Below, piece after piece: positions 1-64,000 of a stretch of DNA of 64,000 nt (position 1 is the stretch's first letter; the number at the start of each line of letters is the position of its first letter). The stretch spans positions 27,338 through 91,337 of IMG/VR virus record IMGVR_UViG_3300014835_000071; one strand, 5' to 3'. A program made the translations under genes and the position numbers. Origin of the DNA: a virus. The notes under the pieces are model-generated. The model worked only from the letters and a program-made list of their open reading frames with translations, was not told the origin of the DNA and ran no database searches.

Positions 1-1
1 G

Positions 2-634
2 ACTATTATAACCGAACAGGTGGTATCAGATGGGACATTGCAGGTACCATTGACGAAAGTGACTCCAATGCGTTCAATTATTGAGAATGGGTATGTTGCA
101 ACTAATGTCAGTGATTGGAATTATTCAGATGGATTTCAATCAAGTATACCAACGACTTATGTACAAGCTGATGATATAGAAGTATTTGTTGGTGGCTACG
201 AAAACGAAGTTGAATGGGTACCAAATGTTAATTATTTAGTGGGTGCTATTGTGATAGTTGGTAGCTACGCTTATCGATGTGTGAATGCGCATATTAGTGG
301 AACGACATTTGGAATTAGTGTAGGTGATTGGGTATTTTTTATTGGTAATATTAGGCTTAAAAACCGTCCATACCGAGTTCATAATATAAACGTACATCCA
401 GTTAGTCCATTCGGTGATTTGCAATTTGACGCTGATTTTGCCGTTGATGGTATTACCTCGTCATTGTATTTAACTAATAGATTAACACCTGGTACAATCG
501 TTACTGTTATTAAAAGAACTGGTGAAGAATGGGGCAATGCCAATATTCAACAAGATGAGCGTAATATGATGACATTTTTAAAATCGGTGCCTGGTATTTG
601 GTATACGGAGATGAAGCAAATACCATTAATGTAA
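2..634 (+). CDS. C-terminal end of a large virion structural protein (5'-truncated by window), contains a CBM5/12-like motif
   Basis: Frame is open from base 2 to the TAA at 632-634; W-x6-Y-x2-G...Y-x-C-x3-H-x-S...W motif at 215-331; directly upstream of tail genes. Confidence 0.65.
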   Translation, partial: TIITEQVVSDGTLQVPLTKVTPMRSIIENGYVATNVSDWNYSDGFQSSIPTTYVQADDIEVFVGGYENEVEWVPNVNYLVGAIVIVGSYAYRCVNAHISGTTFGISVGDWVFFIGNIRLKNRPYRVHNINVHPVSPFGDLQFDADFAVDGITSSLYLTNRLTPGTIVTVIKRTGEEWGNANIQQDERNMMTFLKSVPGIWYTEMKQIPLM

Positions 635-656
635 TTTTTTGATAACTGGGACAATG

Positions 657-664
657 ACTAAATA
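657..664 (+). promoter_or_regulatory. Putative late promoter (ACTAAATA)
   Basis: TAAATA core like the T4 late promoter TATAAATA, 20 nt upstream of ATG 685; motif recurs at similar spacing before other genes. Confidence 0.55.
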
Positions 665-684
665 TAATCATAAGAGAGATTACT

Positions 685-1281
685 ATGCAGACTAATGAGT
701 TTACAGGAATATATATAAGGGGTCATATTAAGATATATGATCCCAATACCAACGAAGTATATCGAGATCAGCCGAACAGTATTCATTATGAAAATATGAG
801 TATTGCGTTAGCGGAAAGTATGGCAAATAATAGCCAGGGTGTAGTTCAATCAATGGCATTTGGTAATGGTGGTACGACTATAGATCCAACTGGTATTATT
901 ACATATCTTACGCCAAATAGTGCTGGGTATAATGCTAGTTTATATAACCAAACTTATGCGAAAGTGGTAGATGGTAATTCATCAAGCAATGTAGATCCTA
1001 CCCGAAATTTTATTGAAACTCGCCACGTAACTGGTACTAATTACACCGATGTATTTGTGACATGTTTACTTGATTATGGTGAACCTAATGGGCAGAGTGC
1101 GTATGATACGACAAATAATAACGCAAGTGACTTTGTGTTTGATGAGCTTGGCTTAAAGTCAGCTGGTGGGTTGTTATTAACGCATGTTATGTTTCATCCA
1201 GTTCAGAAAGCACTTAATAGATTAATACAAATTGACTACACGGTTAGAATTCAAAGTTTAACTGGGTTGGCTGGAGTTTAA
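685..1281 (+). CDS. Baseplate/tail-associated structural protein (tail-collar-fibre N-terminal-like)
   Basis: 198 aa; AFGNGG and FDELGL...LLTHV.FHPVQK..NR.IQIDYTVRI motifs resemble fibre-attachment proteins; heads the fibre operon. Confidence 0.55.
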   Translation: MQTNEFTGIYIRGHIKIYDPNTNEVYRDQPNSIHYENMSIALAESMANNSQGVVQSMAFGNGGTTIDPTGIITYLTPNSAGYNASLYNQTYAKVVDGNSSSNVDPTRNFIETRHVTGTNYTDVFVTCLLDYGEPNGQSAYDTTNNNASDFVFDELGLKSAGGLLLTHVMFHPVQKALNRLIQIDYTVRIQSLTGLAGV

Positions 1282-1282
1282 T

Positions 1283-3418
1283 ATGTCATACGAAGTTAAA
1301 TTTACCGAAACGACAAACCCAGCGAAACCTGCGCTTATTGTAGAAGATCAATCACTTAATCAAGCCACTGATTTAACATTTGTTGGTAAAAATTATGCCG
1401 GGTATGCGCCAGTACTAGCTGAAAATTTCTTACATTTATTAGAAAATTTTGCTAAAACTACGGCGCCAATTAGGCCAGTACAAGGTCAATTATGGTATGA
1501 CAATACCCCCAAGGTAAATTTACTTAAGATATACGATGGTACTACTTGGACAGCGGCTGGTGCAGTTAAGAAGGCAAGTGCAGCGCCGTTAGTTGGCAAT
1601 AGTACAATTGGCGATATTTGGGTTGATACTGCTAATCAACAAATGTATTTATTTTCTGGATCAACTTGGTTATTAATTGGGCCACAGTATAGTGCTGGGT
1701 TGCAATCTGGCCCAATTGTTGAGACTATTATTGATATTAATAATGTAAGTCAAAGTGTTATATCATCGTATTCATCTGGTCGATTATTATCAGTAATTAG
1801 TGCTACATCATTCACACCAAAAGCATTTATAAATGGGTTTAATGTCATCAATACTGGTATTAATTTAAGTTCAGTTGATGCTAATAGTAGTGTATCACCG
1901 ATTAAATTTTGGGGCACCGCGAGTCAAGCAGATGCATTGTTGGTGAATGGCGCATTAGTAAACTCAACTAATTTCCTCCGAGCTGACGCGACAGTACCGT
2001 CTAATGTACAATTGAGTATTAGATCTGATAATGGGATTAATATTGGTAGTGATTTAAATTTTAGTATTCGTACTGATACCTCATCGACTATCTTTACTTC
2101 AAAAACTAATGGCAAGAGTATTGATTTTAAACTAAATGACCAAACCAACGTACTTCATTTAGATTCAAATTCAAAAGTTGGTATTAATAATACGCAACCG
2201 ACTGAGGCACTTGACATAATTGGTAATGTCACGGTTAGTGGCATGATTAAGATTACTGGATTGGCAGCATCTGATTCAATTGGTATCGGTAGTCTAATCA
2301 CTGCCGGTGGTATATCGGTTGCTAAAAAAGCTTCATTTGGTGGCGATCTAGCAGTATATGGTAAGCTATATGTCAATAATTTAAATAGTGATGGGGTACC
2401 GGTTGCTGGCGGTGTTATGTTACCTGGTTATACCACTAGTGCACCAGGACTGCCTTTATATGATATTGGCTCAACTACCCAGCAATTTAGAAATATATAC
2501 GCTCAACAATTCGTTGGTGATTTCACCGGTACATTTGCTGGTTCATTAACTGGTAATATTAGTGGTTCAGCTGCGAAATTAACTAGTCCGACAAACTTTA
2601 GTTTAGTCGGTGATGTCACTAGTGACACTGTATCATTTGACGGGCAGACACAGTCTGGTACTGCTATTTTCACTACTAGAATTAGTCAAGATATTATCAC
2701 TTCTAAAGCTGATGCGACTGGATCGTTGTTAACAGATAGTATGTTGATATACAGAGCTGGCATTGGGCTTCGGCAAACGACCAAGCAATCATTTATTGCT
2801 AATATCCCAGCAGTACCGATCGGTGCGATGTTTCCATTTGCTGGAGCAATACCGCCAAATGGGTATTTGTTATGTGATGGGAGTGAAAAGCTCAGTTCAC
2901 TTTATGCTGACTTATTTGCAATAATTGGGTATACCTATAAGGATTTCTTATCACTGAAAGGTGCTGGTACTTTTGGATTGCCTGATTTACGAGGTCGGTT
3001 TCCATTGGGTCGAGATAATATGGATAATAATACGGATGTTCCTGATATGAACAACCCAAATGTGCGGATCGACGCAGGTGGGGGTTCTGCAAATCGGGTA
3101 TCTTCAGCAGCCGCTGATCAATTAGGAAGTGGCGCTGGTAGTGAGTCATGCACATTGCAGTTGGGCAATTTGCCTGACCACAAGCATAATATGAGAACGA
3201 CCACCGCTCAGTACTATGCTGTTGGATTACCCGGAAGTGGCACGGATTCAGAGGCACCAACTAAAATAGGCATGCAACCATCGACTACTACCGCAAATGG
3301 GTTGAGACATAGTGGCGCTATATTGGCACCTGAAAACACTACATTGGGACAAGCATTTGTGATTACTAATCCATACTTGACCATCAATTATATAATTTTT
3401 ACTGGAAAGATGCTATGA
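1283..3418 (+). CDS. Tail fibre protein with C-terminal phage tail-collar domain
   Basis: 711 aa; PIGAMFPFAGAIPPNGYLLCDGSE...LFAIIGYTY...FGLPDLRGRFPLG is the tail-collar signature; N-terminal GKNY.GY...ENFLHLLENFA...GQLWYD module shared with next two genes. Confidence 0.85.
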   Translation: MSYEVKFTETTNPAKPALIVEDQSLNQATDLTFVGKNYAGYAPVLAENFLHLLENFAKTTAPIRPVQGQLWYDNTPKVNLLKIYDGTTWTAAGAVKKASAAPLVGNSTIGDIWVDTANQQMYLFSGSTWLLIGPQYSAGLQSGPIVETIIDINNVSQSVISSYSSGRLLSVISATSFTPKAFINGFNVINTGINLSSVDANSSVSPIKFWGTASQADALLVNGALVNSTNFLRADATVPSNVQLSIRSDNGINIGSDLNFSIRTDTSSTIFTSKTNGKSIDFKLNDQTNVLHLDSNSKVGINNTQPTEALDIIGNVTVSGMIKITGLAASDSIGIGSLITAGGISVAKKASFGGDLAVYGKLYVNNLNSDGVPVAGGVMLPGYTTSAPGLPLYDIGSTTQQFRNIYAQQFVGDFTGTFAGSLTGNISGSAAKLTSPTNFSLVGDVTSDTVSFDGQTQSGTAIFTTRISQDIITSKADATGSLLTDSMLIYRAGIGLRQTTKQSFIANIPAVPIGAMFPFAGAIPPNGYLLCDGSEKLSSLYADLFAIIGYTYKDFLSLKGAGTFGLPDLRGRFPLGRDNMDNNTDVPDMNNPNVRIDAGGGSANRVSSAAADQLGSGAGSESCTLQLGNLPDHKHNMRTTTAQYYAVGLPGSGTDSEAPTKIGMQPSTTTANGLRHSGAILAPENTTLGQAFVITNPYLTINYIIFTGKML

Positions 3419-5079
3419 GTTATATTATAAATAAAACAACTGGTGCTATGGTAACTGAGATTATTGATGGCTCCATTGATCAAACATCAACTGACTTAAC
3501 ATTAATTGGGAAAAATGCAACTTCATATGGTGAATTCTTAAATGAAAATTTAGTTCATTTATTAGAAAATTTCGCAAACACATCGCAACCGCCGTATCCT
3601 ATAGATGGACAATTATGGTTTGATACAGCTGAACGCCGATTGAAAGTATATGATGAATACATACATTCATTTAAAGTTAGTGGCGGTGCGTTTGTATCAC
3701 CGTCGGCACCAAGTTCAATCTCCGCTGGTGATTTTTGGGTAGACACTTCTAGAAAGCAATTATATTTTAATGATGGTATATCCACTGTCCTTGCGGGTCC
3801 ATTATATTCGGAGCAGCAAGGCATATCAGGTCTTCAAACTACTGACGTTATCGATAGTAATTTAAATAATCATACCGTAGTATTATTATATGTGGCTACT
3901 GCATTACTTGGTATTTTCAGTAAAGATGCGTTCACGCCAAAAGTTGCAATACCTGGCTTTACTGGTGATATACTAGTTGGATTTAACAGTGGTAATTATT
4001 CTAGTATGAAATTACACAGCAACGCATCTAGCGCAGATGCCTTGGTAGATCCAACTGATGGTAGTTTAAAAACAGCAATGGCTTTTGTTACAACTAATTC
4101 AGATTCGACTGTGGGTGGTACATTAACGATGCAATCATCTGTGCCATTGATTTTAGGACCATTTAGTAATACAGAAATACAAATAACTAATAATTCAACA
4201 AATATAAATTCAAACATAATAAATCAAAATTTTAATATAAAATTGTTAAACGCAAATGGATTGCTATCAGCGATAACAATCCTTGGTGCTTCTGAACATA
4301 TTGGTTTGTATACTGAATTTCCAACTGCTACACTGGATGTAAATGGCAGTGCTATTATCAGAGGTAGTTTAACAGTTACTGGTGAAATGACAAGCATCAA
4401 TACTACGAATTTATCAATTACCGACAAGATAATTGAATTAGGAAAAACAACCATCCCATCCAATACTACTGCCAATGGTGGTGGTTTCGCCGTAGTTGCA
4501 GGTGCTGATATTGACAAAACATTGACCTGGGATCTTGTCAATCATAGTTGGACTTCGTCAGAACATTTCAATATTCCAGCTGGTAAATGTTACAAAATAA
4601 ATGGCACAACAGTTTTGACTGAAAATACTTTGGCACCTGCTGTCACAGATTCAAGTTTAACTACAATTGGTACGTTGGTGGCATTGCAGGTTGCAAATAT
4701 AAATATTGATGGTTCTACTATAAGTTATTTAAATATATCACATACTGATGGTGATGTGGTAATAAAACCAAAGGGAACTGGTTCGGTTGACATTAATATG
4801 TCCCGTCTTATAAATGTTGCCAATCCAGTGGTGGGTACCGACGCAGTTACCTTGGCATCTATGATGACTGCAATATCAAATGCCCCATTGGCAATTTCAT
4901 TGGATGCAACTGGATTGAGCAATCCAGAGATCGTTAGTAATTATCTGATTAAAGTATTCCCAATAAGTGAGCATTACCCAGGAACGATGTGTCGAGTTAT
5001 ATGTACCGATGCTGGGATAGTCACTGTTCGGCTATTTATATTAAATTTTGGCGCTTGGACGTTTCAATCTATTTTATAA
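3415..5079 (+). CDS. Tail fibre/baseplate protein, paralog of flanking genes
   Basis: 554 aa; same N-terminal module (GKNATSYGEFLNENLVHLLENFA...GQLWFD); ATGA overlap with upstream gene. Confidence 0.75.
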   Translation: MSYIINKTTGAMVTEIIDGSIDQTSTDLTLIGKNATSYGEFLNENLVHLLENFANTSQPPYPIDGQLWFDTAERRLKVYDEYIHSFKVSGGAFVSPSAPSSISAGDFWVDTSRKQLYFNDGISTVLAGPLYSEQQGISGLQTTDVIDSNLNNHTVVLLYVATALLGIFSKDAFTPKVAIPGFTGDILVGFNSGNYSSMKLHSNASSADALVDPTDGSLKTAMAFVTTNSDSTVGGTLTMQSSVPLILGPFSNTEIQITNNSTNINSNIINQNFNIKLLNANGLLSAITILGASEHIGLYTEFPTATLDVNGSAIIRGSLTVTGEMTSINTTNLSITDKIIELGKTTIPSNTTANGGGFAVVAGADIDKTLTWDLVNHSWTSSEHFNIPAGKCYKINGTTVLTENTLAPAVTDSSLTTIGTLVALQVANINIDGSTISYLNISHTDGDVVIKPKGTGSVDINMSRLINVANPVVGTDAVTLASMMTAISNAPLAISLDATGLSNPEIVSNYLIKVFPISEHYPGTMCRVICTDAGIVTVRLFILNFGAWTFQSIL

Positions 5080-5080
5080 G

Positions 5081-5088
5081 ACTAAATA
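5081..5088 (+). promoter_or_regulatory. Putative late promoter (ACTAAATA)
   Basis: Identical to the motif at 657; 23 nt upstream of ATG 5112 with GAGG Shine-Dalgarno between. Confidence 0.55.
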
Positions 5089-5111
5089 CACTAGCATGAG
5101 GAAAATATAAG

Positions 5112-6620
5112 ATGTCATATATCATCAACAAATATAACGGCGATCAAGTAGCTATCGTGACAGATGGTACCATTGATACCACACTTGACGTTAAATTAAT
5201 AGGTAAAAATTACGCAGGGTACGGCGAAACTCAGAATGAAAATTTAGTTTTCATGCTTGAAAACTTTGCCCATACATCAGCTCCTTCTAAGCCCATGAAA
5301 GGTCAAATTTGGTTTGACAGTGGCACCAGTAAGTTGAAATTTTTCGATACTGGGGCAAAATGGAGAACCACAGGTGGCGCAGAAATCGGACCAACCCCGC
5401 CACTTGGCTTGACTATTGGAGATTTTTGGTTTGATACTCTCAATAAGCAATTAAATGCCTGGGATGGTGCTACTTATGTATTAGTTGGACCACAAGCTGC
5501 TGGTACTGCGACAACTGAAATGGTATCTAAAAATGTACAAGATACTAATGATACTAGCCATCCCATTATTGCGGCAATGGTTAACGGTGAGACCGTTTTT
5601 ATTATTAGTCATGATGCGGAATTTACATTGGCTAACACTCATCATATTGATGGCTATGGTAGCATTCAAAAAGGTATTACATTACGTAACACATATGATA
5701 CGCTCAATCCAGGCCAGACTTCCACTGATGCTAGATTTTGGGGAACTACGACCAATTCAGATAGATTGGGTGGATTTTTAGCCAGTGAATTTGTAAGAAC
5801 AAATGCTGCTAGTTTTGCCAATTTAGTAAACTTTTCCGACAATGGGTATACAGTTGGAAGTCCAACTGCTAGATTGCGTGTATTTAATGATTCACAAACT
5901 ACACCAACTATTTCTAATATAATTTCTGATACGATAGTATTTAAGACAACTAATACCGCAACCAATGTGACAGAAACGCCATTGGTGTTAAAAAATGCCA
6001 ATATATTACCAGGTGCTAATTTAAATTCAGATATTGGGTCAACTAATTTGCAATTTAATAGCATATATGCCACTACCTTGGTGGGAACTGCTAACCAAGC
6101 TAGTGCGTTGGCGGTTGGTACTGCTTATAAAACTGCCAGCATTGCGACTAGTCCAGGAACTATTGTTGCTAGAACAAGTACTACTGAGACAGTTAATGGC
6201 GTGACTATAACAGCTGGTTCCATACGGGCAAATTATTTTGTTGGTGTTGCCACGACTGCGTATTATGCCGATTTGGCAGAGAAATATTTAGCTGATAGCG
6301 AATATGATCCGGGTACGGTTGTGATGGTCGGCGGTGATGCCGAGGTTACTGCCGCAAATGTTGGTAGTACACCAATCGGTGTAGTTTCGTTAAATCCAGC
6401 TTATATGATGAATAGTGAATTAATAGGTGGTACGTATATTGCATTAGCTGGGCGAGTTCCAGTTAAAGTAGTTGGTGTGGTTAACAAAGGTGATTTATTA
6501 GTAGCTACCGATGATGGTATCGCTATTGTATCAGTAAATTCATCCGCGTATGTATTTGCTATTGCACTTGAAAGCAGTGAAAATGCTCAAATTAAATTGA
6601 TAGAATCAGTTATTTTATAA
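5112..6620 (+). CDS. Tail fibre protein with C-terminal Peptidase_G2-like intramolecular chaperone domain
   Basis: 502 aa; shared N-terminal module; C-terminal YYADLAEKY...YDPGTVVMVGG..EVT...IALAGRVPVKV.G.V.KGDLL motif. Confidence 0.8.
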   Translation: MSYIINKYNGDQVAIVTDGTIDTTLDVKLIGKNYAGYGETQNENLVFMLENFAHTSAPSKPMKGQIWFDSGTSKLKFFDTGAKWRTTGGAEIGPTPPLGLTIGDFWFDTLNKQLNAWDGATYVLVGPQAAGTATTEMVSKNVQDTNDTSHPIIAAMVNGETVFIISHDAEFTLANTHHIDGYGSIQKGITLRNTYDTLNPGQTSTDARFWGTTTNSDRLGGFLASEFVRTNAASFANLVNFSDNGYTVGSPTARLRVFNDSQTTPTISNIISDTIVFKTTNTATNVTETPLVLKNANILPGANLNSDIGSTNLQFNSIYATTLVGTANQASALAVGTAYKTASIATSPGTIVARTSTTETVNGVTITAGSIRANYFVGVATTAYYADLAEKYLADSEYDPGTVVMVGGDAEVTAANVGSTPIGVVSLNPAYMMNSELIGGTYIALAGRVPVKVVGVVNKGDLLVATDDGIAIVSVNSSAYVFAIALESSENAQIKLIESVIL

Positions 6621-6635
6621 TACAAAAGGACAGTT

Positions 6636-9600
6636 ATGCCAGGCCAACTCACACCGATATACTCAGCGGATTACAATGATATCCAGACAAAACTTGCGCA
6701 AATTTTAGGTGTTGGGTCAGGTGAGTTTGGTTATGGACAGACTATAACTAGTGTCCAATCAGTGCCAAGAACTCCAATTACTGCATCAATGTGGAATAAA
6801 TTGCGAGATGATTTGGTACGAGTACGAAAACATCAAACTGGTGCTAATGAAAGTCTTAATTTAATCGAGATAACAAACTCGACTGAGGTTTCGGAATCTA
6901 TTAGAGTTGCGTATGACGGCATGGCAAATTTGGTACAGACTGATCGATTTTTAATAGGTGAATATTCGTTAGAGGTATTGAAGACCAGTGTTTACAGCAA
7001 TGAATGGAACAATACATTGACACAAGTTATAACTGTAAATTTCACTGATGCTGAAGCTATTCGATTTTTCTTTAATACCGGCGGGACAATTGTATTTGTA
7101 TCTTCTAGAGAGGGGGGCACTGCTAATACTAAAAATAATTCATGGACTTCTTTGTTGGCCAACATGGGCACTATTAAGATGGGTCGAGCTACTACCATTG
7201 CTACCGGCACTGGTCACGCATTCCAACTTGGTTGGTCTGGGTTATCAGCAACCGACCAGGTGATATTTGAAAAAGTATCTGAAAATCAAACATATGCGGC
7301 AAATAAATATAATATATATGCCAAGAAGGGCACTAGTGGTCAGCTAATATTTACTGTAAATTTTGCTGACTTGTCTACCACTGATGCGGTGGATACGAGA
7401 TATGGATATGATGAAAACATAGATGGAACAATAAGTGTCATAGTTAAAGCTATTAGAGCAAGTGGTGCTAATATATCAATTACTGCCCCAGTAGCAACTG
7501 CCACTGCGTTCACCGGTGGGGCTAAGATAATACCAGCACCGTTGGTTTTTGCATCAATTGTCAGTGATAAATCAGATAATACCGCTATAGATGAAGGCAT
7601 GTATACTGCAACAATTACTATTGATACCATAAATGTAGAAAGTGGAACTAAATTTTTCTGGAAAACACGTGGCGTTGTGACAACAGCGGATTTTACAGAT
7701 GGTGTAAATTCTGGCAGCTTTACTATAAATAATGTCAATAGTGTTGATCACAAGGGTTCGTATACATTCACTAGACAAGCAACCGCTGATTTGTCTACTG
7801 AGGGTGCAGAATCATTTGGTATTGACATATACAACGCACTGCCAGGTGGGACGATTGGTACCAGTAAAGTGGCAGCAACCCCCAATTTGATCAAAATCAA
7901 TGACACCTCTGTAAATGTTCCTTCGTATCTTAGTGTGGCGGTAACGCCTAATCCAGTTGACGAAGGGCAAAGTATCAACGTTACAGTAAGGACAGCTGAT
8001 TTTGTTGTCCCGACCAATTTATTCTGGTCATTGGATGCAATTGGTGGGACTACTTTCATTGGTGCTGACTTGGTTGACCCTTTGAAAATTACAGGTACAT
8101 TCCAGATTACTGCTACCAACGTTGTAACTTTTACGATACAGATATTAGCTGATCATTTTACTGAAGGAGTTGAGACTTTCAAAGTGAATATTCACAGTGG
8201 TGATAGTGGCGGTCCAGTCGTATTATCTAGTACTACTATTACTATAAAGGATACCTCTACAAATTATATTGCACAATTGACTTTTCCTGATTCAACTAAA
8301 CGAGTGGGTGTTCCAACCCAGTTCGTAATTTCCGGTGGTGCACCATCGGACACAGTGACATTGACCGATAGTGTAGATAATCAATTGCTTGACCAATCAC
8401 CAGCTACGTTATCAATTACTGGTGAATTAAGAGGTAGCGTTACTTTTAGGACTCCTACTTCATCGGGAGTGACCCATCGGGTCACTGCACATTTTACCAA
8501 TACACCCGCTGATGTTACTGTAACCGTACCTGTATTTAGTATAACATTCAATGCCTTCAGTGTGAATCCAGTCTCAATCCACCCAGGTGCCACTTCCGTG
8601 ATTTCTTTCATAGTCAACAACGCAAATGGGTTACCTGTATTACTATACTTCAATGATACACTACAGGATACCAAGACAGCTACTAGCAATATATTTAATT
8701 TCCAATATACCACGTTAAATACATTGGCAGCTAATACGTATGTAATAACGGCAAAATGCGCTGATATTGTTTCATCTTATTCATCAACATTGACAGTTGG
8801 TTATACGGAAATTGTGACATTTCCAACCACTGTGGTGAAAGGTGTTTCTACACCTTTCACCGTAACTAATGCAATGCCAAATGATACTATGACATTGACC
8901 AACACGAAGCTTGGTATGCTGGCTCACTCATTCGATGGGATCACATCAGCTGGTACTACTCCGTCAAATGCTGTCTTCTCGTTGCTGGCGGTGGGTGAAG
9001 ATACAATCACGGTGAGTTTTGCTGGTACTACTCATATCTATACTCGTACAATAACAGTTACGGCACCTGTGATAAAACTCAATAATAGTACAGCAGCAAT
9101 AACTGTATCGGAAGGCGAAACTGTGGCAGTGACAGTCATTGGTATATCAATTGGTACTGTTTTATATTGGAAAATAATTCCTGGTACACAACCGGTCGTG
9201 GGTGCCGATTTTGATCCAGCTGGCTTAACCGGTACGGCACCTGTGTCAGTCACTACTACTGTGGCATTTGATGTCAAGATAACAACTGACTCAGTTAGTG
9301 AAAGTATTGAGACGTTCACAATTGGTGTGTGGGGAAATAGTACTTATGTGGGGGATGCGGAAGCTATTTCGGCAATTGTTTCTATTACCAATGTACTAGG
9401 CGTGTCATTTAGTGCAATCATAGCGACTCCGCCTTCTATTACATTCGGTGCCACTTCAACTATTTCATTTACTGTTTATAATAACGATGGTAACGCCATT
9501 TACCTCAGATTTAACGATAATCAAATAACAGTATTCAATCCTACTAATACTAGCTCATTTCCCGTGACGTATATAACCCAAACCAACTTGGTAGTTGGCC

Positions 9601-10697
9601 AGTATTCAATAACTGCCGCTTGTTCTGGCGTCACCTCAACACCTGCTGTAGCATTAACCGTTACATCAGTGACATCTATACCACCAGTGACAACTCCGCC
9701 ACCAGTGGCAACTCCGCCACCAGTGGCAAATCCTGCATATAGCGTAACAACCACTGCGACTAGCTTTGAGGAAGGTTCACCGATAGCCTTCACCATATCT
9801 GCAGTAAACGGCGGGGGTTGGGGAACAATGTACTGCAGAATAATTTCTTCGGTCACTCTATCCCTTGCTACATACGGTATAACGGATTGGGTTAACCCCG
9901 TACCAACGCCAGGAGATAACGTTAACCGTTCTGGTAGTTTCACCATAACAACATCAGCAACAGCGGGTACTTTACATACATATGCTTTCTATGTTAGATT
10001 GTATGCTAATAGTGCTGAGGCTGAGGCTGATAACACTAACCTAGCGCAAAGTTCAACGATAGCTATAACCGCTGCCGCGTCGGGTGGGGGTGGTACTGGT
10101 ACTGTACCACCCGCTAGGACTGCTGTAGTAACAGTAAATAGTGGGGGATCACCTCAGGATGTGGAAAAAATGCATGAATTTAACTGGCAAGTTACCGGAG
10201 GGCCACCTGGTGGCGCAGGATACTATGAGTCAGCGTTCACACCTTCGACTTCATTTGCACTTGACTCCAGTGGTGACTATAGTGGCTATGGTAGACTAGA
10301 CCAGGGTGTTATCTGGTCGGTAAGCTTTAGCGACACAACTTATACAGTTCCGGGCTTCGTTATTACTGCCAGATACTGGAACATCACCACTGCCGGTGCG
10401 TGTGGCATCACTGTACCCACCGGGCGCATTGTGTATTTTTCAATCTCCAATGCACCGCCGAATAGCAATTGGACATCAACTAACGTGGTCGGCGTTAATA
10501 ATCCTTATATCACCAGTGACTCGTGTAAAGTCCCTGGTACCACCGGCAATACCGATGCCATTGGTAACGGTAGCTACCAATGGGATTCTACCGGCACCGT
10601 TGCTGGCGACATATTCGGTTTTATTGTGTTTCCAGGTTATGGCGCACATTCACCTGCCGATGGATTACGCACATTATTCCAGGTCACATTAATATGA
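6636..10697 (+). CDS. Large fibre/adhesin-like virion protein with Calx-beta-like Ig-fold repeats
   Basis: 1353 aa, Thr/Ser/Val rich; repeats of type (D/E)EG...LFW...ADF...G.F...D..TEG.E.F; N-terminal ~300 aa paralogous to next gene (both contain YGYDENIDGT); AAGGA RBS. Confidence 0.75.
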   Translation: MPGQLTPIYSADYNDIQTKLAQILGVGSGEFGYGQTITSVQSVPRTPITASMWNKLRDDLVRVRKHQTGANESLNLIEITNSTEVSESIRVAYDGMANLVQTDRFLIGEYSLEVLKTSVYSNEWNNTLTQVITVNFTDAEAIRFFFNTGGTIVFVSSREGGTANTKNNSWTSLLANMGTIKMGRATTIATGTGHAFQLGWSGLSATDQVIFEKVSENQTYAANKYNIYAKKGTSGQLIFTVNFADLSTTDAVDTRYGYDENIDGTISVIVKAIRASGANISITAPVATATAFTGGAKIIPAPLVFASIVSDKSDNTAIDEGMYTATITIDTINVESGTKFFWKTRGVVTTADFTDGVNSGSFTINNVNSVDHKGSYTFTRQATADLSTEGAESFGIDIYNALPGGTIGTSKVAATPNLIKINDTSVNVPSYLSVAVTPNPVDEGQSINVTVRTADFVVPTNLFWSLDAIGGTTFIGADLVDPLKITGTFQITATNVVTFTIQILADHFTEGVETFKVNIHSGDSGGPVVLSSTTITIKDTSTNYIAQLTFPDSTKRVGVPTQFVISGGAPSDTVTLTDSVDNQLLDQSPATLSITGELRGSVTFRTPTSSGVTHRVTAHFTNTPADVTVTVPVFSITFNAFSVNPVSIHPGATSVISFIVNNANGLPVLLYFNDTLQDTKTATSNIFNFQYTTLNTLAANTYVITAKCADIVSSYSSTLTVGYTEIVTFPTTVVKGVSTPFTVTNAMPNDTMTLTNTKLGMLAHSFDGITSAGTTPSNAVFSLLAVGEDTITVSFAGTTHIYTRTITVTAPVIKLNNSTAAITVSEGETVAVTVIGISIGTVLYWKIIPGTQPVVGADFDPAGLTGTAPVSVTTTVAFDVKITTDSVSESIETFTIGVWGNSTYVGDAEAISAIVSITNVLGVSFSAIIATPPSITFGATSTISFTVYNNDGNAIYLRFNDNQITVFNPTNTSSFPVTYITQTNLVVGQYSITAACSGVTSTPAVALTVTSVTSIPPVTTPPPVATPPPVANPAYSVTTTATSFEEGSPIAFTISAVNGGGWGTMYCRIISSVTLSLATYGITDWVNPVPTPGDNVNRSGSFTITTSATAGTLHTYAFYVRLYANSAEAEADNTNLAQSSTIAITAAASGGGGTGTVPPARTAVVTVNSGGSPQDVEKMHEFNWQVTGGPPGGAGYYESAFTPSTSFALDSSGDYSGYGRLDQGVIWSVSFSDTTYTVPGFVITARYWNITTAGACGITVPTGRIVYFSISNAPPNSNWTSTNVVGVNNPYITSDSCKVPGTTGNTDAIGNGSYQWDSTGTVAGDIFGFIVFPGYGAHSPADGLRTLFQVTLI
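9681..9733 (+). repeat. Three 18-bp tandem units encoding a PPV(T/A)TP proline linker
   Basis: ccaccagtgacaactccg / ccaccagtggcaactccg / ccaccagtggcaaatcc, in frame within the 1353-aa gene. Confidence 0.9.
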
Positions 10698-13600
10698 CAG
10701 GTCAATATACAAAAATAATAGCAGTTGATTATAATACCATTCAGCAAAATATTGCAGCAGTATTGGGGGTCGGTGGAACTAATCCATTGACCAATGCTAC
10801 TGATGCCACTTTTGGATATAATCAATCAGTATTAAGTAGTCAGGTTACCGTCAATGCAAAAATGTCAAGTAATCAATGGAGTAATTTACGTACCGATATA
10901 CTAAAAGCTCGTCAACATCAGACTGGATTAAGTGAAACATTGGTAGATCCAACAGTTTCTGAAAAAATAACAGAAGCTAATAGATATGCTTATGGCTCCA
11001 TGACAAACCTGGCAATTAGCGATAGGACAGTTACTCCACCTAGTAGCCAATCGACACTCGATACAATTGCCACCGGTACGATAACTACTAGTTGGAATAA
11101 TACAAATGTCCATACAGTAACTATGAATTTTACAGATGCAAACGCTATTAAATACTTTTTTAATACCGGCGGCGCTATTAAATTTTCAGCTAGTAGGATT
11201 GGCGGTACTGTCAGTCCCAAGAATAGTTCGTGGACATCTATGTTGTCAGATATGGGCATTATCAGTTTACAAAGATTAGTCACAACAGCTTCCGGTTTTG
11301 GAACTTCATACGCAGTCGGTGGATCATCACTGACTACTACCGATACTCCGATATTTCAAAAATATTCAGATACCGTGACTTACTCAGCTAACTTATATAA
11401 AATTTCTGCTAAAATTACCGCAATACCTGGACAACTTGTATTCACTATCAATTTTTCAGATCTCTCAGGTAATCCAAATGGCATTTATGGATATGATGAA
11501 AATATTGATGGAACTTTAACTAGTATCGTACAAGTATATCGTGCAAGTGGTAATAATGTATCAATAACTGCACCAACATTAGTTTCCTCAACTTTCCCAG
11601 TTGGCGCTGTGGTGATCCCACAAGAGATATATTTTGCAACACTTACTAGTGATTACTCAATTACAACTCAGATAAATGAAGGTATTAATATCGCAACTGT
11701 TAATGTGACTACCATTAATGTTGCCGATAGGACAATGTATTGGAGTACAAATGCAGTAACTGGTACCATTACTACAGCTGATTTTCTTGCCCTTGACACG
11801 TTAACTGCCAAGACAACGACTGGTAATAACACAACTGGCAGTTTTTCAATCATTAATGGGATTGGATCATTCATTATTCGGGCAAATGCTGATTTATTTA
11901 CTGAAGGAAGCGAATCATTTACTATCACGATTCGCAATACCTCAACTACCGGTGGTGTAGCATATACGACACCATCAATGATTATAAATGACACATCTAC
12001 TACCCCACCACCGGAATATAGTACACTATATTCCGATTCATATGTCATTAATGAAGGAAATAGTGTTACATTGACGTTGACTACCTTATACGTAACTGAC
12101 AATACAACACTATACTGGACTACTAATACAATTACCGGTAATCTAACCACTGCTGATTTCATTGCGAATGCCAATACGACAGTAAATGATAATACTAGTG
12201 GCAGTTTTAAAGTCACTGGCAATACTGGTACCATTCTACTGACATTGGCAAATGACGTGACCACTGAAGGAAGCGACTCATTTACCATTACGATACGCAC
12301 TGGTTCCGTAAGTGGACCAGGTGTAATAACATTGCAGAATGTCATCACGGTAAATGATACTTCACTTGCGCCAGTTTACAAGATCGCCAATTCGTATTCA
12401 TTTAATGAAGGAACCAGCATAACATTCACTATTTCAACTACTAATGTACCAACTGGTACTAATTTGTATTGGTCAATTTTTGGTGATACACCTTTTGCTG
12501 CTGATTTATCAGCTGGAACTGGTGCAGGTGGTGCACAAGGTGGAACTGGTACATTTACGATAAGTGGTAATACTGGTGGGTTTTCTCTATGGGCAATTGC
12601 TGATTTTTTAACAGAAGGAGCGGAAACTTTTTATGTATATATACGTACCGGTTCAATTACTGGCTCAATTGTATTAACTTCAGCAGCTATTACTATAGGT
12701 GATACTTCTCGTTTCCCATTATACAATAGTGTGACACCCTTAGTGAATAACTTTAATGAAGGGACATCCATAACAGTGACAGTATCAACCACTGATGTCC
12801 CAAATGGTACTGTTTTATATTGGACAATTGCCGGGGTTGGTATTTCATCTACCGATTTATCACAAGGTGCGTCTGGTTCTTTTTCAATAAGTAACGATAC
12901 TGCCAGTTTTACCCTGTCGGCAGTTGCTGATTATTTTACTGAAGGTGCGGAAACTTTTATTGTATCTATACGAACCGGATCAGTTTCTGGTACAGTTGTA
13001 AAACAGACAACGGCAATTACCATAAATGATACGTCAACAACGACTAATGAAGTAGTGTCATACGCGCCCACCGCATTAAACACTGGTGCAACTTCATGGT
13101 CGATATACGGTGGCCGACCTGGTGATACTGGAACGGTAACTTATACAGGTGTGACAAATCATACCGTTGTCTTTCCGTTAAATTCGTCAGGAGCTTACGA
13201 TGGTACCGTGGGTGTAACGGCTGGTGTGACTGGGAATATGTATGCATCGGTGTATTTTGCAGCGACTGGACATACTTCTCAGACATTTTCTATCTATTGG
13301 TATAATGAAAGTTTTTTAGTGCAAAGTCAACCAGCTGCAGTTACCTACGGGACAGCTGTCCCATATGTAATCAGCAAAGGCATACCAAATGAAACATATA
13401 CGATACGTGACCAAGCAAATAATGTATTAGTATCTGCCAGGTTGGATTCATCTGGACAGATTCCAGGAGCATACGTGACAATTGGGTATGGTAATGTGTA
13501 TGGCGTCTACACATTAACTGCGCTATTTGGTTCTGGACAATATAGATCAGGCACTATTACCGTATTGCAACCGATAACCATCAGTAGAATAGATGTTGCC

Positions 13601-14143
13601 GGTGCGTCGCGCGTACTGGAAAGTGCTAGTGCTGCCACTACTTTCACCTATACAGTCTATGGTGGTATCGGACAGACTGTTACATTCTCAGGCATCGTTG
13701 GTACTGGCTCCTCGCTAATTGCTACTAGTCCACAACAATTCAATCGAACTTTTAGCAGTTTATCAGCTAAGACATATCCGATTACTGTCACTTGCACTGG
13801 AACAACTGTCACCAGCGTATTGTCGTTTACTTGCTACGCAACTGTATTAGTTACTTGTCAACGTACCGGTACTAATGAAGGATTGTGGAGTGATTGGTGG
13901 ACTATAACTGTTTATGGAGGTGTCGAAAATGCCAACTTAGGGATTCATTTATACGGTCAATCTTACTCACCCAGCGTACCTACTAAGGACTTACTGGGTT
14001 TTGGTATTTATTCGGGTTCTACTGGATATTTTACTTATACACACCAGTATTTTAACTCAACCAATACAGCGATTGGCAATTACAATTACGTCATGACTGA
14101 TCCAGCTTTTGGCGTGTCGGCTTATTTTACTATAACGGGATAA
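10694..14143 (+). CDS. Second large Calx-beta-like repeat fibre/adhesin protein (paralog of 6636-10697)
   Basis: Start reassigned from 10580 to ATG 10694 (ATGA overlap; MTGQY aligns with MPGQL of the paralog); 1149 aa; four (I/F)NEG...LYW...TEG.(E/D).F repeats; very Thr rich. Confidence 0.75.
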   Translation: MTGQYTKIIAVDYNTIQQNIAAVLGVGGTNPLTNATDATFGYNQSVLSSQVTVNAKMSSNQWSNLRTDILKARQHQTGLSETLVDPTVSEKITEANRYAYGSMTNLAISDRTVTPPSSQSTLDTIATGTITTSWNNTNVHTVTMNFTDANAIKYFFNTGGAIKFSASRIGGTVSPKNSSWTSMLSDMGIISLQRLVTTASGFGTSYAVGGSSLTTTDTPIFQKYSDTVTYSANLYKISAKITAIPGQLVFTINFSDLSGNPNGIYGYDENIDGTLTSIVQVYRASGNNVSITAPTLVSSTFPVGAVVIPQEIYFATLTSDYSITTQINEGINIATVNVTTINVADRTMYWSTNAVTGTITTADFLALDTLTAKTTTGNNTTGSFSIINGIGSFIIRANADLFTEGSESFTITIRNTSTTGGVAYTTPSMIINDTSTTPPPEYSTLYSDSYVINEGNSVTLTLTTLYVTDNTTLYWTTNTITGNLTTADFIANANTTVNDNTSGSFKVTGNTGTILLTLANDVTTEGSDSFTITIRTGSVSGPGVITLQNVITVNDTSLAPVYKIANSYSFNEGTSITFTISTTNVPTGTNLYWSIFGDTPFAADLSAGTGAGGAQGGTGTFTISGNTGGFSLWAIADFLTEGAETFYVYIRTGSITGSIVLTSAAITIGDTSRFPLYNSVTPLVNNFNEGTSITVTVSTTDVPNGTVLYWTIAGVGISSTDLSQGASGSFSISNDTASFTLSAVADYFTEGAETFIVSIRTGSVSGTVVKQTTAITINDTSTTTNEVVSYAPTALNTGATSWSIYGGRPGDTGTVTYTGVTNHTVVFPLNSSGAYDGTVGVTAGVTGNMYASVYFAATGHTSQTFSIYWYNESFLVQSQPAAVTYGTAVPYVISKGIPNETYTIRDQANNVLVSARLDSSGQIPGAYVTIGYGNVYGVYTLTALFGSGQYRSGTITVLQPITISRIDVAGASRVLESASAATTFTYTVYGGIGQTVTFSGIVGTGSSLIATSPQQFNRTFSSLSAKTYPITVTCTGTTVTSVLSFTCYATVLVTCQRTGTNEGLWSDWWTITVYGGVENANLGIHLYGQSYSPSVPTKDLLGFGIYSGSTGYFTYTHQYFNSTNTAIGNYNYVMTDPAFGVSAYFTITG

Positions 14144-14493
14144 TGAATATTAAAATAGAAAAAGCATTTGAAGTAGTTAATTACATGGCTACATTATCTA
14201 ATCAACGTAGAATAATATTAGAAGAATTAACTCAAGAATTGTCGTATTATATTAATGGTGCGACTTTTCAAATTAATCCAACCTTGATATCCTTTACCAA
14301 AATCACGTTAGAGATGGGCCAAACTCACCATGTAATCTTCATTGATGAGAATAATTTACCAATTATGATACCAGACGTTCAGCTTTTCTTAAATGAAATA
14401 TTCACAATCTATACTACTGCATTGACTAAATATTCAAATAAATATAAGGAAATTGTCATGAAACGACAAATTGCCAATTTAGTTGATGTATGA
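14143..14493 (+). CDS. Hypothetical protein (possible fibre assembly factor)
   Basis: 116 aa; TAATG coupling to the upstream fibre gene; no recognisable catalytic motif. Confidence 0.7.
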   Translation: MNIKIEKAFEVVNYMATLSNQRRIILEELTQELSYYINGATFQINPTLISFTKITLEMGQTHHVIFIDENNLPIMIPDVQLFLNEIFTIYTTALTKYSNKYKEIVMKRQIANLVDV

Positions 14494-15335
14494 TAGGTGG
14501 GTTAATATTCGCACAAAATAATTCAAATATCAATTATGTAAAATTAGCAGTATTTGCCGCTAGTAGAATTCATCAATATTTAAAAATCCCAGTTTCATTG
14601 GTTACTGATAGTCAAACATGGGTATTGGATAATTATCCAAATCATGGTTTTGATAAAATTATCGAATTATCCCATGATGAACCGATTCAATATCGGCATT
14701 TTTATGATGGCTCAATGGATTCAGTTGCTTCAGAATGGAAAAATTTATCAAGACATCAAGTGTATGATTTAAGCCCGTATGAATACACATTAGTGATAGA
14801 CAGTGATTATATCATCAATTCTTCCGTATTATCAAACGCATTTAATCGACCATATGATTTACAGATATATAAGCAAAGCATTGACTTAGCTGGCTGGCGA
14901 ACTTCACCTGAATTTACTAGGATTAATCAGTATTCAATTCCTTTTTACTGGGCTACGGTATTCTTCTTTCGTAAAACGCCAACGATGAAAGCATTTTTTG
15001 ATTTAATCACCTATGTGAAGGATAATTGGCAATATTTTAGGATATTGTACAATATTGAATCGACCTTGTTCAGGAATGATTTTGCTTTTAGTATAGTGAT
15101 ACATATGATGAATGGGAAAACTGCCGGGGAATTTGGGACAGAATTGCCAGGTAAAATGAGTTACTGCACTGATAAGGATTTATTGATTAAAATGAGCAAT
15201 GATAAGATGCAATTATTATTGGAAAAAGAAGGGGTGATAGGTGAATATACCGTTGCCAAAACAACTGGCATCGATGTGCATTTCATGAATAAAGCAAGTT
15301 TAATTAGATGTATCGATGGTGCTAATGAGTACTAA
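14490..15335 (+). CDS. Putative GT-A fold glycosyltransferase (GT8-like)
   Basis: 281 aa; N-terminal beta-strand/helix then SL.TD, YEYTLVIDSDY (DxD motif), ATVFFF, RNDFAFSI; GT8-type order of motifs. Confidence 0.65.
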   Translation: MIGGLIFAQNNSNINYVKLAVFAASRIHQYLKIPVSLVTDSQTWVLDNYPNHGFDKIIELSHDEPIQYRHFYDGSMDSVASEWKNLSRHQVYDLSPYEYTLVIDSDYIINSSVLSNAFNRPYDLQIYKQSIDLAGWRTSPEFTRINQYSIPFYWATVFFFRKTPTMKAFFDLITYVKDNWQYFRILYNIESTLFRNDFAFSIVIHMMNGKTAGEFGTELPGKMSYCTDKDLLIKMSNDKMQLLLEKEGVIGEYTVAKTTGIDVHFMNKASLIRCIDGANEY

Positions 15336-16170
15336 AGGATTTGTGGTAGTTGCGCAAAATAATAACACGGTAGATTACATTAAACAGGCATATGCGCTGG
15401 CATTATCTATCCGGTATAGTCAAAAAGTTGAGCAATCAATATCAATTATTACAAATGATACAATTCCACTTCAATACCGTGCTATTTTTGATAAAATAAT
15501 TTCCATTCCTGGCGAAGACATGGCAGTGAATGCTAATTGGAAGGTTGAAAATCGCTGGAAAATATACCAAGCCACTCCTTATGATGAAACTATCGTTTTA
15601 GATACTGATATGCTCTTATTGGAGGATATCGATGCGTGGTGGAGGTATTGTGACAAATATGAACTTCATTTTTGTTCAAGGATAAAGAATTATAAGGCAG
15701 AAACAATAATTGATACCTATCATCGAAAAACATTCATTGCCAACAATTTAACCAATCCATATTTCGCATTGCATTATTTTAAAAAGTCCACTATTGCTTA
15801 TAATTTTTATAAAGTATTGGAATTTGTGACCAAGAATTGGCAACAATGCCATTCAATAATGGCACCAGTGCACCCACAAACTTGGTTAAGCATGGATCTA
15901 GCTACTGCCATAGCTATTGAGATTATGGGCTTACAAGATACCGCACTGAGTAAAAATTCCCCAATGGAATTCATTCATATGAAGCCAGGTATCCAAGGAT
16001 GGACATCTGTTCCAACTTCATGGCAGGACGCAGTGTCGCACGTATTGACTAATAAGGGTGAATTGATTGTCAGTAATATAAAACAACACAAGATTTTTCA
16101 TTACGTGGAAAAAAACTTTATCACTGATGATATGCTAGTCACATTGAGGGCATTGGTAAATGACAATTGA
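15325..16170 (+). CDS. Putative GT-A fold glycosyltransferase (GT8-like), paralog of upstream gene
   Basis: Start taken as ATG 15325 (MSTKGF); 281 aa; YDETIVLDTDML (DxD) and MDLATAIA aligned with upstream paralog; FIHMK near the end. Confidence 0.65.
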   Translation: MSTKGFVVVAQNNNTVDYIKQAYALALSIRYSQKVEQSISIITNDTIPLQYRAIFDKIISIPGEDMAVNANWKVENRWKIYQATPYDETIVLDTDMLLLEDIDAWWRYCDKYELHFCSRIKNYKAETIIDTYHRKTFIANNLTNPYFALHYFKKSTIAYNFYKVLEFVTKNWQQCHSIMAPVHPQTWLSMDLATAIAIEIMGLQDTALSKNSPMEFIHMKPGIQGWTSVPTSWQDAVSHVLTNKGELIVSNIKQHKIFHYVEKNFITDDMLVTLRALVNDN

Positions 16171-16735
16171 ATGCGTACCTGTTTACTACGCTTATTATGA
16201 CCCGATAATTGGTAATATATTATCGATCACCAATGAGTGTCATGCTATTCATAAACATTGTATATCTATTTCATATGAGGACTTTGACCGGTTTGTATCT
16301 GGCAGATCTATCGTAAGTAATTATCGAATTGGATATGTAAATGAATCAGTTAACAAAACGACATTGTCAATAATTCTACAAACTGAATCATATGTGATTA
16401 AACATAAGATGTGCGAATTGATTACCGGAAAGGTATCCAGTGATACTGAATTAGTAATCACCTGGGATGGATTTCATAAATATTGGAAAATATCATTGAG
16501 TGAATCGTGTAAGGCTAGGTTAAAGTTGAATCAAATACCGGTCAATTTTATATTCTACATAATGAACCGAAATGATTTTAATTTCTTAATAAGAACCATT
16601 TCAATACCTTCAATTGAGTTATTTATGAATTCCGTTGTTGTAAATTTTGCGAGTGACTATGAAACAGATATCAATAAGATTTACCCATCTTCTAAGTTAT
16701 TTTTTGAATCAACTGGCCTAATCATCAATGAATAA
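16160..16735 (+). CDS. Hypothetical protein in glycosyltransferase cassette
   Basis: 191 aa; overlaps both neighbours by a few bases. Confidence 0.7.
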   Translation: MTIECVPVYYAYYDPIIGNILSITNECHAIHKHCISISYEDFDRFVSGRSIVSNYRIGYVNESVNKTTLSIILQTESYVIKHKMCELITGKVSSDTELVITWDGFHKYWKISLSESCKARLKLNQIPVNFIFYIMNRNDFNFLIRTISIPSIELFMNSVVVNFASDYETDINKIYPSSKLFFESTGLIINE

Positions 16736-17621
16736 TATAATCAAAATAATAGAACAAGATGTAATATTTTTAAGCTACGATGAACCAAATGCCGAACAGA
16801 ATTATGCTGATTTATTACGCAAAGTGCCGTGGGCAAAACGTGTACATGGCATTGGTGGTAGCGATACCGCTCATAAAGCATGTGCTGCGTTAAGTGACAC
16901 TGAATATTTCGTAACAGTTGATGCTGATAATTTAATCAATTCAGCATTTTTGCAAGTTGGGATAGATTTGGTTAAGCTTGGTTTGACACAAGCTAATGTA
17001 TTCAGTTGGTGCGGTAGAGTGCATGTGAATGGCTTGATGTATGGCAATGGTGGATTAAAATTATGGACTAGGCAGTTTGTGAATAATATGCGAACACATG
17101 AAAATGCCAACTTGTCCAACGCCGAAAGTTTAATTGAATTTTGTTTCGATGAGAACTACCATAGACTTAACGAAAGTTATAGCGAAAGTTTCACCAATGC
17201 TACACCACTGCAAGCATGGAGAGCTGGCTTTCGTGAGGGAGTAAAGCTATCGTTGTCAAATGGTGTTAAAGTATCAGATTTGACAATGAATTGGCGTAGA
17301 AACAATGATCGATTGCTAGTATGGTGCAATGTGGGCAGTGATGTGACAAATGGCTTATGGTCTATATTGGGTGCCAGGGAAGGTTGTTATAAAACAATGT
17401 GCACTGATTGGGATCACACACAAGTTAGGGATTTTAATTGGCTTAATACGTATTGGCGAGAAAATCTCAGTCAATATAATGATGAATTATTAAAATTCCA
17501 TATTGACCAATATGGAAATAACTTAACTACTCGGTGTGGGTTAGTTATGAGTGTATTAGATGCGAGTGGTTCAACCTTTTTTAAACGAGTCTATAACAAC
17601 GCCACTAGAACTTTTCGATAA
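16728..17621 (+). CDS. Putative GT-A fold glycosyltransferase (GT2-like)
   Basis: 297 aa; VIFLSYDE start, H...A..S.TEYFVTVDADN (DxD motif), YGNGGLKLW, AWRAGFRE. Confidence 0.5.
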   Translation: MNNIIKIIEQDVIFLSYDEPNAEQNYADLLRKVPWAKRVHGIGGSDTAHKACAALSDTEYFVTVDADNLINSAFLQVGIDLVKLGLTQANVFSWCGRVHVNGLMYGNGGLKLWTRQFVNNMRTHENANLSNAESLIEFCFDENYHRLNESYSESFTNATPLQAWRAGFREGVKLSLSNGVKVSDLTMNWRRNNDRLLVWCNVGSDVTNGLWSILGAREGCYKTMCTDWDHTQVRDFNWLNTYWRENLSQYNDELLKFHIDQYGNNLTTRCGLVMSVLDASGSTFFKRVYNNATRTFR

Positions 17622-17625
17622 GAAA

Positions 17626-17656
17626 TAATGGAAGAGAGTTTAACTCTCTTCCATTA
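17626..17656. terminator. Hairpin terminator between convergent transcription units
   Basis: Perfect 14-bp inverted repeat taatggaagagagt-tta-actctcttccatta between + stop 17621 and - stop 17663; U-rich tail on the - strand. Confidence 0.8.
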
Positions 17657-17662
17657 CATTAG

Positions 17663-17980
17663 CTAGTTATTGATTTTTGATAGCATCTTTTTTACAGCTT
17701 TTTCAACAACTTTTTTAACTTTACGCGTGTTTATTTTAACATCGACATCACGGATTTCCTTTCGGTATGAATAAATTAATTCATCAACGCCAGATTCAAA
17801 CTCGACTAACTGTTTGCTACGGCGTGGTGGTATTGGTATTATCCAAGATTTACCATTTTTAAAGGTCAATGCTATGTGTTCAATATATGCCAGTGGTAAT
17901 ACGGTTAGTATCATATCACTGAATATGTCATCCCATCCATCGGTGACGGTATTAATTGCTATCGAGTTCAACTTTAGCAT
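17663..17980 (-). CDS. Hypothetical protein, basic C-terminus
   Basis: 105 aa ORF in a continuous - strand gene run. Confidence 0.65.
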   Translation of the reverse strand: MLKLNSIAINTVTDGWDDIFSDMILTVLPLAYIEHIALTFKNGKSWIIPIPPRRSKQLVEFESGVDELIYSYRKEIRDVDVKINTRKVKKVVEKAVKKMLSKINN

Positions 17981-18536
17981 TTGTCTTTTTAGTAATAGTT
18001 GGTACTAATTCTTCAGCCATTCGTCTAAAAACTGCTGCTTCTTTTGACAATCTATCGGCATCTGAACGATATTTTTTAGCTTGCTCATCTGGCGTTAGTG
18101 CCACCGCTGCCTCTGGTACAATAACATCTTTAGCCACTGCATCAATTTTAGATGATTGGATAGCCAATTCATCAACTGGAATTCCTTGTTGATCAGCAAT
18201 GATCTGATTAAGTTCAGATAATACGATTGATGTAGAATTAGTTGGTAAAATTTCCACTTGGTTAGTTGGAATTTTAACTAATCTGCCTTGACTGTGTAAT
18301 GCTGGTAACATTCGACTGCCATCTGGAAATTGTGTACGATCTAAGGCTTCAGCAAACTCATTGGATGTTTGGCCAGCATTGCTCTCTACTAAATTGATAA
18401 GAGCATCATGATAGCTATCTGGTAAATTTTCAGTTGGAACTACTAAGCAACTATAAGCATCACCCGGTAAAGTTCGGTACGCAATTAGACATTTCTTACC
18501 AGTGGCAATTACCCGACCTACGTGCTTAAGTTCCAT
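17952..18536 (-). CDS. Hypothetical phage protein
   Basis: 194 aa; coupled to neighbours; C-terminal helical/coiled-coil tail. Confidence 0.8.
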   Translation of the reverse strand: MELKHVGRVIATGKKCLIAYRTLPGDAYSCLVVPTENLPDSYHDALINLVESNAGQTSNEFAEALDRTQFPDGSRMLPALHSQGRLVKIPTNQVEILPTNSTSIVLSELNQIIADQQGIPVDELAIQSSKIDAVAKDVIVPEAAVALTPDEQAKKYRSDADRLSKEAAVFRRMAEELVPTITKKTNAKVELDSN

Positions 18537-18775
18537 TAGACAGTGCCTGCTGCGTCTGCTTGTTTTGCGATCATTTCCAGAAAAGCAGCTAACTTGGTAT
18601 ATGTTTGACCAACCGCAATCATTTCAGTTGGTTTAAAAGCACCTCGTGAGCTAGCGATATCAATAATAGTCTTCAATGAATTCAGATCATTGATGGTAAG
18701 ATCAGGCGGTTGGGTACCAGTTGCTACTGTTTCTTCGGTTGCTGTAGTTTCGGTAGTTGTAGTTGATTTAGTCAT
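18536..18775 (-). CDS. Hypothetical protein
   Basis: 79 aa; strong AGGAG RBS upstream. Confidence 0.8.
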   Translation of the reverse strand: MTKSTTTTETTATEETVATGTQPPDLTINDLNSLKTIIDIASSRGAFKPTEMIAVGQTYTKLAAFLEMIAKQADAAGTV

Positions 18776-18811
18776 ATTATCTCCTTTTGAATTATAACTG
18801 TTATATTGTAC

Positions 18812-19102
18812 TTATCTTTCGTGAATATATGGACATGACATTATGAAAACTGAAACATCTCGGGGACTTTCAAATCCTATGTTGGTATTATATACTACAG
18901 AACCATAATTGTCAAGTGTTATTAATGGTCCAACGTAATATCTATTATTTAAGTTAGCTAGAATCCACTCATTGATACGTGAGCATAACTCTGGCATATA
19001 TTTAAACTGAATAGTAACATATTTAAAATGTGGACAAGCATAAAATACTCGCCGTAATTTAAAATAATTTAATGGGTTGGGTTTACTATGTTTAAGTGCC
19101 AT
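18812..19102 (-). CDS. Hypothetical protein
   Basis: 96 aa ORF filling the gap in the - strand run. Confidence 0.7.
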   Translation of the reverse strand: MALKHSKPNPLNYFKLRRVFYACPHFKYVTIQFKYMPELCSRINEWILANLNNRYYVGPLITLDNYGSVVYNTNIGFESPRDVSVFIMSCPYIHER

Positions 19103-19120
19103 ATTTCTTTTTTAATTAGG

Positions 19121-20314
19121 TTATTCGTAATAACAAGTGGTACCAAATGGTGCAGAAATAGTGGTTGAGCCATGAATGACAAATATGGTATCGCAATAAT
19201 CTGGATCACCCCACGCACCACATGGAAAGCCATCTGTAAATATTATTAATTTTTGTGGAATTATATCCTGTTCTTTCATATACGACCAATTAACAGTAAA
19301 ATCAGTACCACCTCCGCCAATGGGTTGGTATTGGTCAAAATCACTTATATTATATTGGTCAAAATCCTGTTCATTGTAGACAGCAGTGTCAAAGCACCAA
19401 ACTTTAATCTGGAAGGTCTGGTATTCTTCCATTATGCCTTTGATTTCACTTATGAAATCAAGCGCCTGGTCATTAGTGATAGAACCAGACATGTCAATGC
19501 TCACGCAAATGTCAATTGTATCTTGTAGTTTATTGCCTGGTAAATTTGCGGATAAATGCCAGCTTTTTCTATTTGGACGCATCCATGAATAGTCATTTGA
19601 GACAGTACTTTGGATTTGTTGTTGTAAAATAGATCGCCAATCCATAGTTGGTGAAATTAACGCTTGAATAATCCGTTGGATACTAGCGGGTGTTTCAGTA
19701 TTGCCAACCGCTGTCGCTGCCGCCATGATTGCCTCTGTTACTTCACTTCTAATTTGTCGTAATTCTTCAGCGGTGTATACCGGCTGCCCATTGGCTGTGT
19801 GCATTTCAGACGTGCCATCGGGTAGTTCCCAATCAATATGCTGATCTAACATATCACCGAGTTGATCTAACATGTCATCGTCATGCTCTTTTAAAATATC
19901 GTAGACTTCCTCGGCACTCATTCCATAGTAATTGGTATCATGTAGTAAATCAATTCCATCAATATTCCAATCTCCTATTTTATCACGAATTAATTGGCCA
20001 TTAACACAGAAATCAGCCGCGTAATTAAATATCTTGCTGATGCGACCTTCTAATCTACCCATGTGATCAAACGCATTATGCAAAATTTCATGTGCTAGTA
20101 CAAATTGAATTTGTGGCACTGATAATTTAGCAAAGAAATTTTGATTAAAGAAAATAGTGCGGCCATCAGTTGCCGCAGAATCACACCAATTGCTGCCATC
20201 CTTAATGATTAATCTAGCTGCCAAATTACCAAAGAATGGATGTTTCAATAATAAGCCAACCCTAGCTATTACTATGTTATCAATGATTGCGGTAAGTTGT
20301 TGAGAAGAGGACAT
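19121..20314 (-). CDS. HExxH metallopeptidase-like + VWA domain protein (DUF2201-type), MoxR partner
   Basis: 397 aa; AATDG and LAHEILHNAFDH (HExxH) in N-half; MIDAS elements DMSGS, GGGTDF and IFTDG in C-half. Confidence 0.9.
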   Translation of the reverse strand: MSSSQQLTAIIDNIVIARVGLLLKHPFFGNLAARLIIKDGSNWCDSAATDGRTIFFNQNFFAKLSVPQIQFVLAHEILHNAFDHMGRLEGRISKIFNYAADFCVNGQLIRDKIGDWNIDGIDLLHDTNYYGMSAEEVYDILKEHDDDMLDQLGDMLDQHIDWELPDGTSEMHTANGQPVYTAEELRQIRSEVTEAIMAAATAVGNTETPASIQRIIQALISPTMDWRSILQQQIQSTVSNDYSWMRPNRKSWHLSANLPGNKLQDTIDICVSIDMSGSITNDQALDFISEIKGIMEEYQTFQIKVWCFDTAVYNEQDFDQYNISDFDQYQPIGGGGTDFTVNWSYMKEQDIIPQKLIIFTDGFPCGAWGDPDYCDTIFVIHGSTTISAPFGTTCYYE

Positions 20315-20375
20315 AATTATTCCTATTATATTGATAACGTGGTGATGACCATGATAGCCATCACCGATTGTGTGG

Positions 20376-21458
20376 TTATTTGTCTAATGCCGCAGTTATA
20401 TATTTGCCATATTTGTTATGAAATTCATCAAAACAAGCAATTTCATCAACATCAACTGGTAATTTATAGGTAGTTAACGCAAGTTTAGTGCCCATGATTA
20501 CTAATTCTGTTTCAAAATTTGCCATCATGAATGCGAAGAAATTGTTAACTTTATCATTCCAATCAAGGTCACCATTACTAGCACTGATTTTTAATTCATA
20601 ACATAGGCCAATCGTTAATGAATACATGGCTGATATTTCATGATTGGTCATACCTTTGATTTCACCACTTAAAATATCCACTGGGTTTGGTAATGTACCA
20701 GCTAATTTATGATAAGCGCCAAATTTAATAGCAGCGCCTTCCCCGACTGCACCTGCTATTAATGACATCAAGGTTTCTTCATCTGTGTCATTACCAGTAA
20801 TTAAATCACTTACGAAACTCCAAGAGCGTGGGGTTGCGAATGCTCTAGCACTTGATTTAGGATCATAATCATATAAATCATTCTTGGACCAATTTAAGAA
20901 ACCAATTACATTTTTGTGAATATTATTTTCAGTAGCCCAGTCAAACCAATCAGTGAATGAATGGGTCATTTCTAAATGGATAAATCTATTTGATAATGGA
21001 GCTGGCATTTTATAAGTCACCCCTTTATCAGATTCTCGATTCCCAGCTGCTACGATGACTACATTATCGGGTAATTCATACGTGCCAACTTTGCGATTTA
21101 ATACTAATTGGTATGCTGCTGCTTGTACACTAGGTGCTGCTGAATTCATTTCATCTAAAAATAAAATTATTCTTTCATGTTTGGCAGCGAGATCGGCACT
21201 TGGTAATTCTTCAGGTGGTGCCCATTTCATTGTTCCGGTGATACTATCAAAGTAGGGCACTCCTTTTATGTCAGTTGGGTCCCATAATGATAATCTAATA
21301 TCAATCACTAATGAATTGGTTTTGTCACCTATCAATTTAATAAGATCTGATTTACCAATACCTGGTGGTCCCCAGAGAAAAACTGGACGTTTAATGGCAA
21401 ATGCTTTAGTTAAAGATTTAAAAGCAGCTTTGGGACCAACTGTTCTGTTCAGATTCAT
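20376..21458 (-). CDS. MoxR-type AAA+ ATPase
   Basis: 360 aa; Walker A GPPGIGKS, Walker B LFLDE, AAGN sensor, NRF arginine finger, TPRSW. Confidence 0.9.
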   Translation of the reverse strand: MNLNRTVGPKAAFKSLTKAFAIKRPVFLWGPPGIGKSDLIKLIGDKTNSLVIDIRLSLWDPTDIKGVPYFDSITGTMKWAPPEELPSADLAAKHERIILFLDEMNSAAPSVQAAAYQLVLNRKVGTYELPDNVVIVAAGNRESDKGVTYKMPAPLSNRFIHLEMTHSFTDWFDWATENNIHKNVIGFLNWSKNDLYDYDPKSSARAFATPRSWSFVSDLITGNDTDEETLMSLIAGAVGEGAAIKFGAYHKLAGTLPNPVDILSGEIKGMTNHEISAMYSLTIGLCYELKISASNGDLDWNDKVNNFFAFMMANFETELVIMGTKLALTTYKLPVDVDEIACFDEFHNKYGKYITAALDK

Positions 21459-21492
21459 GATTGTTACCTATTGTTGAAGTGAGAAAGATCAA

Positions 21493-21521
21493 ATTATAGA
21501 GCACTGGTGTTAATTAGTCAA
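21493..21521 (-). promoter_or_regulatory. Sigma70-type promoter for the AAA/VWA pair
   Basis: - strand TTGACT-N17-TATAAT, 34 nt upstream of the ATPase start. Confidence 0.85.
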
Positions 21522-21537
21522 TACATATATTAATTTT

Positions 21538-21921
21538 TTAACCGTTACGAGCCTTTAGTGATTTTATGATACCATACTTTCTAATATCATCTGAAAATAA
21601 TCGTAATTCAAAATTTACAAGTTCAGAAAATACGATTATGTTTCTTGGTGTTAAAAAATACGGGCATTTAATGTATCGACCTAAAAATATCATTGTTTGT
21701 GGGCTATCCCCAATATCAACTGAGAATGGTACATTATAAGAATGCAATTTTAAGGTTTTACTTAGAAAGGCTAGGCCAGCATCAGTTAATCGCAATGACG
21801 CATGTTTGGCACTGCTATTCGTTTTCCACCATTCGCGAGAATACAATATGACATTGGCTTCATCAGTACTTTTGCCCCATTGGGTTAAGAATATTTTTGT
21901 TAATGCATTATTGCTGCTCAT
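21538..21921 (-). CDS. Hypothetical protein
   Basis: 127 aa; overlapping stop/start with upstream gene. Confidence 0.75.
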   Translation of the reverse strand: MSSNNALTKIFLTQWGKSTDEANVILYSREWWKTNSSAKHASLRLTDAGLAFLSKTLKLHSYNVPFSVDIGDSPQTMIFLGRYIKCPYFLTPRNIIVFSELVNFELRLFSDDIRKYGIIKSLKARNG

Positions 21922-22202
21922 TTATCCAACGTACCATTTGCTAATTTAACCACAGTGAAGTCATTACATGTAAATTGATTATTTAATTTAGATGCTAAAT
22001 TTCTAGCATGGCCTGGATTTGAGAATGAAGTTTTTTTATATAAGGGAGAAGCATAGCTCATCATCCCAGGTATATTTCGCAAATTAATCGCACCATTTTT
22101 GTAGAAAACAGCCCAGATTGCGTCTGCATGCAATACCTGGTCAATTTTATGTGTTGTATTGTCAATTTTTTCTAGCATGATAGTTGGTTGTGGTCTTGCC
22201 AT
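21918..22202 (-). CDS. Hypothetical protein
   Basis: 94 aa; GGAG RBS and TAAATA motif upstream. Confidence 0.8.
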   Translation of the reverse strand: MARPQPTIMLEKIDNTTHKIDQVLHADAIWAVFYKNGAINLRNIPGMMSYASPLYKKTSFSNPGHARNLASKLNNQFTCNDFTVVKLANGTLDK

Positions 22203-22223
22203 ATTGAATCTCCGGTAAATATA

Positions 22224-22231
22224 TATTTAGC
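22224..22231 (-). promoter_or_regulatory. Putative late promoter (GCTAAATA)
   Basis: 21 nt upstream of ATG at 22202. Confidence 0.5.
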
Positions 22232-22237
22232 CAGATT

Positions 22238-22477
22238 TCATTCAAAATCGCCACCGTCCATATTAACTGATATTGCTGAAATTTCAACTGTTTGTTTCAA
22301 GGCATTATACATACTTTCATAATCATTATTAACTTTTACTAATAATTCAACTAATGCTAAATTAAGTAACCGAGCTTGCTGCATTGGCAACTTTATTTCA
22401 TTCCGTTGACCTAATTCAGCGGCTCTTAATAATTGTGCAAATTGTGATAATGGAGCTGTGTTTATTTGAGATTGCAT
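22238..22477 (-). CDS. Hypothetical protein
   Basis: 79 aa, helical, acidic C-terminus. Confidence 0.7.
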   Translation of the reverse strand: MQSQINTAPLSQFAQLLRAAELGQRNEIKLPMQQARLLNLALVELLVKVNNDYESMYNALKQTVEISAISVNMDGGDFE

Positions 22478-22932
22478 TTTACCTGACTTGCCGATGCTTT
22501 CGACTTAAATGGTCCACGATAATCGTATCGCTCTACTGTAATTAATTTAGGACAATATGCCACTACCCAATTTTTAAATTTTACCAAATACCACCCTGCA
22601 CAATGATAACTCTTGCTTTGGGCACTTTTGGTATACAGTGGTAGTCCTCGTTGCACATCATACATTGCATTATGCGGTAATGTTCTAGTTGAAAAATCAT
22701 AACATTCAGTTACTTCTGGCTGAATTACTTTAATTTTGTCATTGCGTAGGAAGAAATTTTCACCAAAATAATTAGTCAAATCTTCTTTTTGATTAAACCA
22801 TCTATCACCGCCTTGGTTTGTTAAAATAAATCTATTATTTTCTTGTTTATGTAGCGTGGCAACTTTAGTGCCATTTTGTTCAATGAACCAAAATTTATCA
22901 TCTACTATAGGTTTTGCGTGTATTTCAAACAT
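22462..22932 (-). CDS. Hypothetical protein
   Basis: 156 aa; overlaps both neighbours. Confidence 0.75.
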   Translation of the reverse strand: MFEIHAKPIVDDKFWFIEQNGTKVATLHKQENNRFILTNQGGDRWFNQKEDLTNYFGENFFLRNDKIKVIQPEVTECYDFSTRTLPHNAMYDVQRGLPLYTKSAQSKSYHCAGWYLVKFKNWVVAYCPKLITVERYDYRGPFKSKASASQVKCNLK

Positions 22933-23158
22933 CTAACAGCTCCATAAAACTTAAATTTGCCGCTTCAGCAGCAGTTACCGGTATGGCTACTTCATAACCG
23001 GGAAAGAACATATCATTATTTTTAAATTTAAACATTGATTGTGGCCTATCGTTATATCTAGTAATTACATCAAATTTAAAATACATGCCATCTTTACTAT
23101 TTTTGCATTTACATAAAACACCATCAGCTGGGATACTTTCGAACCATTGAATATGCAT
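22925..23158 (-). CDS. Hypothetical protein
   Basis: 77 aa; GAGG RBS upstream. Confidence 0.65.
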   Translation of the reverse strand: MHIQWFESIPADGVLCKCKNSKDGMYFKFDVITRYNDRPQSMFKFKNNDMFFPGYEVAIPVTAAEAANLSFMELLDV

Positions 23159-23207
23159 AATAACCTCGTAGTTGTGTAATTGAAATTTGTTTGAGTATCG
23201 ATACTAA

Positions 23208-24194
23208 TTAATCTTTAAAATACCGAGCCTGTAATGGACTTGCAAATTGTTGAATATTCTCAACCATTTTCTTCATATCATATGATTGACAAAATTTTAA
23301 CATATGAATACCAACTTGTGTAATTTCTTTTGCTACTGAATTTATTGCTATTGTTTCTTGTATAAATTCTTTAATTTCAAGCGGCTGTGCGGTAAGATCA
23401 ATAAGTACTACATTTCTGTTATAATCATCTAAAACACGGTGTTCCACTCCAGTATGATCAGTCCATCGCTGTAATAGTAAATTATTCCAAGAATAACCTT
23501 TGTCATTTCTATCTGCAAATGCTTCAAGTAAACCAACTTTGTTTTTACTGCCTTTTGTTCTAACTCCCGGATATGCCGAAAATACATTATCACTGGTATC
23601 ACCTCTCATACATTTTTCAAAAAGCATCCATACTGGATCAATTGGCAATTTAACTACGCCAGTTTTTTTATCTTTGATTGGTTTACCCTTTGCGTCAAAG
23701 TATCCTATATGAGTTATAAGTTGATCAGCCACTCCGTTATATTGACTAACATTTTCACAAATTAATTGGTGGAAATCACTATCAGTACTGATAATAATAT
23801 GCTTTGCTGTTGGATGTGCTTGTATAAAACCGGCAATCAAGTCATCAGCTTCTAATTGTGGATGTTGTAGTACAGTACAATTAGTTTTTAATTCAATAAA
23901 GGTTTTAAATTCAGTGAATGCTTCCCAGAACAATGCCTCGTCAGCTTGTTCTTTTGCTGACATTGCTGCCCTGATGGTAGCTCTATTTTGTTTATATGGG
24001 GCATAATAGTGTTTACGCCATGAATGTCCTTCATTGCATATAACTACATGTTTGCCACCAAAATCCTGCCATGCTTTTTTTATTGCGTTAAAGGTGATGT
24101 GAAATGACATGCCAAGTTTTAAATCGGCATTTCCTTGTATTGCGTGTTTTGCACGATAAAAAGTGTTAGCTAGATCAACGATAATATATGTCAT
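23208..24194 (-). CDS. rnh: 5'-3' exonuclease / flap endonuclease, T4 RNase H-like
   Basis: 328 aa; IIVDLAN, WRK, EADDLIA, STDSDFHQL, RGDTSDNV motifs of the FEN1/T4 RNase H family. Confidence 0.9.
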   Translation of the reverse strand: MTYIIVDLANTFYRAKHAIQGNADLKLGMSFHITFNAIKKAWQDFGGKHVVICNEGHSWRKHYYAPYKQNRATIRAAMSAKEQADEALFWEAFTEFKTFIELKTNCTVLQHPQLEADDLIAGFIQAHPTAKHIIISTDSDFHQLICENVSQYNGVADQLITHIGYFDAKGKPIKDKKTGVVKLPIDPVWMLFEKCMRGDTSDNVFSAYPGVRTKGSKNKVGLLEAFADRNDKGYSWNNLLLQRWTDHTGVEHRVLDDYNRNVVLIDLTAQPLEIKEFIQETIAINSVAKEITQVGIHMLKFCQSYDMKKMVENIQQFASPLQARYFKD

Positions 24195-24225
24195 GTATAT
24201 CCTTACTGCTACTAGTTTGGGATGA

Positions 24226-24254
24226 TAGTAGGTCGTGTAATAACCGACCTACTA
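24226..24254 (-). other. Intergenic stem-loop upstream of the RNase H-like gene
   Basis: 10-bp perfect arms tagtaggtcg / cgacctacta, 9-nt loop; no U-tract. Confidence 0.55.
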
Positions 24255-24269
24255 ATAAATTATTAACTA

Positions 24270-24722
24270 CTAACTGACGATGCTTTTGCCGTCAGATAAC
24301 TTAGTTACGTTGATATAATTAGCTGAACGATTATTGACGCTATCATTGCCGATATCCACTGCTATATTGATACAAATATCCCTAAACCATCTGCCTACAA
24401 TTTCCTCATCTGGATCTCCATCAAATCCATACCCAGCATTTCGTAATTGTACTATGAAATTATCATTCCAGTCAAGTTCATAAACGCCATTTCGTATATT
24501 ATCTTGATTTACTTTAAAATCGATGACATCTACCCACGGCTCTTTGCGTTTATTTGCCAGTTCCTTGGGTGTCAATTTAAGGTCAGCAGCCTTGGCTCTG
24601 CTTAGCTTTCGCTTAGCTGCTACTTTACTCTTGTCATCTTGCTCTTTAATGTCAACTGTTTTGGTGGGAATAGACATTCCAATTATATTTTTAAAAAATT
24701 TAGTAATCATTTTTCTTGTCAT
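24270..24722 (-). CDS. Hypothetical protein
   Basis: 150 aa; ATGA-type overlap with upstream gene. Confidence 0.75.
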   Translation of the reverse strand: MTRKMITKFFKNIIGMSIPTKTVDIKEQDDKSKVAAKRKLSRAKAADLKLTPKELANKRKEPWVDVIDFKVNQDNIRNGVYELDWNDNFIVQLRNAGYGFDGDPDEEIVGRWFRDICINIAVDIGNDSVNNRSANYINVTKLSDGKSIVS

Positions 24723-25156
24723 TTAGCGGCACGTTCTTCTCGGAATTGTTGGCAATCATAAGTTGCAGATTTTAACACTTCGGAAAAATTCAATGCTTGT
24801 TGCTCACTCATGATAGTTGTATGATGATATTTTACATACCCAACTGTTAGGATTTGATACATCAATTTAACACGATGATATACACTATTGATGAAATAAC
24901 GGACGGAGTCATCGATGGCATATACCCAAGGATTTTTTATATTGGGGAAATTATCATCCACTAATATATTTCGCCATGTGGATTTGGGTTCAGTCCAAAT
25001 ATTGATTGTCACGCCAGTCTCGTCCGCTTCCACTTCAAAATCAATGCTATCATCGTGATTGCCACATTGGCAATCAATTTTATAAAATTTACTATCGCCA
25101 AACTCGCCGGTCTTCATTATACCTTCAGCGGGTTCTTGTGCTAAAATTTTAGTCAT
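24719..25156 (-). CDS. Hypothetical protein
   Basis: 145 aa; contains a CxCxxH motif. Confidence 0.75.
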   Translation of the reverse strand: MTKILAQEPAEGIMKTGEFGDSKFYKIDCQCGNHDDSIDFEVEADETGVTINIWTEPKSTWRNILVDDNFPNIKNPWVYAIDDSVRYFINSVYHRVKLMYQILTVGYVKYHHTTIMSEQQALNFSEVLKSATYDCQQFREERAAK

Positions 25157-25335
25157 TACAGTTCACCTAAGTTGGATTCGGAAAGAGTGATAAGTTCACT
25201 CGTGAGGTAATTAAGATATTCAGTCATCATACCCACTTTAGTAGTTTGCGTGGTATTCTGGTCAAGTGATAATTTATCAAGATCAGCATTAACTATGGCA
25301 ATTTTTTTAGTCAATTCGACAATGGTTAAACTCAT
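25156..25335 (-). CDS. Small hypothetical protein not in the ORF track (59 aa)
   Basis: Hand translation MSLTIVELTKKIAIVNADLDKLSLDQNTTQTTKVGMMTEYLNYLTSELITLSESNLGEL*; AGGA RBS; TAATG coupling to the downstream gene. Confidence 0.7.
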   Translation of the reverse strand: MSLTIVELTKKIAIVNADLDKLSLDQNTTQTTKVGMMTEYLNYLTSELITLSESNLGEL

Positions 25336-25344
25336 CGTGTATTC

Positions 25345-25530
25345 CTATAGTTGAAATTCCAACACTTTATCAAAATCAGTTGTATTAAAGATCATGGATG
25401 TCGCAGTATGTTCAAAATCATCAACTGATACTATCGTGGTTAATTGTTTAATCAATTCACCTAGTTCTTGGTATGTACCAGTAAATTCATCCATAAATTC
25501 TTGTGAAAAATTAATATTAATTTTTTTCAT
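25345..25530 (-). CDS. Small acidic hypothetical protein
   Basis: 61 aa; fills gap in - strand run. Confidence 0.6.
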   Translation of the reverse strand: MKKININFSQEFMDEFTGTYQELGELIKQLTTIVSVDDFEHTATSMIFNTTDFDKVLEFQL

Positions 25531-25574
25531 CTAATTAGTAATTTTAATGTGTTGAATAATAAAAATGGCATAAT

Positions 25575-25642
25575 CCATCAGTGTATTTAACCTGATGGTA
25601 TACCGGTGAATGACAAGAACTGTAGGTTGGAACCCAACCTAC
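25575..25642 (-). other. Two tandem intergenic stem-loops
   Basis: ccatcag/ctgatgg (25575-25598) and gtaggttgg/ccaacctac (25622-25642) inverted repeats in a 128-nt intergenic gap. Confidence 0.5.
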
Positions 25643-25658
25643 TATATCCTACTTTATA

Positions 25659-25937
25659 CTATTTTTTAACTGCTGGTTTGTTATTATTCCAAGGCTTATT
25701 GCCCTGGTATGGTTTACGATCACCATATGGTGGCTTGGTACCTTGATATGGCTTACGTGGTCGTTTACTTGCTAAAAAAGCTCCATATGATTGTGAATCT
25801 TTGCGATATAGTTCACCTGGATCAAAGTGTCGCAATTCTATTCTACAAAAATCATGAAATTCTTCAAGATCGGCAAATATTTTAACAACGTCTGGGCGGT
25901 TTTCAAAATAAGAATAAGTTCTGTAATTTCTAGCCAT
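25659..25937 (-). CDS. Hypothetical protein with basic low-complexity tail
   Basis: 92 aa; RKPYQG repeated twice in a K/R/P-rich C-terminus; AAGGAAG RBS. Confidence 0.8.
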   Translation of the reverse strand: MARNYRTYSYFENRPDVVKIFADLEEFHDFCRIELRHFDPGELYRKDSQSYGAFLASKRPRKPYQGTKPPYGDRKPYQGNKPWNNNKPAVKK

Positions 25938-26056
25938 GCTAGTCTTCCTTGATATAATAGGATTAAAAACACTACGGTATTGTAGTGAAATAATAGTTAT
26001 AAACTACCTTCTTTACTTATGCTTTCGTACTGCACACTTGGTAAAATCTGAAAAAA

Positions 26057-26326
26057 TCATAAATTATAATACTGCGATTGACTTGGCTGTAATCTACCAG
26101 CCGCCAATGATTCCACCTGAACAGTTAACATATCAATCTTAGTTACCAATGATTGTAACGGGCCAATAGTTGGTCTATCAGCCGATTGAGTTAATGATGC
26201 AATTAATAACAAATTACGAAAGCATTTCTGTACAGCTGGATTCGTCGAAGTCATGACAATATCAAATAATTCTACAAATTTGTCTAATTCAAAAGTATCA
26301 TGCGTAATATGAGATTGCTTGGACAT
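26057..26326 (-). CDS. Hypothetical protein
   Basis: 89 aa; GGTGG upstream. Confidence 0.7.
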   Translation of the reverse strand: MSKQSHITHDTFELDKFVELFDIVMTSTNPAVQKCFRNLLLIASLTQSADRPTIGPLQSLVTKIDMLTVQVESLAAGRLQPSQSQYYNL

Positions 26327-26337
26327 TATACCACCAA

Positions 26338-27069
26338 TTACGCTAATTGTGCTGGAAAAATATATTTATACACGGCAGTGCCACTGTCAACTGATATTTG
26401 CAAGGCACCGGCATCGGCAATACTGACAATTTTATCACCAAGTAGATTAAGTACATTCAAGACATGCGATTTAGGCCATACATATTTTTTACGTAATGAT
26501 CCGGTAATGCCAGTGTGAAATACAAAATTCCCAGCATGAGTGTTTAGATCACCCATGCTAATTACCAATTTGTCCCCGTCAGTAGTTATATGAAATGTCG
26601 TTTCTTCAGTATGTGCTGATGCTTGAAATTTAAATCGTTGAATGTTAGTAATAGTTGGCTCAAATTCAATATCCCACTGCGTTCCTAGAAATTCGGCGGC
26701 TTTCATCTTAATGTCAACGATCTTTCTAGACATAAACCGAAAATCATTTTGGAAATCACCAGCTTCATTGCTAAAATGAATGCCAGTCGGCAATACTTCA
26801 CCATCACGTACATCAGTAACTAAATTAATCCCGGCATTGGTGGCATATTCTGGACATTTTAAATGTAAATCTAGTTTATTTAAGCTAGTCATGCCAAATA
26901 CCCCATTTATATTTGCCACTGGTATTTTAGTCGTACAATTAAATAACATAACTCTATCTTCCGATACTGCATCAACATATGTCTTATCGGCAGTTGCTGT
27001 TACTCGAAGTAATGGGATAACCCCTAACGCATGTGTATGACCAACTAAATCTTGTAGAAATGTTTTCAT
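26338..27069 (-). CDS. Probable DNA sliding clamp (T4 gp45/PCNA-like)
   Basis: 243 aa, alternating beta/alpha pattern in two halves, adjacent to DNA polymerase; clamp loader in the same window. Inferred from size and context, not a strong motif. Confidence 0.55.
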   Translation of the reverse strand: MKTFLQDLVGHTHALGVIPLLRVTATADKTYVDAVSEDRVMLFNCTTKIPVANINGVFGMTSLNKLDLHLKCPEYATNAGINLVTDVRDGEVLPTGIHFSNEAGDFQNDFRFMSRKIVDIKMKAAEFLGTQWDIEFEPTITNIQRFKFQASAHTEETTFHITTDGDKLVISMGDLNTHAGNFVFHTGITGSLRKKYVWPKSHVLNVLNLLGDKIVSIADAGALQISVDSGTAVYKYIFPAQLA

Positions 27070-27098
27070 CGTAATCCTTAATTCTTAAGTAAAAAAAT

Positions 27099-27127
27099 AT
27101 TATACTACGTAATGTAGTGTTTGTCAA
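27099..27127 (-). promoter_or_regulatory. Consensus sigma70 promoter for the clamp gene
   Basis: - strand TTGACA-N17-TATAAT, exact consensus. Confidence 0.9.
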
Positions 27128-27134
27128 TACACTA

Positions 27135-29975
27135 TTAAAATTTAAATAATCCATCTACCGAAGTTTTTTCATGTGTACTAAGTAAATCCCAATTTAAAAC
27201 TCCTATTAAATTGGATACTTTTTTATCAATAATAACTGCTTCCATTGCTAAGTGGTCAAATGGTAAATCCTTAAACCACTGTGGTACTCGTAGTTCATCC
27301 ACTGGATATGCCACACTTAGAAAGCCTAATGGATTGGCTTTGAGTTTACAGACGATCACCTTAGCTCCATCAGCGATTCCCATTGAATAACGATCATCGA
27401 ACATTTTTTTCAATATATTCCAATTAATACTGGCTCTCACGTGACCTGGCATATTAGTCTTACCATTGTCGTATTCTTTATTCTGGTATTTTGTGATATT
27501 ATTGGCACGTTTAGGTGAACCCTTTTCCCAGCCGGGTCTAGCTTTAAATAATGTTCTAAATTCAGTGATATGGTTAAGTACATCCTGTTCGGAATTATCA
27601 CTTAATGTCAATGATAGCACTTCACTGAGAAAGTTTTGTACGAATTCAGGTGTATCACTACGTCGAAGATCTAACCCCATTGCTTTAATTTCACCTGGTT
27701 TCCCATCAATGTCTTTTCGCTTACCTTCTTTATCATAAACCAATACCGCATATCGTTTTTTAGTGATGAATAGTGATTTACTACCAACAATTTCCCGACC
27801 TGCTTTGATAAGATTTCCATTGGTAGCTGGGCAATGAAATGAGCGCACCATAAAATCAGTGAATGTAGTGTTAACTTGATCGCCTATTTGATCATATAAT
27901 GAAATGATAGATTCTTTAGTCCACATCACTGTCTTATCTTCAATGGCTGGTTTTAATGTCGTATATGCTGAGAAATAACAGCTGTCAGTGTCACCGTATA
28001 TGATAGATTCTCCGGTATGAGAATATTCACCGGTTATAATTTCGTTTACCTGTGATGCCATATGCTTACCGATTTGCTTACCGGTTAATGTGACAGATTG
28101 TCCAATTCGTTTGTCATAAAATCGACTACCTCTATTAAGTAATGCTCCGTATAATGAATTTAGTACGATTTTCTTAACATGTTGGCGTTTATCCCAATAT
28201 TCTTCCTGTATAGCATCACCACTTACTATCGCTGCTTTTTGTTTCTTTTGCATTTCCTTACGTTCAGCATACCATCGTTGTAACAATCCTGGTATAATTG
28301 CTTCTTTATCATATGAAAAAATGGTTCCGTTGGCACTTAGCATCCACGGTTGTCTTTTATCAAAAATAAGTTCGTAGATATCAGTGGCACGACCTGTGTC
28401 AGACCCACCTGCTTCCCAATCAATTGTGATATTAATCGAAGTGCTTCTGTCCATAACAGCGGTGTATTCCAAAGAGCCAAACAAATTTTCCCATGCCTCA
28501 GTAATGGTCTTTTTAGCTAATAATTCTTGTCGAATAAATGGTACAGTCATATCTTGACGTAATTGGCCAACTATAGTTTCTGGTCCCATATTTAACGCAC
28601 GAATTACCGATGGATATAGTGAATTTATATCTAATGAACCAACCCAATCATGTATACCTTTTTTTGGGTATGCCACATAAGCACCTGCTGCACCATCGTC
28701 AACTACCACTATGCTACGGTCAACTTTGATACGATTTGGTATTTGAAAACCTCTACTATGCGATTCGTTGATGATTGATTGATCAGTTACTGCTACAGCG
28801 CCCATTGTCGTTGGTAGCAAAACTGTACATTCATGTGCCAATACATTTGCAATATCCATGAATTTAAGTTTACGATCCAATTTTTCAAGCAACATGGTAT
28901 CTTGTCTATTATATTCAATAAATTTCTTAAAATCATTGTTGTATAATTGATCAAGTGTACCTTCGTATTCAGTTTTGTGATCACCTAATTCATATTCCGC
29001 TACCGCATCTAACCGGTATGAATGCCGTTCTTCGTAGGTATACTTGCGGTATAATTCAAGACTATCCAGATGAACTCTGCCTATTAAATCATAGGTAACT
29101 GCTGCCTTGCCATATCTTTCATATTCTCGTTTTTTTGGCAATTGATCCCATAGACAAAATCGTCTAGTATCATTTTTACTAAGTACCTTAGTCACACGAT
29201 TAACCGTGTATGGAATATCAAAGCCTTCACTATTCCACCCGCTAAGTACATCGGCGTCTTGGATTAAATCCAAAAATGTATCAAGCATATCACGTTCGGT
29301 AGTAAACAATAACGTATCTGGGAATTCGGCAACTAATGCGGTAGCTTCCTCCATTGATATGGTATTTGGTGGCACAGCCAGACAAATCAAGGAATCTAAC
29401 CATTGCAAATACACTGCGATAGCTGTAATTGGCATAAACGCATCATCTGGTGAAGCATAACCTGGACCAGGTTGAAGATATCTACTAGTGGTAACAGCAA
29501 CCCATCGTTTTTTAGTATCGTCATATACTTCATACTCATCTTTGTTAGTGAGTTGTCCTAGTTGAAATACAGTAATTTTCCGCGTAGACAATTTATCACG
29601 AATTTTAACCATTTGCTGAGAAGGTACGGCAAATGGTTGCATATCGGTCTCGATATCAAACCACGCAACATTTAATTTTGGAGATTCTAATCCAATATAG
29701 TTATCACTTAAGCATACATGTATTGGATTAATGTCAGATTCGTGCAATTTCCTATTACTATTAATGTGCAATTCTTTACGAAAATCACTGGTGCTTCGGC
29801 AAGTTATTTTGGTCAGTGGAATTCCGTAAATTGAGCGAAATTTTCCTTTTGGATCATCCACATAGAATGTTCGTTTAATTGGAAATTCATTATATTCACG
29901 AATTCCATCTTTATTCCGCTCAACTACCTTAATAACATCAGCTGCTGTATCTACCATTGCGTCAACGTATGACAT
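27135..29975 (-). CDS. gp43: Family B DNA polymerase (T4 gp43-like)
   Basis: 946 aa; ExoI FDIETD, ExoII GWNSEGFDIPY, ExoIII YNRQD, motif A SLDINSLYPS, motif B KIVLNSLYG, motif C YGDTDS, KKRY. Confidence 0.97.
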   Translation of the reverse strand: MSYVDAMVDTAADVIKVVERNKDGIREYNEFPIKRTFYVDDPKGKFRSIYGIPLTKITCRSTSDFRKELHINSNRKLHESDINPIHVCLSDNYIGLESPKLNVAWFDIETDMQPFAVPSQQMVKIRDKLSTRKITVFQLGQLTNKDEYEVYDDTKKRWVAVTTSRYLQPGPGYASPDDAFMPITAIAVYLQWLDSLICLAVPPNTISMEEATALVAEFPDTLLFTTERDMLDTFLDLIQDADVLSGWNSEGFDIPYTVNRVTKVLSKNDTRRFCLWDQLPKKREYERYGKAAVTYDLIGRVHLDSLELYRKYTYEERHSYRLDAVAEYELGDHKTEYEGTLDQLYNNDFKKFIEYNRQDTMLLEKLDRKLKFMDIANVLAHECTVLLPTTMGAVAVTDQSIINESHSRGFQIPNRIKVDRSIVVVDDGAAGAYVAYPKKGIHDWVGSLDINSLYPSVIRALNMGPETIVGQLRQDMTVPFIRQELLAKKTITEAWENLFGSLEYTAVMDRSTSINITIDWEAGGSDTGRATDIYELIFDKRQPWMLSANGTIFSYDKEAIIPGLLQRWYAERKEMQKKQKAAIVSGDAIQEEYWDKRQHVKKIVLNSLYGALLNRGSRFYDKRIGQSVTLTGKQIGKHMASQVNEIITGEYSHTGESIIYGDTDSCYFSAYTTLKPAIEDKTVMWTKESIISLYDQIGDQVNTTFTDFMVRSFHCPATNGNLIKAGREIVGSKSLFITKKRYAVLVYDKEGKRKDIDGKPGEIKAMGLDLRRSDTPEFVQNFLSEVLSLTLSDNSEQDVLNHITEFRTLFKARPGWEKGSPKRANNITKYQNKEYDNGKTNMPGHVRASINWNILKKMFDDRYSMGIADGAKVIVCKLKANPLGFLSVAYPVDELRVPQWFKDLPFDHLAMEAVIIDKKVSNLIGVLNWDLLSTHEKTSVDGLFKF

Positions 29976-29999
29976 TGTTAACTCTCCTACTCAAGTTTA

Positions 30000-30027
30000 A
30001 GTGTCAGTGAATATCTCCACTGACACT
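30000..30027 (-). promoter_or_regulatory. Stem-loop immediately 5' of the polymerase ribosome-binding site (candidate translational operator)
   Basis: mRNA: AGUGUCAGUG-GAGAUAUU-CACUGACACU-UAAACUUGAGU-AGGAG-AGUUAACA-AUG; 10-bp stem, 8-nt loop. Confidence 0.5.
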
Positions 30028-30040
30028 AATGTTTTAATTA

Positions 30041-30295
30041 TTAAATATTTTTGGTAATGTCTAAGATAGCTTCCACTTCTTCCCATTCTTCATTATGGGT
30101 TGTCCAATTGCCCTTATGAGCAATTTTAATAGCTCGGTTGATCACACTTGGTTTAACTGCTAATTCTTCGGCGATTGCGTTAACTGTTTCTTTCAACCCT
30201 TCACGCAAATCATCAATTTCACGTAAAATAGTACCACCTTCGGTTATCAACACGGTTAATTTTTTCATTTCTTCTGGACCATAACTTCTGCTCAT
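30041..30295 (-). CDS. Double-stranded DNA-binding protein, T4 DsbA-like
   Basis: 84 aa from ATG 30295; L..LI.E......I......+....A.EEL.V....+NR.+...HK........EE+...D pattern matches T4 DsbA as recalled. Confidence 0.65.
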   Translation of the reverse strand: MSRSYGPEEMKKLTVLITEGGTILREIDDLREGLKETVNAIAEELAVKPSVINRAIKIAHKGNWTTHNEEWEEVEAILDITKNI

Positions 30296-30328
30296 AATAT
30301 TTTCCATTTGGTAAGTTTAAAAAAATAT

Positions 30329-30357
30329 ATTATATATCAATAATTCAGTGATGTCAA
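30329..30357 (-). promoter_or_regulatory. Consensus sigma70 promoter for DsbA-like/polymerase genes
   Basis: - strand TTGACA-N17-TATAAT, exact consensus. Confidence 0.9.
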
Positions 30358-30375
30358 GCGCCATTTTAATAAATC

Positions 30376-30383
30376 GATAAATA
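30376..30383 (+). promoter_or_regulatory. Putative late promoter (GATAAATA) for the HNH gene
   Basis: 5 nt upstream of ATG 30389; no obvious Shine-Dalgarno. Confidence 0.4.
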
Positions 30384-30388
30384 TTAAA

Positions 30389-30835
30389 ATGACTAACCAT
30401 AGAATTCCCCCAAAGCCAGCGCATTTTGAATTATCGACCCCAGGTACATGCCGCTGGTGTAATAGGAAAATTGGATTAACACCAAAAGGTAGAGAAAGTA
30501 AGTCAACTTGGCATCGACATTGTCTTGTCGAATACAAATTGCTATTTTGGCCATCCACTACTAGAAAAGCAGTATGGAAACGTGATAAGGGTAGATGCAA
30601 TACGTGTAATACAGTATGTACTAAATCAGGCTTGACAAAATGGCATATGGATCACATCATACCATTAATTCAGGCACATGGAAATTTAAAATATTGGCAG
30701 TTGGGCAATTTACAAACATTATGTAATCCATGCCACACAGTGAAAACATCAGCCGAAGCTACTGCTAGGGCAGTAGTTCGCCGTGCGTTGAAAAAAGAAG
30801 TAACTGGTGGGGCATTAGTTATACCCCACGTATGA
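30389..30835 (+). CDS. HNH endonuclease
   Basis: 148 aa; RDKGRCNTC...HMDHIIPL...NLQTLCNPCH.VKT is a canonical Zn-binding HNH domain; extra CRWC; only + strand gene between 17.7 and 64 kb. Confidence 0.9.
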   Translation: MTNHRIPPKPAHFELSTPGTCRWCNRKIGLTPKGRESKSTWHRHCLVEYKLLFWPSTTRKAVWKRDKGRCNTCNTVCTKSGLTKWHMDHIIPLIQAHGNLKYWQLGNLQTLCNPCHTVKTSAEATARAVVRRALKKEVTGGALVIPHV

Positions 30836-30838
30836 ATA

Positions 30839-32458
30839 TCAATTATTAATTAATGATAATTTATTTTGTAAAATCCGCATTGATTCAGCTACCGCATGTT
30901 CCTGGTACTTATTCATGAAAGATTGTGTGATATCACCAGGCGCACTTACCGGTTGGGATACTGCTGGTTTTGGTGTGGTATCTTTAATTACTTGGTCCAG
31001 TCCAGTGCTAATTTTACTACTACTTAATTCCCATTCCTGAGCTTTTTTTGTTTGTGGTCCCATTATGCCATCAACTTTTAGTGGGTATCCACGCTTAACC
31101 AATTCTTGCTGTATTTTGGCTACTTCTGGGTCGTACTCACCGTGTTTAGTACCAGAAGTTTGTGACATGCTAGCGTTTGGCGTACCACCATTATTGTGTA
31201 TTAAATTGGACACAATTGGAATTGCCGACAATATTCCGCCAGCGGCAATTGCTTTTGGATTTGCCCTAATCCAAGCAAGTAAACCAGATTGTTTAATAGC
31301 TGCACGATCAGCCGCCGCTAATGCTGGATTAGCTAGTAAAGTGTCGGTTATATTAGCCAATTGAGCAGGTGGCAACTGTTCAAGTTTATTTAATTGCTTA
31401 ACTAATGGTCCAGATGCATGCCATACAGCATCATTGAATCCAGCAGCACCTTTTGGTCTTATATAGTCATCTCCCACTTTTTTCACCTCTGTCCATTTTC
31501 CAATGGCTTTTGGATCTTTAGCAAATAGTTTACCATCGATATTTTTAACACCCAGACGTTTCACGGCATCTGAAAATTCTTGTTGCCCAGGTGATAATTT
31601 TTCAATTGCTTTCTCGGCAGCTGGCATGATTGTTTTGCCAGCTCCTTTAACGGCGTTTTTACCTGCTTTAAATAGCGTGTCCACTAGACCTTCGGAAATT
31701 TCTGAAAGCTCAATCATTGCTAATCTATCTCTTAATGACGCAATGTCTTCGGCGACAGTGGTTGGTGCCGGTACACTGATACCAGCGGCAGCATATGTAT
31801 TCTTACCTGGCTGTCCATCAACGGTTAACCCGTGTTGTCGTTGCCAAATTTTTAATTTTTCGTAAGTATCTGGTCCATATATATTATCCGGTTTAGTACC
31901 AATAATGCGCTGTAACGCACGTAATGGCTCATCACCGCTCACAGATGCGGGATTGGTCGTGGTAGGTTTCGTGGTGGTAGTTGAAGTAGCTGTTGCACCA
32001 CTTGGGTAATAATAGTCAACGGCCATATCAACTAGCTCATGCACGTTACCATCGAACACATACCCAGCAGCAACACCGCCAGCCAATCCAGCAACAGCGG
32101 CACCAAGTGGGCCAGCTGCTGCACCAATCGCTGCGCCTATGGTTGAACCAGCTGTGAATAATCCAACTTCCGCAACCACTTTTGTTATGATTTTCGCAAC
32201 TGCCGATCTATACTGCTCTTTTGGCATATCAGTTGGCAAATCTTTAATTTGGTCAAATGCCTGCCACGCAGCAACTACACCAGTCAATGGTGATTTGATA
32301 GCATTAGCAATTTTACTAAGCTTGGCACCTATTCCAGATGTTGCACCCTTAGTCATAGCAGGGTTAACTAAATCAGTCTCTGTGATTGGGTTATACCCAA
32401 AGCTTTCAATTAATGTATTGGCTATCCTAGCATTTTTAATTTCATTTTTTATCATCAT
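30839..32458 (-). CDS. Probable capsid-internal/ejection protein with two peptidoglycan-binding domains and a glycine-zipper segment
   Basis: 539 aa; LQ...G...D..YGP.T...WQ..HGL.VDG..G..T and VAKIQQELVKRGY...VDGIMGPQT (PG-binding domains); GAAIGAAAGPLGAAVAGLAGG hydrophobic run; LIE-S, VAE-D, ISE-G, VAE-S sites. Confidence 0.7.
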   Translation of the reverse strand: MMIKNEIKNARIANTLIESFGYNPITETDLVNPAMTKGATSGIGAKLSKIANAIKSPLTGVVAAWQAFDQIKDLPTDMPKEQYRSAVAKIITKVVAEVGLFTAGSTIGAAIGAAAGPLGAAVAGLAGGVAAGYVFDGNVHELVDMAVDYYYPSGATATSTTTTKPTTTNPASVSGDEPLRALQRIIGTKPDNIYGPDTYEKLKIWQRQHGLTVDGQPGKNTYAAAGISVPAPTTVAEDIASLRDRLAMIELSEISEGLVDTLFKAGKNAVKGAGKTIMPAAEKAIEKLSPGQQEFSDAVKRLGVKNIDGKLFAKDPKAIGKWTEVKKVGDDYIRPKGAAGFNDAVWHASGPLVKQLNKLEQLPPAQLANITDTLLANPALAAADRAAIKQSGLLAWIRANPKAIAAGGILSAIPIVSNLIHNNGGTPNASMSQTSGTKHGEYDPEVAKIQQELVKRGYPLKVDGIMGPQTKKAQEWELSSSKISTGLDQVIKDTTPKPAVSQPVSAPGDITQSFMNKYQEHAVAESMRILQNKLSLINN

Positions 32459-33074
32459 TATTCCTGCTTTTACTAATAGGTTTAGTCAGTAATTTTTGTT
32501 CGCCAATTATTGCATCGTATTCAGTCATTGATAATACATTGCCGCGCTTACTTAATTGAATCATCATTTCAGTTATATTATGCAAATCCATATCTGTTTT
32601 AGCATCTTCCCTGGCATATTCAAGTAGTCGGATTAACAATGGGATATCCAATTTAACAATATCTGGTTTATTTTCAATGGATTCAGCTGGTTCATTACTC
32701 TGTAGTCCTGGTCCAACTCCACCAGTGAATCCAGCAGTATGCCCATTGATTACTGAATCTTTTATCTGTATTCGCTCGGCAATGATTTTGGCATATTGCC
32801 GCATTGTTTGTCGTTTTTGTAATTGTTGTTCAATTAATTCATTTTCAACGTCGGTGACATGCTGCCTAAGCAATGAAGGTTTACTTACCGTGCGTTGTTC
32901 AACAACTGAGTTGGTATAATGGGACATTACCATCTGCACTGGCAAACTAACTTTATGTGGATTAGAACCTTCATTAATAATGGTTCTAAACTTAGACATT
33001 TCGGCAGTGACTGAAGTTCCTACCGGTATTGCATCAGTTTTTGCCAATACTTGTAGGATTCTTTTCATTTCCAT
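32442..33074 (-). CDS. Hypothetical protein, probable head-internal protein
   Basis: 210 aa; INE-G site; coupled to neighbours. Confidence 0.7.
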   Translation of the reverse strand: MEMKRILQVLAKTDAIPVGTSVTAEMSKFRTIINEGSNPHKVSLPVQMVMSHYTNSVVEQRTVSKPSLLRQHVTDVENELIEQQLQKRQTMRQYAKIIAERIQIKDSVINGHTAGFTGGVGPGLQSNEPAESIENKPDIVKLDIPLLIRLLEYAREDAKTDMDLHNITEMMIQLSKRGNVLSMTEYDAIIGEQKLLTKPISKSRNNDDKK

Positions 33075-33949
33075 TATTTTAGTCCACTTAACATCTTGAT
33101 GTTGGATAATTCAGTAGATTCAGCTAATTTTGTTACACTAGCTGGTTTAACTATTTTTTTAATATCTTTTGATTTATTAGCGATCTTGCTGACACGATCT
33201 TTAGTTAATAAGTCTTCGCCAACTGCTTCTTTAACAGCTTTAACTTTATTTTTCCACATGGCCGCAGCGGCCACTTTCTTACCTGCTTCTTTACTGCCAT
33301 ATTCTTTGGCAGCCTTAGTTGCTACTTTTTGAAAACCTTTACCTGGCTTACCGATATCTTTACCAGCTTTGACAGTTGCTGATTTTTCTTTGGCGGTTAA
33401 TCCAGTACTAGGCACAGCTTCGGCTAATTTAGTATCTTTGACGGATTTTTCTGTTGTAGATTTCTTCTTAGCAAATGGCCATTTATTAGATTTGGTTGGT
33501 TTCTTGACCAATGATAGTTTTGTATCATCTTTGGCAACTGGTTTAGCCGATATCTTATTTGCTTGTAGTTGTTTAAGGTTTTTAATTTTTGATTTTGCTT
33601 CTAGCAATTTGTTTTTCATTACAAGTTTTTGATTTTCGGATAGAACATCACTATTGTCTAGTTGATGACCGTATTCACTGAATTTCATTTCATATTCTAA
33701 GTAATGATAGACTGATGCGATATAATCTGCTGCTTTGGTGACTTTAGCTTGAACCCAAGATTCGAGTTGGGTATCATCTTCAAGTTTTTTAAATAATTTA
33801 TAGCTATAATTTGCCAATTTAAATAAATCAGCTTTTACCATCGCACCTTCGTTATCAGCGTTGCCATCAGGTATTAGATCAGTGGGTTCACGTGAGACTG
33901 CGTGATTAGTTATGTCTTCAAACTCATTTAATCTTTGGTTATGTTTCAT
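33074..33949 (-). CDS. Lys-rich probable head-internal/core protein
   Basis: 291 aa; LNE-F, LSE-N, LLE-A, LAE-A, VKE-A, LAE-S sites separating short basic segments. Confidence 0.7.
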   Translation of the reverse strand: MKHNQRLNEFEDITNHAVSREPTDLIPDGNADNEGAMVKADLFKLANYSYKLFKKLEDDTQLESWVQAKVTKAADYIASVYHYLEYEMKFSEYGHQLDNSDVLSENQKLVMKNKLLEAKSKIKNLKQLQANKISAKPVAKDDTKLSLVKKPTKSNKWPFAKKKSTTEKSVKDTKLAEAVPSTGLTAKEKSATVKAGKDIGKPGKGFQKVATKAAKEYGSKEAGKKVAAAAMWKNKVKAVKEAVGEDLLTKDRVSKIANKSKDIKKIVKPASVTKLAESTELSNIKMLSGLK

Positions 33950-33968
33950 GGTTTACTCCGTTATGTAA

Positions 33969-33976
33969 TATTTATC
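33969..33976 (-). promoter_or_regulatory. Putative late promoter (GATAAATA)
   Basis: 19 nt upstream of ATG 33949, followed by GGAG RBS. Confidence 0.5.
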
Positions 33977-34175
33977 TTCTTTTGATACTTCCGCCGGTCA
34001 ATAAGTTGACGTCCATATCTATCGCATTTTTCATAGTGCCATTTGCGTTTTTAAGTGATTTTGCTGGTTTATTCTTGTATATTGGACCTACCGCGACATT
34101 AGCCGCGTTTGTTGCACCAGCAGTCGCATCTTCTGAGAGCGATATGTCTCGTCCTAATAATTCTGAAATTTTCAT
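33972..34175 (-). CDS. Small probable head-internal protein (MKISELL N-terminus)
   Basis: Start reassigned to ATG 34175 (TAATG coupling); 67 aa; ISE-L and LSE-D sites. Confidence 0.7.
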   Translation of the reverse strand: MKISELLGRDISLSEDATAGATNAANVAVGPIYKNKPAKSLKNANGTMKNAIDMDVNLLTGGSIKRR

Positions 34176-34429
34176 TAAGGTTTCCTGCCAAACCAGTGAA
34201 TAAACCATTCTTCGGTACCGGGTTCGATACGCTTTTCACGTTGTTCAGTACCCCTTGTATCGGAGAAACTTGATGTAGCTGCACGATGTTCATGTAATCG
34301 CACATCTGCCCCCAATCCAGCCATATGTGCATTAATTTTCAATTCTTGGATTGGGTCATCTGGTGCTAAGTAGCAATCGTCTGGACTGTCATAAGTTAAA
34401 TCTGCCGTTGTTATTCGATATTGCTTCAT
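34175..34429 (-). CDS. Hypothetical protein
   Basis: 84 aa; coupled on both sides. Confidence 0.75.
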   Translation of the reverse strand: MKQYRITTADLTYDSPDDCYLAPDDPIQELKINAHMAGLGADVRLHEHRAATSSFSDTRGTEQREKRIEPGTEEWFIHWFGRKP

Positions 34430-35313
34430 TATACTCCGTATTTGTTTTTCTTAAATGTGGCCACTGCACTTTTAGTATTTACATCTGGCAATTCTTCTGA
34501 TTTAGTAGAGCCATGTTTAGCCGGGGTGACTCCCATCGCAATAGCGGCCTTGCGCTGAATTTCAACATCAGCATCAGTGTACCCAATTGTTACCATACGA
34601 CCACCTACCGGACCACGTTTGTCCATATTATCAGCAGGTGCACCTGCTAATGCCACTCCGTATCTATACCCAGCATATGTACTATTATTATTGTCAAGAT
34701 CTTTCCATACTTGCAGGTTTGGTATTGCTCGTTGAGTGGCAACACGCAACTTTCCTTCCCGAACCATTGTATTATGCATATCTTGCATAGCAGATTCTAA
34801 ATTGAAAGCATCAAGATTCTTCTTTGGCGTTCTTGAATTGACATCAACTGTTGAATTTTGGGCAGTTATTTTACCAACTCCAGCACATTCAGGCATATCT
34901 GATTCATTAGCACGGATTCTTGATTTAAATTTTCTTCCTGATTTTTTTAATTGGTTCCACGGGTTATTCAAGTCATGTCTAGTTCCACGACTGCCTTGTT
35001 TTCGTGCAAACATAGCCAATGATTCATCGGCGATTGGATCACTCGATGTTTCGGGAACTTTGGTAGGTAATCCTGTATGTTTAGTTTTAGCAAAATCAGT
35101 TACGTCTTGCTTATTCATTGATTTAGCCACTTTGGCAACTTGTTTACTCGCTGTTTTCTTCCCAGTTTGAGCAGCATGCACCATACCCATAAATTTCTGC
35201 TGTGCTTTTGATTTTGAAACTTCCGACAGTGGGATCATTCCATCATTTTTAAGGATATTATATAATCCTTCGAGCATAGCACTGGTGTCTAATCTAATCT
35301 TACTATCTTTCAT
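34429..35313 (-). CDS. Modular probable head-internal protein
   Basis: ATG 35313 with GAGGA RBS; 294 aa; short basic modules separated by LSE-V, ADE-S, ANE-S, VRE-G. Confidence 0.7.
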   Translation of the reverse strand: MKDSKIRLDTSAMLEGLYNILKNDGMIPLSEVSKSKAQQKFMGMVHAAQTGKKTASKQVAKVAKSMNKQDVTDFAKTKHTGLPTKVPETSSDPIADESLAMFARKQGSRGTRHDLNNPWNQLKKSGRKFKSRIRANESDMPECAGVGKITAQNSTVDVNSRTPKKNLDAFNLESAMQDMHNTMVREGKLRVATQRAIPNLQVWKDLDNNNSTYAGYRYGVALAGAPADNMDKRGPVGGRMVTIGYTDADVEIQRKAAIAMGVTPAKHGSTKSEELPDVNTKSAVATFKKNKYGV

Positions 35314-35324
35314 CGTAAAAATCC

Positions 35325-35873
35325 TCAATCATATTCTAAAAATTCTTCAATTATATCAAAGAATTTAATCACTCTTGTATTTAGTTCAATTTCAGTATCA
35401 GCCGATATGCCAGCTTCATTGGTGAACATTTCCCGGTCACCAATGCGTACCGCCTCTCGCAAATTCGACGCCGTTGCTAATCTAGGGGTTAATACATGCT
35501 GTATTGTTCTAAACTTAAAAAATCCATGTGTATTTACTATACCATTGTACATGTTCAATCGATCAGTTAACCAGTTTTCGTCAGTACAAACATAAAGATC
35601 AATTCCGTCACCTAAATCAGCATAAATACCGGCTGCTAATGAAAACAAATTCTTAGTTATTACGATATGCTGCGTTATAGATGGCATGATAGTTTGCATT
35701 GCTAGTAATTTAACTGATATAGGCAATGGGTCATGCTGACCATGTGTGTCTGGATTAGTGCCGACGTAATAATCATCAAATTGACTAGCAATTTCCCACA
35801 TTGCTTTGTGACCTTTATGTGGTGGATTGAATCTACCAAAGCAAATACCAACTGTTCGACTATCTATATTCAT
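35325..35873 (-). CDS. HxGH-family (cytidylyl/adenylyltransferase-like) nucleotidyltransferase
   Basis: Start reassigned to ATG 35873; 182 aa; FGRFNPPHKGH (HxGH) and C-terminal ATASNLR. Confidence 0.8.
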   Translation of the reverse strand: MNIDSRTVGICFGRFNPPHKGHKAMWEIASQFDDYYVGTNPDTHGQHDPLPISVKLLAMQTIMPSITQHIVITKNLFSLAAGIYADLGDGIDLYVCTDENWLTDRLNMYNGIVNTHGFFKFRTIQHVLTPRLATASNLREAVRIGDREMFTNEAGISADTEIELNTRVIKFFDIIEEFLEYD

Positions 35874-36957
35874 TGGGTAACCACCGATGTCTAGGTACAA
35901 GTTTAACATTGCCAAATTTCTTATCAATATCTGAATATTTAACCCACCCCTCTGAATTACTGACCTGAATATCAACTGGTTCATTAACTAATTGATCAAT
36001 TATACAATTTTTTAACGTCATTATGTGTCTAACAAGTTCAAACATGATCATTAATGCATCTGGATGTTGTAAAAGCCTGTTATTAATCTTCAATTGTTGT
36101 GGTTTACTTACTTTACTACATAATAGCCAATCATTAAAAGTAGCGCCCAATTCAGATAATTTGTGGTTTTTTGCAGTTGTATTTGTATATCGGTATAGAT
36201 AGTCTTTAAATAAACTGACCCCACTCATCGGTGCCAATACCATATCTATTACAGCTGTATGTTCAGTTATGAAATTATCAATAAAATTAACTGTTAATTC
36301 AGGCATTACCAATGCTTGATTGGCATAGAATGGACTCAATACAATTAATTCAGTTGAGTTAAATTCATCAAATGTATCTTTTGGCAATTGTGCATCATCC
36401 GACAGCCCAAACTTATCAAAATAAGCATGTCCAACAACTAACACGGATGATTTACCTATGCGTTGTCCCAATGGAGAATCGTTCTTGATATGATAACCAG
36501 ATTTTCTATTTGGATATAGGTTATAAACATCATTTTCATCTACCTCTGGCTGTTCTATATACAATGCGTCAGCATATACGAATCCAACAAAATTCGCAGG
36601 TGTTGCTTGTTCAAATATCGAAAATAAATTAGCAAAAGTGGTAGCAAACGCAGTTCGTTCCATTATTTCAGCCGTTGTTCTGGGTGAACCTGATTTATTC
36701 ACTATAAAATCATACAATTCATCACTAGTGGTTGATTTAATACCACGTGACCACCCATTATGCCCAGTTAAGATAAATGGCCCATCTATTGTTTCTCTAC
36801 CCCAATATATTTGTAATCCACCATCCCATTTCATACGAACTGAATTGGTATCATGAAATATCTCAGTTAAATGACACATTGCCTCACGGGCACCTGATGA
36901 ACCATAAAAAAATACCAAATCTTCAACATGATTGAATGCTCTGCCTAGTTTTTTCAT
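35860..36957 (-). CDS. KxDG ligase/capping-enzyme-fold nucleotidyltransferase-like protein
   Basis: 365 aa; motif I MKWDG, motif III-like VYADAL, motif IV EGWV, motif V VKLV in the expected order. Confidence 0.65.
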   Translation of the reverse strand: MKKLGRAFNHVEDLVFFYGSSGAREAMCHLTEIFHDTNSVRMKWDGGLQIYWGRETIDGPFILTGHNGWSRGIKSTTSDELYDFIVNKSGSPRTTAEIMERTAFATTFANLFSIFEQATPANFVGFVYADALYIEQPEVDENDVYNLYPNRKSGYHIKNDSPLGQRIGKSSVLVVGHAYFDKFGLSDDAQLPKDTFDEFNSTELIVLSPFYANQALVMPELTVNFIDNFITEHTAVIDMVLAPMSGVSLFKDYLYRYTNTTAKNHKLSELGATFNDWLLCSKVSKPQQLKINNRLLQHPDALMIMFELVRHIMTLKNCIIDQLVNEPVDIQVSNSEGWVKYSDIDKKFGNVKLVPRHRWLPNEYR

Positions 36958-37601
36958 ATATTATACGTGTGTTTGATTGATTGTAATTTAAAAGGTTGGT
37001 TAATTAATGCCAATAACATTTTAGCAGGTGACCGTAAGTCATCAGCCACTGCAGCTGCGTCTATGATGACTTTGGCTATGTGGTCTTTGTTACGTGTAAT
37101 AAGTTCTTTAGTGATTCTATTCATTAATCCACGATATGGGCTTATTATTAAGTCTGGGGATGTCAATTTAGCTAAGTCCGCCCATATACTAACGATGAGT
37201 TTACCAGTTATGTCAGGGGTATCATATTCATGATCATGTAATAGTTGAATATCAAGTGGGTATTCAACTGTCATTAAATCAACTTGAATAAATTCGCCAT
37301 TTAATGAAAGACCTACATGAACACTAACCCCAGATCTACGCGAAATTAATCCATTGGCTGTTAGATAGTCAGACAACAATTGTCTACTGACTCGAATATC
37401 CGGTGGATACGATGGGAAAATAGCTAACAGTTCGGTGGTATCAATTAATATGTCAATATCCATACTAATTTCTTTTTTACCAGCACTACCGAATGGAAAA
37501 ATAGATAGTTCATGCGGTAGTATAGTTTTTAATTGCTGGATTGCTAGTTGATAATCACATTTTTTTATTGGACGGGCGTTTGGAATTATTTTTCCGCTCA
37601 T
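36954..37601 (-). CDS. Pol-beta superfamily nucleotidyltransferase
   Basis: 215 aa from ATG 37601; FGSAGKKEISMDIDILI (GS-x8-DxD) plus third acid in IQVDL. Confidence 0.75.
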   Translation of the reverse strand: MSGKIIPNARPIKKCDYQLAIQQLKTILPHELSIFPFGSAGKKEISMDIDILIDTTELLAIFPSYPPDIRVSRQLLSDYLTANGLISRRSGVSVHVGLSLNGEFIQVDLMTVEYPLDIQLLHDHEYDTPDITGKLIVSIWADLAKLTSPDLIISPYRGLMNRITKELITRNKDHIAKVIIDAAAVADDLRSPAKMLLALINQPFKLQSIKHTYNI

Positions 37602-37971
37602 TATGTTTACCATCGGTTATGTGTTGACAAACCTCTTCGTGTAATTTTTCACATATCTCATTGCATAGTGCGTCATCTAATGAGTCATCTAATATACGAA
37701 TTGGATATTTTTGTACATACATATGGTAGCATTTATGAACCGCATTGTCAAACACACTAGGCTTAGTTGATTTATTGGCATTGATTCGATCTATGCATAT
37801 GGATATAGTAGGATGTAAATGGCGGCGATATGCCTCGTCATCATTATTCATAAAGAATATTAAATCACCAACCAAATCAAAGTCTAATTCTTGACCACCT
37901 TTGTCACCAATTTGTTTAATATGATCTCGTTCGTTAAAATTGTTGCCTTCTAATAGTTCTATAATACGCAT
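37555..37971 (-). CDS. Hypothetical protein, probable head-internal protein (MRIIELLEG N-terminus)
   Basis: 138 aa; first gene after the late-promoter motif at 37995; IIE-L, LLE-G sites. Confidence 0.7.
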   Translation of the reverse strand: MRIIELLEGNNFNERDHIKQIGDKGGQELDFDLVGDLIFFMNNDDEAYRRHLHPTISICIDRINANKSTKPSVFDNAVHKCYHMYVQKYPIRILDDSLDDALCNEICEKLHEEVCQHITDGKHNERKNNSKRPSNKKM

Positions 37972-37994
37972 CAGTTAATTCCAGTTAATAATAG

Positions 37995-38002
37995 TATTTA
38001 GC
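37995..38002 (-). promoter_or_regulatory. Putative late promoter (GCTAAATA) heading the 37971-33972 gene run
   Basis: 23 nt upstream of ATG 37971, directly after the clpA terminator. Confidence 0.55.
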
Positions 38003-38009
38003 TTAATTA

Positions 38010-38047
38010 AAAAACCCCAGGTACATAGATATATACCTGGGGTTTTT
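38010..38047 (-). terminator. Intrinsic terminator downstream of clpA
   Basis: 14-bp arms aaaaaccccaggta / tacctggggttttt, 10-nt loop, T-run in both orientations. Confidence 0.85.
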
Positions 38048-38068
38048 AAGTTCAATGATTAAGTTGAG

Positions 38069-40330
38069 TTAATCATTGATCAATGTGTCAGTGACTGATA
38101 TACTTCCAACCATTCGTTTTGATTTTGCTATTAAATTAATGGCATCATCCTCAATTGTTATATTCAATACGCCACCATCTTTCAAATCACCAAATAGCAT
38201 CATTTTGGCCATAGTTCGTTTTATCTCGGTATCGATCACTCGTTGTAGCGGTCTAGCTCCCATTTTAGTATCGAATCCTTTTTCAATTAGCCAATTAATC
38301 GTACTAGTATCTATCTTAATACGTACTGATTTTTCTTTAACTTGATTACGTAATTCATTGATAAATTTATCAACTACTTTACGCATGGTATCTTTATCCA
38401 ATTTATTAAATGTGATAATACCATCTAATCTGTTGCGAAATTCTGGTGTGAAGAATTTTTTAAGATCAACGTCAGTGTGTTCTTTTTCTTGATTGCCAAA
38501 TCCTATGTTATTTTTATCAGCTGATTGAGCACCAGCGTTGGTAGTTAATATCACTACCAAATTTCGACAATCCACCTGTTTACCAGTTGAACCAGTAACA
38601 AATCCATTATCCATTATTTGCAGTAATATGGTAGTTACGTCTGGATGTGATTTTTCAACTTCATCCAGTAATAAAATAGCATTTGGATTTTCTTGAATGC
38701 CATTAATCAATAATCCGGTACTTTCTCCAAATCCAACATACCCAGGTGGGCTACCGATTAATTTACTAATGCTATGTTTCTCTTGGTATTCACTCATATC
38801 AAATCGAAGTAATTTAACACCCAAATGCCTAGCCAACGATTGCGCTAATAATGTCTTCCCACAGCCAGTTGGACCCATAAAGATAAAACTGCCAATTGGT
38901 TTATTCTCAGTTTTTAATCCAGCTCTTGCTACTAATATTTTATCAACAACTTCAGTTAACGCAGCATCTTGACCGTAAACATCAGTCGCAAGTTTCGTTT
39001 GTAGCATAGCTAAGTTATGACTTTCGGTTTCCATGATTTGCTCAACTGGTAAATTTACCAATTTAGCTAATTCAACTTGGATTTCGTTTTCGGATACTAC
39101 CCTGCTATCATCTAATGTTATATTAAAACGAGAACAAGCTAGATCAATCAAATCAATTGCCTTATCTGGTAATTTTTTATCTGACTGATATTTAACCGAT
39201 AATTTAATAGCTGTATGTAAAGCACAATCTTTAATTCTAACTTTATGATGACTTTCGTAATATTTCTTAATTCCCTTGAGTATTTTAAAGGTCACGCCAG
39301 CACTAGGTTCATCAATGATTATGCGTTGAAATCTTCGCATCAATGCTCGATCTTTTTCAAAATGCTTACGATATTCCTCCCATGTAGTGGCAGCAATTAC
39401 CTTAATGGTACCCTTACTTAACGCAGGTTTCATCATATTAGCAAGATCATTAGCTGAATTAGAACCTGATCCGGCACCACTAATCATATGCGCCTCATCA
39501 ATAAATAGTACAGTATTTCCTTTTTTCCCTAATGCTGCTATGACTTGTTTAAACCGTTCTTCAAAATCACCACGATATTTACTACCCGCAAGCATAGCGG
39601 AAATATCTAAGTTAAATACCGTATAGTCCAACAAGAATGCCGGTACTTCTTTTTTAACAATGTTATACGCCAATCCCTCGGCAATTGCCGATTTACCAAC
39701 GCCTGGATCACCCACCATTAAAATATTATTTTTGTTACGTCTACCCAATGCCAGTGCTATATTTTCAAGTTCATCAACTCGTCCAATAACTGGGTCAATT
39801 TTATCTTGCTCGACTAGTGCAGTTAAGTTAGTGGTATAAGCTGCTAATGCCTTACTAAGACGCATATCATCTACTACCGGAGTTTTGGTATCAGTTGATT
39901 GTGCCTGTGCTTGTAAATAATCAGTGAATTTATCCTTGTCAATACCAGCTTGTGCAATATAATAGAATGCCCAGCTTCGTTTTTCATTCAGCATCATTAA
40001 AAATGCGTCAGTAATTTCAACTCGTTGGCGATTATTAAAAATTACCTGAGTGAATGATTTATTTAATAAACGTTCTACCGCAACCGTTTTCTTAGGTACG
40101 ACTGCTTCCGACAATGTTATATCATCAAAATTATGCTGAACATGTAAAGCTATCATTTTCTTAAGACTATTGGCATTGGTACCAAATTGGGTTAAGCATA
40201 GTACAAAGTTGGTATTCTGTAACATTGCCAATAGCAAATGTTCAATGGTGATATATTCATGTCGCCCAGTTTTAGCGGCTTCAGCTGCTCTACTCAGTAC
40301 TTCTTCAAAATCAGTGCTTGGTTCTACCAT
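38069..40330 (-). CDS. clpA: ATP-dependent Clp protease ATPase subunit, ClpA type
   Basis: 753 aa; Clp N-domain (HEYITIEHLLL), NBD1 GDPGVGKS/FIDEAH, NBD2 GPTGCGKT/LLDEVEK, RFDMSEY, GSPPGYVG, IGF loop, GARPL; no ClpB middle domain. Confidence 0.95.
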   Translation of the reverse strand: MVEPSTDFEEVLSRAAEAAKTGRHEYITIEHLLLAMLQNTNFVLCLTQFGTNANSLKKMIALHVQHNFDDITLSEAVVPKKTVAVERLLNKSFTQVIFNNRQRVEITDAFLMMLNEKRSWAFYYIAQAGIDKDKFTDYLQAQAQSTDTKTPVVDDMRLSKALAAYTTNLTALVEQDKIDPVIGRVDELENIALALGRRNKNNILMVGDPGVGKSAIAEGLAYNIVKKEVPAFLLDYTVFNLDISAMLAGSKYRGDFEERFKQVIAALGKKGNTVLFIDEAHMISGAGSGSNSANDLANMMKPALSKGTIKVIAATTWEEYRKHFEKDRALMRRFQRIIIDEPSAGVTFKILKGIKKYYESHHKVRIKDCALHTAIKLSVKYQSDKKLPDKAIDLIDLACSRFNITLDDSRVVSENEIQVELAKLVNLPVEQIMETESHNLAMLQTKLATDVYGQDAALTEVVDKILVARAGLKTENKPIGSFIFMGPTGCGKTLLAQSLARHLGVKLLRFDMSEYQEKHSISKLIGSPPGYVGFGESTGLLINGIQENPNAILLLDEVEKSHPDVTTILLQIMDNGFVTGSTGKQVDCRNLVVILTTNAGAQSADKNNIGFGNQEKEHTDVDLKKFFTPEFRNRLDGIITFNKLDKDTMRKVVDKFINELRNQVKEKSVRIKIDTSTINWLIEKGFDTKMGARPLQRVIDTEIKRTMAKMMLFGDLKDGGVLNITIEDDAINLIAKSKRMVGSISVTDTLIND

Positions 40331-40346
40331 TAATATACCTATATAG

Positions 40347-41195
40347 TTACGTTATATTGTTAATTTCATTATTTAATTGAATTAATCTATTAATTAAATC
40401 AATGTTTCTAATCGCAGGTGTCTTTATTTTAGTAACTGCCACAAAATTACCACGATGTCCAGAATGCAAATTGGTGAATCCACCACCTGGTCGAATGAAT
40501 TCAGTACCAGTTTCCGCACCAGCTGTTATTTCCATCATTACTTCAACCCCAGTTACTAATAATACTGATTTTCGGCAACCAATCATAGCATCAATCGGTG
40601 AAATTTCCAAGTCAATATAAATATCATTACCCATTCGTCGATAGATATCGGATGCCGATACCCCGATTGTGACATTAAGATTTCCACGAGCCACCCCAGG
40701 TATTGAATCATCACCGAGACCTTGGTATTGGATAGTAGCGCCATGTTCAACGCCAGCTGGTATATCAATTACTATACTCTGATTTTTACCACTTGGCAAG
40801 TTATATTTTGCTTCTAATTGTTTACCATTAACTGAATCAATAAATGAGACTTGACAATTCATATTCAAGTCTCGATTTCGTTGTGCCTGTTGGTGATGTT
40901 GTTGTCCAAATATATGTGAAAAATGAGCACCGGCAAATTGCTGACCAAAAATGTCATGAAAATTGTGATGAGTGGTATGCGTATGTTGTCCAAAACCACC
41001 TGTGTGCCCATTATCATACGCAGCGCGTTTATCAGGATTACCCAATGTTTCATACGCAGATGCAATATCTTTAAATTTTGCTTGATCACCGCCTTTGTCA
41101 GGGTGATGCTGATTAGCTAATCTTCTATATGCTTGTTTAATGTCGGATGCTGTGGCATTCTTTTCAATGCCCAATGTTTGATAATGTGCTGTCAT
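40347..41195 (-). CDS. dnaJ: Class B J-domain co-chaperone (DnaJ/CbpA-like)
   Basis: 282 aa; J domain with intact HPD, G/F/H-rich linker, C-terminal domain, no CxxCxGxG zinc finger. Confidence 0.92.
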   Translation of the reverse strand: MTAHYQTLGIEKNATASDIKQAYRRLANQHHPDKGGDQAKFKDIASAYETLGNPDKRAAYDNGHTGGFGQHTHTTHHNFHDIFGQQFAGAHFSHIFGQQHHQQAQRNRDLNMNCQVSFIDSVNGKQLEAKYNLPSGKNQSIVIDIPAGVEHGATIQYQGLGDDSIPGVARGNLNVTIGVSASDIYRRMGNDIYIDLEISPIDAMIGCRKSVLLVTGVEVMMEITAGAETGTEFIRPGGGFTNLHSGHRGNFVAVTKIKTPAIRNIDLINRLIQLNNEINNIT

Positions 41196-41236
41196 ATTAA
41201 TAAATTCCTGTTGATTTGTGAATAGGTTATATTGTA

Positions 41237-41265
41237 ATTATACTATTTTACAAATCAACAGTCAA
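41237..41265 (-). promoter_or_regulatory. Sigma70-type promoter for dnaJ-clpA
   Basis: - strand TTGACT-N17-TATAAT upstream of ATG 41195. Confidence 0.85.
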
Positions 41266-41276
41266 GTCTTAATTTT

Positions 41277-41486
41277 TTAAGAAGTAGGCACTTTCGTACC
41301 TCTGTATTTCTTATGCTTTTTAAATTTATTTATTGATGTAACTTTCTCAACTTTTACAACTTTTACAGCAGATGTTACCATTACGGCAACTGATGATTTG
41401 CTTTTTGCTAATTTACTTTTGTGAACCCCACTGACAGCAGGGGTTATCATGGTTAATGATAATAATAAAGTTATGAATAATCGCAT
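41277..41486 (-). CDS. Small secreted/membrane-anchored basic protein (possible lysis accessory)
   Basis: 69 aa; signal-peptide-like N-terminus MRLFITLLLSLTMITPAVS; follows holin. Confidence 0.55.
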   Translation of the reverse strand: MRLFITLLLSLTMITPAVSGVHKSKLAKSKSSVAVMVTSAVKVVKVEKVTSINKFKKHKKYRGTKVPTS

Positions 41487-41495
41487 ATCGCATCC

Positions 41496-41912
41496 TTATA
41501 ATATTGGGTCAATTGTTGTTGGTATTATTTTACCAAACTTTCCAGACTCAACTTGACTTGGTGTTGAGTTATATGCTGGAGTGGGGATGGGTGAATTCAC
41601 TGGCGTTGGTTGTTGAATTGGTGCGGAAACCGGCGCGGTTGGCAATACCGGTGCGTGTAACTTTTCCTTAGTTCTGCCATGAGAACTTATGCCAATTATA
41701 GCACCCATTGATAAATGGTACAATCCACCTCCCTGTAATGTAACTGATGTCCATGCATCTAATTCCTGGCCAGGATTCCAATATTCCAGCATATTATACA
41801 TGATTGGGCCAATGGCAAAATCAAATAAATTAATTACTACATATGACCATGCCAAAGCTGGTCTCCACATTGTTTTGATCCAGTTATCATGACTTCTTGA
41901 AGTGTGTTCCAT
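41496..41912 (-). CDS. Putative holin (3TM, gene-transfer-agent holin-like)
   Basis: 138 aa; WRPALAWSYVVINLFDF motif, hydrophobic segments, adjacent to endolysin. Confidence 0.7.
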   Translation of the reverse strand: MEHTSRSHDNWIKTMWRPALAWSYVVINLFDFAIGPIMYNMLEYWNPGQELDAWTSVTLQGGGLYHLSMGAIIGISSHGRTKEKLHAPVLPTAPVSAPIQQPTPVNSPIPTPAYNSTPSQVESGKFGKIIPTTIDPIL

Positions 41913-41937
41913 TTTATTTCCCTCGTTTAAGTATACC

Positions 41938-42558
41938 TTATGAACTTAATACATGTAATGCATGATTGTAATGTTCAATTCGATCATTTAGCCCAATAAG
42001 TCCGCCATTGATTCGTTTAGTTAATGTCGTTATATCACCTTTATCCGCCCATTGATTTAACTTATTATTTTCCCAAAACCAACATGCTGATTGCACTGCG
42101 CCTTCAAATGTTGCTAAATATTCTGGAATATCAGCTAATGGTGTATCAATTGATTCGGCAAATTTAGTATAGTTGGACTTACCAGTTAATTGGATTAACC
42201 CCCTTCCACAGTATTTAAAACCATCACCAGTTGATTCTGCGCCATTACCCATACGACCACCGTAAACTCGGTTAGCAATAGCTGCTTGATTTTGTGCATA
42301 TTTTGCCGCTAAGGTGGCAGATGGGAAATATTTAGGAAATACCTTACGTAGAGTTTCAGCTCGATAGTTCAAATTTTCTTTAATAAATTTATATCCACCA
42401 CTTTCGTGGGCGGTTTGTGCCAAGAATGCAGCAACTCGTGGTAATGTATTGATATCATAATCAGGCAGAATCATATCCAATGCAGTGAACCAGTGATCAA
42501 CACACTTATTCCCCGGTATAATCTTACCCAATTGTTCTTCTGTAAATTTAAATGTCAT
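41938..42558 (-). CDS. Glycoside hydrolase family 19 endolysin
   Basis: Start reassigned to ATG 42558 (TAATG coupling); 206 aa; FLAQTAHESGG, GDG.KYCGRGLIQLTGKSNY, ACWFW, TKRINGG. Confidence 0.92.
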   Translation of the reverse strand: MTFKFTEEQLGKIIPGNKCVDHWFTALDMILPDYDINTLPRVAAFLAQTAHESGGYKFIKENLNYRAETLRKVFPKYFPSATLAAKYAQNQAAIANRVYGGRMGNGAESTGDGFKYCGRGLIQLTGKSNYTKFAESIDTPLADIPEYLATFEGAVQSACWFWENNKLNQWADKGDITTLTKRINGGLIGLNDRIEHYNHALHVLSS

Positions 42559-43298
42559 TATGCCTTCTCCAAAGTAATTGCCCACCCATTGTTTTCAAAT
42601 ATAAATGAGTTGCCTATTTTATTGATATTATAATTGCCTATATACTTTGTAAAAAACATAACTTCAGCAATATCAATACTTTCTATCATTATTGGCCCAC
42701 GAATTGCATCATATACAGCTCGAATTGGTCCACTATTTAAAATATTAAATGATAATTTATCAGCCCATATTTTTTTAAATATAATCGATTCATTGATCAC
42801 ATTCACGCTATCGACACCACTCTTTGCAAAAAAATTGCCAAAATTATTCAGCTGATTTCGCTTAGTAGATAATTCATATGACTCTTTATCCACTGGAATT
42901 GCGTTTGTTAAATTTTCAAGTGTTGCATCTTGACTTTTAAAACTTTTAAAATATCGAAAGCGCATATCTGGTATACCTGTCAATAGTTCAATGCCTACTA
43001 ACAATTCTACTATTTGCTCAGCCACATGCCGCCCACGTTCTAATTCCATAAACACCTTATAGGTGCCATCATCGGTTTCGCCGGGACTAACATCTGCGTC
43101 TAACACAAAACAATATCCCATTTCAACAAAATTTTCTAAATCTTTGGCTGGATCTTCACTCTCTACAGTAAACGATAGTACTACTATGTCATAGTCAGCA
43201 CCTATTTTACTTTTGTATGAATCAATATCAAAAACCTTTTTAACTAAATTCTGTAGATCATTTGGACGTAAACTTTCATTAAGTGATTTCATATTCAC
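42558..43298 (-). CDS. Hypothetical phage protein (LNE-S N-terminus)
   Basis: 246 aa; coupled to neighbours. Confidence 0.8.
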   Translation of the reverse strand: MNMKSLNESLRPNDLQNLVKKVFDIDSYKSKIGADYDIVVLSFTVESEDPAKDLENFVEMGYCFVLDADVSPGETDDGTYKVFMELERGRHVAEQIVELLVGIELLTGIPDMRFRYFKSFKSQDATLENLTNAIPVDKESYELSTKRNQLNNFGNFFAKSGVDSVNVINESIIFKKIWADKLSFNILNSGPIRAVYDAIRGPIMIESIDIAEVMFFTKYIGNYNINKIGNSFIFENNGWAITLEKA

Positions 43299-43864
43299 GC
43301 CACCTGCGGTGTTGCAGGTGGCATCCCGCCCCCAATTGGAGCAGGTGGCATTCCACCTCCCATACCCCCTGGCACACCCGGGGCAATTGGCGCAGGTGCA
43401 GGTGGAGCACTAGCTGTTTCCGCTGTGCGATTTTCATTTTTCAATTTATCCATATAACCTTTGTAAATATCAAACGCGACTTTCTTAGGCATTTGTATTT
43501 CAACAATCCATATTTCGTTACGATCAATCTTTCCCTTCTTAGTACCCGGTCTGATGTCATCCGGTGTTTTAATGGATCTTGGCTCAACTAGGTGCGAAGA
43601 TTGGAAACTAACTTTACATCCAATATCGAGTAAACGTTTGCCACCAGATGGATCAGGCATTTTATCCTTTGGCCACATCAACCCAACAGTAATCCAATGA
43701 CGATCAATTTTGGGACCATATGCGATTTCACCATCTATCCAATTTGCGTAGACATACATGTCCAATTCGTCAAGAACTCGTTCAAAGTCCTTCAGTGCTG
43801 CCAAACTTGAATTATTTTCATATAAAGTTTGTATATTTTTAATTACATCGAGAACATCATGCAT
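43295..43864 (-). CDS. Hypothetical phage protein with Pro/Gly-rich tail
   Basis: 189 aa; late-promoter motif upstream. Confidence 0.8.
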   Translation of the reverse strand: MHDVLDVIKNIQTLYENNSSLAALKDFERVLDELDMYVYANWIDGEIAYGPKIDRHWITVGLMWPKDKMPDPSGGKRLLDIGCKVSFQSSHLVEPRSIKTPDDIRPGTKKGKIDRNEIWIVEIQMPKKVAFDIYKGYMDKLKNENRTAETASAPPAPAPIAPGVPGGMGGGMPPAPIGGGMPPATPQVA

Positions 43865-43887
43865 TTTTCATCCCTATAGTATGCTAT

Positions 43888-43895
43888 TATTTATC
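43888..43895 (-). promoter_or_regulatory. Putative late promoter (GATAAATA) for the unit containing the lysis genes
   Basis: 23 nt upstream of ATG 43864. Confidence 0.5.
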
Positions 43896-43947
43896 CATTC
43901 TACTAAAAGAAATCAGTCACTTGATTGTCAAAGTGCCTAATACGTCA

Positions 43948-43979
43948 AAGGGTGGGTGTAAATATTTACACCCACCCTT
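43948..43979. repeat. Perfect 32-bp palindrome
   Basis: aagggtgggtgtaaat|atttacacccaccctt with no spacer; downstream of the clamp-loader stop. Confidence 0.9.
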
Positions 43980-44005
43980 ATTATAGTTGGTTACTGGTAT
44001 GACTA

Positions 44006-44938
44006 CTACGCTTCGTAATTCCTAGCAATTCGAATTAATACTGCTGCTAGATTTATCTCGGCATCGATACATAACGTATGATCAACCAAGCCTTGTTTTA
44101 TTATTAAAATGGCAGTATCTTGTTTTTCGATAGTATCACCGAGTAAATTTAAATTGGTATATAACCAGCGATATATATCTTCCATTTCTTCTGGACGAAC
44201 TTGTCCACATACTAGTTTTCTTGCTTCTGATATTTTTCCAGCTTTGAATAATTCAACCATTTGAATTTTATAATCAGCATCATTGCTATCAGCAATGTCT
44301 GGTATTACCAATGCCCCATTTAGGCTATTCATTTGAATGGTATTGATACATTTACGAAGATCTGGGTAAGTCGCTTTGACAAATGTGTCTAACATATCCA
44401 AGTCAAATTTTACATCCTCGGATAATAGGATAGTTGCCATACGAGCAGTAAATTCATTAATATCAACTTTTTCAATATGAAAACCTTGACATCTGCTATG
44501 CAATGCTGGAATAACTCTATTTGGGTAATTACATGTGAGAATAAATCTTGCGGTTGTATGATATTCCTCCATAACACCACGTAAAGCAGCCTGGGCATTT
44601 GGAGATAAAAAATCACATTCGTCCAGTAGTACCACCTTAAATGAACCAAATGGTATCATCTGTACGAAATTAGTAATTTTATCACGAACATCATCAACTG
44701 AATTAGTTCGTGACGCATTTATTTCTAAAATATCAAGTGGGTGTATATTCAATACATTAAATAATATCTTAGCTAATGTCGTCTTACCAATTCCAGCATT
44801 TCCACTAATTAATAAATGTGGTATGGATTTTTGCTCAATCCATGATGCAATCTGGTTTTTTTGGTGCGCATCCCTAAAAACATATCCATCTAATGTTGCA
44901 GGACGATATTTCTCAACCCAAAGTTCAGTAGTTGCCAT
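44006..44938 (-). CDS. gp44: Clamp loader ATPase subunit (T4 gp44 / RFC-small-like)
   Basis: 310 aa; LWVEKYRP, GNAGIGKTT, LLDECD, SRC motif, PDLRKCIN. Confidence 0.92.
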   Translation of the reverse strand: MATTELWVEKYRPATLDGYVFRDAHQKNQIASWIEQKSIPHLLISGNAGIGKTTLAKILFNVLNIHPLDILEINASRTNSVDDVRDKITNFVQMIPFGSFKVVLLDECDFLSPNAQAALRGVMEEYHTTARFILTCNYPNRVIPALHSRCQGFHIEKVDINEFTARMATILLSEDVKFDLDMLDTFVKATYPDLRKCINTIQMNSLNGALVIPDIADSNDADYKIQMVELFKAGKISEARKLVCGQVRPEEMEDIYRWLYTNLNLLGDTIEKQDTAILIIKQGLVDHTLCIDAEINLAAVLIRIARNYEA

Positions 44939-44975
44939 TTATTTTTTACCAATATAATTAAAAGAGGTTAATGAA

Positions 44976-45001
44976 CGCGTGGTATAAGATTATACCACGC
45001 G
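44976..45001 (-). terminator. Stem-loop downstream of groES (terminator or processing hairpin)
   Basis: 12-bp arms cgcgtggtataa / ttataccacgcg; weak U-tail. Confidence 0.55.
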
Positions 45002-45008
45002 AGTAAGC

Positions 45009-45398
45009 TTAATACATTGGATTACTAAAATCAAATGTCTGTGTAGTCGAATTGTTCGATTGACCTAGATATGCATCACTGGGACATTCATCACTGACCA
45101 GCATGATAGATTTAGTTTCCACTCGACGAACCTCAATTGTATCACCAGTGTCTGGCTCAATTTTAATCCCTCTCGTCCATCTACCATGTTCAACTAATAT
45201 CCAATCACCAATTTTGACACTGGTTTGTGCTGTGCCAATTGCGTAAACCTTGGCCCATCTTGGTTTGATACCTTCACTTTTACCATCATCACTTTTAATG
45301 ACAATTCCACTAGCAGTAGTCTGCTCGGCAAAGTTCATATCAGTAACCAATACACTATCATAAATTGGTACTAATTTGTTACATTTAATTGCACTCAT
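45009..45398 (-). CDS. groES: GroES/Cpn10 co-chaperonin
   Basis: 129 aa; P..D.VLV, mobile loop TTASGIVI, V.A+G....VK+GD.+L; C-terminal extension. Confidence 0.85.
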   Translation of the reverse strand: MSAIKCNKLVPIYDSVLVTDMNFAEQTTASGIVIKSDDGKSEGIKPRWAKVYAIGTAQTSVKIGDWILVEHGRWTRGIKIEPDTGDTIEVRRVETKSIMLVSDECPSDAYLGQSNNSTTQTFDFSNPMY

Positions 45399-45727
45399 TT
45401 ATCCGCCACGATAGTTGGTGGCACTGGTACCTTCACTGGCACCTTGGGTATTTCAATAATTGCTGCTCTAATTTGTTCAGCAACTACTGGTGGTGTCATT
45501 GTGGCATTTGGTTGATTGGGTTCACGTATTTCCGCAGGAATATGACGTGTCGTTAATACTTGATCAACATTTTTAACAATTATCTTCCCACCTGGACCAA
45601 TTTCATCACCACGGGCATTAACCCGAACGTTACCCACTGCAATGACCATTTCATTTTGGTTCATTAATTTATTCATATCAACTTCTTTACCTTGCATAGA
45701 TCTATGTACTATTCGTTGTGCTGTCAT
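45395..45727 (-). CDS. Hypothetical protein
   Basis: 110 aa; Pro-rich tail; AGGA RBS. Confidence 0.75.
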   Translation of the reverse strand: MTAQRIVHRSMQGKEVDMNKLMNQNEMVIAVGNVRVNARGDEIGPGGKIIVKNVDQVLTTRHIPAEIREPNQPNATMTPPVVAEQIRAAIIEIPKVPVKVPVPPTIVADK

Positions 45728-45748
45728 ATTATTTTCCTATTATGTTAA

Positions 45749-46252
45749 TTATCTTAAAAATTCTCGCCAATCTAATGAATATTTGATGCTATCTATTCGA
45801 TGTACACCAATTAAATATAAGACAAAACTGGCTACACTAGATCCTCTACCAACACCCCATACTATATTATTCTCCAAACATGTATCAACAAAATATTTAA
45901 GCCATTTTAATAATGTACCTAATTTACGTTGTTCAAATTCGGAAAATTCATCAAGCACTCTAACTCGTTGTTTATCAGTTGTGCATTTATCCAAACAATA
46001 AGCAAGCATGTCTAATTCATAATAGGACACTGGCATAAACCATTGTGCTTGGTATCGTTGGTCAAAAGAATCTATATCCTCACATGTAAAAACTGGACTG
46101 TTAAACTCCATTTCAGTAATTTCTTGGAATTGAATTATAGTTGGACTTTGTGCCACCATTAATTCACTAATTTCTGATATATTCCCTTCATATAAGAATT
46201 TAAATATATCAGAATCGTCAAATATTGGATTTTTAAATTTATCTAAATGCAT
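45749..46252 (-). CDS. Stand-alone fragment homologous to part of DNA polymerase III alpha (DnaE)
   Basis: 167 aa; VWGVGRGSSVASFVLYLIGVHRIDSIKYSLDWREFLR* aligns with DnaE [34 protein letters not shown]. Confidence 0.75.
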   Translation of the reverse strand: MHLDKFKNPIFDDSDIFKFLYEGNISEISELMVAQSPTIIQFQEITEMEFNSPVFTCEDIDSFDQRYQAQWFMPVSYYELDMLAYCLDKCTTDKQRVRVLDEFSEFEQRKLGTLLKWLKYFVDTCLENNIVWGVGRGSSVASFVLYLIGVHRIDSIKYSLDWREFLR

Positions 46253-46262
46253 AAGTGATATA

Positions 46263-46493
46263 TTAGTTTACATTGATAAGTTTGTCAAATCCTTTTTCTT
46301 TATTATTCAACATCTTTTCCCATTCAATAGCACGACGTTCAGTCAACTCTGCCATATAAGTATCCAATGCTGTAGTTATCTGGTGTTGTAGTTCAAAATT
46401 TTGTGTCATGAAATACTTTTTGCCAAGTTCCGCTATTTTAGATTCAAGTTCAGCATCTTTAAACTTTCCCAAATCATATATCAACGGATGCAT
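46263..46493 (-). CDS. Hypothetical helical protein
   Basis: 76 aa; TAATG coupling. Confidence 0.75.
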   Translation of the reverse strand: MHPLIYDLGKFKDAELESKIAELGKKYFMTQNFELQHQITTALDTYMAELTERRAIEWEKMLNNKEKGFDKLINVN

Positions 46494-47209
46494 TAATATT
46501 CGCCCAGATACCTAATATAAACATGTGTACCATGATCACTGCTCCATGCTTCTATCACTTTATGTTGCCCATTCACCAGTAAATTAATCGGCTGACTGAA
46601 AGAATTTTCGTATCGTATAGTCCCGGCGTTCGCAGTCAATAATGATGGAGTTTGTGAAAAAGCTAGCCATTTGGCCTGATCTAATTCTAAGGTTGTTCGA
46701 CTGGTATGGGATGTTATACATTTATAAGTAACATATTTATAAATGACGACATCATTACCGGAGTAGCTGGTAGACGCAACCCACGGCACGGTCGTAGTAG
46801 TGATTGTGTTACTTAGCAAATGAACTCTAATTACTGCGTATTGTGACAAAGCTGCCCAATTGGTAAACGTCAATGAAGTATCAGTAGTTAATGTAAAAAC
46901 TTGAAATGGCCCATTACGTAAATCAATTTCGGCAGTAGAAGATACTGTTTGGGTATGAACTGTGCCGTACATGGTACTATACAGCCCATTACTTAATGTA
47001 CTACCGTGTAAATCATTGATGTGTGGCACATTAGCGGCCATATCACTATTCAATAATGATTTAGATTGTAATGTATCAATTTCAGATTTGGCAACTTCCA
47101 ATGCGATTTTTATAGCCGAAAAGTTATCACGAAATCCTTGGGTGTCATTGTCTATACCAGCCACTGGATAGGTGGCTTCGATTGATGCAAAATTTATATT
47201 ACTACTCAT
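46493..47209 (-). CDS. Virion structural protein with coiled-coil N-terminus and CBM5/12-like insert
   Basis: 238 aa; QGFRDNFSAIK...A..EI..LQ baseplate-type N-terminus; W...Y...Y.C..SHTS...W motif at 46667-46783. Confidence 0.65.
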   Translation of the reverse strand: MSSNINFASIEATYPVAGIDNDTQGFRDNFSAIKIALEVAKSEIDTLQSKSLLNSDMAANVPHINDLHGSTLSNGLYSTMYGTVHTQTVSSTAEIDLRNGPFQVFTLTTDTSLTFTNWAALSQYAVIRVHLLSNTITTTTVPWVASTSYSGNDVVIYKYVTYKCITSHTSRTTLELDQAKWLAFSQTPSLLTANAGTIRYENSFSQPINLLVNGQHKVIEAWSSDHGTHVYIRYLGEY

Positions 47210-47241
47210 ATATTATCCCTAGGTAATGTTGTTATTTTTAA

Positions 47242-47249
47242 TATTTAGG
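47242..47249 (-). promoter_or_regulatory. Putative late promoter (CCTAAATA)
   Basis: 32 nt upstream of ATG 47209. Confidence 0.4.
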
Positions 47250-47277
47250 CTGATTGTACATTGGTACTATTAAAATG

Positions 47278-49740
47278 TCAAACAGTAATGCGATCATTTC
47301 TAAATATCAAATAGGTTTCATTTTGTCTACCATCAATTGAATCTATAATAAATCGATCAACGGTATAGTCTAGTAATTTAAAATCAAACCCACTATGTTT
47401 TATATTCAATATGATATCAGCTGCCATGCCAATTTTACAATAACACAATGGTACTGCTAATACAAAACCAATTTCACTCCTGGTGCCAGGTTGTATAGTT
47501 CGCATCCACAATGGTAAATAATTGCGTTCAGTATCACCAATTTTACCCAATCGATCTTGCCAATTTGAAATACTATTTGGAAAATACGAGGTTGGGGTAG
47601 GATCAGATGTCGTATACCCGGTGCTATCAACAGTTATCACCGACGATGGTCTTGTCATGTCCGGTGAATAATTGGATAAGTTGTCAATTGTATTACTCCA
47701 CAATGAATTACTTTCATCCATTGTTATAGCAGGCGTAAGGCGACCACCACGAATCATATTAGGCAATCGTTTGTGATTAGGTTCAAGAGCATCTATCATT
47801 TCTATATAAACCACCTCATACACACCTTCGTGTGTACCTGGCACAATCGCAGTCGCAGATTTAACCATACCAAATTGAAATCTCTTTTTCTTATGATTTA
47901 ACCCCATTGCACCAATATACGCAGCTGGTGCTGAAGTTGCTATCCCCGCATATACTAGCATGGATAATCCAGTTTGTATACCAAAATTAGCATCATTCAG
48001 TCTATATATGCTAGTCGGTGTGAATATAGCATTGTCATTAATAAAATTCTTCCATATCACACGATGCGGTATACTTAACAATGGTCGTGTCTGGATATTA
48101 CTATACAGTACCTGATTGACGGTTAATACCTGTAATTTAAATTCTCTGGTAATGGTACTATAGCCACATCGTTCCCGCGCCTCTATGGTAAATGTAAATA
48201 ATCTATCAAAACTAATAACTCCACCATCAAACGTAGTGGTGTATGATTTATTATAATCAAATGTAGTTAACCCAACTGTACCGGTTTCATTATTAGATAT
48301 CTGATTAACAACACCTATTATCTCACCATCCAATGTCAGCGTCAACCCGCTTGGCAAGTTTCCACTAATCACTCGGTATAGAATGACTGAATTTGTCACG
48401 GTACTAATAGCAACTACTTTTAATTCACTCACGTAATTGGCGTTAATGGAGTTTAAGAAATATGGAGTGTCCCATGTAATAACACTATCGACATCACCCA
48501 TTAACTGCACGGTGAAAGTTCGCATGGCATTGACCTTAAATTCACCAGTTTCACTGTATCTGGTCGCGTTGATGGTAAATCTATACGTCATCGTGATTGC
48601 AGGTTGAAATGGAATTCTACCATACACTTCAGCACTGGCAGGATCAAACACCATACCAGGTGGCAATCCATATAACCCCCACTTAGTGGAATCATACGAA
48701 CTAGTTGAACGATGATCCATCAAACAAATATAGGAAATCTCACCATCGTACATTAAGTCATTTAATAAATAATTATGATTTTGTTTCCAGACATCTTTAG
48801 CTTCTTCAATATTATATACCACTTGATCACCAGTATCATATGTGTCTAAAAACAACACTAAATAATTATTAGCTCTAAACATGCCTAAATTACTTCTAGT
48901 TAGCCACACTGGCTCTCTTAAATATGAAACGTCAGCAGTGAATACACCTGATGGAAGTGGCGATGTATTATTATCAGCTCTGAAATAATCATCACCGACT
49001 ACAAAAATACTAAAAGTACGCCTAGCAACCGAGTCACCGTCAGTTATCGATATAGTAAATTGATAATTTCTGTTGAGTTTCTTAGGTGTAAATGTCGGTA
49101 AATTATAATCAAAATTAACAGTATCATAAATGTAACTATCATAGCCGTTAGTGGATCTATATCCAAAGTCATAAGCAATGACATCATAAAAACCAGTATC
49201 ATACCATCCATTTCCATCAGCGGTAGTGATCGATATAGCTGGTTTCACCAACCCGATAAGTCTGCCATCATCGCTTAAGACTAGGCCAGGTGGCAATTCA
49301 CCTGAATCATCTTCAATAAAATAACTTAAATGCTGTCCTGTGGCAGTATCTGTATCAAATGCTTCAATTTGATAATCGACATACGTATTATCCAATACAA
49401 AATACTGCTTATGTAATCCAATATCCAGACTACCAGCGGCAGTTGTAAAAATGGGTTCATCAGCACCATCTATCGTTATCTTAAATGTTCTATCGGAGAC
49501 ATTCACACCGTCACTGGCACGTATACAAAATATAAACTCAGTAGACGCGGATACTTCATATGGGGTACCTACTATTTCGGAATTAACTAATCGTAATCCA
49601 TGCGGCAAACTTCCGGCAATTAATGTATAGGTGATATCAATAATCCCGGTTACCACCGGTAATAATTGCAAAAATCTAACGCGTTCTGAAAAAGCTCCAA
49701 ATGAATGCCCTGATCGTTCCGTCCATACTGCTAATGTCAT
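47278..49740 (-). CDS. Baseplate wedge-like structural protein with repeated He_PIG-type Ig domains
   Basis: Start reassigned to ATG 49740 (AGGGA RBS); 820 aa; four (G.)LP.G(L/M).L...G.I.G.P...F.(I/F).A repeats; CBM5/12-like insert at 48679-48789. Confidence 0.7.
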   Translation of the reverse strand: MTLAVWTERSGHSFGAFSERVRFLQLLPVVTGIIDITYTLIAGSLPHGLRLVNSEIVGTPYEVSASTEFIFCIRASDGVNVSDRTFKITIDGADEPIFTTAAGSLDIGLHKQYFVLDNTYVDYQIEAFDTDTATGQHLSYFIEDDSGELPPGLVLSDDGRLIGLVKPAISITTADGNGWYDTGFYDVIAYDFGYRSTNGYDSYIYDTVNFDYNLPTFTPKKLNRNYQFTISITDGDSVARRTFSIFVVGDDYFRADNNTSPLPSGVFTADVSYLREPVWLTRSNLGMFRANNYLVLFLDTYDTGDQVVYNIEEAKDVWKQNHNYLLNDLMYDGEISYICLMDHRSTSSYDSTKWGLYGLPPGMVFDPASAEVYGRIPFQPAITMTYRFTINATRYSETGEFKVNAMRTFTVQLMGDVDSVITWDTPYFLNSINANYVSELKVVAISTVTNSVILYRVISGNLPSGLTLTLDGEIIGVVNQISNNETGTVGLTTFDYNKSYTTTFDGGVISFDRLFTFTIEARERCGYSTITREFKLQVLTVNQVLYSNIQTRPLLSIPHRVIWKNFINDNAIFTPTSIYRLNDANFGIQTGLSMLVYAGIATSAPAAYIGAMGLNHKKKRFQFGMVKSATAIVPGTHEGVYEVVYIEMIDALEPNHKRLPNMIRGGRLTPAITMDESNSLWSNTIDNLSNYSPDMTRPSSVITVDSTGYTTSDPTPTSYFPNSISNWQDRLGKIGDTERNYLPLWMRTIQPGTRSEIGFVLAVPLCYCKIGMAADIILNIKHSGFDFKLLDYTVDRFIIDSIDGRQNETYLIFRNDRITV

Positions 49741-49756
49741 TGTGATCCCTATGAAT

Positions 49757-50326
49757 TTAATTGTTGACTTGGAAGAACTTACCAAAATCAAGATTATTCG
49801 CGACAGGTGGATTAATAAACCCACCAAAATCAACGGTGTACCCATTGGCAGATGTGACGTAACCAGTTGGCATTATAAAAAATCCAAAATCTATCATAGC
49901 TTGATTTGATTCTACCATGATAGTCACTATTGCATTTAATAATTGCACATCAATGCCCCATATCGTAGATTCAATGCCACCAGTGCCATTTCCCTTAATA
50001 AAATGCCCATTTAAGTTTAGGTCAGCGCCTAGTGAAGGTGTGATATCCGATGATAATTTAGTTACTGCTTGTAGATTTACAGTGGTACCTAACGGAGATG
50101 TCATTATCACACTATTATCAATGCTTGTCAATGATTTAAATTCTAATATTGGCTGAGTTAGGTTTTTTTGAGCAAATACACTCACGCCAGTACCAAGTGT
50201 ACTAGCACCAGTAATTTCATACCGGAGTATATCAAAGTTGCTATTTACTTTCTCAAACGCAGTTCGCAAATCATCACCGGTGCCATCATTGGCGTAATTG
50301 CCCAAATTAATTGTTTGTATTGTCAT
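49757..50326 (-). CDS. Baseplate/fibre-connector protein with T4 gp9/gp10-like N-terminus
   Basis: 189 aa; INLGNYANDGTGDDLRTAFEKVNSNF. Confidence 0.75.
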   Translation of the reverse strand: MTIQTINLGNYANDGTGDDLRTAFEKVNSNFDILRYEITGASTLGTGVSVFAQKNLTQPILEFKSLTSIDNSVIMTSPLGTTVNLQAVTKLSSDITPSLGADLNLNGHFIKGNGTGGIESTIWGIDVQLLNAIVTIMVESNQAMIDFGFFIMPTGYVTSANGYTVDFGGFINPPVANNLDFGKFFQVNN

Positions 50327-50345
50327 TAAAATTCCTTATTGCATA

Positions 50346-50353
50346 TATTTAGT
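50346..50353 (-). promoter_or_regulatory. Putative late promoter (ACTAAATA)
   Basis: 19 nt upstream of ATG 50326, followed by AAGGA RBS. Confidence 0.55.
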
Positions 50354-50375
50354 TGGTTTATGCATGTATTATATG

Positions 50376-51050
50376 CTATATAATTACTCCGAAACTTCTT
50401 GTCTTTGTATCAGTTGAAAAAGTTAATGTTTCAGTTAACAATAAGAAACTTGCTATATCGGTTACTATAGTTGCTTCATTAGTAGTTTCAGCAGCACCAT
50501 CATACGCAAATGAGCAAGTATACTTCTTAGTTGCGCCTGTTGCAATTTGATTCCAAATTTCACATATTACAACATCACCAGTTTGAGCACTGACCGCAGT
50601 TGAGGTAATTCCAGTTAGGTAATCGGGATATACCGCATTGACAATGGTCGCTTCACTTCCACCTAAACTGTTACCATTGGAATTATCCCGGATTGTACCC
50701 ACTTTGGTATTTGTACTAGGTCGCCATACATAAACATTAAGTGAGTTTATCCAAAAATTTGCACCTAAATTGGATTCTGAACTACCAGCCAATAATGACA
50801 TAACCCCACCACCGACGGTTTGTGCAGATCGCAATGGTGGACTACAGAAATACCCCATGAAACTACGAGTATTATCAGTGGTCTCAGAAAATGATAAAAC
50901 AACCTGACTAATACCAATAGTCTTGGTCATTGTCCGCATAGTATCGGCACCAACTGCTGTATTATTGGCAGCACCCGCGCCTTGTTCACCAGTTGGAAAT
51001 GAACCACTTAATTGGTTACTCACATTATGAAAATAAAGCTTAGTTGCCAT
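50376..51050 (-). CDS. Hypothetical beta-rich protein in the fibre locus
   Basis: 224 aa; GGAG RBS; Thr/Ser/Gly rich. Confidence 0.7.
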   Translation of the reverse strand: MATKLYFHNVSNQLSGSFPTGEQGAGAANNTAVGADTMRTMTKTIGISQVVLSFSETTDNTRSFMGYFCSPPLRSAQTVGGGVMSLLAGSSESNLGANFWINSLNVYVWRPSTNTKVGTIRDNSNGNSLGGSEATIVNAVYPDYLTGITSTAVSAQTGDVVICEIWNQIATGATKKYTCSFAYDGAAETTNEATIVTDIASFLLLTETLTFSTDTKTRSFGVII

Positions 51051-51345
51051 TTAAATATCTCCCAGAAAGTGTGCAGTTATGCCAATATCGCTGACAATCT
51101 GGCATGATAGGAATATCTAACCGGTCGTTTGGCCCACCACGCTTGTCATAACACGCACCAGCTTCGCCAATAGGCAAACCGGTCCATATTACAAAATCAC
51201 AACCGGTGGCACCAACCCAACATTCACCACACCCATTACACTGCCCATTAATTTCCCAATGTCGCCCATCGTCACTGATGTATTCAACATGGTTATCACT
51301 GATACTAACAATTTTGATAGATGGCATCGATGTTGCTATTTTCAT
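51040..51345 (-). CDS. Small Cys-rich protein with CxxCxxC (putative Fe-S or Zn binding)
   Basis: 101 aa; CNGCGEC plus four more Cys; ATGA overlap with the long fibre gene. Confidence 0.65.
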   Translation of the reverse strand: MKIATSMPSIKIVSISDNHVEYISDDGRHWEINGQCNGCGECWVGATGCDFVIWTGLPIGEAGACYDKRGGPNDRLDIPIMPDCQRYWHNCTLSGRYLNGN

Positions 51346-54300
51346 AATAATGGGGTTACCTTAATATCCAATGTAACACGCGTTACAGTAACCGCGCTAT
51401 CCACCGTAAATTCCAATATATCACCAGCAAGTAGCGCAGTACTCCCCCATCCAGTTAATGTAATATTTTGATTTTTTAATACACTACTAAAGGTTGGTTT
51501 GTTGGTTCCAGCTATACTGACAGTAGTTGGATAATTCGCGTATGTACCTCGTTTAATGTCAACCACTATGCTTCCACTAACATCGCCTAGCATAGTCCAA
51601 CTATTAATAGTACAAGCAAAATCAATTACTAAATGTCCCTTAGAACCAGTGGTTATCACTGAACCACCACCATCTATGACATAATTAATGCTTCTAACGG
51701 TAGCAATTGGTGTTAATGTAATGGTTTGTGTGATGACATCACTAGTGATAACTATGCCGGTATTACCTTCTGCGAACGTAATGCTATCTTCTGGAGTTAT
51801 TGCGTCAATATCAGTCTCATACACACCACTTTTATGTTTGACTCGATGTTTTTTATTACCCTTGGCATAATCAGTAATCGTGATAGTATTTCCAACGATA
51901 GCCATTTGCATACGACCACCTGGCGAAAATATTATATCGTCAGTTGGACTAGTTGCGGTAAATGTACCATCACCCTGAACTGATACCGTTTTTATAACTG
52001 GTTGGGTACCACTTGTTGCAGTATTTGTAATTGTTATACCGCCTGTACCAGAACTTACACTAATACCAGTACCTGCTGTTACACTAGTCACGCCTGTATT
52101 AGTGAACGTTACTGCTCCAGTTGAAGAACTCACACCAATACCAGTACCAGCAACCGCAGATGTCACTGCTGATAAAGTGCCACCTAATGTTATATTTCCA
52201 GATGCAGTGACGGTACCGCTCAGAGTCAGCCCACTAACCGTACCTGTGCCCACTACACTAGTGACTGTACCAACGCCTTTATTATTGAAGTTTGACCAGT
52301 CAGTAGCACTTAGTAGTCCCCTATTCAATGCCGACGATGTTGGTATATTCAATGTAATAACTGGGGAAGTACTACCATTCGTAACTGTACTAGATATATC
52401 ACTGCCAGTTGTTCCCAACGTTAACGCAGCAACGCTCGTGACAGTACCAGTATTGGTAGTAAATCCACTTGGATTGGATGCAGCATAAGCACCAACTGTA
52501 CTAAAATCAATAGTCCGCGCAGTTCCGCCATTATACGAAGTACCAGCACTCGCTCCACCACTAGTATTGAATGTCAAGTTGGCAACAACTGAGCCAGCTG
52601 AACCGGATGTATTAGCAGCATTATTAGGTATATCAGACGAACTTAATACTCGAAATATTGGTATACCAGCGGTTCCAACAGGTGCTGCTAATATAGTATT
52701 GGCACTCTGTGAAGTAAAATTACTAGCAGATACCGCTAATGTACCACCCAACGTTAGATTCCCCAAAGTAGTGATTGAGCCAGATAATGTCAATCCACTG
52801 ACAGTACCAGTACCACCTACGCTAGTTACGGTACCATTTCCCTTGTTATTAAACGCAGACCAATCGGTTGAACTTAATACACCTCGATTCAATGCTGAAG
52901 CAGTTGGTATATTCAATGTTATAACAGGTGTTGATGTGCCACTTGCAACTGTCGATGTTATATCAGTGCCAGTGGTACCGATAGTTAGTGCCGAAATGTT
53001 AGTAACGGTACCCTGTGGATTAGCCGCTGCGGTCACGCCAGTAATGCGTCCGTATGTATCAACTGTAATCACTGGGATTAAAGTTGATGAACCAGTGGTA
53101 CCTATTGTAACAATTCCACTTGATAAATTCACAGTTGGTATAGCACTTGTTCCGGCGATAGTTAGTGTAGTGGAAGACACACTAGTCACAGTGCCATTTC
53201 CCTTGTTATTAAACGCAGACCAATCGGTTGAACTTAACGCACCTCTATTCAAGGCCGAAGCAGTTGGGATATTCAATGTTATTACAGGTGTAGATGTACT
53301 ATTCGTTATAGTTGAAGTGACATCACTGCCAGTAATACCAATTGTTAATGCCGAAACATTAGTGACTGTACCAACATTATTAGTAAATCCACTAGGATTA
53401 GTAATACTATATGGAGTATACCCGAGTCCATCGGTAACCTGCAAGCTTGTCACTGTATTCCCACTAATTGAAGTGACTGTACCGGCATTGCCATCTATAT
53501 TGACACCGGTTAAATCCTGTATCGCACTAACTCGGTTAAATGAAACATTTGTTGTACCAATATAAGCACTTGAAAAAATGACTGGATGATTGGTTATTTT
53601 ACTATAATCCAAACCAGCAATCCAAGATGGGTTATTATATGAACCATTTGTATACACGCCATTAGTGACAGTTGCTGAATTACCATTAATTGAACCAGCT
53701 ATAAGTGAACTAAATGTCTTAATACCAGTGATAGTTTGGTCGCTCATGGTATAAACTCCATTAGTAACAGTACCGGCATTGCCATCTATACTGATACCGG
53801 TTAAATCCTGTATCGCACTAGCTCGGTTAAATGAAACATTTGTTGTACCAATATAAGCACTTGAAAAAATGACTGGATGATTGGTTATTTTACTATAATC
53901 CAAACCAGCAATCCAAGATGGGTTATTATATGAACCATTTGTATACACGCCATTAGTGACAGTTGCTGAATTACCATTAATTGAACCAGCTATAAGTGAA
54001 CTAAATGTCTTAATACCAGTGATAGTTTGGTCGCTCATGGTATAAACTCCATTAGTAACAGTACCGGCATTGCCATCTATACTGATACCGGTTAAATCCT
54101 GTATCGCACTAGCTCGGTTAAATGAAACATTTGTTGTACCAATATAAGCACTTGAAAAAATGACTGGATGATTGGTTATTTTACTATAATCCAAACCAGT
54201 AATCCAAGATGGGTTACTGTATGAACCATTTGTATACACGCCATTAGTGACAGTTGCGGCATTCCCAGATACATTACCAATAAAACTTGAAGCAGTTACG

Positions 54301-57173
54301 GTACCATTAACTGACAGTCCAGTGTTATCAATACTGGCTCGTATTTCTGCGAGAGTGGTCCCACCAGTGAAGAATTGAATAACTTTAGCAGTGGTATCGG
54401 TTCCGATTAATAAATTACCGCCGTTGATGTATAGGTAACCATCATTAGGTGCAAGAATCGGCCAACTTGATTCGGCATATGTACTAGATACAATGCCCAT
54501 ATCAATATAATGACTGGTGTCATTGCCGATATTATTAGTCGCAACATAATCTACCGATGCCAAGAATCCATCACTATGATTTTTAATAACATTCTGCACA
54601 TATGTATCTGCGCTAGCATCAGTCTGCATTGCAGCATTGGGAAAGTCATAATTATTATATGAATTGCCAACGTGAACACTGTATTGAGCAATAATAGTAT
54701 CTGCGTTTAATTGGCGCGTCACTAAACCAGCGCCGTCAGTATCCCAACGGTCATGTAATAAGTTATATAAAAAAGTACGTGCATAACTGTCCGACAATGG
54801 ACCTAATACAATACCACCGCCATCTATATCATCAGCTATAGTTGAATCTGCTGCTAAAAATAACAATTTACCAGCTATAGTTGGTGCAGATGATAAATTA
54901 AAATCAGCAACTGACAATGTACCGGTAATATTCAAATCATGAAAGGTCAAGTTGCTGGTAGTTGCTATCGCTTGTGGCAATGTCAGTGTAATATTTTGAC
55001 CAACGTTATTTACTGAAATCTGTCCAGTACCAGTTGCCGCAATCACACTTAGTATACCAGTTGCCGCAATAGTAACTGCCCCACCAGTGTTATTAATCGT
55101 AATACCAGTACTGGCAGCAACCGAATTGATTATCGATGGCACACCAGACAAATTACTCCACAATAACGTACTTCCACTAGTTAAATAATTAAGATCATTA
55201 GTCCAATATGATATATTTGATGGCTTATCTGCTAAATCTGTCCAACTACCACTAAATGCATCAGTTAACAGTTGATAAGCTGTCAAATCAGGCAACTCAG
55301 TTAAATTGGTGTAACTGTATGTACCCAACCATGCCGTTTGTTGACGTGAAGCGTCACCAAAAGTAATGCCGCTTGATATAGGTAATGAAATATTATTACT
55401 GTCAATGGTCAGTGAAGCCACTCGTGATAACGTGCCGATTGCATAGGTATATATAGTTGACTTAGAACCAAACGCACTACTGGTATAATTTTCAGTGGCA
55501 GAAAATTCAATACTACTAGGTAAAGTGGCCCCAGTTGGGTAATAATTGATGTTTGCAAAACCCAACCCAGCATACCTAGCTAAAATATCACCGGAGATAG
55601 TAGGCGTGGGTGATGCTGCTGTACCACGTGCACTTCGTCCTACGAATATTGGCAGATTACCAGTACCAAACGTGTCCATCGTGATTCTACTAGCATCACC
55701 ATCATATCCAGTTATATGCAGCATACCACCCGCATTAATAACTGGTTGGTAACTGCCATCGGCAGTGCCGATTAGATTTATCGCACCAGAATCACCAGCT
55801 GGGATACGCGGTGGATGTAATGAAACTCGTCCAGTTCGGTCAACGCCAAATGCATGGTTACCAACTGGAGTATTAACTACTATCGGTCGATTGAATATCA
55901 CATCAGCGGTGGCATCGATCGTGCCAATGATAAGATCACGTGCTGGATCGCCTATATATAATTGATTACCCCTAAAGGTAAACTCACCCACTGCCAACCC
56001 AGCGCCGCCAGTGATGACTAAGTTACCATCAATTGCGGTAATTCGTAAATCAATACCTAATATCTCATCTTGAACATATATCGAACCTGCGCCCAACCAT
56101 AATCGTTTAAATCGTTTAGTCGGGGTTCCTAAATCATATAAACTAGTTGATATAGGAATTATTGAGGAATGAGTAATGACATTCCCACCTGAGGTAGCAT
56201 TTAGACTAATATCAGTATTGGCAACTGTACTTATTACCAAACTCGCATTCACCACTGGCCGAACTATAAACACAGTGGTGGCATGCAGTGGTAAAATAAG
56301 TGGATCTGGAATGGTTTTATTTGTTATGATGATATTCGAATATATACCACTACCAATGAATAATACTTCACTTAATAATGGTATATTAATACCTGATATC
56401 ACATCTTCCGTGTGAATAGTCGATGCAGTGGTACTAACTTGGTAAACTGCCCAGCCGCCATTACTGCCACTTATGCCATTTAATAAACCATAATCGCCAA
56501 TTGATAAATTATCAAGATCATCAGTGCTATAATCAACTAATGTATCCAATATTAAATTATCTACAATAATTTCAATACTGGAAGTTTGCTGAACTAAACT
56601 ACCGACTGGTAATTTTAAGCTCGGTACATACACATAGCCGGTGCCATTTGGAATTATATTAATATCACCATCTACATCATTGCCGGAAATGGTCTGGTCT
56701 GATATTGACAAATTACCCAATACATCAACACTAATGGTGCCAGTATTATCAATTACAATAGTGGTATTATCAATTTTAACACCACCAAGTATAACATTAG
56801 TGGCAATAGGTAATGAATATAACTGATTAGTAATAACCCAAGCAGCACTATCATACACGTATAACGAATGATCAGTTAAATTGTACCATAGTGAACCAAG
56901 CATGGGATTACTTGGTGGGTTAGTGGCTATAACAGTTTGCATAGCCACAGTTAAGTCTATTACTTTTGTAATATTATCATACGCAACTTGAATACCCTGG
57001 TGATACCCATCAACTAGCATACCAGCGGCATCATCGCGTATAGATTCCACAAAATTCTCAGTAAAGGTATATATTTCAGTAAAGTTTTGATTTATCTTAT
57101 CAAAAGCGACTCTAAGTGGATCGCCACTCTTATCATTTACTGAAATTCCAATATTAATTAATTTCCTAGTCAT
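51342..57173 (-). CDS. Long tail fibre (1943 aa) with gp9/gp10-like N-terminus and internal repeats
   Basis: INIG...NDKSGDPLRVAFDKINQNF N-terminus; Thr/Ser/Gly-rich shaft with tandem repeats; globular C-terminal tip. Confidence 0.85.
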   Translation of the reverse strand: MTRKLINIGISVNDKSGDPLRVAFDKINQNFTEIYTFTENFVESIRDDAAGMLVDGYHQGIQVAYDNITKVIDLTVAMQTVIATNPPSNPMLGSLWYNLTDHSLYVYDSAAWVITNQLYSLPIATNVILGGVKIDNTTIVIDNTGTISVDVLGNLSISDQTISGNDVDGDINIIPNGTGYVYVPSLKLPVGSLVQQTSSIEIIVDNLILDTLVDYSTDDLDNLSIGDYGLLNGISGSNGGWAVYQVSTTASTIHTEDVISGINIPLLSEVLFIGSGIYSNIIITNKTIPDPLILPLHATTVFIVRPVVNASLVISTVANTDISLNATSGGNVITHSSIIPISTSLYDLGTPTKRFKRLWLGAGSIYVQDEILGIDLRITAIDGNLVITGGAGLAVGEFTFRGNQLYIGDPARDLIIGTIDATADVIFNRPIVVNTPVGNHAFGVDRTGRVSLHPPRIPAGDSGAINLIGTADGSYQPVINAGGMLHITGYDGDASRITMDTFGTGNLPIFVGRSARGTAASPTPTISGDILARYAGLGFANINYYPTGATLPSSIEFSATENYTSSAFGSKSTIYTYAIGTLSRVASLTIDSNNISLPISSGITFGDASRQQTAWLGTYSYTNLTELPDLTAYQLLTDAFSGSWTDLADKPSNISYWTNDLNYLTSGSTLLWSNLSGVPSIINSVAASTGITINNTGGAVTIAATGILSVIAATGTGQISVNNVGQNITLTLPQAIATTSNLTFHDLNITGTLSVADFNLSSAPTIAGKLLFLAADSTIADDIDGGGIVLGPLSDSYARTFLYNLLHDRWDTDGAGLVTRQLNADTIIAQYSVHVGNSYNNYDFPNAAMQTDASADTYVQNVIKNHSDGFLASVDYVATNNIGNDTSHYIDMGIVSSTYAESSWPILAPNDGYLYINGGNLLIGTDTTAKVIQFFTGGTTLAEIRASIDNTGLSVNGTVTASSFIGNVSGNAATVTNGVYTNGSYSNPSWITGLDYSKITNHPVIFSSAYIGTTNVSFNRASAIQDLTGISIDGNAGTVTNGVYTMSDQTITGIKTFSSLIAGSINGNSATVTNGVYTNGSYNNPSWIAGLDYSKITNHPVIFSSAYIGTTNVSFNRASAIQDLTGISIDGNAGTVTNGVYTMSDQTITGIKTFSSLIAGSINGNSATVTNGVYTNGSYNNPSWIAGLDYSKITNHPVIFSSAYIGTTNVSFNRVSAIQDLTGVNIDGNAGTVTSISGNTVTSLQVTDGLGYTPYSITNPSGFTNNVGTVTNVSALTIGITGSDVTSTITNSTSTPVITLNIPTASALNRGALSSTDWSAFNNKGNGTVTSVSSTTLTIAGTSAIPTVNLSSGIVTIGTTGSSTLIPVITVDTYGRITGVTAAANPQGTVTNISALTIGTTGTDITSTVASGTSTPVITLNIPTASALNRGVLSSTDWSAFNNKGNGTVTSVGGTGTVSGLTLSGSITTLGNLTLGGTLAVSASNFTSQSANTILAAPVGTAGIPIFRVLSSSDIPNNAANTSGSAGSVVANLTFNTSGGASAGTSYNGGTARTIDFSTVGAYAASNPSGFTTNTGTVTSVAALTLGTTGSDISSTVTNGSTSPVITLNIPTSSALNRGLLSATDWSNFNNKGVGTVTSVVGTGTVSGLTLSGTVTASGNITLGGTLSAVTSAVAGTGIGVSSSTGAVTFTNTGVTSVTAGTGISVSSGTGGITITNTATSGTQPVIKTVSVQGDGTFTATSPTDDIIFSPGGRMQMAIVGNTITITDYAKGNKKHRVKHKSGVYETDIDAITPEDSITFAEGNTGIVITSDVITQTITLTPIATVRSINYVIDGGGSVITTGSKGHLVIDFACTINSWTMLGDVSGSIVVDIKRGTYANYPTTVSIAGTNKPTFSSVLKNQNITLTGWGSTALLAGDILEFTVDSAVTVTRVTLDIKVTPLL
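52255..53390 (-). repeat. Three diverged ~65-aa repeats in the long fibre
   Basis: GTVT.(V/I).ALT.G.TG.D..ST....TS.PVITLNIPT.SALNRG.LS.TDWS.FNNKG.GTVTSV occurs three times; boundaries approximate. Confidence 0.8.
53479..54257 (-). repeat. ~2.7 tandem copies of a near-identical 291-bp (97-aa) unit
   Basis: gtaccggcattgccatctata starts at 53479, 53770 and 54061; about three substitutions seen between adjacent copies. Confidence 0.95.
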
Positions 57174-60100
57174 TATGATCTCCCAACCGCAATTTCAATG
57201 ACACCAGCTTCACCGGTGTGTTTATCTTCTAATGCTTTACCAATGATAGCACCGAGTATTGGTGACAATGCTCGAATGGCATACCCTTTTGTATTTGAGG
57301 TTGTCAATAAGTCTCCTTTACTGACTTTACCAATTACCTTGCATGGTGTCCTACCAACTAACGCAATACATACCTTGATACCATTTTGTTCAGTATTCAT
57401 TACGTATGCTGGGTTGGTCGTGACAACACCTGCCAACTTAGTGTCATTCGTAGTGGATGATATAGTAACTTCATTTTCACCACCAAAAACTAATACAGTG
57501 CCTGGTTCATAATCATAATCACCGCTGTAATATTCAGCCAAATCAGCATATGTTGCCTGTAACCTACTAGCGCCAGTCAATGACCAAATACCTTGAATAG
57601 ATCCAGGACCAGTATCGGTGCCATTTGTGGTAATATTATAAGCCTTTAAGGTAACTGAACTGGTATTCAAATCAAGTAAACTTGATGTTGTCAATCGCCA
57701 TTGCCCAGTTAACGTGGCTGCGATACCAGGGGCACCTGCCGTGAGTGCGTTTGCCATCAATATGCCATTTGTTGTATTCAAGGTACCATATGTGGTTATT
57801 GCAGTATCTGACCCAGTTGTACCACTGGCTGTCAAAAATTGATATGTCCCCGGAGTATACATCGAAGTAGTCGTACTTATTACATTAATTGTCTTATAAC
57901 CACTGATGTTCAATTGGGTAGTATCAATTTCACCAGCTGGCAATGTCTTCAATAAACTATTCCCCCCACGAGTGGCAGTAATTGGTAGAATACTATACTG
58001 ATTATTACCATTTGGATTAGTGATACCATTGAAAGTAGCATCGGCATTCGAGGTAACAATCATGGCACCCACCCTGCTGAATGAGGTATTCTTAACACCA
58101 TTGCCATCAGTCACGATTTGAGCAGCAGTAATCTCAGTTGGTACACCAAGTATACCATCCCGGCGGCCTAAAATACTTGTACCACCGATAAATTGCAGTT
58201 TGGCCAATCTAACACCAGTTGCAGTAGATGTTGAATCCAGTAAAGTAATCCAGCCACCTATACTAAGAAACTCAGCCGACGCAAAACTAGCCAAGCCTAG
58301 GTTGGCTTGTGTGATATCAACGGCATTATTAAGAACATTAGCAACCGACATTGCTAACTTACTTTGTTCAATTGCCGCATTGGTATTGATCATTGAATTG
58401 ACAATTTTACCCGATTGTACAACGGTAGTAAATGCACCAGTAATTGAATTATAATTTATATTAACATCGCCAGTTGGCAAACTAACATTGCGCCATTTGG
58501 CCAAAGTAGTATCATATGTTAAAGAACTGCCATTCGTGAGATTCGGCGATACCATAGTAACAACCCCAGTGGGTGTCGCTGTTGCTCTAGCACTTAGAGC
58601 AATGGTAGTTTGCGAAGTCAAAACATCATATGAATAACTGACCACGGTTTGGCCAGAACTAAACCCCGTTCCGGTAATTACATACCCATTACCTATCGAA
58701 CCAGATATATCTGATATCGTTAACGTGTCACTTTCAGTGCCACCAGTTACTACAGTGGCAACACTTTCAAAATTTGTAACATCTTTCAATTTGAATACTG
58801 AATCAAATTGATTAAATTTGCCATCGATATATTGTTTATTAACTGCATCACTTGGATCTAATGGATTAGCTAAATTAACAATACGAAAATATGATGCCAT
58901 ATTTATATTGCCTTTCATCGCTAGTGAACCGGTTAATGGTAAGAAACCAGTACCGATTAGCTCAGGTATCGCAATTGGATTTCCATAGTAATCTAACCCT
59001 AATCTTTTGTCAATAAAACTTCTAATGGCTGATTGAACAGGGACAATATCTGGTGCATTATTGGTCATGGCCGAATCAGTGGAAAATTCACTTACCACAA
59101 CGCCTCGTTTAAAACCAATACCATTTAAATTTGATAATGCAATATTAGCACTAACCGTCACCGTACCAGTGCCCTGGTCAACTGCGAAAAAATTACCTAC
59201 TTTAAAAATACCATTTTGATTAGTCGATACATAAAAACATCTACCAACACCTTCCTCCAATACCTCAAGTGATTCATCAGCTGTTTTTGATGATTCCCCA
59301 TAAATGGAGTAAGGTATATTGGTTGTTGTATAACTGCCGGTACCAATGTCACAAAAATCATGCCCTGTCGCACGGCATGTACTAATTTGTGAAGTGACTT
59401 GCCCAGATACGCCAGCGGCATAGCCTAATTGTAATGAATAAGGAGTTATCGCATCAACTGGCCTACTGATACCCAATGGTGAACTGGTACTATGAGTAAC
59501 TTCAGCAGAAATAATGGTACTGCCAGTTCCATACGTACCTGGGTCATACTCATACCGTAAGGTTATATCAGTAGTTGAACTAGCGGTGCATAATAGTAAT
59601 CCATTGTACAATGGATTACTATTTCCAGTTACTGTATAATAAATGCCAGTTGTTGGGGCAGTTATGGATGAGAATGATAATACCACATCATGTGGATCTA
59701 TATCCGTACTACCTTCCACTTCGCCGACAAGCAATATAGTAAAAATTAATCCAGCAGGAGTACCAGCAGTGGTAGTAATAGCACTACCACCTAACGTACT
59801 AGATAATGTAAATGCAGTTGACCCATCCGTGGCTATCACATAATAGATTGTTGGATTTACGTATACTGGAGTATCAATACTGCCAGTACCAATATTTACA
59901 CCACTGATCGTAACCGTTTTACCAATCACAATCAATGAACTGGCCGATACGCACGTGAACTGACCAGCAGTTCCTATTATCACATCACTCACTGCAAAAC
60001 TGTCAGTTGGCCCACCTTCATATTCAACTTTACTAACAAAACCAGTTGATGAAATACGTGTACCAAATCCATAACTTGCTGAATAATAAGTAAATAAACT

Positions 60101-63100
60101 ACCACCGTCTGCGGTACCAACCGGAAATACCACTCCGGCAAGTGTTTCACTAATTGTTATAACATTTGCCACTACACTTATGATGTAATAAATAGCACCG
60201 GGTATTATATTTCCCAATGAGCCGGTAAAAATTATACTGTTGTTTATTGATAAATTTGCGGAATTACTTACTGTTATGTCATTAGTTGCAATTGATGTTA
60301 TGTTTCCAGCTGTACCAGGGTCAGTTGTATATAAAACTGACATAGTCACTACTGAAGTGCCCACGCTAGCAGTATTACTAATAATTGGTGAATTATTCAA
60401 CACTGCCGATAAAGCAGCCCCTCCTAAAACCTGACTTAATGTCACATTTGGTGTTCCAATGTATCCGTACCCAGCAGTGATTATTTTTATAGGGGAGACA
60501 ATGCTGCCATTGCTTATAGTACATGAAGCTTGCGCTTGTACTATACCGCCGCCATTAGATATGGTAATAATTGGAGCAATTGTGTATCCACTACCTGGGT
60601 TATCAATATGAATACTACTAACAACTGCAGCAAGACTAGCAGTAAGCATCGCATCAGCTAAAATCCAACACGCAGGAGTTATCGTAAATTGAGTCCCATT
60701 GTCAATTGATTGTACAATGGCACCAGGTGGGATATATGATCCAACTGTTGTGGTTGTTACTAGCATACCAACGATTAAATTAGCAGTGCTGCCAATGGTA
60801 ACACTCGTCTGACTAATTACACTTGAAATGCGATGAGGTCCATTATATAAAGTGTTTGAATTCCCCACTACAGTAATTGAACTATCAACAGGGGGTAATA
60901 CATTGTATAAATTATATGGTATGTTAAATGTGACAATTTTAGAAGATGTACTGCCAATCTGTAAGGTAGCATTGGCATATGTCATGGCAGTTATCGAAGA
61001 TCCATCAGCAGAATTGTTAATAATTGCGGTCGCATCAATTTCTATATACCCATGTGTATTTACTGTGGTATATCCCAGGACTCTATGCAATCTACCGTTC
61101 AATGCGGTGATATAAGTACCTTTGTTAATTTGATCAATTACAACTTGTGAACCAATAGTCAATATTGCTATTTTCGTATCACCTATCTTAGATCCTTGTG
61201 TTTTACCCGCATCAGTTGGATCAACTGTACTAATACGAGTAACGTCAGACGTACATGTATAATAGGTAAATGGCGTATCACTCTGTAAAATAGCAATATT
61301 ACCAGTTAATAATTCACCAGTTGATTCATTCAAGTCATATGAGATGATTCTATAAATATCACTTAAATTTTCAGTATATTGCAATGCGGTAGATGGCCGT
61401 GTTGGCTTGACATTTATTATATTATCAAATTTAACATTGCGTAAAGCCCGCATTGATACCAGTTGCCCATCATATAGGGCATTAGCCAATCCAGTACTTG
61501 ATGTATTATTTTCACCGGATGTACCCAGTGTTAATTTAATTACATTTTGCCCATTGGCCATTATACTGGTATGCTCAACCATACTAATTTCATAACGAAC
61601 TATGGCACCACCGTTAATACTATGATCAATTTCCAACTCAGTTATTGTAGTCGGTGTATAATCATATCCAGTGATCCAAATTGATAATGATTGAGTAGTT
61701 GGGGTGGGGATCATAAATCCGCTAGTACTGCCACGTTTGTAAACATACGCAGTTTGCGCCATGTTATTAACAATAGTCACCGCATCGGGAAATTCAGAAG
61801 CATCATACCCAGACGAACGCAATCCGTGATAGCCGAATGAATTAGCACAGCTAATACCCCGGAAAGTTCCACCATTACTAGCCCAAAATCCGGTATGTGC
61901 GTAGTAGGTAAATACGGAAGTGTGCTCAGCAAAACCGCCATTTGTGACAATGGTACCATAACCCATATCATTGAAGTTAACAAAATCATCAGCTAACATT
62001 GACCGAGTTCCGCCCATTTCAATGTTAATGTTCAATCCAGCACCATTGTTCAAAAATGAAATTACCGCAGTTTGAATGGTAGATTTAGCCGAGTTAATTG
62101 CCACTGCTGCATTTTGCAAATCACTGGATTGACTGGTTAATATTGGATAAATCACAGTAACTGGGGTATTAAAAACCCCATCAGTGACATAATCAATAAG
62201 TATATCACTCAATGAATTGGTAATTGTCACATAAGTAGCAGGAGAACTAGGTGCATTAGCAATTATCTGGGTCTTGGTATTACCCACAGTTGGGGTTATT
62301 GAACTACCCGCTATTATATTTTGTAAAATAATCTTCAATCTAGCATGAGCAGCTGCGCACACTGTATTTTCGAGAGGGATATAACTAGTAGTATCCCAAT
62401 AGAATGACTCGGCACTATTTTTAGTTTGGCTATTACCGCCATACAACACATCATACGTCATGGCATCAATGATATAACCAATGTCACGACGACTAGTCAA
62501 TGTGTTATAATTAGCATATTGTTTAATCGGATAATGCGAAGCAATCCATGCAGTTAACTCAAACTGAATGAACATCCTGTTATTCTGGATAATATTAGCT
62601 GCTTTGACCAAATCGGCATTGGCACCAACCGGGGCAGTCCAAATAATAGCTGGAGTAGCCGCATCACCAAAGTCTACCATGTGTGCCATGATTGCAATAT
62701 TGGTGGTGATTGCAGCTTGAGCATTTATATTTGTAGTATACGTATTTGATAATATACCAGTTTTACCAATGCCAGCAATAGTGCTTGTTTGTAGTTCGCC
62801 TACTAAAGCACTGGCATATTTTCGCAAAAATGCTCTACCTGTATGAATTGACCGATAATTAGTTCCCAATACCATATCAGTAGTTACCGCATCGATTATA
62901 TACCCGACATCACGAGCTGCTTTCACTGTGTCATAATTGAGTACGCCTATCGTAGTATATAGATATGGAGTATTAACGTGCATGGTTAATTCAACAGTGG
63001 CAGTTGCCGCATTATAACTTTTAATAGCATCAATTTGATATCTATGTCCATGTACATAAAATACACATGGTACCTGTGGAGGTCTTACATCCAATCCAGT

Positions 63101-64000
63101 ATTGAGACCACCAACTACCTTGATGGTATGACCATTGTCACCATAATCGGCAACTTTAGTAATAGTACCGTAAAGTCTACCAGCAAATCCATCAATATAT
63201 TGACCACCGGCAAATCGTTTATAATTAGTACTCTGGGAAAAACTAGAACACATCTGAATATATGGTGATTTAGTTTTAATATTACCATTAGGATCTAATA
63301 CTAAGGCAAAACCCCCATGTCCTTGGAATGTAATCCCAACACAGCGAACTGCTTCATTACAAAGCAGAACATCAATATCTTTGTTGTTCTTCGCAGGACT
63401 ATTGATATCAAGTGGATTAGTCAGATAATGGCGACCATAATTAATAGTATTAAAGATATACCAAGTACCAGCCGAATGCAGTCCAGTTTGACTGAATGGA
63501 TATATAACGGTGCAATTCAGTGTGTTGCCACTAACCGAATTAACCACTGCCTTACCGCGTTTAGCATTACCATTAATTGTCACATTATCAGCGACCACTT
63601 TGCCGAGCCATGCCAGATCACCTTGGCGATTGTCACTTAATGTAATGACCATATCCCCAGTAATAGCACCAACTGACATGGATATCCCAGTTGGTGCTAG
63701 ATTGGCTCCACTGTAATCAACCATGCCTACTTCTAACCCATCAATTATCGCATCTCGATAAAAAAATGTATGTCGCCAAGGACTTTGACTGCTACGATCT
63801 TTGGGACGAATGAATGTTCGCCGAATCTCGTCACCTTTGATGGAACAATTGGTGGGTAATTTTATTGGAAAATCCTCATAATATATCCCACTTTCAACCA
63901 TTATGGTGATCTGTAAATCTGGAATGGTTTCGCCAAAATCCAATTGTTCGCCCAATACAAAAAATCCAGGTTTTGTCATTTGTAACTTAATTACGTCATA
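57173..64000 (-). CDS. Giant tail fibre/spike protein (>2268 aa, 5'-truncated) with beta-helix-like region and C-terminal Peptidase_G2-like domain
   Basis: Frame stays open to base 64000 (YDVIKLQMTKPG...); SPYIQMCSSF and NGG..VFTYY..G..A.NGG segments; two RD(V/I)GYIIDA..D repeats; C-terminal TYADLAEYY...YEPGTVLVFGG..EVT...IALVGRTPCKVIG. Confidence 0.85.
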   Translation of the reverse strand, partial: YDVIKLQMTKPGFFVLGEQLDFGETIPDLQITIMVESGIYYEDFPIKLPTNCSIKGDEIRRTFIRPKDRSSQSPWRHTFFYRDAIIDGLEVGMVDYSGANLAPTGISMSVGAITGDMVITLSDNRQGDLAWLGKVVADNVTINGNAKRGKAVVNSVSGNTLNCTVIYPFSQTGLHSAGTWYIFNTINYGRHYLTNPLDINSPAKNNKDIDVLLCNEAVRCVGITFQGHGGFALVLDPNGNIKTKSPYIQMCSSFSQSTNYKRFAGGQYIDGFAGRLYGTITKVADYGDNGHTIKVVGGLNTGLDVRPPQVPCVFYVHGHRYQIDAIKSYNAATATVELTMHVNTPYLYTTIGVLNYDTVKAARDVGYIIDAVTTDMVLGTNYRSIHTGRAFLRKYASALVGELQTSTIAGIGKTGILSNTYTTNINAQAAITTNIAIMAHMVDFGDAATPAIIWTAPVGANADLVKAANIIQNNRMFIQFELTAWIASHYPIKQYANYNTLTSRRDIGYIIDAMTYDVLYGGNSQTKNSAESFYWDTTSYIPLENTVCAAAHARLKIILQNIIAGSSITPTVGNTKTQIIANAPSSPATYVTITNSLSDILIDYVTDGVFNTPVTVIYPILTSQSSDLQNAAVAINSAKSTIQTAVISFLNNGAGLNINIEMGGTRSMLADDFVNFNDMGYGTIVTNGGFAEHTSVFTYYAHTGFWASNGGTFRGISCANSFGYHGLRSSGYDASEFPDAVTIVNNMAQTAYVYKRGSTSGFMIPTPTTQSLSIWITGYDYTPTTITELEIDHSINGGAIVRYEISMVEHTSIMANGQNVIKLTLGTSGENNTSSTGLANALYDGQLVSMRALRNVKFDNIINVKPTRPSTALQYTENLSDIYRIISYDLNESTGELLTGNIAILQSDTPFTYYTCTSDVTRISTVDPTDAGKTQGSKIGDTKIAILTIGSQVVIDQINKGTYITALNGRLHRVLGYTTVNTHGYIEIDATAIINNSADGSSITAMTYANATLQIGSTSSKIVTFNIPYNLYNVLPPVDSSITVVGNSNTLYNGPHRISSVISQTSVTIGSTANLIVGMLVTTTTVGSYIPPGAIVQSIDNGTQFTITPACWILADAMLTASLAAVVSSIHIDNPGSGYTIAPIITISNGGGIVQAQASCTISNGSIVSPIKIITAGYGYIGTPNVTLSQVLGGAALSAVLNNSPIISNTASVGTSVVTMSVLYTTDPGTAGNITSIATNDITVSNSANLSINNSIIFTGSLGNIIPGAIYYIISVVANVITISETLAGVVFPVGTADGGSLFTYYSASYGFGTRISSTGFVSKVEYEGGPTDSFAVSDVIIGTAGQFTCVSASSLIVIGKTVTISGVNIGTGSIDTPVYVNPTIYYVIATDGSTAFTLSSTLGGSAITTTAGTPAGLIFTILLVGEVEGSTDIDPHDVVLSFSSITAPTTGIYYTVTGNSNPLYNGLLLCTASSTTDITLRYEYDPGTYGTGSTIISAEVTHSTSSPLGISRPVDAITPYSLQLGYAAGVSGQVTSQISTCRATGHDFCDIGTGSYTTTNIPYSIYGESSKTADESLEVLEEGVGRCFYVSTNQNGIFKVGNFFAVDQGTGTVTVSANIALSNLNGIGFKRGVVVSEFSTDSAMTNNAPDIVPVQSAIRSFIDKRLGLDYYGNPIAIPELIGTGFLPLTGSLAMKGNINMASYFRIVNLANPLDPSDAVNKQYIDGKFNQFDSVFKLKDVTNFESVATVVTGGTESDTLTISDISGSIGNGYVITGTGFSSGQTVVSYSYDVLTSQTTIALSARATATPTGVVTMVSPNLTNGSSLTYDTTLAKWRNVSLPTGDVNINYNSITGAFTTVVQSGKIVNSMINTNAAIEQSKLAMSVANVLNNAVDITQANLGLASFASAEFLSIGGWITLLDSTSTATGVRLAKLQFIGGTSILGRRDGILGVPTEITAAQIVTDGNGVKNTSFSRVGAMIVTSNADATFNGITNPNGNNQYSILPITATRGGNSLLKTLPAGEIDTTQLNISGYKTINVISTTTSMYTPGTYQFLTASGTTGSDTAITTYGTLNTTNGILMANALTAGAPGIAATLTGQWRLTTSSLLDLNTSSVTLKAYNITTNGTDTGPGSIQGIWSLTGASRLQATYADLAEYYSGDYDYEPGTVLVFGGENEVTISSTTNDTKLAGVVTTNPAYVMNTEQNGIKVCIALVGRTPCKVIGKVSKGDLLTTSNTKGYAIRALSPILGAIIGKALEDKHTGEAGVIEIAVGRS

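Follow-up and report, generated by a model that had tools for sequence, protein, structure and literature searches.

Organisation of the operon

The DNA analysed in this work (the window) is a stretch of 64,000 nucleotides from the IMG/VR virus record IMGVR_UViG_3300014835_000071 (positions 27,338 to 91,337 of that record), and all coordinates below are those of the window. Three intact ORFs on the minus strand encode a PolX-like nucleotidyltransferase (gene 1, 36954-37613), a DUF6267 protein (gene 2, 35860-36957), and a HIGH/HxGH nucleotidyltransferase (gene 3, 35325-35873). Gene 1 and gene 2 overlap by ATGA, and the overlap of gene 2 and gene 3 is 14 nt long and is preceded by GGTGG. The first-pass annotation, which was made from the sequence alone, had described three overlapping minus-strand genes and this layout is confirmed here. 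The trio is translationally coupled. The likely start of gene 1 is the ATG at 37601 because its homologues begin with MSGN/K. A longer HxGH ORF that starts from 35984 was rejected; its 37-residue leader is unlikely and the homologues start with MNIDS.

An intrinsic terminator (38009-38042, minus strand) follows the ClpA/B-like gene. It was read from the sequence as a hairpin of CCCCAGGTA and TACCTGGGG that is followed by six T residues (TTTTTT), and it was missed by the consensus scan because its loop is 10 nt long. A TAAATA box (37995-38000, minus strand) precedes the first operon gene by 29 nt. The same hexamer occurs 25-29 nt upstream of minus-strand genes (n = 5), and the box is possibly a late-type promoter element. 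Both signals had been noted upstream of the trio by the first-pass annotation. They are present, but they are not directly upstream of the trio and precede a fourth gene that is the first gene of the operon (37555-37971, minus strand), which encodes a protein of 138 aa that belongs to no known family. In 27 loci, which belong to the ClpB-carrying jumbo-phage lineage, homologues of this gene immediately precede the module, and none of them is fused to it. The 138-aa gene is thus a lineage-specific companion of the module.

A DUF3008-containing gene (34429-35313, minus strand) that was identified by its DUF3008 match is located downstream of the trio. Its probable start is the ATG at 35313, judging from the GAGGA Shine-Dalgarno sequence ahead of it. 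It is found behind the trio in only 16 related loci, is fused in none, and is probably part of the transcript of the trio; it is not counted as part of the core module. The 138-aa gene and the DUF3008 protein were rejected as universal partners since both accompany the module only in the jumbo-phage lineage that carries ClpB, and always as separate genes. The recognisable neighbours in the window are ClpA/B-like and DnaJ-like chaperones, a family B DNA polymerase, and a clamp loader; the earlier description of the surroundings as probable head-internal genes is not supported. No near-identical DNA was found by megablast against GenBank phages.

The PolX-like nucleotidyltransferase

Seven residues of the gene 1 protein are invariant among 21 diverse homologues (G42, S43, S50, D52, D54, Q110, and D112). 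The GS-x8-DxD and QVDL motifs that had been reported for this gene are thus confirmed. The G-S/G loop, the DxD pair, and the third acidic residue that characterise the Pol-beta palm are all present, and D52, D54, and D112 are the predicted catalytic residues. The family profile aligns on the palm motif to the TUTase Tailor.

The AlphaFold (AF2) model of gene 1 has a pLDDT of 94.9. The top 50 matches of the Foldseek search against the PDB are all Pol lambda, mu, or beta, with E from 4e-6 and alignments that span about 195 of 219 residues, and the top eight matches of the wide VIA-align search are all family X polymerases. The PolX matches exhibit Z scores of 9.8-10.9 overall: 10.9 and 10.7 for the palm-thumb of Pol beta, 10.5 for ASFV Pol X (158 of 176 residues, rmsd 3.1), and 9.9-10.2 for TthPolX, TdT, and Pol lambda. 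Alignments with palm-only enzymes (TUTases and CD-NTases) cover only about 100 residues. In the model the thumb is contiguous with the palm, which gives the predicted structure a match to PolX over the whole protein. The neighbours of gene 1 in BFVD, AFDB, and Atlas are uncharacterised phage proteins, followed by PolX of NCLDV, bacteria, and eukaryotes.

The Pfam models of PolX (PF14792 and PF14791) do not match the window protein, and only two of the 21 homologues reach E 0.088 for PF14792. None of the 21 members matches PF10127 (RlaP) at E up to 1, and tblastn with the PolX-like protein returned no match. This partner belongs to no Pfam family and is annotated as 'hypothetical' everywhere.

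The model predicts that gene 1 encodes a minimal family X polymerase fold with the corresponding catalytic triad, without fingers or the 8-kDa domain. The first-pass annotation had assigned the protein to the Pol-beta nucleotidyltransferases with template-free nucleotide addition in mind. The superfamily palm is retained, but the restriction to generic or template-free tailing is not, given the match of palm and thumb to family X polymerases. The protein resembles a miniature PolX of palm and thumb that is comparable to ASFV Pol X, and gap filling is therefore as likely as template-free tailing.

The DUF6267 protein

The gene 2 protein matches PF19782 (DUF6267) only, and no match to the named ligase families (PF01068, PF01653, and PF09414) was found. 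DUF6267 occurs in 471 GenBank phage records and has more than 1000 relatives at 90% clustering. We found no published literature on DUF6267.

Eight residues are invariant in alignments of 48 and 58 diverse sequences (H10, K43, D45, G46, K316, E336, G337, and K352), and D130 is nearly invariant. The KWDG, EGWV, and VKLV motifs proposed earlier are borne out by six of these residues (K43, D45, G46, E336, G337, and K352). Motif I (KxDG) is followed by motifs III, IV (EG), and V (K) in collinear order, and K43 within KWDG is the predicted AMP-accepting lysine. An H-x-E-D motif at the N-terminus is also invariant.

The AF2 model of DUF6267 (pLDDT 95.0, pTM 0.91) places the invariant K-x-D-G, G-D, E-G, and K on the expected strands. 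A helical bundle of about 100 residues (220-322) is inserted before motif IV. The model stops right after motif V and the OB domain is absent. Nearly all of the top ten matches of the wide VIA search are ligases, which align over 158-185 residues at Z scores of 5.3-6.7: NgrRnl (6.7), Trl1 (6.2), T4 Rnl2 (6.2), REL1 (5.9), T4 Rnl1 (5.3), and then DNA ligases. The adenylation domain of LigA scores 4.2. Among the Foldseek matches, whose E-values are only 0.16 or worse, seven DNA ligases exhibit Z scores of 4.6-5.3 on re-examination compared with at most 3.8 for unrelated entries. The ligase-fold scores of 5-6.7 are in the range where the tool warns of chance matches. The case for the ligase fold is thus built on the consistency of the matches together with the motifs, since the Z scores are modest. 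When DUF6267 was excluded, 63 of 100 feature matches in Atlas were PF09414 RNA_ligase clusters. The family profile found no ligase among PDB sequences, and single-sequence PDB searches gave nothing useful.

Taken together, the model and the motifs predict that DUF6267 is folded like an ATP-dependent polynucleotide ligase, with motifs I, III, IV, and V in the collinear arrangement of such enzymes. The structural neighbours of the two proteins diverge, with gene 1 leading to DNA polymerases and gene 2 to RNA ligases.

The HxGH transferase

The gene 3 protein carries GRFNPPHKGH and ATASNLR, which correspond to the two motifs of the superfamily, N-terminal (H/T)xGH and C-terminal SxxxR. Seven residues are invariant in nine sequences (G13, R14, P17, G21, H22, R131, and R139), five of which (G13, R14, P17, G21, and H22) are in the GRFNPPHKGH motif that had been pointed out before. 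The motifs of the trio are not chance matches because they are invariant in the family alignments.

The protein matches phrog_3041 (5e-9). It scores just under the cut-off of TIGR00125 (26.5 bits; cut-off 27.7) and below that of PF01467 (19.9; cut-off 21). The family profile matches solved structures of NMNAT and PPAT, with MJ0541 as the best (1.3e-5), followed by NadM (8e-4) and NadR (1.4e-3). The similarity to NMNAT is limited to the N-terminal residues (about 55), and no full-length match to an NMNAT equivalog was obtained (12-20 bits against cut-offs of 127-403). The HxGH protein is therefore assigned, by its motifs and profile matches, as a putative HIGH-motif nucleotidyltransferase that is loosely NMNAT-like. 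Members of the family are also found alone in phages without the other two genes, such as 121Q. Three different nucleotidyltransferase folds at this locus, as suggested by the first-pass annotation, are supported for genes 1 and 2 by structure prediction and fold search and for the HxGH protein by profile matches.

Genomic linkage and domain fusions

The PolX-like gene, the HxGH gene, or both are located beside DUF6267 or within the fetched flank in 29 of 31 locus clusters, and are directly adjacent or fused in 25. The remaining two are cut by contig ends. The 31 clusters consist of 17 with PolX adjacent, near, or fused, six with both partners, six with HxGH only, and the two that are cut. The PolX-like gene is found in 23 of the 31 loci (20 directly upstream, two within the flank, and one fused).

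Among 60 long DUF6267 proteins, 45 are fused with one or both partners and 12 are triple fusions. The domain orders are polX-lig (14), lig-HxGH (13), polX-lig-HxGH (nine), HxGH-polX-lig (three), and lig-polX (five), so that 25 of the 60 contain both DUF6267 and HxGH. One protein (P0176) exhibits a four-domain fusion of HxGH, HAD phosphatase, polX, and lig. The Pfam scan of the extra regions of the fusion proteins found nothing beyond one HAD domain and one DUF5824.

The module is located beside replication genes in three lineages, namely the gp41 primase-helicase gene in cyanophages and in Atu_ph07, and PolB and the clamp loader in the window. In the jumbo phage Atu_ph07, the gene of a PolX-like homologue overlaps that of another, PF09414-like ligase. 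The hhalign comparison of DUF6267 with two Atu_ph07 neighbours, including the PF09414-like protein, was not significant. A search for related loci with one distant single query found none.

The conserved adjacency and the repeated fusions in varied orders, which extend over many phage lineages, strongly support that the three proteins act in one pathway, as had been conjectured for the operon.

Proposed function of the module

We propose, with a probability of about 0.6, that the products of the operon repair broken nucleic acid as a fill-in-and-seal module. The PolX-like enzyme would extend the 3'-OH by the missing nucleotide(s) where there is a gap or a damaged end. The DUF6267 ligase would adenylylate itself, activate the 5'-phosphate, and seal the nick. 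The HxGH enzyme may be an accessory adenylyltransferase that acts on a phosphate acceptor, which is the least certain step; it may supply the ligase with an NAD-like cofactor that donates AMP, or it may attach AMP to, or take it off, the phosphate ends of nucleic acids. To our knowledge, no ligation system requires a HIGH-family transferase. We lean slightly towards breaks or gaps in DNA strands as the substrate rather than RNA/tRNA, and the sealing may involve a ribonucleotide patch, as it does in LigD. No end-healing kinase/phosphatase or AP endonuclease was seen nearby in the window.

Repair of RNA (tRNA) against host ribotoxins in the style of RlaP and RNA ligase would differ from this proposal only in the substrate. 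The Pol-beta-type enzyme would replace one or two nucleotides that were lost from the 3' end of a cleaved RNA, and resealing would be the task of the Rnl-like ligase. The solved structures nearest to DUF6267 (NgrRnl, Trl1, T4 Rnl2, REL1, and T4 Rnl1) are RNA ligases, the PF09414 clusters in Atlas and the PF09414-like gene that is overlapped by the PolX-like gene of Atu_ph07 point in the same direction, and pairs of RlaP and RNA ligase are established in jumbo phages (PMC7824862, PMC12776372). Relatives of this phage also carry a canonical DNA ligase, so that a second, RNA-directed ligase would make sense. However, the palm and thumb of gene 1 resemble family X DNA polymerases and not RlaP, with PF10127 absent from all 21 members; Pnk-type kinase/phosphatase, RtcB, and tRNA genes were not found in the window or its neighbours; and the module is located among DNA replication genes in several lineages. 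We regard RNA repair as possible but rather unlikely. DUF6267 could also be a divergent replicative DNA ligase for Okazaki sealing, with the PolX-like enzyme filling primer gaps and HxGH as an unrelated neighbour. The five complete Kyanoviridae genomes with DUF6267 that were tested all lack a PF01068/PF01653 ligase and have DUF6267 just downstream of the gp41 primase-helicase gene, and the presence of DUF6267 in so many GenBank phage records would suit such a role. This explanation is nevertheless improbable, as the contigs of close relatives with the full trio also carry the gene of a canonical, gp30-like DNA ligase that is ATP-dependent, the 25 HxGH-DUF6267 fusions imply that HxGH is not an accidental neighbour, and DUF6267 has no OB domain. 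DUF6267 as the sole ligase of this phage was rejected on account of the PF01068 ligase of the close relatives. The absence of a ligase from the source contig is uninformative because the record is only 29% complete (CheckV).

The first-pass annotation had offered three candidate pathways, among which nucleic-acid end repair fits best. NAD supply and signalling nucleotides are little supported because no Nampt was seen, only the N-terminal part of the HxGH protein resembles NMNATs, and the match of CD-NTases does not extend beyond the palm. An NAD-centred system, in which HxGH counters NAD-depleting defences by restoring NAD+ through NMN adenylyltransferase activity and supplies a DUF6267 ligase that depends on NAD+, would agree with NMNATs (MJ0541, NadM, and NadR) being the best solved relatives of the HxGH profile, with the known fusion of a viral PolX to an NAD+-dependent ligase (PMC5537341), and with the occurrence of HxGH alone in phages, as expected of a cofactor-making enzyme. 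It is quite improbable, since in addition to the short NMNAT alignment and the low equivalog scores, no Nampt/NadV was seen, DUF6267 is closer to ATP-dependent ligases than to the LigA adenylation domain and has no Ia domain, and the HxGH gene is not nearby in most DUF6267 loci. A role outside repair, in signalling nucleotides (CD-NTase/OAS-like) or in glycan or small-molecule modification (cytidylyltransferase with LicD-like phosphotransferase), is very improbable. The Pol-beta palm is common to CD-NTases, OAS, and LicD, and small phosphorylated molecules are the classic substrates of HxGH enzymes, but the former are all lower in the match lists of gene 1 (about 100 residues, Z 6-7) than PolX (158-176 residues, Z 10-11). 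The partner at the centre of the module, which is never missing, has a ligase fold and an invariant lysine in motif I, and no effector, receptor, or glycosyltransferase was linked to the module in any of the loci examined.

Comparison with known systems

ASFV PolX with its ligase, the PgV PolX-ligase fusion, LigD, and RlaP with RNA ligase are known systems that combine a polymerase or nucleotidyltransferase with a ligase. The statement in the first-pass annotation that no characterised system contains this trio holds for these families and for HxGH as the third partner, but the theme of a polymerase or nucleotidyltransferase plus ligase is already known.

The module resembles ASFV Pol X (O174L) with the ASFV DNA ligase, and the PolX-ligase fusion of Phaeocystis globosa virus (PgV; PMC5537341). 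In each case a large DNA virus combines a minimal PolX fold of palm and thumb (about 175-220 aa) with a polynucleotide ligase, either as a separate partner or by fusion. The module differs in that gene 1 has no sequence match to the Pfam PolX models, the ligase is the OB-less DUF6267 that is nearest to RNA ligases and not a DNA ligase or LigA-type, the carrier is a bacteriophage, no AP endonuclease was seen, and a HIGH-family transferase is the third partner.

RlaP (PF10127) forms repair pairs with RNA ligase in bacteria and jumbo phages, where it adds 1-2 NMP to the RNA 3'-OH (PMC7824862, PMC12776372). Both systems exhibit a Pol-beta-superfamily nucleotidyltransferase that is coupled genomically to a ligase, with a proposed restore-then-seal logic. 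Gene 1 lacks a PF10127 match, its thumb is of the PolX type where RlaP carries a helical C-terminal domain, and the ligase family is different. We know of no HxGH partner described for RlaP.

Bacterial LigD (polymerase, phosphoesterase, and ligase) also fuses nucleotide-adding and sealing activities in one polypeptide with several domain orders, and the DUF6267 fusions rarely include a phosphatase domain as well (HAD in P0176). The LigD polymerase has the archaeo-eukaryotic primase fold and not that of PolX, and the LigD ligase has an OB domain. T4 Rnl2, Naegleria NgrRnl, and trypanosome REL1 are the best structural matches of DUF6267 (Z 5.9-6.7, 168-185 residues) and have motifs I, III, IV, and V in common with it; REL ligases also work with a Pol-beta-type TUTase. 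These ligases have no detectable sequence similarity to DUF6267, which is distinguished by its helical insert before motif IV and its N-terminal H-x-E-D. NadM-type and archaeal NMNATs and the phage 'cytitidyltransferase' family (phrog_3041 and phrog_395) have the GRFxPxH/TxGH and SxxxR motifs in common with the HxGH protein, which has PHROG matches; it is set apart from NMNATs by the short extent of similarity and the widely missed equivalog cut-offs.

Implications

We tentatively suggest a broader reading, which we hold to be rather doubtful, in which the trio is a widespread three-enzyme phage machine of hundreds of cultured marine cyanophages and uncultured jumbo phages, the HIGH-family transferase contributes a new chemistry that is tied to ligation, and DUF6267 is the missing ligase of T4-like cyanophages. 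That chemistry would be a dedicated AMP-donor cofactor, or AMP that is added to or removed from nucleic-acid phosphate ends. We know of no precedent for a ligase that is tied to a HIGH-family transferase in such a seemingly obligatory way.

DUF6267 is a candidate DNA joiner for the T4-like cyanophages that have no gp30-type or LigA-type ligase (five of five tested). The only viral family X polymerase cited in a 2022 review of phage DNA polymerases is that of ASFV (PMC8775771), and the present reading would add bacteriophages to the carriers of PolX-type enzymes. If the pair or trio is read as a polymerase-ligase module, a large part of viral dark matter gains a function that can be tested.

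Organisation of the locus

The first-pass annotation had described three nucleotidyltransferase folds encoded in one coupled operon. The feature is real and intact, and comprises three coupled open reading frames on the minus strand of the window. Gene 1 (Pol-beta-type, PolX-like; 36954-37601 or 37613) is the first of the three. Gene 2 (DUF6267; 35860-36957) shares an ATGA overlap with gene 1, and gene 3 (HxGH; 35325-35873) overlaps gene 2 by 14 nt. The trio is preceded by a 138-aa gene (37555-37971, minus strand), and a DUF3008-containing gene is next after the HxGH gene. An intrinsic terminator on the minus strand (38009-38042), which consists of a CCCCAGGTA/TACCTGGGG hairpin and T6, is located after the ClpA/B-like gene. 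A TAAATA box (37995-38000, minus strand) lies 29 nt ahead of the ATG of the 138-aa gene. Five minus-strand genes have TAAATA 25-29 nt 5' of their start codons (window positions 50351, 43893, 38000, 33974, and 22229), and one of those other than the 138-aa gene encodes a virion structural protein. The hexamer may be a real late-type promoter element of the phage since it recurs at this spacing upstream of four further genes.

The window is contained in a 108.5-kb IMG/VR virus record (CheckV completeness of 29%) that is a jumbo phage fragment. The recognisable genes include those of a family B DNA polymerase, a clamp loader, a 5'-3' exonuclease, tail fibres, and an endolysin. Chaperone genes were also recognised at window 38069-41195 and 45009-45398, which encode a ClpA/B-like double AAA+ protein (753 aa), a DnaJ-like protein (282 aa), and a Cpn10-like protein (129 aa). 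In related contigs, too, the module is preceded by the ClpB-DnaJ pair. A 167-aa open reading frame with an early stop (45749-46252) matches the N-terminal part of PF07733, the DNA polymerase III alpha catalytic region (E 4e-9). Two giant open reading frames of 1943 and 2268 aa are side by side at 51342-63979, and the first of them has no Pfam match. At 19121-21458, a DUF2201 metallopeptidase/VWA-like gene comes after one for an AAA+ MoxR-like ATPase; genes of these two kinds are often found together.

Identity of the three proteins

Gene 1 matches no family in Pfam, PHROG, or NCBIfam. The alignment of 21 gene 1 homologues, with identity down to 20%, exhibits invariant G42, S50, D52, D54, Q110, D112, G137, and G162, and the gene 1 profile aligns to a terminal uridylyltransferase on the GS...SxDxD loop (E 0.012). 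AlphaFold modelled the protein with high confidence (pLDDT 94.9, pTM 0.87). The best 50 Foldseek PDB matches comprise only Pol lambda, Pol mu, and Pol beta structures, which align over about 195 of the 219 residues. A structure search independent of Foldseek also placed family X polymerases in all top eight positions. The Z scores were 10.9 and 10.7 for the Pol beta palm-thumb, 10.5 for ASFV Pol X (158 of its 176 residues aligned), 10.2 for TthPolX and TdT, and 9.9 for Pol lambda. The palm-only matches (TUTases, CD-NTases, OAS, and poly(A) polymerases) aligned over about 100 residues with lower Z. The viral, AlphaFold DB, and Atlas libraries are concordant, where the nearest neighbours are uncharacterised phage proteins followed by NCLDV, bacterial, and eukaryotic PolX. 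These structural matches identify the modelled gene 1 product as a minimal PolX-like enzyme in the size class of ASFV Pol X. RlaP was rejected as the identity of gene 1 because none of 21 members of the gene 1 family matches PF10127. The ESM Atlas includes archaeal proteins in which the PolX-like fold is joined to a PD-(D/E)xK nuclease, as well as fusions of this fold to NTP_transf_2.

The sole Pfam match of gene 2 is DUF6267, a large family for which no literature was found in the paper library searched. It comprises 1086 clusters when grouped at 90% identity and 332 when grouped at 50%. The family alignments exhibit invariant H10, K43, D45, G46, G53, K316, E336, G337, and K352, and near-invariant E12, D13, R54, D130, N150, Y155, H177, and R356. 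The predicted structure is very confident (pLDDT 95.0, pTM 0.91) and has no OB domain. Foldseek matches were weak, and the three best were DNA ligase IV; re-scoring of the Foldseek candidates ranked seven DNA ligases above all others. An exhaustive structure aligner gave nearly all top places to ligases, led by NgrRnl (Z 6.7), Trl1 (6.2), T4 Rnl2 (6.2), REL1 (5.9), and T4 Rnl1 (5.3). These RNA ligases were followed by the Sulfolobus, T4, human IV and III, Chlorella virus, T7, ASFV, and LigA adenylation domains. Every alignment with a ligase runs from before K43 to past K352 and bypasses a helical bundle (residues 220-322). Because the Z values are modest, the assignment of gene 2 as a putative ligase-fold protein rests on the consistency of the hits and the collinear invariant motifs. 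The ESM Atlas also holds a viral cluster of 65 members with DUF6267 fused to a Cu/Zn superoxide dismutase domain.

Gene 3 carries the motifs GRFNPPHKGH and ATASNLR and matches PHROGs annotated as phage 'cytidyltransferase'. It scores slightly below the cut-offs of both PF01467 and TIGR00125, and far under the thresholds of the NMNAT equivalog models. Its family profile matched NMNATs and PPATs among solved structures (best 1.3e-5), with the NMNAT similarity limited to the N-terminal third.

Linkage of the three genes across phages

The 98 loci around DUF6267 genes were grouped into 31 clusters at 80% identity. A PolX-like gene without HxGH was identified in 17 clusters (14 directly upstream and mostly overlapping, two within the flank, and one fused). 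Both partners are adjacent to DUF6267 in six clusters, HxGH is the only partner in another six, and the remaining two, both cut by contig ends, have neither. Among 60 DUF6267 representatives of at least 450 aa, 45 are fusions: polX-lig (14), lig-HxGH (13), polX-lig-HxGH (nine), lig-polX (five), HxGH-polX-lig (three), and polX-polX-lig (one), where lig denotes DUF6267. The metagenomic fusion protein P0176 (1144 aa) has four domains, namely HxGH, PolX-like, and DUF6267, with a HAD phosphatase-like domain (DUF2608/Hydrolase) placed between the first two; this HAD domain is reminiscent of the 3'-phosphatase found in polynucleotide kinase-phosphatases. The adjacency in these clusters and the 45 fusions strongly support the earlier proposal of one pathway, and the trio is one system as far as genomics can show.

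The cultured jumbo phage Agrobacterium phage Atu_ph07 has a PolX-like homologue (AUZ94877, E 1.6e-14) that overlaps AUZ94878 (324 aa) by 11 nt (MF403008, 51340-53137). Both are annotated as hypothetical, and AUZ94878 has a weak but full-length match to PF09414 (RNA_ligase). By these matches, the PolX-like family is paired in Atu_ph07 with a putative ligase other than DUF6267.

The HxGH family also occurs without the PolX-like and DUF6267 partners, as in coliphage 121Q, so its product is probably useful on its own. To our knowledge, no known ligation pathway employs a HxGH-type enzyme. The part played by HxGH is the least secure element of the reading.

Substrate of the module

Two views of the substrate are considered. 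RNA is favoured by the RNA ligases that are structurally nearest to DUF6267, by the precedent of RlaP-Rnl, and by a canonical gp30-like DNA ligase that is already on the same contig in relatives of this phage. DNA is favoured by the PolX fold of gene 1, by the primase-helicase or polymerase genes that the module adjoins in three lineages, and by the distribution of DUF6267, which is present in 471 GenBank phages that are mostly T4-like cyanophages. In the latter, a 'cytidyltransferase' gene comes after DUF6267. The cyanophages MED4-213, Melnitz-3, ACG-2014e, S-CAM9, and S-RIM12 share a conserved block of gp41 primase-helicase, MazG, hypotheticals, DUF6267, and 'cytidyltransferase'. None of these five complete genomes has a PolX-like gene or a match to the PF01068 and PF01653 ligases; because of the missing ligase matches, DUF6267 may be their only ligase.

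Both views would be reconciled by an inferred route analogous to that of LigD, the bacterial polymerase-ligase repair protein, in which ribonucleotides would first be filled in and a ligase favouring an RNA 3'-OH would then carry out the sealing.

The trio is probably a further form of an already known kind of module, where a polymerase or nucleotidyltransferase is combined with a ligase for repair. It is built from three uncharacterised families, and its HIGH-family third partner has no known precedent. The present analysis contributes the identification of gene 1 as PolX-like, the count of fusions, and the ligase gap of the cyanophages.

Follow-up and report, generated by a model that had tools for sequence, protein, structure and literature searches.

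A conserved jumbo-phage gene encodes the predicted N-terminal unit of a split, minimal C-family (Pol III alpha-like) polymerase

The window analysed here is a 64,000-nucleotide stretch (positions 27,338 to 91,337) of the uncultured virus record IMGVR_UViG_3300014835_000071. On its minus strand, at 45749..46252, lies an intact open reading frame of 167 codons plus stop, with an ATG start and a TAA stop, referred to below as the N-unit, i.e. the N-terminal unit of a predicted split minimal C-family (Pol III alpha-like) polymerase. The frame is part of a tight array of genes on the same strand: 10 nt separate it from the stop of the upstream 76-aa gene, and a 110-aa gene with an AGGAAA ribosome-binding site (phrog_14844; 45395..45727, minus strand) starts 21 nt past it, immediately downstream. 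The gene order is as follows: a 238-aa gene, the 76-aa gene, the N-unit, the 110-aa gene, a GroES/T4 gp31-like co-chaperonin (45009-45398, minus strand; Cpn10 E 5e-7; phrog_931, 'head morphogenesis') and a gp44-type clamp loader. The clamp loader is of the RFC type, matches phrog_168 with an E-value of 7e-75 and is found 0.8 kb downstream of the N-unit. The family-B polymerase that a preliminary description of this DNA had ascribed to the phage is indeed present, as a 951-aa open frame with a PF00136 match at window positions ~27138-29990 (minus strand).

Some of these neighbours are constant companions of the N-unit. In 88 of 91 loci, the gene that directly follows the N-unit is a homolog of the 110-aa gene, also in the distant phages PA5oct, GAP32 and Phosso. 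Conservation of the 110-aa protein is confined to its first ~60 residues; it has no Pfam match, and an Atlas look-up returned phage hypothetical proteins only. It is possibly an accessory of the split polymerase, or simply a neighbour within a core block of synteny. PA5oct, GAP32 and Phosso also keep the order N-unit, 110-aa gene, GroES-like gene and gp44 clamp loader, sometimes with a few genes in between. Among environmental relatives, the positions of the 76-aa gene (46263-46493, minus strand) and the 238-aa gene (46493-47209, minus strand) are kept in 83 and 82 of the 91 loci, respectively; neither gene was detected beside the N-unit in PA5oct, GAP32 or Phosso. The 76-aa protein shows a sub-threshold match to Bac_RepA_C (E 0.002).

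The N-unit itself can be divided into two parts. Residues 68-167 (45752..46051, minus strand) make up the first part of a polymerase palm, with its helices and GS loop, and are equivalent to residues 278-393 of E. coli Pol III alpha. Residues 1-67 (46052..46252, minus strand) form a phage-specific N-terminal domain at the place where cellular enzymes have their PHP domain. Within the palm part, the nucleotide-binding GS loop is read from the sequence as G135-R136-G137-S138-S139 (45836..45850, minus strand) and corresponds to E. coli R362-G363-S364. The N-terminal domain has no Pfam match and lies outside every structural match, and an Atlas look-up of the first 70 residues returned phage hypothetical proteins only (score 0.84); its conserved positions in an alignment of 38 family members are D15, Y21 and D64. 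No Pfam match to a PHP domain was obtained anywhere in the N-unit, and the structural matches begin at residue 68 (~E. coli 278).

The relationship to Pol III alpha is visible at the level of sequence profiles. PF07733 (DNA_pol3_alpha) matches residues 90-166 of the N-unit over profile positions 18-94 of 260, with an E-value of 4.3e-9 and 36.8 bits (gathering cut-off, 23.9 bits), and phrog_11127 matches with an E-value of 1.9e-37 up to its last profile position (171/171). Positions 96-168 of the 38-member family profile align with residues 320-392 of E. coli Pol III alpha, up to FERFL; the sequence-level E-value of this profile against the solved DnaE chains is modest (0.006). The C-terminal end of the N-unit reads ...LDWREFLR and falls at ~E. 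coli 392-393, and the three catalytic aspartates of the cellular enzyme (E. coli D401, D403 and D555) are absent from it. In the E. coli chain, the catalytic pair in D401-F-D403-V-D-F follows 9 residues past the equivalent of the N-unit end. The preliminary description had seen here a DnaE fragment with a GRGSS motif, a clean start and stop and no intein, ending just before the catalytic aspartates, and our data agree with it on each of these points. An intein would have no room here, and at the junction no N-unit residues extend beyond the polymerase alignment that could represent a split-intein fragment.

Structure prediction leads to the same assignment. The AlphaFold model of the N-unit, built with the family alignment, has a mean pLDDT of 86.7, and its residues 68-167 have the fold of the first part of a C-family palm (residue ranges are taken from VIA re-alignment). 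The best match is to M. tuberculosis DnaE1 305-413 (Z 10.9, rmsd 2.6 Å, 94 aligned residues), and further matches are to E. coli Pol III alpha 278-393 (Z 9-10), to PolC (9qrn, 9qrl and 3f2b) 823/826-964/965 (Z 7.2-10.4) and to Taq Pol III alpha 294-455 (Z 6.3-7.3). The 12 best structural rows are C-family polymerases throughout, with Z 6.3-10.9, and the next, unrelated row has a Z of 2.9. It should be noted that plain Foldseek E-values are weak both for this model (0.17) and for the model of the partner protein described below (1.3e-3), with C-family polymerases at the top ranks. The GS loop (residues 131-140) is unstructured in the stand-alone model and is the stretch of lowest confidence (pLDDT 68), as expected if the loop pairs with the sheet of a partner.

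A tblastn search for homologs of the N-unit gave matches in 119 GenBank phage records; these include the full-length DnaE genes of Bacillus and Clostridium phages, and the remainder are jumbo phages, e.g. PA5oct, GAP32, CBB, Rak2-like phages, Atu_ph07, Phosso and Xoo-sp13. In IMG/VR there are at least 101 more homologs, the nearest of which is at most 53% identical to the N-unit of the window, and megablast of the N-unit region against GenBank phages gave no match. N-unit homologs are 161-184 aa long, apart from one 123-aa entry with an uncertain start, and 91 of 91 end at the same point (78 exactly, and 13 with one extra residue). Across 38 diverse N-units, mean column identity is 53% and 19 positions are invariant, among them G133, G135, R136, G137, S138, S139 and S142, and the GS loop aligns with E. 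coli GPGRGSG.

We also looked for longer relatives in a collection of 5.8 billion proteins. Five were found; their extra length is N-terminal only, and they still end in ...(E/D)(F/Y)(L/F)(R/K), one of them with one more residue. No natural fusion of the N-unit to its putative partner came out of this search, which is weak evidence against a two-chain enzyme. Two of the longer relatives look like assembly chimeras: in P0004 and P0005, both on short ENA contigs (1.4-2.4 kb), the last ~70 residues of an N-unit follow a fragment of an M13-type peptidase or of a cation/proton antiporter. They are most likely products of misassembly or wrongly called genes and not genuine fusions.

The missing aspartates are found in a second protein family. 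Weak matches to PF17657, the Pol III finger model, in Phosso and GAP32 lead to partner proteins of ~190-216 aa, namely Phosso gene 437 (annotated "DnaE-like DNA polymerase III alpha") and GAP32_282, which belong to phrog_11778 and are referred to below as the C-unit. Ten C-units from cultured and uncultured phages have an invariant D-x-D-I-D at residues 6-10 (Phosso numbering) and share the motifs F-K-(V/I/M)-D-(F/L/I)-L-N, I-R-P-x-K and F-K-K-x-H-A-x-x-Y-A. Many IMG/VR C-units start with M-P-D-I-D-I-D-F, and most start within 1-4 residues of the DxD; D3, D5, D7, D68, R135, P136, K138 and H168 are invariant in 41 of them. In a colinear HMM alignment, D3/D5 of the C-unit correspond to E. coli D401/D403, D68 to D555 (VKFDFLG), R135-P136 to R639-P640, and K165/H168 to K758/H760 (FNKSHSAAYA), and the C-unit start also aligns with MPDIDIDF of Mtb DnaE1 (413-420). 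As with the N-unit, the sequence-level E-value of the profile against solved DnaE chains is modest (1.6e-4).

The predicted structure of a C-unit (that of contig G008; pLDDT 91.9, residues 1-190 aligned) again matches C-family polymerases, namely Taq 461-841 (Z 9.9), Mtb 419-854 (Z 9.7), PolC 970/971-1299 (Z 9.4) and E. coli 399/401-784 (Z 8.5). The 15 best structural rows belong to this family throughout, and the next row has a Z of 3.1. The C-unit is a much abbreviated version of the cellular enzyme. Only ~65 residues separate its DxD from the third aspartate, compared to 152-154 in E. coli, and therefore the thumb insertion is gone; from the third aspartate to the KSH motif there are ~100 residues instead of ~205, i.e. 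the fingers are ~105 residues shorter. The protein ends near E. coli 784 and is without the clamp-binding, OB and tau-binding regions.

In the relatives, the C-unit lies a few genes upstream of a primase and a gp41-type helicase. Its 3′ end is overlapped or abutted by a small gene (~110-130 aa) on the opposite strand, an arrangement that is conserved across distant jumbo phages; examples are L014:3909-4262 (GAP32_283), L100:4533-4931 (PA5oct EST35_0221), L013:3901-4266 (Phosso gene 438) and L101:1607-1984. One C-unit homolog, L134:2995-3219 on IMGVR_UViG_3300032311_000547, has a stop after 75 residues, beyond which the same frame continues; it is possibly a pseudogene, a sequencing error or a case of a recoded stop.

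The two units tile the polymerase core on four solved polymerases, with junctions at 393|399 (E. coli), 455|461 (Taq), 413|419 (Mtb) and 965|970 (PolC). The gap is ~5 residues, there is no intein on either side, and the break falls in the loop that joins the ERFL helix to the DxD strand. Furthermore, the units occur together. Both are present in all seven complete genomes checked, namely PA5oct, GAP32, Phosso, Slickus01, XacN1, Vibrio phage 2.275.O and the 364.6-kb IMG/VR contig G006. The N- and C-units are EST35_0288 and EST35_0220 in PA5oct, and GAP32_323 and GAP32_282 in GAP32. In tblastn tallies of GenBank phages by genus, the numbers of N- and C-units are equal for Escherichia (34/34), Pseudomonas (11/11), Salmonella (8/8), Erwinia (8/8), Xanthomonas (4/4) and Yersinia (4/4); for Klebsiella there are 10 N-units and 11 C-units, and the surplus C-unit may be that of the 85.7-kb phiKp_21. 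The complete 141.6-kb genome of Alishewanella phage Slickus01 (OQ508957.1) encodes both units, and the system is therefore not limited to 'jumbo' genomes of >200 kb.

Single-protein, PHROG-profile and hmmsearch --max searches detected no C-unit, either in the window or in the remainder of the 108.5-kb record, and six-frame searches of the record with PF07733 and PF17657 for a second half returned nothing. The complementary DnaE part, for which the preliminary description had proposed to search the rest of the genome, is thus absent from the sequence available. Likewise, no C-unit was found in the five largest contigs of N-unit relatives (91-208 kb, 26-58% complete). A weak PF07733 match in GAP32 at 56.6 kb was discarded as spurious, being in frame with a dCMP deaminase gene and having stop codons inside.

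The distance between the two genes has to be considered here. GAP32 and PA5oct have 34 and 44 kb between them, respectively, and Phosso has 224 kb; in G006, G007, G008 and G010, four large environmental contigs, the distance is 159-180 kb. The record at hand, at 108,530 bp, is 29% complete and reaches 73 kb on one side of the N-unit and 35 kb on the other. Since the spacing of 159-180 kb in relatives would put the partner off the fragment, its absence from the fragment is uninformative. Contigs G010 and G008 have N-units that rank with the nearest relatives of the window protein (E 4e-53 and 4e-49; best 1.6e-60), and both contigs carry a C-unit, which argues that the lineage of the window carries one as well. 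We predict that the C-unit of this phage lies outside the sequenced fragment, more than 100 kb from the N-unit.

In Pol-beta-like nucleotidyltransferases, as in the Taq Pol III ternary complex (3E0D), the GS loop and basic residues of the fingers hold the dNTP triphosphate, and three aspartates bind two Mg2+ ions. In the phage proteins, the R-G-S residues are on the N-unit and the Asp triad and finger motifs are on the C-unit, all of them invariant, and the folds of the two units are adjacent pieces of one domain. We therefore consider it probable (roughly 0.8) that the product of the ORF is the N-terminal subunit of a minimal C-family (Pol III alpha-type) nucleotidyltransferase that consists of two chains and occurs in T4-like 'group 2.2' jumbo phages. 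The N-unit would supply the helices and the R-G-S loop that grips the triphosphate of the incoming nucleotide, and the separate ~190-aa C-unit would bring the beta-sheet, the three aspartates that bind Mg and fingers of reduced length. The two chains would associate into one Pol-beta-like active site of ~290 core residues, which would add nucleotides to a primer; because there are no intein residues at either end, the assembly would be non-covalent. The reconstituted enzyme would be without PHP, thumb, clamp-binding and OB domains. The physical association of the units, their polymerase activity and their biological role are what we infer from these sequences and models. An enzyme that has neither a thumb nor clamp-binding domains may not work processively, and may not even copy a template.

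The last point bears on the first alternative, i.e. that the two units form one enzyme, but one that is another kind of nucleotidyltransferase on a Pol III core and not a replicative or repair DNA polymerase; untemplated tailing, primer-like synthesis and nucleotide-signal chemistry are examples. The missing thumb, the fingers shortened by ~105 residues, the absence of PHP, clamp-binding and OB domains, and the B-family polymerase that the phage already has are all compatible with such an activity. However, the RP and KSH motifs of the fingers, which go with dNTP binding in Pol III alpha, are invariant, and both genes have replication genes nearby (the clamp loader in the case of the N-unit, the primase and helicase in that of the C-unit), and we regard this alternative as unlikely. 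It is similarly doubtful that the two-chain mini Pol III represents a new kind of nucleotidyltransferase, made from the bare C-family core and having a phage-specific job other than that of a second DNA replicase. That job would be, for instance, specialised priming, the copying of modified DNA, or repair; the 110-aa protein might then be a third subunit, or the 67-residue domain might replace lost thumb or PHP functions.

A second alternative takes the N-unit alone as a non-catalytic decoy or inhibitor, which would imitate part of the host DnaE and interfere with the replisome of the host. The N-unit has no catalytic aspartate, its partner was not found in its own record and the phage has its own family-B polymerase, as a decoy would allow. 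We nevertheless consider this explanation quite improbable, on several grounds: the N-unit corresponds to an internal palm element and not to the known beta-, tau- or epsilon-binding regions of Pol III alpha; its R-G-S nucleotide-binding residues, which a decoy would not need, are invariant; its sequence hardly varies between phages whose hosts range from Pseudomonas, enterobacteria, Vibrio and rhizobia to many uncultured ones, and does not track the host DnaE; and it is paired with a C-unit in every complete genome checked. The preliminary description had offered three possibilities for the fragment: a mimic or inhibitor, a stand-alone nucleotide-binding module, and one part of a split Pol III. 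The first two fit poorly with the strict pairing of the units and the constancy of the sequence across very different hosts, whereas the third is well supported by a partner in relatives that bears the aspartates, accompanies the N-unit in 7/7 genomes and starts 5 residues past its end. Finally, although the ORF spans only ~100 residues of a 1160-residue enzyme, it is a real conserved gene and not a decaying remnant or a frameshift or assembly artefact of a full-length dnaE; these are excluded because homologs from independent assemblies end at the identical residue with no random truncation, the family is strongly conserved, the neighbouring genes are conserved and tightly packed, and neither the 64-kb window nor the whole 108,530-bp record contains a continuation of DnaE in any frame.

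The two-chain arrangement can be compared with known C-family polymerases. The N-unit has the fold of the first palm part and the R-G-S loop in common with bacterial DnaE and PolC (2HNH, 2HPI/3E0D, 5LEW and 3F2B), and differs from them in having no PHP domain, catalytic aspartates, thumb, fingers, clamp-binding or OB domains and in having an unrelated 67-residue N-terminal domain. In cyanobacteria (Synechocystis and Nostoc), DnaE is also split, into DnaE-n and DnaE-c, whose halves carry intein fragments and are joined by protein trans-splicing into a full-length enzyme. The phage system resembles it in that a C-family polymerase comes from two distant genes. Unlike the cyanobacterial protein, it is split at a different site, the N-unit ends flush at EFLR, the C-unit starts with M-P-D-I-D-I-D-F, and there is no intein.

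A split minimal Pol III alpha has already been described, from computational analysis, in group 2.2 jumbo phages by Iyer, Anantharaman, Krishnan, Burroughs and Aravind (2021, Viruses 13:63; PMC7824862), who reached the same reading independently and suggested that the second polymerase serves repair or the synthesis of one strand. The protein studied here is of the same family (the phrog_11127 match reaches the last position, with E 1.9e-37) and occurs in the same context, with a family-B polymerase and an RFC-like clamp loader. Nothing essential differs: the window comes from an uncultured relative whose predicted C-unit is off the fragment. In addition, PF07733 is the one gene that marks the largest marine jumbo-phage cluster of Weinheimer and Aylward (2022; PMC9123017). 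Both phrog_11127 and phrog_11778 carry the label "DNA polymerase", and annotations of the two halves are present in recent GenBank records. A full-text literature search found no experimental study of the split polymerase, and the main text of the PA5oct omics paper does not mention the N-unit or C-unit genes. Our analysis adds three points: the split is located exactly, at E. coli 393|399; the 91 homologs share one stop position; and the 110-aa gene is a constant companion.

For the window itself, the finding mainly means a correct annotation and the prediction of a distant partner gene. For the family, if the two-chain enzyme is active, it would be by far the smallest C-family polymerase, with ~360 residues in two chains compared to ~1160 in one, and a natural minimal model of the active site of the bacterial replicase. 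It would also place a bacterial-type polymerase core beside a B-family replicase of the archaeo-eukaryotic type in one and the same virus, an idea published in 2021.
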